DNA of 24,000 nucleotides from an uncultured Ignisphaera sp. (GCA_964447975.1 CAYUUS010000001.1:29774-53773), one strand, 5' to 3'; numbered from the stretch's first letter, positions 1 through 24,000 are shown. Notes: a model not told the origin generated them from the sequence alone. Translations and numbers: made by a program.

Positions 1-19
1 AGACACTCGGTGGATATAA

Positions 20-1573
20 TTGGGTGTTTCAAGTCTTCCACCTGAGGTAATAGCTAAAATAGCTGAAGATGCTATTGCTGCTCAAAAAGCTGACATTGCT
101 GTTATTAGAGAGAGACGTGGAGGTAAATTTGTAATACCTGATGCTGCTCCATATGTTGAAGCTACAAAGAAGATGGCTGCAGTTGGCCCTATGAAGAAGG
201 AGGTTATAGATCTATTTGTTGCAAGTGTGGTTGCACACTATGATATTCTAAATGAGATTGCTGTTGATAAAACTATTGTTCCTGAAGACGATCCCTATGT
301 AGAGCATTACCAGACACCTGTAGTTCTCGAAATTCTATATGAGCTTGATCCCAAGTTTAGAGAATCTGTTGAAAAGTTTGTAAAGGCTTTAGAGGATAAT
401 AAAGGGTTTATAGGTAGAGAGCTTGTTAGAAAATATGCAGGTTTCTACGGACCTACATGTGTAGTTGATTTTGCTTATGCTGTTGGTGGGATGCCTGGAA
501 TCCATGCAGCCATTTTGGAGAAGCTAGATATTCCAAAAGAACACAAAGAAACTATATTAGCTGCTAAGAGCTGGGGTATGGCTACAAGCTATGGCTTTGG
601 AGCAACATTTGATGCTGCTGTTGAAGCTGGTAAATCTCTCGATGAGGCTGTGAAAGAGGAAATTGAAGCTTTAAAGAAGATGTGGCTAGAGCCTGTAAAG
701 ATGCAGATAGAGGTTATGAAGGCTGTTGGCCATAGAAGCTTTGATCCAGGAACATATATGAGTAAATTCAAAGATAGAATTCTCCCATATATAAAAGCCG
801 CGCTTAACGCAGGTGTACATCCAGCTAATCTAACAGTTGTACCAGCATATGGAGTTGGTGATGTAGGTCACCACATATCTCAAAGCATGTATAACATGGC
901 TAAAGACGATATGGTTATGGCGATTCTAGAAGCTGTGACAGATGTATTAGATGCTACATTAACTAAAGGTGTTAAAGAGGGTCTTATAAAAAGCGAATAT
1001 GATGTCTTAACAGCAGCTGGTAGAACTCTAGCTGGTGCTACAACATTTATACTTGAATTAGATGGATTTACAGCTGAAACTGTTGTTGATATGCTTGTTA
1101 AGAGATTCCATAACTTCGTAATTAAGTATCCAACTAGAAGCCCAGCAGCTGAGTTACATAATACAGACTTCATTGATCTTCTCATGAGAGGAGCTGATGC
1201 TATTAGACCTTCACCATTTGGAAGAGACGGATATGTGTTAAAAGGCCTTAAAATCGATCTATCACCAGTAAAAAGAAATGTTGTATTAATGAATCCACAG
1301 AGATATACCTATCCAGGATGTGCAATAACAGTAAGATTCTCATCACTTATGAGATTAGCTGACTTTCCATGTCTATTAACAAGCGAGCCTGTTACAGCAA
1401 CAATCAACACATATATTGTAGCTCTACATCCTGAGAAGCCAATAGCACCACCACCAATATGTAAAGCATGTGGTGTTAGCCAGACATTCCTGAGCGGCAG
1501 ATGTAAGTGGTGCTGGTATAGAATAGGTATAGCCAAGGAGGTACCTTTAACAGCTGGAATAGAAGCTGCATAA
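20..1573 (+). CDS. Uncharacterised conserved soluble protein, 517 aa, with a C-terminal CxxC-x10-CxxC zinc-ribbon-like tail. Family not recognised with certainty (possibly a DUF2193-type archaeal protein, from memory only).
   Basis: Long uninterrupted ORF. An in-frame TAA at 17-19 makes TTG at 20 the first possible start, and GGTGGA (9-14) precedes it. The tail reads CKACGVSQTFLSGRCKWCW. An oligo-T tract follows at 1619-1630. The antisense ORFs inside it are short and low-complexity. Confidence 0.7.
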   Translation: MGVSSLPPEVIAKIAEDAIAAQKADIAVIRERRGGKFVIPDAAPYVEATKKMAAVGPMKKEVIDLFVASVVAHYDILNEIAVDKTIVPEDDPYVEHYQTPVVLEILYELDPKFRESVEKFVKALEDNKGFIGRELVRKYAGFYGPTCVVDFAYAVGGMPGIHAAILEKLDIPKEHKETILAAKSWGMATSYGFGATFDAAVEAGKSLDEAVKEEIEALKKMWLEPVKMQIEVMKAVGHRSFDPGTYMSKFKDRILPYIKAALNAGVHPANLTVVPAYGVGDVGHHISQSMYNMAKDDMVMAILEAVTDVLDATLTKGVKEGLIKSEYDVLTAAGRTLAGATTFILELDGFTAETVVDMLVKRFHNFVIKYPTRSPAAELHNTDFIDLLMRGADAIRPSPFGRDGYVLKGLKIDLSPVKRNVVLMNPQRYTYPGCAITVRFSSLMRLADFPCLLTSEPVTATINTYIVALHPEKPIAPPPICKACGVSQTFLSGRCKWCWYRIGIAKEVPLTAGIEAA

Positions 1574-1618
1574 CATAGATACAAAGCAATGGAATAGACA
1601 ATAATATATCTTAAATCA

Positions 1619-1630
1619 TTTTTCTTTTTT
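1619..1630 (+). terminator. Oligo-T tract (TTTTTCTTTTTT), candidate archaeal intrinsic terminator for the 517-aa gene
   Basis: T5-C-T6 about 45 nt downstream of the stop at 1571-1573. Archaeal RNA polymerase terminates at oligo-T runs. Confidence 0.4.
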
Positions 1631-1654
1631 ATCTAGTTTGTAAAAGCTTTAAAT

Positions 1655-1686
1655 AGCTTTCTCTATATTGAGAAAAGCTTATATAT
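1655..1686 (+). promoter_or_regulatory. Candidate promoter region of the aquaporin gene: imperfect palindrome AGCTTTCTC-TATATT-GAGAAAAGCT followed by a TATA-like TTATATAT
   Basis: TTATATAT (1679-1686) lies about 40-47 nt upstream of the ATG at 1726, with GAGGTG (1715-1720) between them. The palindrome arms at 1655-1663 and 1670-1679 pair over 9 bp with one bulge. Confidence 0.3.
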
Positions 1687-1725
1687 CCCACTAAGCATAG
1701 TATATCTAATAGATGAGGTGAGTAT

Positions 1726-2442
1726 ATGTCTAGCCAAAGAACCCAACCAACACTAGCACAGATATTTATTGCAGAGATATTTGGCACATGGGCACTAACA
1801 TTATTTGGACCAGCTTCAGTCATAACATTAATATCAATACTTGGCGGCGGTCCTGCAGCATTGTTTGGCATAGGTGCTGCTTTCGGCTTTATCGTCATGA
1901 TAATGATATATGTTCTGGGACACATCTCGGGTACACATATAAATCCCTCTGTAACAATAGCTCTTTCGGTAATAGGTAGAGTTCCCACTAGGCTTGTAGG
2001 GCCATATATAGTTGCACAAATTATAGGTTCTATAATAGCTGGTCTCTGTCTCTACGGCTTCTACCCAGTTGCGGGTAAGGCTGTACATTTCGGTTCTACT
2101 TTACCAGGTGCTGGTGTAGGTGATGGAGCAGCTGTAGTCATAGAAATTCTTCTAACTATGTGGCTATTATTTGTAATCATGGGTGTAGCTGTTGATAAAA
2201 GAGCTCCACCTGGCTGGGCTGGCTTCACCATAGGCATGATAGTTGCAGCTGATATATGGATAGGGGGACCTTTAACAGGAGCCAGTATGAATTTTGCAAG
2301 ATCCTTAGGGCCTGCAATTGCAGCTGCTATGGCTGGTGATCTACTTCCATTATCTAAGGTTTGGATCTATTTAGTAGGACCTATAATAGGGGGTATAATA
2401 GGAGCTGCTCTCTATGAATACATATTTAAACCAGCAAAATAA
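1726..2442 (+). CDS. MIP-family channel (aquaporin/aquaglyceroporin-like, AqpM-like size), 238 aa, with non-canonical NPS and NFA boxes
   Basis: Typical MIP signatures: HISGTHINPSVTIA (first hemi-pore) and GASMNFARSLGPA (second hemi-pore). Six hydrophobic segments. GAGGTG sits 5 nt upstream of the ATG. Confidence 0.9.
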   Translation: MSSQRTQPTLAQIFIAEIFGTWALTLFGPASVITLISILGGGPAALFGIGAAFGFIVMIMIYVLGHISGTHINPSVTIALSVIGRVPTRLVGPYIVAQIIGSIIAGLCLYGFYPVAGKAVHFGSTLPGAGVGDGAAVVIEILLTMWLLFVIMGVAVDKRAPPGWAGFTIGMIVAADIWIGGPLTGASMNFARSLGPAIAAAMAGDLLPLSKVWIYLVGPIIGGIIGAALYEYIFKPAK

Positions 2443-2486
2443 ATAAACTAGAAACTCAAATTAAATAGTCCTTAAATCAATACAAA

Positions 2487-2497
2487 TTTATTTTTTT
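2487..2497 (+). terminator. Oligo-T tract (TTTATTTTTTT), candidate terminator of the aquaporin gene
   Basis: T7 run at 2491-2497, about 50 nt downstream of the stop at 2440-2442. Confidence 0.4.
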
Positions 2498-2667
2498 AAT
2501 ATATAAAAATTTATATAGGGATTTGCTACAATAATTTTGCTACAAAAAGGTATAGATACATTGTTATTTGATGTACAGTAATTAATGTATGGTAGCAATG
2601 TCTACTATACATCACAACTAAATAGAAAGGGCAGCTATATAACAAATCAAATCTCATCTTTATAAAA

Positions 2668-3450
2668 TCAGATGTCTATAAGTCTAATCATCTTTGCTAT
2701 ATCTTTAGCAGCTTTAGCAGCTAAGCTGTTATTTGGTAGATAAATTAATGGTTTTCCCAACATATTGTATTCTTGTATTACGGGGTCTTCAGGAAGAATG
2801 CCAGCAACTTTATAGCCTATGGAGTTTGCCCAGCTATATAGCTTTTCCTCAACATTTTTTGGAAATCTATTTCCAACCACATAAATTTCTTCAACATCGA
2901 TTTTGACCTCTTTAATGATCTCTTTAATTCTTTCGGCTGTTTTAAAACCCATAACAGAAGGCTCTACAACAACTATCATTGTATTGACATGTCTATCTAA
3001 TCTTCTATTTAAATGCTCTAAACCTGCTTCCATATCTATTAAAACCACATCATAATTTTGAACAAGTTTACTTAAAATGCTAGAGAGAATTGAATTGACA
3101 TAACAATAGCAGCCTTCACCTTCTCCTCTACCCATAGCTATAAAATCAAATTCACTTGCCTCAACAATGCAATCCCTCATAATAACGTATTCTAAAAGAG
3201 CTCTTTTTTCAAATCCGAAGCTATTTAGTTCGTGGAATCCCTTTCTAAATTCTTCAGCAACATCACCAATAGTTTTATTAATGCTTAGCCCCAAAGCCTG
3301 TGGAAGATTTGTTGCTGGATCAGCATCTACAACAAGTATTTCCTCATCTTTAGAATTCTCTAGAAGAGTCTTAAGTAAAAGTACAGTAAGTGTAGTTTTA
3401 CCTGCACCTCCTTTCCCTGAGATAGAAGCATAGAAAGGTCTCTTGACCAC
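2668..3450 (-). CDS. cooC: CooC/AcsF-family nickel-insertion ATPase (MinD/ParA-type P-loop), 260 aa, second copy at the distal end of the ACDS operon
   Basis: Deviant Walker A GKGGAGKTT. CxC metal motif in GEGCYCYVNS. GTG start at 3450 preceded by GGTGGTG (3458-3464), with no nearby in-frame ATG. Starts 16 nt after the RACo stop. Confidence 0.85.
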   Translation of the reverse strand: MVKRPFYASISGKGGAGKTTLTVLLLKTLLENSKDEEILVVDADPATNLPQALGLSINKTIGDVAEEFRKGFHELNSFGFEKRALLEYVIMRDCIVEASEFDFIAMGRGEGEGCYCYVNSILSSILSKLVQNYDVVLIDMEAGLEHLNRRLDRHVNTMIVVVEPSVMGFKTAERIKEIIKEVKIDVEEIYVVGNRFPKNVEEKLYSWANSIGYKVAGILPEDPVIQEYNMLGKPLIYLPNNSLAAKAAKDIAKMIRLIDI

Positions 3451-3466
3451 GTTAAAGCACCACCTA

Positions 3467-5317
3467 CTAGCTAGGTCTCCAAGGTTTAATATCTCTACTT
3501 GCCTGTCTCCATGTTGGAAACAGCTCTTTTTTACCTGGTAGCATAAAACCTACTTGGTATTCCTCCATAAAATCTGGATCTAGCATAAGCTCTATTGTTG
3601 CAAGAGTTTTAGCAACTCTTTCAGCCTCTATTCTATACTCTTTTGATATAAGAGTTAAAATAGCTCCGCCTAAAGAACCGTTACCTATATAGGTTATTTG
3701 GGCATTTGGAAACTCAGGTATCATGCCAATGGCTATAGCACTATTTAGATTAAGATAGTTGCCAAAGGCTCCACAGACAAACACTCTTCTAATATCATGT
3801 ACACTAAGAAACATTTTCTTTAGCAAAATTGATATAGCGCTACAAACAGATGACTTAGAATCTATAATATTATATAAATCTTCTTCAGACACAACAATAT
3901 CTCTTCCAGTACCAGATTCATTGGCGGGTACAACAATATATTCATATCCCTTCTCCCCTCTTCTTATATATGGACATTCACAATCTTTATAAAACTTCCC
4001 AAAGAAATCTATTAAACCATTTATAAACAGTTGTGCAAGAAGATCTATATAGCCTGAGCCGCAGATTCCAATAGGCTTTACATTATCTATTGTCTTGTAT
4101 ATTGCTTTACATGTTTTTGGATCTATGGATATACTTTCAATAGCACCAGCAACAGCTCTAACACCGTGTGTTAAACCCCATCCCTCAAATGCGGGTCCCG
4201 CAGGAGCTGTTGTACCTATGAACCATTCTTTACAACCGATTACAACCTCTGTATTTGTGCCAATGTCTATTAAAAGAGCAGGATCTTCAGAAAAGTTTAT
4301 TCCGGCTGTTATTATATCTCCTACTACATCGCCTCCAAGAAACCTTCCAGCACATGGCAACACATATACATCTGCATTTTCATTAACATTCAGCCCAAGA
4401 TCTCTTGCCTCTAGCCAATAAGGTGTCTTAGCAACCTCAGCTCGTTCTTTAAATGATTTTATCAATGGATATGGATCTAAACCAACAAATAGATAAGTCA
4501 TTGCTGTATTTCCAGCTACAGATACCATGTATATATCATCTTTTAAAATTCTATGCTTTTTACATAATGCATCAACAATAGTATTTATGGTCTCTACAAT
4601 AGCTTTTTGAAGAATCTTTAAACCATTCTTTTTATCTAAAGCAACTCTAATCCTAGAGATTATATCTTCACCATATATAAGCTGCTTATTGAAATCGGAA
4701 GCTGTGTCTATAACTCTACCTGTTGAAACATCAACTAAAGTCACAGCAACTTTTGTTGTACCTATATCAATAGCTAGCCCATAAACCTCTTTTCCAACAA
4801 CATCGAAATTCAAAATTTTCTTGGATTCTTCATTGACAATAGCATAGAGGTTGTTAACTCCTTTACCAAGGATTTCAAAAAGCTTAGCTTTTAACTTATA
4901 TGGAACATTGTATGTGGATAGAATTCTCTGAACATCTAATGGGATAAAAAGCTTTTGTGAGATATATGGTTTTGGCACTGCTTTAGGTAGTGTGACAAAA
5001 GATTGAAGCTTAGGTCTACCCATTTGGCTATCTATAGGAACCTCTATTTCCACATCCTCTACAATTTTAGCTAAGCAGGCTAAGGTATATCCCTTTTCAA
5101 TCTCCTCAGATTTTAAAAGCTCACTTCTTTTAAACTCCACTTTACCTCGTCTAACAACAACTTTGCATTTTCCACAGAGCCCCTTACCACCACAAATACT
5201 TCTAATACCAACACCACACCTTATTGCTGCATCAAGAATTGTTGTGCCTTTGGATACTTCAATGGTTATGTTATGTGGTAAGAAATGTACCTTGGCATTG
5301 AGATCTTCATTTGACAT
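3467..5317 (-). CDS. Reductive activase of the corrinoid iron-sulfur protein (RACo type): N-terminal 2Fe-2S ferredoxin domain plus ASKHA-fold ATPase, 616 aa
   Basis: Plant-type ferredoxin motif CGGKGLCGKCKV. ASKHA phosphate motifs AIDIGTTKV and LIDIGTNTE. Size and position next to cdhE match corrinoid activation proteins of CODH/ACS clusters. Confidence 0.85.
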   Translation of the reverse strand: MSNEDLNAKVHFLPHNITIEVSKGTTILDAAIRCGVGIRSICGGKGLCGKCKVVVRRGKVEFKRSELLKSEEIEKGYTLACLAKIVEDVEIEVPIDSQMGRPKLQSFVTLPKAVPKPYISQKLFIPLDVQRILSTYNVPYKLKAKLFEILGKGVNNLYAIVNEESKKILNFDVVGKEVYGLAIDIGTTKVAVTLVDVSTGRVIDTASDFNKQLIYGEDIISRIRVALDKKNGLKILQKAIVETINTIVDALCKKHRILKDDIYMVSVAGNTAMTYLFVGLDPYPLIKSFKERAEVAKTPYWLEARDLGLNVNENADVYVLPCAGRFLGGDVVGDIITAGINFSEDPALLIDIGTNTEVVIGCKEWFIGTTAPAGPAFEGWGLTHGVRAVAGAIESISIDPKTCKAIYKTIDNVKPIGICGSGYIDLLAQLFINGLIDFFGKFYKDCECPYIRRGEKGYEYIVVPANESGTGRDIVVSEEDLYNIIDSKSSVCSAISILLKKMFLSVHDIRRVFVCGAFGNYLNLNSAIAIGMIPEFPNAQITYIGNGSLGGAILTLISKEYRIEAERVAKTLATIELMLDPDFMEEYQVGFMLPGKKELFPTWRQASRDIKPWRPS

Positions 5318-5377
5318 TAGAGTGTCGCCGATAAATTTAATGAATTAATAGTAAAATAAGAAAACATGATAAATGTT

Positions 5378-6826
5378 TTATATTCCCTCCATAAACTCTT
5401 TAATCTTTTCAGAGGTCCAAGTTTTTTCCAAGAACTTTCCAATTTCGCTTGAATCTTGAGGACCTACTATAACTCTCCACTTTGTTGCATCTTCTATTTC
5501 ACCAGAGACTCTAGCTGATTTACCAGGTATTATCAATATTCTATGCTTTACCTTGTTTTCAAGTCCCGTAGACTTTATTAGCTCAGCTACCTTATCACCT
5601 GTGAGCTTTCTCCCTGCTACAGCTACATCAACAGCTAGACCCTCTGTATCTATGACTAAGAGCCATGCATCAACCTTTGATTTTTCAGCGTCGCTTAAAA
5701 CTATTGAATATGTTAAAGCATAGTTTGTAGTTACAAGAACAGGGCTCATCTCACTTGGTTTTCCAATTTCCCTTAATCCAGCAGGCACTGAAACGGGTTT
5801 TCTAGGGTCTGTATATAGCTGAAATCTCCACATTACTTGTGGTAGAATTGTCCACCCATCTAGAGAATGCATTATAACTAAATCAGCGTAACGTGTCATG
5901 AGAATTGTTGTTAATATTGTTTCCCACCACATTATATCTCTTGGATCCCCACTCATCTGAGTCCATACAGAGATAGGTGTTGCTATCAAAGGATATCCAG
6001 CATATCTCCATAGATCATAAATAGCTTTGTATCTTAGCCATGAAAATGCCTTTACCGTATAGGATAACCCGCCTAAGCCTAGAAAACACCCAGGGTCTAA
6101 TGCAATGTCTTTTAAACCTATATCTTCAGTTAAAGTCTTTGCTAAAGATGCTAAACCATCTAAATCACCAGGAGATGCAACGGTGAGTGGAACATCGAAT
6201 CTTTTTGCGATCTCTGCCATTTCTCTCCAGTTATCCTTTGTAGCAGCATAGATCAATGGTCTATGATGGGGTGGGTTAAGAACATTTAGTGCAGCTTCAA
6301 TTATATTTGGATTTGTAGAGCAGAGGATAAGGGGTAGAGAACTATTTTCAACAATTATTGAAACAGTCTTTGCAAATTGCTTAGGGTCATTAGCTGTCGA
6401 TCTAACTGCAATTAGATCAAGCTTAAGCTTCTGCCCTACATATTCATATTCAAAGTTTTCAATCATTTTTATTCTTTTTATAAGGGTTTCTTTATCCATA
6501 GAATCATCGACATCAATTGCTATAGCTGTGGGGTTGTGGTATCTGAGTTCATGTCTATACAAAACATATTTGCCACCAATTTTAACGATTTTGCTAGGGC
6601 TTTTTAGAGTAATTTCCTTTATAGGTGGCAATAGAAGAGATTTTAGCTTTTCATAGCTTTCTCTATACCTCTCCTCCTCAACAATAGGTAAACAATCCTC
6701 AATTTTACTCTCAAGGCTGGCAAGCCTAACTGCAAATGCCATGCAATTTGCTTCACCACATTTCCCACAGTTTGTTTTTGGTAAAAGCTGATATATTTGG
6801 ATTGGTGTCGGAGGCCTCCAGGGCAT
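5378..6826 (-). CDS. cdhE: ACDS gamma subunit (corrinoid Fe-S protein large subunit), 482 aa
   Basis: N-terminal 4Fe-4S motif CGKCGEANCMAFA. GGTGAT SD 5 nt upstream of the ATG. One nt separates the cdhD stop from this start. Confidence 0.92.
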   Translation of the reverse strand: MPWRPPTPIQIYQLLPKTNCGKCGEANCMAFAVRLASLESKIEDCLPIVEEERYRESYEKLKSLLLPPIKEITLKSPSKIVKIGGKYVLYRHELRYHNPTAIAIDVDDSMDKETLIKRIKMIENFEYEYVGQKLKLDLIAVRSTANDPKQFAKTVSIIVENSSLPLILCSTNPNIIEAALNVLNPPHHRPLIYAATKDNWREMAEIAKRFDVPLTVASPGDLDGLASLAKTLTEDIGLKDIALDPGCFLGLGGLSYTVKAFSWLRYKAIYDLWRYAGYPLIATPISVWTQMSGDPRDIMWWETILTTILMTRYADLVIMHSLDGWTILPQVMWRFQLYTDPRKPVSVPAGLREIGKPSEMSPVLVTTNYALTYSIVLSDAEKSKVDAWLLVIDTEGLAVDVAVAGRKLTGDKVAELIKSTGLENKVKHRILIIPGKSARVSGEIEDATKWRVIVGPQDSSEIGKFLEKTWTSEKIKEFMEGI

Positions 6827-6827
6827 T

Positions 6828-8150
6828 TCAAATCACCGGTAGTTTTGTTGAGAGCCAGTTCAAAGCTTTTTCATGTTCCTTTGGCTTAGGCTCTGAAAAT
6901 AGATACTCTCTAATACTCTTCATAGTCTTTACAGTTAGTGGATGAACAAGCATATAGTAATCTGCACCCGTAAGTAGACATATAATGCTTGTCAAGGTCT
7001 CCCACAAAGGTCCTCTTATCTCCTTAGGACCCCAGTAGGGATCCATAGTAATCCAGGCTTCTCTAGCACCCCAAGCATTTGCTGCCCCAACATTAAATGG
7101 ATGTTGAAGTAGCTCATTGCCTATTAAAGCTGCTAGTCTTGCTCTCTCCATGGCTGTAAAACCGTATTCTGTTCCATATCCTATGCCGCCAATATTTAAA
7201 TCAAGTATTATTCTATTCCTTGGTATCCAGTCATATACCTTTCTATTTATTTGCTCAGCTTTATCTAAATCCATTGGAGAGAAGTCTATTACGACGGCAT
7301 TTGTCTTAGCTATATAGGGACATACATTTTCAAGTTTCATATCCAAATTCAAGCTGTTTAATACAAGACCCTCTGATGGAAAAACCTCAGCAATTCTTCT
7401 AAAGACTGCAACATCTTTTTCTGGGTTCCCAGAACCCCCAACAACTATAGGAACTTCAACAGCTTGTAGAATAGCATCAACAGTTTTTACAGCCTCTTCT
7501 GGTGGAGCATCTTTTACTGTTGGATCTGTACTTACAAGGTGAATATCAATTGCTTCAGCACCGTATCTTTCAACCCATATTTTAGCCCATTCAACTGGGT
7601 TGTCAAGAGCATCTCCAAAAGCCAGTCTCACAGCTCTTGGTAAACCAATTCTCATGTCAAATACGTCTCCACCAAATGCTGGTGGATGTGGAGGTTTATA
7701 GCCAGTGAGATAGTAATATGCAGGCATAGTATGGCCACCAACTACTATGGTTTTCTTCCTTGTTCCACCTTCATCTCTAGAAGCACCAAGTTTAACCTCA
7801 ACAACTCTACCACTAAACTGTGGCATTGGTTCCTCAAAAGCTATTTTAGCGAGTTCAACAACTTTTTTAGCAACAACCTCAACAGTTTTTGCAACAGCAT
7901 ATCCAGCTTGAATCTCTGGCTTAGTCTCTGCAACAGCTTTGGGAGGTGTCACAACAACTGGTATCGGTAGCTGTATTTGTCCTTGGGTTGTTAATGTAAT
8001 TTCAAGTTCATCAGCTTCTATCTCAACGTTATAAAGCTCTACAACACCTTTATCCAAAGCCTCAGCAATCTTTGCAAGTAAACTGTATATTGATGCTTCT
8101 TGTCTTGCCTTCTCCTCCTCTTTTACATCTTTAGACTTTTCTCTACTCAT
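6828..8150 (-). CDS. cdhD: ACDS delta subunit (corrinoid Fe-S protein small subunit), 440 aa
   Basis: Position between cdhC and cdhE, size, and the VVGGSGNPEKD-type segment typical of CdhD/AcsD. The start overlaps the cdhC stop as ATGA (8147-8150). AAGGTG lies 7 nt upstream. Confidence 0.9.
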   Translation of the reverse strand: MSREKSKDVKEEEKARQEASIYSLLAKIAEALDKGVVELYNVEIEADELEITLTTQGQIQLPIPVVVTPPKAVAETKPEIQAGYAVAKTVEVVAKKVVELAKIAFEEPMPQFSGRVVEVKLGASRDEGGTRKKTIVVGGHTMPAYYYLTGYKPPHPPAFGGDVFDMRIGLPRAVRLAFGDALDNPVEWAKIWVERYGAEAIDIHLVSTDPTVKDAPPEEAVKTVDAILQAVEVPIVVGGSGNPEKDVAVFRRIAEVFPSEGLVLNSLNLDMKLENVCPYIAKTNAVVIDFSPMDLDKAEQINRKVYDWIPRNRIILDLNIGGIGYGTEYGFTAMERARLAALIGNELLQHPFNVGAANAWGAREAWITMDPYWGPKEIRGPLWETLTSIICLLTGADYYMLVHPLTVKTMKSIREYLFSEPKPKEHEKALNWLSTKLPVI

Positions 8151-9772
8151 TTCCCGACACCTTCACTACTCTTTTTAATAACAATCTTCTCAGCTTTTAT
8201 CTTAACACCTTTAAGTGTTATAGTCATAGGCATACCTGATTGCTGTTGTTGTAGCAGAGGAGTTGGTATTGTAACAGATACTGTTATACCACCAGAAGCC
8301 TGGGTTGTTGTAGTTATAGCTTGTTGAGGTGGTGCAGAGACTGTTGTTACAATAGCAGGTGTTGTAGGTGCAGAGGTTATTGTTGTAGGTGTTATGGTTT
8401 GTGTAGGAGGTGTTGTCTCTACCTTTTCCTCAACCGCTTTCTTTTCCTCAACCTTTTCTTTTTCTCTCCATTTTTGTGTAATTGGATGGCCTTTTTCCAT
8501 CAAGAACTTCTTAAGTTCTTCAACACTTGTAGCTTCTTTCTCTGTTGCTATTTTATCTCTTAACTCGGGAGGTATAGCATCCAAAATTCTCTGCTTTAAC
8601 TCAGATGTCATCCAGACTATTCTTGTCCAACCTCCATCAGCTTGAAATAGCTTTTTACTTCTTAAATAAACCAGTCCTATACCCTGGAACCCAGGAACCT
8701 GTTTACCACCACCAACAGTATCAGCAATTTGGCTAAATCTCAAACCAATTGGTGTTGTACCTGAAAACCCTCTATTTACAATTCCCACAGCATCGAGTTC
8801 TGGAATGTAGAATGTTGCAAGTTCGAAGCACCCACATATTGTTGGTGGATAGTCGAAGAGCGAATATAGCTTTATCCTCTCTATGGCGCCATTAGAAAGC
8901 TTTCTGATAACTTCATTAGCACCCTCATACTCACCTCCGATTGGATCTAAAAGCCTGCCTTTTGGAACTGGCTGTATAGGGCCTTTTGGATCTATCTTAG
9001 CAGCGATTCTTGCGTCAAGCCATGAAATAGCACCACAGGCGGAAGGTCTTTCAGGTGTGATTATACATACATGTGTTGGGGCAAAGGATTGGCAAAGCTT
9101 ACAAGAATAAAATTCATCTGCATCATCATCTCTAAGTGCAAGAGCTCTTCTATCTCTTTCCTCATAAACTTTCAAAGCCTGTGGATGTAAAGCTTCAACA
9201 ACTCTTGCATCTGTAATGAATATTATTCTCATTCTTTCTATTATTGGAAAAGCTGATTTAAATAACCTATATAAAACAGTTCCAATATATTTAAACGATG
9301 TTAAACCTTTTTGCACAGCCTTCTTACTTATTCTAAGCCATATGTCATATCTTTGATTTAAATGCATATATCCTTGGGTATAGTTGCTAAACTCATGGAT
9401 TCTTCTCTCAAGTACACCCTCACCCTCAACCTCAAGACCTTTGCCAGCAGCCTCAATAATAACAGCATATGGTATACTTGAACCCTCTTTCAATTCTGTA
9501 ATATCAGGACCAATAAGAACTATCTTCCCATCTTCAACCTCCTCAAGTCTTCTAATCTTAAATAACTCAAACTTATACCTTACCTTAGGACCTCCAAGCT
9601 CAACATACATCTCCGGGGCTCTGACCCTTTGACCCTCATATTGAGGACCGACATCAACAGGTATATCAGCAAAAACTCCTTTCTCAGGAGGTGGCAATAC
9701 ATCAAATATCTGTATCTTTACATCCTCTGGAAGCTTAACAGGCTCTAATATCCCAGCTTGATTAATAGCCAT
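8147..9772 (-). CDS. cdhC: ACDS beta subunit (acetyl-CoA synthase, A-cluster subunit), 541 aa with an unusually long C-terminal extension
   Basis: A-cluster motifs CQSFAPTHVCIITPERPSACGAISWLDA and Cys-Gly-Cys in PPTICGCFE. AGGTGA lies 7 nt upstream of the ATG. Confidence 0.95.
   Translation of the reverse strand: MAINQAGILEPVKLPEDVKIQIFDVLPPPEKGVFADIPVDVGPQYEGQRVRAPEMYVELGGPKVRYKFELFKIRRLEEVEDGKIVLIGPDITELKEGSSIPYAVIIEAAGKGLEVEGEGVLERRIHEFSNYTQGYMHLNQRYDIWLRISKKAVQKGLTSFKYIGTVLYRLFKSAFPIIERMRIIFITDARVVEALHPQALKVYEERDRRALALRDDDADEFYSCKLCQSFAPTHVCIITPERPSACGAISWLDARIAAKIDPKGPIQPVPKGRLLDPIGGEYEGANEVIRKLSNGAIERIKLYSLFDYPPTICGCFELATFYIPELDAVGIVNRGFSGTTPIGLRFSQIADTVGGGKQVPGFQGIGLVYLRSKKLFQADGGWTRIVWMTSELKQRILDAIPPELRDKIATEKEATSVEELKKFLMEKGHPITQKWREKEKVEEKKAVEEKVETTPPTQTITPTTITSAPTTPAIVTTVSAPPQQAITTTTQASGGITVSVTIPTPLLQQQQSGMPMTITLKGVKIKAEKIVIKKSSEGVGK
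8234..8416 (-). other. Low-complexity Thr/Pro/Gln-rich coding insert (61 aa) inside the cdhC 3' region
   Basis: Translates to TTPPTQTITPTTITSAPTTPAIVTTVSAPPQQAITTTTQASGGITVSVTIPTPLLQQQQSG. The + strand DNA is a GTTGT/GGTGT-rich imperfect repeat. Confidence 0.85.
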
Positions 9773-9845
9773 AACATGTTCACCTAAATAAGATTATAAG
9801 TTATGATATAGAGATTTAATATTTTTATACACCTATACTATCTAT

Positions 9846-10370
9846 TTATTTACTCCCTTTTAACATTGATTCTAAACTACATATATTTTTATACCATATT
9901 TGAAGAGGTAGGGAGGTTAAAGTCCATGTAGCATTTGGCTGTGCATATGGCTCTAGTGATAATGTTTTTACATTTGGCATATAATTTTTAATATAGTTGA
10001 GAATCAACCACTCATATGCATATGGATATCCAATAAACATTATAATATCAAAGTTACTTTTAGCAACTTTTTTAGCTAGCTCCAATGGAAATACAATTTC
10101 ATAGCTTTTAACATCTTTTGCATCAAGAATTTTAACAACCTCTGTTGACGATGTAGCAATAAAAGCATTCAACCCTTGAGCTATTGACACAATCTTTTCT
10201 ATAAGATCTTGCGATGTTAGATCCTTTAACCTCGATATCTGAGACCCTATCGCCATTAACCTATTTCTAAACCTGTTTATAACATCTAAAGCAGTTTTAA
10301 TATCTGTAATTATAGATGCTTTTATAGGCCCTGGTGGGATGTCTCCATAAAGCCAATACTCTAAAGCCAC
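9846..10370 (-). CDS. cdhB: ACDS epsilon subunit, 174 aa
   Basis: Size and position immediately after cdhA, as in archaeal cdh operons. GTG start with GAGGTGAG 5 nt upstream, and this SD overlaps the cdhA TGA stop. Confidence 0.82.
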   Translation of the reverse strand: MALEYWLYGDIPPGPIKASIITDIKTALDVINRFRNRLMAIGSQISRLKDLTSQDLIEKIVSIAQGLNAFIATSSTEVVKILDAKDVKSYEIVFPLELAKKVAKSNFDIIMFIGYPYAYEWLILNYIKNYMPNVKTLSLEPYAQPNATWTLTSLPLQIWYKNICSLESMLKGSK

Positions 10371-10376
10371 AACAAC

Positions 10377-12746
10377 TCACCTCTGCTTTCTATACTTAGC
10401 CACAATTTCATCAAGTAGCGTTGGATTTGATGTAACTGGTTTCTCCCTCCATCCAACCTCTTTAAGATATCTCATAACCTCATCTCTATATGTTATAGGT
10501 ATATCAGCCTCTGTTCTAATATATAGATCTATGTCTGATGGTAGTTTATCACCTCCATAGAATTTCTTATATAGCGATATATAATTAGTTAGCTTTATAG
10601 CTCTACCTTGCGGTGTATCTGCAGGTCTTATACAGAGCTTTGGTATCATAACCATAGCCTCCTCTTTAGACTCTGCAGCATAGAATAGATGTATAGGTGC
10701 AGGACCCAACCACAATTTTTCACCTGTCATAGCGTCATAGCCATACCAAACATCTTCTCTAGAAACATCGCCTAACAACATTCTTCTATATTTCATTCCA
10801 TGTGGCCCAACAATAACTGGTACACCAATTCTCCAAAATCCAGATGCTATAGCTGCAGCTTTTTGGCTCATAGCACCCCATGCAACACCAACAGCACCAA
10901 CTCTATTAAGAATATAATCAGCTATCTCAGCATAATTTGCTCTTAGAGGTAGTCTAGCAAATATGTTGGCAATTTTAATTACAGCACCAGCTATATGCGA
11001 ATTTGAAACACATGATCCAACATTTACAACACCACCAGCTTCAAAAACACCAGAGAATTCTTCATATGGTGTTTTACCTTCTTCATTCTTAGACATTGCT
11101 ATAGCCATAGCAGAACATCCAGAGGCAGTAACAATGTATCTTCTAGCTGCAAACTCCCTCACCATCTCAGCTACATCTTCTGTGCCATCAGGCCAATTAG
11201 CACATCCAACAAATGCTACAACACCTGGTATTGTGCCCAATACAATGTCTCTACCAACAGCTCTAATCTCAGTATCTTGTATAGGACCTCTACCAGCTCT
11301 ACATCTAAACTTCTCACCAGCTATAACATCTTTTGAAGCCGCTAATATAACGCTTAAAATTGGTATACCAACAGGACACACATATTCACATCTTCTACAT
11401 GCAAAACATTTTCTATAGAGATCCTGAAATGCTTTGAAGTCACCAGCGGCAGCTTTCTTCATAGCAACTGAAATCGATAGATTCTGAGGACAGTTTCTTT
11501 CACAATTTCTACAACTTGTACACTTTTTAGCATACTCTATAACAGTTTTCTCATCAAATAAACTCCATTTATATTTAGCTCTAAGAGATGCAAGTCTAAA
11601 TGCTGTCTTCACAGCTACCTCAGCAAGTCTCTCTTCATCTAATATAACAGCACCTGGAATTTTACCAGAGACAAGCTCTTCAACAACGGAATCTGCTGAG
11701 ACATAAGTTCTATCAGGTAATCCTCTTAAAGCCTTGTCAGAAGCAGCTAAGACAACAGCACCCATTTTTCTAGCTTCTTCAACAATATCTGTATAGATAC
11801 ACTGCTCATCTATTACAATAACATCTGGGATACCCGTTCTAATAAACCTTAGCTGCCATGAGATTGGACCTATAATTCTAGCTTTCTTCTTCTCATATCT
11901 TGTAAGGTCATGGGCTGTACAACACAGCCCTACAACCTCAACTTTATCCCTCTGATTAGTCTCCTCTAAAAGATCTATTATAGCAGCTGATGGAAGAACG
12001 TTGTGGCCTATGACAAGTATGACAGGCTTAGATGCATCAACTGTGCCAATGCCTAGATCAACAAGAGGGGATTCTGGATCAGCCTTTGGAAAACCTAATG
12101 CAACTATCTGTGCAACATCTGCTATCTCTAATGCCACATGATCTAACATGCCAAGATGTAAAACCTTAGATTCATAGTCTATCCAATTACCTTCCTGACC
12201 TGTATGAACACTTGCAAGTGTTTGAACAATCTGTCTCTCAACATACTCCAACACTATCTTCAAGTCTCTTAGCGTTCTAGGCTTAACACCTGTAACAAGC
12301 CTTGTTATAGGCATTTCAACATAAACCTCACCTCCTAGATCTATAGGCATATCCTCACCAAATCTCTGAATAAGTTTATCAAGCAACTCTCTAGCATGGC
12401 TAGCATGTGTTGAAGAACCAATTGCACAAACAAGTGTTACAAGCCTTGATTGCTGCTCAGAGAGATTTAAGCCACATGACCCTCTTTTACCTCTAGACAA
12501 ATCACATCTTCCATATGTACATAAACAGCATAGATCACAATATGGTAAATACAATGGCTCATATCTATTAAGTAGAATGTGATCCCATTTCCTTAGCGTT
12601 GCTATTGATGGGAATGGTGTTGGACCTGGTGGCTCCTCCCACTCCTCAACAACATATCCAATACTAATATCCAGGTTTTTAACCTCTGCTATCGATGTCT
12701 TTAACTCATCTAGTTTAATTCTAAGATCTTTATATGGTATAGACAC
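10377..12746 (-). CDS. cdhA: ACDS alpha subunit (Ni-Fe CO dehydrogenase catalytic subunit, archaeal type), 789 aa
   Basis: N-terminal Cys cluster CDLCCLCTYGRCDL...GSCG. Two ferredoxin-type inserts, CTSCRNCERNCP and CFACRRCEYVCP, typical of archaeal CdhA. GTG start 2 nt after the cooC stop. Confidence 0.95.
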   Translation of the reverse strand: MSIPYKDLRIKLDELKTSIAEVKNLDISIGYVVEEWEEPPGPTPFPSIATLRKWDHILLNRYEPLYLPYCDLCCLCTYGRCDLSRGKRGSCGLNLSEQQSRLVTLVCAIGSSTHASHARELLDKLIQRFGEDMPIDLGGEVYVEMPITRLVTGVKPRTLRDLKIVLEYVERQIVQTLASVHTGQEGNWIDYESKVLHLGMLDHVALEIADVAQIVALGFPKADPESPLVDLGIGTVDASKPVILVIGHNVLPSAAIIDLLEETNQRDKVEVVGLCCTAHDLTRYEKKKARIIGPISWQLRFIRTGIPDVIVIDEQCIYTDIVEEARKMGAVVLAASDKALRGLPDRTYVSADSVVEELVSGKIPGAVILDEERLAEVAVKTAFRLASLRAKYKWSLFDEKTVIEYAKKCTSCRNCERNCPQNLSISVAMKKAAAGDFKAFQDLYRKCFACRRCEYVCPVGIPILSVILAASKDVIAGEKFRCRAGRGPIQDTEIRAVGRDIVLGTIPGVVAFVGCANWPDGTEDVAEMVREFAARRYIVTASGCSAMAIAMSKNEEGKTPYEEFSGVFEAGGVVNVGSCVSNSHIAGAVIKIANIFARLPLRANYAEIADYILNRVGAVGVAWGAMSQKAAAIASGFWRIGVPVIVGPHGMKYRRMLLGDVSREDVWYGYDAMTGEKLWLGPAPIHLFYAAESKEEAMVMIPKLCIRPADTPQGRAIKLTNYISLYKKFYGGDKLPSDIDLYIRTEADIPITYRDEVMRYLKEVGWREKPVTSNPTLLDEIVAKYRKQR

Positions 12747-12748
12747 AA

Positions 12749-13540
12749 TTAAGCCCCTGTTTCAAAGCTATATATTTTGTTTTTAAATATTTTGTTTTTG
12801 ACATTTTTCAATTCATTTATCATTGAGGAATAAGGATTGTAGTCGATCAACGACATACCCAATTTATCAGCTTTGATGACATTTTCATCAAATGGTATAT
12901 AACCTAAAATCTCAACACCTCTCAATCTACTCTCTATGAAGAGCCTATCTTCCTCAGACATGATTTTATTTCCAATAACAGCAAACCCTCTAACTCCAAT
13001 ATCTTTAGCAAGTCTATAGATCTCTAAAACAACATCTAGAGATTTAGCTGTAGGCTCAGCAACGCAAATCATTAAATCAATACCTCTAGCAGCCCCTCTA
13101 CTCATAGGCTCTAAACCAGCAACCATATCAACTATAACAACTTCTCTTCTACCTAAAATTAAATGGGATAGTAAAGCCCTTAAAAAAGAATACTCTGGAC
13201 ATAGACATCTCACACCACCCCTCTTCACATAGCCAAGCCTCAAAAGAGTTACATTATCAGGTCCCTTAACACCAAACCTCTCCACAACATCATCAACCCT
13301 TGGATTTAATCTATATGCACCATCAGGCAAAAGCGTTCTTGTCTTAATAAACTCTTCATCAAATAAAACAGGCTTTGAATTAGCTGTTTCAGCATCTATT
13401 CCAAGAGATCTTGCAAGATTTAAACTTGGGTCAGCATCAATGGCTATAACATTGTAGCCTTCTCTTCCAATAAGCCTAGCTAGACAAGCAGCTATAGTTG
13501 TTTTGCCAGCTCCACCCTTCCCAACAAAAACAATTTTCAT
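12749..13540 (-). CDS. cooC: CooC-family nickel-insertion ATPase, 263 aa, first copy directly upstream of cdhA
   Basis: Deviant Walker A GKGGAGKTT. CxC metal motif in GGVRCLCPEYS. ATG start. Confidence 0.9.
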   Translation of the reverse strand: MKIVFVGKGGAGKTTIAACLARLIGREGYNVIAIDADPSLNLARSLGIDAETANSKPVLFDEEFIKTRTLLPDGAYRLNPRVDDVVERFGVKGPDNVTLLRLGYVKRGGVRCLCPEYSFLRALLSHLILGRREVVIVDMVAGLEPMSRGAARGIDLMICVAEPTAKSLDVVLEIYRLAKDIGVRGFAVIGNKIMSEEDRLFIESRLRGVEILGYIPFDENVIKADKLGMSLIDYNPYSSMINELKNVKNKIFKNKIYSFETGA

Positions 13541-13575
13541 TTAACTCACTAAATAAAAAGACAATAAAATTAAAG

Positions 13576-13770
13576 TTATTTAGTCTTTCTTAAGATAATT
13601 CTATGACCTATGAAATCCACATATTCCAATACGACATCTGTTAACATATATCTATTTCCAGTAATATCAATAAGAATCACTTTACTATTTTCCAACACCA
13701 TAGCAGCTATATCTCTTGCATAAAGCTTCTCAGAATTCCCCTCTTTTATATATACAATTGATTCACACAA
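13576..13770 (-). CDS. cooT: CooT-family small nickel-binding protein, 64 aa when started at TTG 13770 (the ORF track starts it at GTG 13782)
   Basis: The TTG start gives MCESIVYIKEGN..., the Met-Cys-Glu N-terminus and about 60-aa size typical of CooT. GGTGAG (13775-13780) is an SD 4 nt upstream of TTG. Located directly upstream of cooC-cdhA. Confidence 0.7.
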   Translation of the reverse strand: MCESIVYIKEGNSEKLYARDIAAMVLENSKVILIDITGNRYMLTDVVLEYVDFIGHRIILRKTK

Positions 13771-13795
13771 TACACTCACCACAGAAATATATCAA

Positions 13796-13816
13796 CTTTA
13801 AATTAGATTAAAAATC
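13796..13816 (-). promoter_or_regulatory. Candidate TATA-like elements (TTTTTAATCTAATTTAAAG on the - strand) upstream of cooT
   Basis: AT-rich TATA-like string about 20-40 nt upstream of the SD and start of cooT, immediately after the stop of the HisA/HisF paralog. No transcript data. Confidence 0.25.
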
Positions 13817-13820
13817 TTCA

Positions 13821-14504
13821 TTATATATACAAATCTAATATAGTTCCTTTATGAATTGCTGTAGCAACAAGCACACCCTCTACATCAAATCTCTTTAGAG
13901 CCTCAACATCTTCCCTCCCTCTAATGCCACCACCAATATACATTTTACCCTTATAAACATTTCTTACAATATCTATAAGCTGAAGATTAAACCCTTTCAT
14001 AGAGCCTACACGTAAAAGGTCTAAAACTATTAATCCAGCAACATCAATCTTAGATATGGCCTCAACAGCTCTTAAAGCATCAATATACATATTTGCAAAC
14101 TTTGTTTCTAGATTAAAACAATCCAAGCTTACAACTCTTTTATGCAGCTTTTCAATATCATATGGATAACTAATATATTCAGTACCTATAACATATTTAA
14201 TATTATTCAAATCTATTTTTTCAAGCCCCTCTCTTCCAATATCAGCCATGACGTTAAATCCTAATTCAACAGCATGGTTTATAATATTTAGATTATTTCC
14301 TTTACCCATAATAGCATCTAAATCAGCTATATAGATTTCTCTAAAACCATATCTATATAGATTGGAAAGAACATCTTTAGGATTTGGAGAAGATGATATG
14401 ACGCTATTCTCTATAGGTTTATATGTATCTCTCTTCCCTTCAATTGCATGGACAACTAAACCATTCATTATATCTATTACAGGTATCACTTTAACTTTTT
14501 TCAT
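13821..14504 (-). CDS. HisA/HisF-family (beta-alpha)8 barrel paralog of unknown function, 227 aa
   Basis: N-terminal VIPVIDIMNGLVVHAIEGKR and C-terminal IGGGIRGREDVEALKRFDVEGVLVATAIHKG match the HisA/HisF phosphate-binding pattern. No other histidine biosynthesis genes are nearby. Confidence 0.8.
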   Translation of the reverse strand: MKKVKVIPVIDIMNGLVVHAIEGKRDTYKPIENSVISSSPNPKDVLSNLYRYGFREIYIADLDAIMGKGNNLNIINHAVELGFNVMADIGREGLEKIDLNNIKYVIGTEYISYPYDIEKLHKRVVSLDCFNLETKFANMYIDALRAVEAISKIDVAGLIVLDLLRVGSMKGFNLQLIDIVRNVYKGKMYIGGGIRGREDVEALKRFDVEGVLVATAIHKGTILDLYI

Positions 14505-14585
14505 AGTCTACACAGTGAAAGATAGATAAATATAAATTAATTAGCTTATTATAGCTATGATAATTTGTTTTATAAGGTTAATACC

Positions 14586-15674
14586 ATGATTGTTATAGGT
14601 CTTGATATAGGTGGAGCTAATATAAAGGCTGTGAAAGTGGAGTGTTATAGAGATGAAGTAAAAGTTTTATCTATTCTACGTGAATATTTCCCCCTATGGA
14701 TTTATGGTAGAAAAGGGTTAGAGGATAAGCTTAAAGAAATTAAAGAGAGTATTGTAGGTAATGAGAAATATTATGTATCTATATGTATGACAGCTGAGTT
14801 AAGTGATGTATATAGAGTTAAAAAAGATGGTGTTGAACATATTGTTAAGCTATCTATGGATATCTTTAACAATGCTATCGATATAGGATTTGTGTCCACA
14901 GACAAGACTCTGGTTTCTGGTAATGAGGCTATAGATAATTATTTAAAGGTTGCTGGAGCTAATTGGGCTGCTTCTGCATGGTTTTTAGAGAGATATTCAA
15001 AGAGGTGGGGTGTTGAAAATAGTGTATTTATAGATATAGGTAGCACTACAGCAACACTAATTCCTATAATTAATGGAAAGACCTGTATAAGAGGGTTTAC
15101 AGATCCTGAGAAACTTACAGTAGGTGAACTCATTTACACAGGTGTTCTAAGAAGCAATGTTGTCGGTATTGTTAGTAAAATTCCATTAAAAGGTTTATAT
15201 ACAAGGATATGCAATGAAAAATTTGCTTTAATAGGCGATATACATCTTGTACTTGGAAATATATCGAGCAATGAATATACAACAGAAACAGCCGATGGAA
15301 GAGGAAAGTCGGTAGATGAAGCTATGGAGAGAATTGCTAGGATACCATGTGGAGATAAATTAATGATAAATAGCTTTGAGATTAAAGAGATAGCGAGATA
15401 TGTCTATGAGTCACAAATATATATGGTTTTCGAAGCATTGATGCAGATTAGAAGCTATATAGCTTCTCTAGGCCTAGACCCATCAATTTTTAAAGCGATT
15501 ATAGCTGGTATAGGAAAGTTTCTAGCAAGGGAGGCGGCAATAAGAGCAGGGTTTAAAACTATTATAGATATAGACTATATTGTAGGTTCACAGATATCAT
15601 CTATATTCCCAGCATATGCAGCAGCCATGATGATGTGCGAAAAAAGGTGTTTTGATAATGAGGATTGTGGTTAA
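14586..15674 (+). CDS. mfnF: Hydantoinase-A/ASKHA-fold protein of the 'H4MPT-linked C1 transfer pathway' family, MfnF-like (methanofuran biosynthesis). Assignment from memory of family features.
   Basis: ASKHA phosphate motifs IGLDIGGANIK and VFIDIGSTTATLIP. About 362 aa from ATG 14586. The TTG at 14565 would add a 7-aa extension with no support. Overlaps the next gene by 17 nt. Confidence 0.55.
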   Translation: MIVIGLDIGGANIKAVKVECYRDEVKVLSILREYFPLWIYGRKGLEDKLKEIKESIVGNEKYYVSICMTAELSDVYRVKKDGVEHIVKLSMDIFNNAIDIGFVSTDKTLVSGNEAIDNYLKVAGANWAASAWFLERYSKRWGVENSVFIDIGSTTATLIPIINGKTCIRGFTDPEKLTVGELIYTGVLRSNVVGIVSKIPLKGLYTRICNEKFALIGDIHLVLGNISSNEYTTETADGRGKSVDEAMERIARIPCGDKLMINSFEIKEIARYVYESQIYMVFEALMQIRSYIASLGLDPSIFKAIIAGIGKFLAREAAIRAGFKTIIDIDYIVGSQISSIFPAYAAAMMMCEKRCFDNEDCG

Positions 15675-16311
15675 AATCAGTGGAAACCTTATATGGAATG
15701 TTACTACACTTAATAAGTTTCTTGATAGCGTTATAAAGATTCAGGAAAATGATCTAAGGATAGCTCTTGTTCCAGGTGGAAGTATATTTGCAGATATGGT
15801 TAGAGATCTTCAAAAGAAGCTGAAATTCGACGATGCAACAGCTCATTGGATGGCTATAAAGTCTATGGAGACATATGGAGTCTTCATTACATCAATTAAT
15901 AGCTTTATAGAAAATGCAAATTCTATAGAAGAGGTCTATGATATATGGCTAAAAGGCTTCACACCTCTTGTAATGCCCTTTAACATCATTAAAAAATATT
16001 GTGACGAGCTTCCAAAATCATGGTCTGTAACAAGCGATGCAATTACAGTATTTATTGCACATCTTCTTAAAGCTGATATGGCTATATTAACTAAGCTTGT
16101 AGATGGTATAACAGTTGATGGAAAAGTAGCATCTATTTTAAAGGTTGATGAAGTTCCACTGGACCAGGATGTAATTGATAGTTATACACCTGTATTGGTC
16201 AAGAAATATAGAATACCTGTAGCTATAATCAATGCCTATAATATAGAGTCTTTGTATTGTTTATTAAATAAGGCTCCATGTCATTTACCTTATACAGTTA
16301 TAGTGCCATAA
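15658..16311 (+). CDS. mfnE: Amino-acid-kinase-fold protein, MfnE-like (furan methyl phosphate kinase of methanofuran biosynthesis). Assignment from memory of family features.
   Basis: AAK-type N-terminus MRIVVKISGN and LVPGGSIFAD. AGGTG (15645-15649) lies 8 nt upstream of ATG 15658. About 217 aa. Confidence 0.55.
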   Translation: MRIVVKISGNLIWNVTTLNKFLDSVIKIQENDLRIALVPGGSIFADMVRDLQKKLKFDDATAHWMAIKSMETYGVFITSINSFIENANSIEEVYDIWLKGFTPLVMPFNIIKKYCDELPKSWSVTSDAITVFIAHLLKADMAILTKLVDGITVDGKVASILKVDEVPLDQDVIDSYTPVLVKKYRIPVAIINAYNIESLYCLLNKAPCHLPYTVIVP

Positions 16312-16331
16312 TTAAAATATTGGGGCAGTTC

Positions 16332-16982
16332 ATGATAGTCGCATTAATACCTATTAAGACACTTACTAAAGCGAAATCTAGACTTAGACCTATAGAGGAA
16401 TCCATACGTATTGAAATTATAAAAGCTATGTTAAGAGATGTTATAGATGCTTACATAAATTCAAAAAGTGTTGATAGAATTATTTTAATAACACCAGATA
16501 CAAATATAAAGGATGTCGTTAAGGAGTTCGACATAGATATAATCCAAGACGATGGTGTTGGTCAAATCGAGGCTTATTTTAAAGGTATAGAACATGCTTT
16601 AAAAAGTTATGGATATAAATTCAATTCTTTAATTTTCAGTGTAGCTGACACCCCATTTATCTCAAGCCATGATGTCAATGCCATAGCTAGGGTTTATCAA
16701 GAAGGTTTTGAAGCAGTTCTTATACCATCAATTGATGGTGGTACAAATGTAATGCTGCAGAAATATCCTTTAGCAATAGAGCTTATGCATGGGGAAAACA
16801 GTTTTAAAAAACATCTGTTTAAGGCATTCGAAAAAAAAGTTAAGGTGTATATATACAGTTCTATAGGTTCTTTTATAGATATAGATACAGTTGAAGATAT
16901 CGTTGTAGCTAAATATTTATGTGAATATATTTATAGAGATGATAAAGGAACATGCAAGGTTTTATATAAATTATCAATATGA
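16332..16982 (+). CDS. cofC: 2-phospho-L-lactate guanylyltransferase (F420 biosynthesis)
   Basis: N-terminus MIVALIPIKTLTKAKSRL and internal SIDGGTNV ... FIDIDTVEDI match CofC hallmarks. The upstream ATG at 16278 would overlap the mfnE-like gene and add a non-conserved leader. Confidence 0.8.
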   Translation: MIVALIPIKTLTKAKSRLRPIEESIRIEIIKAMLRDVIDAYINSKSVDRIILITPDTNIKDVVKEFDIDIIQDDGVGQIEAYFKGIEHALKSYGYKFNSLIFSVADTPFISSHDVNAIARVYQEGFEAVLIPSIDGGTNVMLQKYPLAIELMHGENSFKKHLFKAFEKKVKVYIYSSIGSFIDIDTVEDIVVAKYLCEYIYRDDKGTCKVLYKLSI

Positions 16983-17006
16983 TAAAGAATCTATATAGTG
17001 ATATAT

Positions 17007-17981
17007 ATGAGAATAGCAATACTTTCAGGTGGTCAAGGAGGGTTAAAGCTTTTCGAAGGATTGAGGGAATTGCTAAATCCAAATGACATAACTATAATAG
17101 CTAATACTGCTGATAATATATGGCTATTAGGCCTATACATAGCCCCAGATATAGATTCTGCGACGTATCTTCTATCTGGATTACTTGATATAAATAAATA
17201 TTGGGGTATTCTCAACGATACTTTCAATGCCTATAATATGATTAGAATACTTGGTGCACTAGACTGGTTTGTGTTAGGTGATAAAGATCTAGCTATACAT
17301 ATAGTTAGAACATATATGCTTAAACAAGGATATAGATTGACAGAAATTACAAAATATATATGCAGTATGCTTAAAGCCAAAGGAGTGGTACTGCCAATGA
17401 GTGATACACATGTAGAAACACATATACATACCGATTTAGGTGTTTTACATGTTCAAGAATACTTAGTGAAATATGCTGCTAAACATGACCCTGAAAAAAT
17501 AAAGGTATTTAACATCGAATACAAAGATATAGATAAAGCCTACGCTACAAAAGAGGTTATAAACACTTTAAATAATGTTGATGCCATTATAATAGGTCCT
17601 AGCAACCCATTCTTAAGTATAAACCCTATACTTAATACCAAAGGCGTTAAAGAATGTATTAGAAAGAGACGAGAAATGGGGATACCTGTTATTGCTGTTT
17701 CGCCTATCAAAGGCAGTAAAGCCTTTACAGGTGTAACACATATTTTAATGAAGTATTTAGGTTTTGAACAATCACCATATAGCATTGCTGAGATATATTC
17801 AGATGTTATATCAAATATCATTATAGATAACTCAGATGGGTATTTAGCACATAGAATTAAAGGGGTATTGGGAATCGATGTAGATTTAGCTGATATAGCT
17901 ATGGATAGTATTGATTCTAAGATAATACTAGCACAAAGGCTTTTAAATATAGTAACCAAACACCAAAATAAGAATAGATAG
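17007..17981 (+). CDS. cofD: 2-phospho-L-lactate transferase (LPPG:FO transferase, F420 biosynthesis)
   Basis: MRIAILSGGQGGLKL ... IIANTADNIWLLGLYIAPDIDSATYLLSGL is the CofD signature region. ATG at 17007 is preferred over GTG at 16998. Confidence 0.88.
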   Translation: MRIAILSGGQGGLKLFEGLRELLNPNDITIIANTADNIWLLGLYIAPDIDSATYLLSGLLDINKYWGILNDTFNAYNMIRILGALDWFVLGDKDLAIHIVRTYMLKQGYRLTEITKYICSMLKAKGVVLPMSDTHVETHIHTDLGVLHVQEYLVKYAAKHDPEKIKVFNIEYKDIDKAYATKEVINTLNNVDAIIIGPSNPFLSINPILNTKGVKECIRKRREMGIPVIAVSPIKGSKAFTGVTHILMKYLGFEQSPYSIAEIYSDVISNIIIDNSDGYLAHRIKGVLGIDVDLADIAMDSIDSKIILAQRLLNIVTKHQNKNR

Positions 17982-17992
17982 AGGTGTTGTAA

Positions 17993-18589
17993 TTGTCTAT
18001 ACCTGCTCCTAGACCTCCACCAAAATATTTTAAATTAAACACAATTTTAACTATTGTCTTATCAGCACTTGCTATACCTATTCACATAGGTAAAATCGAT
18101 TTTCCACTAGCTCCATTTCTAAAATTTGATTTTTGTGGAATTCCATTAGCAGTTGCAGGGTTCATAAACCTATCGCTATCTATTTCATTAGGACTGCCAA
18201 TATTTTATCTAGGTATTTTGGTGATAGGGGCCACCAACCCATTAAGTCCTCTTATGAAGGTTTTAGCAGAAGCTTCAACATATATACCAATGGTTTATCT
18301 ATATAGACGTCTACATAGTAGAAAAATTTCTTATAAAACTTTACTTCTAATTCTTACAGCAGTAGCTATGGTAAGTAGATGTGTGATAATGACTATATTA
18401 AACATCATTATAACACCACTAATAGCAACATTATTTTGGGGTGCACCTTCATATGAAGTAGCATTAACAAAAATCATTATACCTACCCTCCATCTAATAA
18501 ACATATTTAACGCCATCACAGCCCTATATGTTGCTATACTTTCAATGCCAATAATAAGAATAATTTCTAAGGAAGGGTTAATTGATTAA
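17993..18589 (+). CDS. ECF transporter substrate-binding (S) component, 198 aa, about 6 TM segments, specificity unknown
   Basis: Small, very hydrophobic protein with FLKFDFCGIPLAVAGF, resembling the conserved loop-1/TM2 region of RibU-type S components. Followed directly by EcfA-A' and EcfT. TTG start with GAGGTG (17981-17986) 6 nt upstream. Confidence 0.7.
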   Translation: MSIPAPRPPPKYFKLNTILTIVLSALAIPIHIGKIDFPLAPFLKFDFCGIPLAVAGFINLSLSISLGLPIFYLGILVIGATNPLSPLMKVLAEASTYIPMVYLYRRLHSRKISYKTLLLILTAVAMVSRCVIMTILNIIITPLIATLFWGAPSYEVALTKIIIPTLHLINIFNAITALYVAILSMPIIRIISKEGLID

Positions 18590-20042
18590 TACTAAAAACA
18601 TTATTGAAATCAAAGACCTATGGTTTAAATATAAAAATAGTGAATGGATATTAAAAAACCTTAAACTGGCTATAGCCAAGGGAGAATCAACACTAATAAT
18701 TGGATCCAGTGGTGTAGGCAAAACAACATTAACTAGAGTGCTAACAGGCTCTGCTATGCATATCTATGGTGGTGAGATAAAGGGTTATATTGAGATAAAT
18801 GGTAGAGATATATCTTATCTATCTGCAGAAGAGTTAAGGAACATTATCCAAGTAATCAACCAGAATCCATATACACATTTCATCTATCCAAGGATAATAG
18901 ATGACCTAGTTAACTATGCATATACATTTTATAGAGATTTACCTAAAGCTATAAATGTGGTGAAAGAGATAAGTCGATGGCTGAATATAGAAGGAGTACT
19001 AGAGAAGAATATTTTTGAAGTATCAGGAGGACAATGCAAAAAAATTGCAATAGCAAAAGCACTTATTCCAAATCCCGAAATACTTATAATGGATGAGCCT
19101 CTCATGTGGCTAGATGACAATGGTTATAGAGAGTTGATCAGTATTTTGAAGATGTTTAAAAAGATGGGAAAGACTATTGTATTGCTTGAACATAGATTTC
19201 TACCACTATTAAGCTATGTAGACAGTATATATAGATTTATTGATGGGAATCTTGAAAAGATTCAACCAAAGGATATAGCTATGTTGAAAGATGTAGAGAA
19301 CACAGCTTTTCAAATAAAGATCTATGAAAAAAGCAACATTTCTAATATATATGAAGATAATATTGATAATTACGATGTTGTTTTAACAAATATATGGTTT
19401 AGATTTCAATATAGCGACTGGATTTTAAAAAACATAGATATTGCTATACCGAAAAACAGAACCGTGATTATATATGGTCTTAACGGCTCTGGAAAGTCTA
19501 CATTATTAAAAGTTATAGCTGGTTATCTAAAGCCTCAAAAAGGCTTTATTAAAAGATTTGGTAGAGCTATATATATACCACAAAATGTTTCTCTATTCTT
19601 TACAGAGGAATCTATATACAGCGAGTTAAAAAACATATGTTTACGAAGTTTAGATAGAGATATATGTGTTGAAAAAGGCATAGAACTTTTGAAGAGCTAT
19701 GGGTTTGATGATGTTGATAAAACACCGTTTGCTCTTTCATGGGGGCAGCAGATGAGATTAGCAGTTCTTCTTTCATTGATAGGAAGATACGATATTCTAA
19801 TACTCGATGAACCTTTTACAGGTCTTAGCTATATTGATAGATTAAAATTGATTGAACTTCTCTATAGAATACCCTATACAAAAATTATAGCCGTAAGTAA
19901 CCTAGAATCGCTAGCTCTTCTAGCTAGAAACTGCAACACAATATATATGCTATCCAATGGTGTTGTTAAACCCATTGATATAGAGTTCAATAAAATGTTT
20001 CCTGATATGATTTACAAATGGTGTGAAGCTGTATATAAGTGA
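18582..20042 (+). CDS. Fused ECF transporter ATPase EcfA-EcfA' (two ABC nucleotide-binding domains), 486 aa
   Basis: NBD1 has Walker A GSSGVGKTT, signature VSGGQ, Walker B ILIMDEP and an H-loop His (LLEHRF). NBD2 has Walker A GLNGSGKST, signature LSWGQ and Walker B ILILDEP, with no obvious H-loop His (IIAVSNLES). TTG start overlaps the S gene by 8 nt. Confidence 0.9.
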   Translation: MINTKNIIEIKDLWFKYKNSEWILKNLKLAIAKGESTLIIGSSGVGKTTLTRVLTGSAMHIYGGEIKGYIEINGRDISYLSAEELRNIIQVINQNPYTHFIYPRIIDDLVNYAYTFYRDLPKAINVVKEISRWLNIEGVLEKNIFEVSGGQCKKIAIAKALIPNPEILIMDEPLMWLDDNGYRELISILKMFKKMGKTIVLLEHRFLPLLSYVDSIYRFIDGNLEKIQPKDIAMLKDVENTAFQIKIYEKSNISNIYEDNIDNYDVVLTNIWFRFQYSDWILKNIDIAIPKNRTVIIYGLNGSGKSTLLKVIAGYLKPQKGFIKRFGRAIYIPQNVSLFFTEESIYSELKNICLRSLDRDICVEKGIELLKSYGFDDVDKTPFALSWGQQMRLAVLLSLIGRYDILILDEPFTGLSYIDRLKLIELLYRIPYTKIIAVSNLESLALLARNCNTIYMLSNGVVKPIDIEFNKMFPDMIYKWCEAVYK

Positions 20043-20048
20043 TTTAAA

Positions 20049-20774
20049 ATGCTAAGAGATGTAGCTTATTCCTTCATCTATAACTCTTCTACAAGTCTAA
20101 GCATTGTTACAAGAATATCAATCCCCGTTACCATAGTTCTATATCTTTTAGTCAACCCTTTTCTAAAATTAAAACCACTAGCAAATTTAATTTATATAAT
20201 ACCTGCACTTCTCATGGTTTTAACAATTATTTGTATAAGTGGTAGTTTCAAAAGAATTCTAGGAGGGTTGCAATTTGTTGCGCTCTTCATAGTGATAGGC
20301 TTAATAATAAATCTATTAGCAGGAATCTTTGGCTTCTGGACCACTAACCTAGTTAATGTGGCTATAGCTTCAATGAGAGGAGCCATAATGTTTATGACCA
20401 TAACCTTGATATTTCAATGGGTTAAAATAGAAGAGATTCAATGGCTTTTAGAGAAAATAGGTCTAGGTAGACTAGGAGTATCTATAGCTATAGCATTTTC
20501 ACAACTTCCACATATTATAGTGATGTATCTAGAAGCTCTAGTAACATTGAAATTAAAGTATGGCTCAAGATATCTCTACAAAGTTTTATTGCCATTAACT
20601 CTTTATACCATAAACCATGCCAGAGAAGTTGCAGAGGCTATATATATCCATGGAATGCCTAGATGTTTTGTAGATTTCTCAATAAAGATCAAAGATATTA
20701 TAATAATGATTTTATTCATATTTATTTTATTGATAGCATTATCTATATCGCTTATCATGAATGCTTTTTTGTAA
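20049..20774 (+). CDS. ecfT: ECF transporter transmembrane (T) component, EcfT/CbiQ family, 241 aa
   Basis: Polytopic membrane protein immediately after the ECF ATPase. Its C-terminal half (SQLPHIIVMYLEALVTLKLKYGS ... INHAREVAEAIYIHGM) has the layout of the two EcfT coupling helices. Confidence 0.75.
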   Translation: MLRDVAYSFIYNSSTSLSIVTRISIPVTIVLYLLVNPFLKLKPLANLIYIIPALLMVLTIICISGSFKRILGGLQFVALFIVIGLIINLLAGIFGFWTTNLVNVAIASMRGAIMFMTITLIFQWVKIEEIQWLLEKIGLGRLGVSIAIAFSQLPHIIVMYLEALVTLKLKYGSRYLYKVLLPLTLYTINHAREVAEAIYIHGMPRCFVDFSIKIKDIIIMILFIFILLIALSISLIMNAFL

Positions 20775-20810
20775 TGAAAGCTATCAAGATAGATTTATGG
20801 TAGAAGCCAT

Positions 20811-21704
20811 TTGCTGTATACTGACCGTTTAAGAAATAAATATAAATTGTATATCATTAGAAAGCCATTTAGATACTGGTTTCCTGGAACAAATGTTGTA
20901 AAAGAGATAGTAAAGGTTTATGGCAATAAAATTAGAGATGGAGACATCATAGTTATATCTGATAAAGCTCTTAATATAGCTCTCGGCAACATATATGATG
21001 AAAGTAATATATATGTCGACCCTATAACAAATGCAATGACCTTTATCACATCAAAGATTCTCTGGGGATATTTCCTTAAAGGAATATTTATAAATATAGA
21101 TACAGTTAGACTTATAAATGAGACACCTTTAAAGCTTCTTGCAAAACATAAGAAACTGGCATTGTCTATTGGTGGATTGAAACATTTCTTAAAACCTCTT
21201 TCTGAAGCCGGTATAGATGTGACAAATCTTCCGTATCAATATGTGTCTATACCTATTAAGAATATCTCTAATGTTGTTAGAGAGATAAAAGATGCTATAG
21301 ATAGAAAATTATTAGTAGATATAAATGTTCTTGTTGTTGACACGGATAAATGTTTTGTCTTCAAAGACATAAAATCTCTAGCAATTGCTTCAAGGCCTTC
21401 TGCTATAAAAGGTGTTATAGATCTTGGCTTTATTGCCTATATTCTTGGAAAAACCTTGAAGAACCTATTTGAGGTGTTTCCAACACCAACAGCATATCAA
21501 GGCATTTGGCTAGGACTCTATACAATACTTAGATTGGCGCATATAGCTGAGAGATTCCGTGGGCATGGAGCTGGGAGGAATATCATTGAGATGAGTAGAA
21601 TGTTAGGTGTAAAGAGTTTTGAGTGTGTTACATGGTCTTCTCTTAGAAAAATCAAACACTATCCTGTTATATTACTAAGGTTTAAAAATAAAAAATTATG
21701 TTAA
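20811..21704 (+). CDS. Divergent CofE-fold (F420-0:gamma-glutamyl ligase superfamily) protein, 297 aa. Start codon uncertain (TTG 20811 or TTG 20847).
   Basis: Motif-level resemblance to CofE: PGTNVVKEI ... DGDIIVISDKAL, EAGIDVTN and VLVVDTD. The rest is not recognisably conserved by eye. Confidence 0.45.
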   Translation: MLYTDRLRNKYKLYIIRKPFRYWFPGTNVVKEIVKVYGNKIRDGDIIVISDKALNIALGNIYDESNIYVDPITNAMTFITSKILWGYFLKGIFINIDTVRLINETPLKLLAKHKKLALSIGGLKHFLKPLSEAGIDVTNLPYQYVSIPIKNISNVVREIKDAIDRKLLVDINVLVVDTDKCFVFKDIKSLAIASRPSAIKGVIDLGFIAYILGKTLKNLFEVFPTPTAYQGIWLGLYTILRLAHIAERFRGHGAGRNIIEMSRMLGVKSFECVTWSSLRKIKHYPVILLRFKNKKLC

Positions 21705-22757
21705 TAATTCTTTCCATTTAATTTCTTTCTCTATTATCGTTATTAAATCTTTATCTCTAATTTTTAATGAATCAGCTGTTACTATACTTTGCATTTCTTT
21801 TAGTTTTTCAATTGTTGTAAATGTATCATATGGAACTAGTAGTATTGGGGTACCAGTCTCTTTAGCTTTTATAAGCACACCAATAGATGGATATAGATTA
21901 CCTGTCAAGATTATAGCACTTGGTTTAGTTTCAAGAGCCTGCATAATTAAATCTGTTCTATCACCACCTGTAACTATAGCAGCATTTACAGCTCTTCTAA
22001 ACCATCTAAGAGCAGCTTCGGGACTCATAGCACCTACGAGGATATCTTCAACCATAGAATTTAATTTATCTTTTCCTTCTAAAACCTCTGCATTCAATGC
22101 TTCTACAATATCTTTTACAGTTAATGCTACTAGTCTTGGTCTTTCTTCAATTACACCTAGAACCTTAATTCCAAATTTTTCTAGATATGGTATAATTAGG
22201 CTCTTGACACGTTCAGCATATATTACTGGTACTGTATTGAGTATAACACCATAAAGTTCTCCACCAAGTCTCTCTATAAAGCATTTATATAGAATGGTTC
22301 TATCAATTATTTCATCAATTACAGCTCTACTTCTACAGTCTACAACCAATATAATTTTAGCGTTCAACATTTTAGCAATATCTATAACACTACAATTTAT
22401 AGATGTCAAAGCTTCAGCAGGTGTATAACCCTCAACAATAACTATATCTTTCCCCTCACTAATTTTCTTAAAACTCTCTAAAATGCTCTTTTTAACATCC
22501 TCTATACGTTCACCTAACTCAAGATAACTTCGAGATATTACAATAGGTGAAATATATTCTATAGCATTTTCCAGCTCTAAAGCATCTCTAATAGCAATAA
22601 CATCTGTATCCACATATTTGCCTGAGGCCAATCTAGTTCTAGCCATTGATATAGGCTTAAAATATGCTACTTTAAAGCCCTCTAAAGAGAACTTTCTTAA
22701 AAGCCCATATATTAAAAGGGTTTTCCCTCTTTCACCAATCACATATATAGTTTTCAT
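21696..22757 (-). CDS. Stand-alone Pta-N-terminal-like protein (BioD/CobQ-like P-loop-fold domain plus DRTGG domain), about 353 aa, with no phosphotransacetylase catalytic domain
   Basis: AIVTGGDRTDLIMQALE is the DRTGG motif. N-terminus MKTIYVIGERGKT. AGGTGA (22763-22768) lies 5 nt upstream of ATG 22757 and overlaps the TAG stop of the upstream ACD gene. The GTG at 22766 lies inside that SD. Confidence 0.8.
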   Translation of the reverse strand: MKTIYVIGERGKTLLIYGLLRKFSLEGFKVAYFKPISMARTRLASGKYVDTDVIAIRDALELENAIEYISPIVISRSYLELGERIEDVKKSILESFKKISEGKDIVIVEGYTPAEALTSINCSVIDIAKMLNAKIILVVDCRSRAVIDEIIDRTILYKCFIERLGGELYGVILNTVPVIYAERVKSLIIPYLEKFGIKVLGVIEERPRLVALTVKDIVEALNAEVLEGKDKLNSMVEDILVGAMSPEAALRWFRRAVNAAIVTGGDRTDLIMQALETKPSAIILTGNLYPSIGVLIKAKETGTPILLVPYDTFTTIEKLKEMQSIVTADSLKIRDKDLITIIEKEIKWKELLT

Positions 22758-22766
22758 AAATATCAC

Positions 22767-24000
22767 CTATGAAAGGACTATTTTTACATCTATAGCTAAG
22801 CTGCCCATACCCTCATCATATACGAAGAGCGGGTTAATATCCATTTCTACTACATCAGGTATCTCGGTAACTAGCTGGCTAACTCTAAGCAATATATTTA
22901 TAACCGATGATATATCAGCTGGAGGCTCGCCTCTATAACCCTTAAGCAATGTATATGCCTTTGTTTCACTAACCATTTCTCTAGCTTCATATACTGAAAG
23001 AGGTGCTAACTTAAATGACACATCTCTAAATATATTTGTATATATGCCACCAAGTCCAAACATTAAAATATGGCCAAATACAGGATCCTTGGTTGCACCA
23101 ATTATTACCTCTCTACCTTTAGGAACCATTTTCTGGACAACAACCCCATATATCAATGCTCTTGGTGCATATCTATATGCTCTATTAATTATAGTTCTAA
23201 ACGCTTCTCTAACCTCTTCTTCAGTTTTTATATTCATGATAACGCCTCCAATATCAGTCTTATGTACAATATCTGGTGAAGCTATCTTCAGTACTACTGG
23301 ATATCCGAGTTTATTGGCTATATCAACAGCCTCCTCTTCTGATTTTGCAAGACGTGTAGGTGCTACTGGTATTCCATAGCTTTTTACAAGATCCTTAGCC
23401 TCAGATTCTAATAATGTTCTACGTTTCTCGTTTCTCGCATTGTTTATTATAGACAATGCTGTAGCTCTATCAACGTCAAAGAATAAAGCCTTCTCTAATA
23501 TCCTCTCTAAATACTCTAAATTTTCTCGATACTTACATAATCCATAAATCGCAGCAACACCTCTTTCAGGTAAGTCATATACTGGTATACCATTCTCTAT
23601 AAGGATCTTCGTAGCCTCTTCAACCATTTCCCCACCTATAAACACTCCTATCATCGGCTTACTCGGATATTTTTTACTCAATCTTAACATAGTCTTTGCC
23701 GTTTCTATAGGCTCTGTCATCGCCTGTGGAGTTAGAATCACTAATAAGCCATCTACATTATCATCGCTTAGCACAGCCTCTATAGCAATGCCATATCTAT
23801 CAGCCTTAGCATCACCTAATACATCTACAGGGTTATATATTGCAGCAGCTGGTGGAAGTCTTGATTTAAGGGTACCTATAGTATCTGTTGTAAATGATGC
23901 TAACCTCAATCCTTTAGATACAATCATATCTGATGTTATAACCCCAGGACCTCCAGCATTTGTTACTATTGCAACCCTGTTGTTTATTGGTATTGGCTGA
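22767..24000 (-). CDS. acd: Acetate--CoA ligase (ADP-forming), fused alpha-beta type. The 5' end lies beyond the window edge.
   Basis: The reading frame stays open upstream of the ORF-track Met. Codons up to position 23999 translate to QPIPNNRVAIVTNAGGPGVITSD, the CoA-ligase NAGGPG motif. The C-terminal ATP-grasp part includes GYPVVLKIASPDIVHKTDIGGV. Confidence 0.9.
   Translation of the reverse strand, partial: QPIPINNRVAIVTNAGGPGVITSDMIVSKGLRLASFTTDTIGTLKSRLPPAAAIYNPVDVLGDAKADRYGIAIEAVLSDDNVDGLLVILTPQAMTEPIETAKTMLRLSKKYPSKPMIGVFIGGEMVEEATKILIENGIPVYDLPERGVAAIYGLCKYRENLEYLERILEKALFFDVDRATALSIINNARNEKRRTLLESEAKDLVKSYGIPVAPTRLAKSEEEAVDIANKLGYPVVLKIASPDIVHKTDIGGVIMNIKTEEEVREAFRTIINRAYRYAPRALIYGVVVQKMVPKGREVIIGATKDPVFGHILMFGLGGIYTNIFRDVSFKLAPLSVYEAREMVSETKAYTLLKGYRGEPPADISSVINILLRVSQLVTEIPDVVEMDINPLFVYDEGMGSLAIDVKIVLS

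Follow-up and report, generated by a model that had tools for sequence, protein, structure and literature searches.

An ECF transporter with a RibU-like S component inside an F420 operon of a hot-spring archaeon: a candidate importer of FO

In an uncultured Ignisphaera sp., the genes of a putative ECF transporter are inserted between cofD, whose product consumes the deazaflavin FO, and a gene with a CofE fold. This raises the question of which compound the transporter moves and whether that compound feeds the neighbouring enzymes. The preliminary description of the window (the whole stretch of 24,000 nucleotides that was analysed) proposed that the S component imports FO or another flavin-like precursor of F420. 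Neither the F420 review PMC8498797 nor the literature searched describes an importer of FO, which agrees with what had been said there. An ECF pump with a RibU-like S component inside an F420 operon of a hot-spring archaeon is thus a testable candidate for the first FO importer.

The locus was described as six co-directional genes, and all six are present on the + strand, to which all coordinates below refer: cofC, cofD, genes for S (a membrane protein of six helices), for an ABC ATPase fused from two units and for a T-like membrane protein, and a gene with the PF01996 domain. Both CofC (2-phospho-L-lactate guanylyltransferase, 16332..16982) and CofD (LPPG:FO 2-phospho-L-lactate transferase, 16998..17981) score above their NCBIfam equivalog cutoffs (TIGR03552, 110 bits against 105, with PF01983 in addition; TIGR01819, 263.3 against 257.45). 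The top PDB sequence match of CofD is the M. mazei CofD (3c3d, E=1e-55). For cofC, the longest ORF covers 16278-16982, and the ATG at 16332 is the likely start. The junctions are as they had been read from the sequence. The TAG stop of cofD (17979-17981) shares its last base with a Shine-Dalgarno-like GAGGTG (17981..17986), which lies 6 nt before the TTG start codon of the S gene at 17993, 11 nt past cofD. The S and ATPase genes overlap by 8 nt, and gaps of 6 nt and 36 nt follow before the T gene and the CofE-fold gene, respectively.

This packing is consistent with the proposed transcript unit, although the co-directional, tightly packed genes begin upstream of cofC, at 14565. Judged from gene order, the unit probably opens with MfnF-like and MfnE-like genes. 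The first of these (14565..15674) encodes an 'H4MPT-linked C1 transfer pathway' protein (TIGR03123, 294.6 bits against a cutoff of 244.1; PF01968) that scores 216 with the MfnF model NF040623, under its cutoff. The second (15652..16311) encodes an amino-acid-kinase family protein (PF00696) that reaches 105.9 bits with the MfnE model NF040622, below the cutoff of 300. With the longest ORFs taken, the first gene runs 23 nt into the second, and the second 34 nt into cofC. The surroundings of the locus contain a HisA/F-related 'H4MPT-linked' gene and genes for MfnB, Ftr, Mtd, an FrhB-like protein and CODH/ACS. Since the operon includes methanofuran-type genes, its position taken by itself speaks for 'C1 cofactor supply' and not for FO in particular. 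A radical-SAM ORF with the CxxxCxxC motif, a trait of CofG and CofH, was found neither in the window, in line with the FO synthase having been reported as absent, nor in ~45 kb of the contig or the ~20 kb loci of relatives. As the genes for CofG and CofH often lie apart from cofCD, their absence nearby says little.

We then asked whether the three transport genes form an ECF module. The S component (17993..18589, 198 aa) has no Pfam match, even at E<=10. A homologue that is 40% identical to it (P0005) matches PF12822 at E=2e-4, under the gathering score; among 81 remote relatives, 56 match PF12822 and 15 match the FolT family model. The AlphaFold model of S has six helices (pLDDT 75), and a Foldseek search of the PDB places RibU on top (3p5n and 5kbw; probability 1.0, TM 0.59-0.76), followed by ThiT and PanT. 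Furthermore, the sole match of the S-family profile among PDB sequences is TmRibU (E=0.03). The modelled structure thus supports the six-helix S fold that had been claimed, with RibU as its best structural match.

The fused EcfA-EcfA' ATPase (18582..20042, 486 aa) contains two PF00005 domains; its best NCBIfam models, ECF_ATPase_2 (174.9 bits) and ECF_ATPase_1 (157.6 bits), stay below their cutoffs of 330 and 315. In the translation, the second nucleotide-binding domain reads LSWGQ at the signature and lacks the H-loop His. The T component (20049..20774, 241 aa) is divergent: it has no Pfam, NCBIfam or PDB sequence match, and hhalign gives a probability of 1.3% against canonical CbiQ. Its AlphaFold model (pLDDT 77) has EcfT/CbiQ chains as each of its five best Foldseek matches (4huq_T, 4rfs_T and 5x3x Q among them), at a probability of 0.87-0.99 and with TM scores that are modest (0.44-0.52). 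When the two coupling-helix Ala-Arg-Gly motifs were sought, a single near-invariant Arg was found (R192, in AR..AEA.Y.HG), and the other expected site reads KLKYG. The assignment as EcfT therefore holds for the predicted fold, whereas recognition by PF02361 at the sequence level is absent. With S matching RibU and T matching EcfT/CbiQ in fold, the identity of the module as an ECF transporter, given in the preliminary description, is supported.

The module resembles dedicated (group I) systems such as CbiMNQO, NikMNQO and BioMNY, in which S, T and A are likewise encoded in one operon beside genes that use the imported compound, and in which a pair of ABC ATPases, fused or separate, works with a scaffold of the CbiQ/EcfT fold. 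It differs from them in substrate class and S family, in a T component too divergent for PF02361, and in that three related lineages have no ATPase gene at the locus. RibU (S. aureus 3P5N, T. maritima 5KBW and Listeria/Lactococcus) shares with S the six-helix fold, the L1 motif FP..P(F/Y)LK(F/Y)D, a conserved TM5 Asn and the predicted class of ligand, which is flavin-like. However, in bacteria RibU usually belongs to the group II S components and shares an EcfAA'T module, whereas here the genes for S, AA' and T lie side by side and form a dedicated set. Unlike RibU, the S component of the window falls below every Pfam S-family threshold, and its gene is set within cofC-cofD rather than under flavin control.

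The last gene of the unit (20811..21704, 297 aa) had been counted as part of the F420 context. Its fold was confirmed (PF01996, 42.8 bits against 25), and no PDB sequence matches it. An identity as CofE was rejected, since it scores 20.9 with the CofE equivalog TIGR01916 against 180.65. It has the PF01996 domain in common with canonical CofE but is ~45 aa longer. The same contig also carries, ~6 kb further downstream, a separate F420_ligase gene (PF01996), whose 252 aa match the canonical length of CofE. The family of this paralogue comprises 99 clusters across Thermoproteota, and elsewhere it occurs with mfn and RimK-type ligase genes, also where cofCD is not nearby. The proposed role in F420 synthesis was thus not upheld, and the gene gives no support for a tailoring of F420.

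The link between the transporter and cofD is not unique to this genome. The S family is small and archaeal, with dedicated S-AA'-T modules (74/75 loci examined). The order S-AA'-T is found in most of the 75 loci, and an ATPase ORF of the same sequence cluster is near S in 58 of them, in most cases directly after it. The order cofC-cofD-S-(AA')-T-CofE-like is kept in 4-5 Ignisphaera-like lineages, whose S components form a monophyletic cofCD-embedded clade. As this order recurs with S proteins only 66-71% identical to that of the window, the arrangement is more than chance. In two of the lineages (L001 and L012), the end of cofD shares the 4 nt TTGA with the start of S. The S-T junction could be read in four related lineages, three of which (L001, L012 and L018) have no ATPase gene there; in L017, the ATPase gene contains frameshifts on a contig that appears indel-prone in general. 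A separate case was found in a Sulfolobales MAG, where an unrelated canonical ECF module (PF12822 S, EcfA, EcfA' and CbiQ) abuts cofD-cofC. Its S component has S. aureus RibU as the sole significant PDB match (E=2.7e-7), and the module is convergent with cofD and not co-transcribed. Transporter genes are thus recurrently linked to cofD, the enzyme that would use the imported compound if FO were salvaged.

The S residues specific to the clade are D36, N82, S85, I144 and H167. Two of these replace residues that are 100% conserved in 38 relatives: the Asp of the G-D-P-[IV]-G loop, which is Asn82 in the cofCD clade, and the Trp at the end of TM5, which is Ile144. At the aligned columns SaRibU has D81 and Y139, and the S component of the Sulfolobales MAG has Asn and Leu/Ile. 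The S component of the window thus retains neither the loop-3 Asp of GDPVG nor the aromatic residue with which TM5 of RibU ends on the extracellular side; we take both to be ligand-contact positions. An aromatic residue at the end of TM5 is reportedly essential for high-affinity riboflavin binding in TmRibU (Karpowich et al. 2016). Asn in place of the loop Asp is, on the other hand, common among more distant S proteins (19/135). It had been held against an import of FO if S belonged to a characterised clade and kept its ligand contacts; we find that RibU is the closest characterised relative and that two positions shared with RibU are changed. The changes of Asp to Asn82 and of Trp/Tyr to Ile144 in the cofCD-linked clades fit a specificity that may have moved towards a flavin analogue such as FO.

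We propose that the module imports FO or a related deazaflavin for use by CofD, and put the probability of this reading at about 0.5, based on sequence comparison and structure models. It draws on the ECF module, the coupling to cofCD and the recurrence of the synteny, and has lost the CofE-fold gene as a support. On this reading it would be a dedicated (group I) importer whose S component derives from RibU and was retuned from flavins to a deazaflavin. FO would be the most likely substrate, and F420-0 or F420-n are possible. The main rival is an ordinary archaeal importer of riboflavin or FMN, a RibU analogue co-expressed within an island of cofactor genes and with no specific tie to F420. 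This is a serious rival, as the majority of the S relatives adjoin genes of flavoenzymes: the S-AA'-T module lies directly upstream of a UbiX flavin prenyltransferase gene in 8 loci and divergent from a nitroreductase gene in 12 loci, in most of which a flavin reductase gene is near. The ancestral, and perhaps the current, substrate may thus be riboflavin or FMN, and the kinship with RibU in sequence and fold points the same way, as does the conservation of the polar residues K89, E93, R129, N137 and N173 in 25/25 aligned S sequences of the family, including the cofCD-linked clades. Nevertheless, we consider a plain flavin importer less likely. It does not account for a translational coupling of cofD and S that is conserved across such diverged lineages, for a second, independent RibU-like module adjoining cofD-cofC, or for the loss in both cofCD-linked clades of the otherwise invariant Asp and aromatic residue.

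The opening of the unit with MfnF-like and MfnE-like genes and the C1 genes on its flanks could instead suggest that a precursor of another C1 cofactor is imported, such as a pterin or aminobenzoate piece of the methanopterin type, a methanofuran building block, or a compound whose product is handled by the CofE-like ligase. The position of that ligase gene directly after T, its association elsewhere with mfn genes and RimK-type ligases, and the matches of remote S relatives to the FolT model would be in agreement. However, the solved relatives detected by sequence are RibU only and not FolT, PanT or ThiT, the physical partner that S conserves, through overlap or Shine-Dalgarno coupling, is cofD, and the independent Sulfolobales module abuts cofD-cofC and not mfn genes; we therefore regard this explanation as more doubtful still. 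Least probable is a decaying or non-working transporter, with S and T as remnants or as a facilitator without ATP hydrolysis. The missing ATPase genes in three lineages, the frameshifts in L017, the degenerate motifs in the second nucleotide-binding domain of the window and a T component unrecognisable by sequence could be seen as decay. Yet the ORFs of S and T are intact, with 59-71% identity in all lineages and the family-invariant residues kept, and the window itself has intact S, AA' and T genes with coupled junctions. Moreover, the L017 frameshifts lie on the indel-prone contig, and ATPases could come in trans.

If the module imports FO, S would take the ligand from outside the cell, and T as the scaffold, together with the fused A-A' ATPase, would power its release to the cytoplasm. 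The activated phospholactyl donor would come from CofC, whose gene lies two positions upstream of that for S, and would be joined to FO by CofD to yield F420-0; cofD directly precedes the S gene and, in relatives, is coupled to it in translation. The CofE encoded ~6 kb downstream would then add glutamates, and the F420 made would serve Mtd and the FrhB-like protein, F420-dependent C1 enzymes whose genes surround the locus. Here we infer the ligand, the direction of transport and the dependence on external FO. That an FO-specific ECF importer feeding CofD constitutes the first dedicated deazaflavin salvage system is a more tentative proposal than deazaflavin import as such. Were it true, some Thermoproteota of hot springs with the Wood-Ljungdahl pathway would be FO auxotrophs that rely on the FO of their neighbours, and RibU-type binders would have become deazaflavin binders at least twice, via the same two substitutions.

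Lastly, the literature searched contains one transporter linked to F420 biosynthesis. In Mycetohabitans (Paraburkholderia) rhizoxinica, ABC transporter genes adjoin the 3PG-F420 gene cluster, and their product was proposed to export the finished cofactor to the fungal host (PMC8498797). This system is bacterial and differs from the module described here in that it is not an ECF importer.

The ECF genes of the window are part of a unit of eight genes that opens at 14565, runs in one direction and is joined by overlaps or gaps not exceeding 36 nt. It comprises an MfnF-like/TIGR03123 gene (from 14565), an MfnE-like kinase gene, cofC (110 bits vs a cutoff of 105) and cofD (263.3 vs 257.45), followed by the genes of a 198-aa membrane protein (S, 17993–18589), a 486-aa ATPase with two ABC domains (18582–20042), a 241-aa membrane protein (T, 20049–20774) and a 297-aa PF01996 protein (CofE-like, 20811–21704). 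The junctions given in the preliminary description match the sequence exactly: the TAG stop of cofD (17979–17981) has its final base in common with GAGGTG, S starts with TTG at 17993, the S and ATPase genes overlap by 8 nt, and gaps of 6 nt and 36 nt follow. The genes are co-directional as described there, but the unit begins further upstream than was assumed. The last gene had been described as a CofE fold; it does match PF01996, but it is not CofE itself (20.9 vs 180.65 for TIGR01916). Genes of the MfnF-like/TIGR03123 and MfnE-like types ('H4MPT-linked C1 transfer') are known from methylotrophs and methanogens, and here they are joined in one unit with cofC-cofD. A HisA/HisF-related gene (TIGR00734, just under the cutoff) is divergent from the MfnF-like and MfnE-like genes (13821–16311). 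An Rfam search of the window gave no matches and thus no riboswitch.

We conclude that S-AA'-T is a divergent, dedicated ECF module. Neither S nor T matches any Pfam model, even at E<=10. AlphaFold, run on S with 8 homologues, predicts six helices (pLDDT 75), and the best PDB folds for this model are the RibU proteins of S. aureus and T. maritima (probability 1.0, TM 0.59–0.76), followed by ThiT and PanT. When the profile of the S family was compared to all PDB sequences, T. maritima RibU (TmRibU) was the only match (E=0.03), covering a common loop-1 motif, FP..P(F/Y)LK(F/Y)D, and the GDPVG region. Only 175 relatives of S turned up when 1.84 billion representatives were scanned in full with HMMER, and 56 of the 81 relatives examined match PF12822, the general ECF S-component model. 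The nearest named homologue of S belongs to an Ignisphaera sp. MAG (66% identity). For T, support was absent from the profile comparison to the PDB, from hhalign against canonical CbiQ and from Pfam/NCBIfam at E<=10. It is the fold search that points to T as a putative EcfT: the top five PDB folds of its model (pLDDT 77) are all EcfT/CbiQ chains, including 4huq_T, 4rfs_T and 5x3x Q, with probabilities of 0.87–0.99 and TM scores of 0.44–0.52. One T homologue carries the UniRef label Ignisphaera aggregans. The best NCBIfam models of the ATPase are ECF_ATPase_2 and ECF_ATPase_1, both under the cutoff. With these three assignments, the earlier claim of an ECF transporter holds. The nearest likeness of the module is ECF-RibU, and its working mode would be that of a group I ECF vitamin importer. 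The locus defines a previously unannotated archaeal ECF family whose S and T are missed by Pfam models. The first domain of the ATPase is canonical (VSGGQ, LLEHR); the second nucleotide-binding domain has the signature LSWGQ and an Asn at the expected H-loop His (IIAVSNL), motifs that suggest one degenerate ATP site.

A metagenome scan with the S motif yielded 69 loci, which together with the earlier loci and the window amount to 75, and the ORFs around S were clustered. S forms one family in 74 of the 75 loci. An ATPase ORF of one sequence cluster lies near S in 58, mostly directly after it and usually as a fused AA', and a T of one family occurs in 46. S-AA'-T is a coherent system, found mostly in hot-spring metagenomes. 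The commonest recurring theme among the neighbours of the S family is flavoenzyme genes. For instance, T is directly followed by a UbiX flavin prenyltransferase gene in 8 loci, and in 12 loci a divergent nitroreductase gene precedes S; most of these 12 also have flavin reductase, ThiF and PALP genes close by. The flavoenzyme neighbours and the resemblance to RibU suggest that the ancestral substrate of the family is a flavin. Other S clades have CinA-type, DUF763, TatD, ribose-5-phosphate isomerase and Fae genes as neighbours. In the loci L003, L004, L026, L027, L031 and L036, the module has a divergent mevalonate kinase gene on one side and the UbiX gene on the other; S of this clade (10001–10603 in L003) is about 40% identical to the window S, and the arrangement is consistent with flavin being provided to the prenyl-FMN-dependent archaeal mevalonate pathway.

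Embedding with cofC-cofD was found in one S clade only, comprising the window and the homologous loci L017, L001/L002/L019, L012/L016 and L018. In a neighbour-joining tree, this cofCD clade is monophyletic and nested inside the S family. It represents 4–5 lineages, whose S proteins are 66–71% identical to the window S (92% for L017). A contig scan with the window CofD gave one locus, L016, on the L012 contig, and the breadth of the synteny over named genomes is thin. In L001 and L012, the cofD and S genes overlap by 4 nt (TTGA), and we therefore regard the link between cofD and S as conserved and probably translational.

The ATPase gene is absent in L001, L012 and L018, where T follows S at about 120–160 nt. 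Since most of the family has S-AA'-T, this absence is most simply a loss, and because S and T stay intact and conserved, the ATPase is presumably supplied in trans. The intervals between S and T lie at 10621–10740 in L001 and 9068–9226 in L012, and such a pair without A at the locus, as also in L018, is an unusual ECF gene arrangement. In L017, the closest relative (92% nucleotide identity), the ATPase gene (3670–5140) carries several frameshifts that disrupt it near the first signature and Walker B motifs. We rejected decay of this gene, as assembly indels are likelier; further genes on the L017 contig are truncated too.

A second case was found while tracing the CofE-like gene. A locus of a Sulfolobales MAG (L015, GCA_025059075.1) contains a canonical ECF module with a PF12822 S, separate EcfA and EcfA' and a PF02361 CbiQ. 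The module adjoins cofD-cofC convergently, with overlapping 3' ends, and has ftr/mtd on one side and CofE-like, FrhB-like and cofE genes on the other. Its S has S. aureus RibU (SaRibU) as the sole significant PDB sequence match (E=2.7e-7), is distantly homologous to the window family (hhalign probability 97.6%) and forms a separate deep branch in the tree. The synteny of cofCD and S first described from the window recurs across the lineages of the clade, and an independent ECF module adjoins cofD-cofC in L015.

To look for signs of altered specificity in S, we compared the cofCD clade with 38 relatives and took the positions that each group holds fixed but with different residues. Five changes affect sites that are 100% invariant in these relatives: Pro to Asp36 in loop 1, Asp to Asn82 and Gly to Ser85 in the G-D-P-[IV]-G loop before TM4, Trp to Ile144 at the end of TM5, and Pro to His167. 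Column 82 is Asp in both RibUs and column 144 is Tyr in SaRibU (Y139). The L015 protein has Asn and Leu/Ile at columns 82/144, in the family alignment as well as in the HMMER alignment to 3P5N. Thus, two independently cofCD-linked RibU-like S proteins share the loss of the acidic and the aromatic residue. Asn at column 82 is also not rare in more distant S proteins (19/135). RibU is the nearest of the characterised families, but conserved RibU-shared residues are not kept; because two such positions are changed, we do not class S as RibU. Karpowich et al. (2016) reportedly found that the pocket of TmRibU is electronegative and that high-affinity riboflavin binding requires an aromatic residue at the extracellular TM5 end. 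Compared to riboflavin, the F420 precursor 7,8-didemethyl-8-hydroxy-5-deazariboflavin (FO) has an ionisable 8-hydroxyl group, and neutralisation of the Asp would fit an anionic ligand.

Our main reading, with a probability of about 0.5, is that a flavin-type ECF importer would have been recruited for making F420 and adapted to bind a deazaflavin, with FO, the substrate of the adjacent CofD, as the likeliest one. Less likely is the main rival, an ordinary riboflavin/FMN importer: the neighbours of the S family favour such a function, whereas its coupling to cofD is conserved, a second independent module lies beside cofCD and RibU-shared residues are lost, all of which speak against it. Import of a precursor of another C1 cofactor seems unlikely; it is favoured by the mfn-type genes within the unit and by the CofE-like gene, which travels with mfn and RimK-type genes elsewhere. 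That the module is decaying we consider highly improbable.

For the reading as a deazaflavin importer, which predicts that these genomes lack FO synthase, the source of FO is relevant. FO is released by producers, and organisms that are unable to make it still use it, e.g. as a photolyase chromophore. To our knowledge, no FO or F420 transporter has been characterised. The preliminary description saw no FO synthase in the window, and indeed no CofG/H-type radical-SAM ORF was found there, in its contig (about 45 kb covered) or in related loci (about 290 kb); CofG/H genes need not adjoin cofCD. A 2021 review of F420 (PMC8498797) mentions no FO uptake system and names only a putative exporter beside the 3PG-F420 cluster of M. 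rhizoxinica. Searching full-text literature on F420 with cofG, cofH, salvage and ECF, we found nothing relevant. On comparative evidence, S-AA'-T is a specific candidate for the first deazaflavin importer, and one that is cheap to test. A defined FO importer would explain the F420 supply in organisms with only cofC/D/E and would make deazaflavin cross-feeding in microbial communities testable. It would also be a biotechnology tool for loading FO into F420-engineered hosts and give a natural RibU-like pair for studies of flavin vs deazaflavin discrimination.

The CofE-like paralogue, followed in the window and in loci L013/L014, L086/L087, L088/L089 and L015, belongs to a family of about 285–305 aa (99 clusters) that passes PF01996, fails the CofE equivalog and occurs in Ignisphaera, Desulfurococcaceae, Sulfolobales, Methanomethylicia and Bathyarchaeia. 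Some 6 kb downstream of it on the window's contig is a 252-aa PF01996 gene with the length of a canonical CofE, next to FrhB-like, Ftr, Mtd and formylmethanofuran dehydrogenase genes; both genes occur together in three loci. The paralogue often has RimK-type ATP-grasp ligases, MfnB, Ftr and Mtd as neighbours and no cofCD close by, and it may glutamylate another C1 cofactor of the methanofuran or methanopterin type. In a Desulfurococcaceae MAG, another dedicated ECF module (L088 2199–4977, L089 5038–7816) lies about 2 kb upstream of the CofE-like gene and combines a PF07155 S and a fused ATPase with a T-like protein that has no Pfam match. We rejected this module as a further recurrence, as its S matches the S component of 4HZU (chain S) and is unrelated to the window family. 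FMN-reductase, NUDIX and CTP_transf_like (possibly RibL-type) genes are also nearby in L089.

Within the first 13.5 kb of the window, the minus strand carries a complete archaeal CODH/ACS cluster (2668–13540) of CdhA, E, C, D and D-like, along with RACo and two CooC-type ATPase genes, and the Ignisphaera-like crenarchaeote therefore has the carbonyl branch of the Wood-Ljungdahl pathway. L001, a related MAG locus, lacks this block at the corresponding position. At 20–2442, a DUF2193 gene (673.9 bits) precedes a MIP-family channel gene, and the pair is kept beside the C1 island in L001 and L019.
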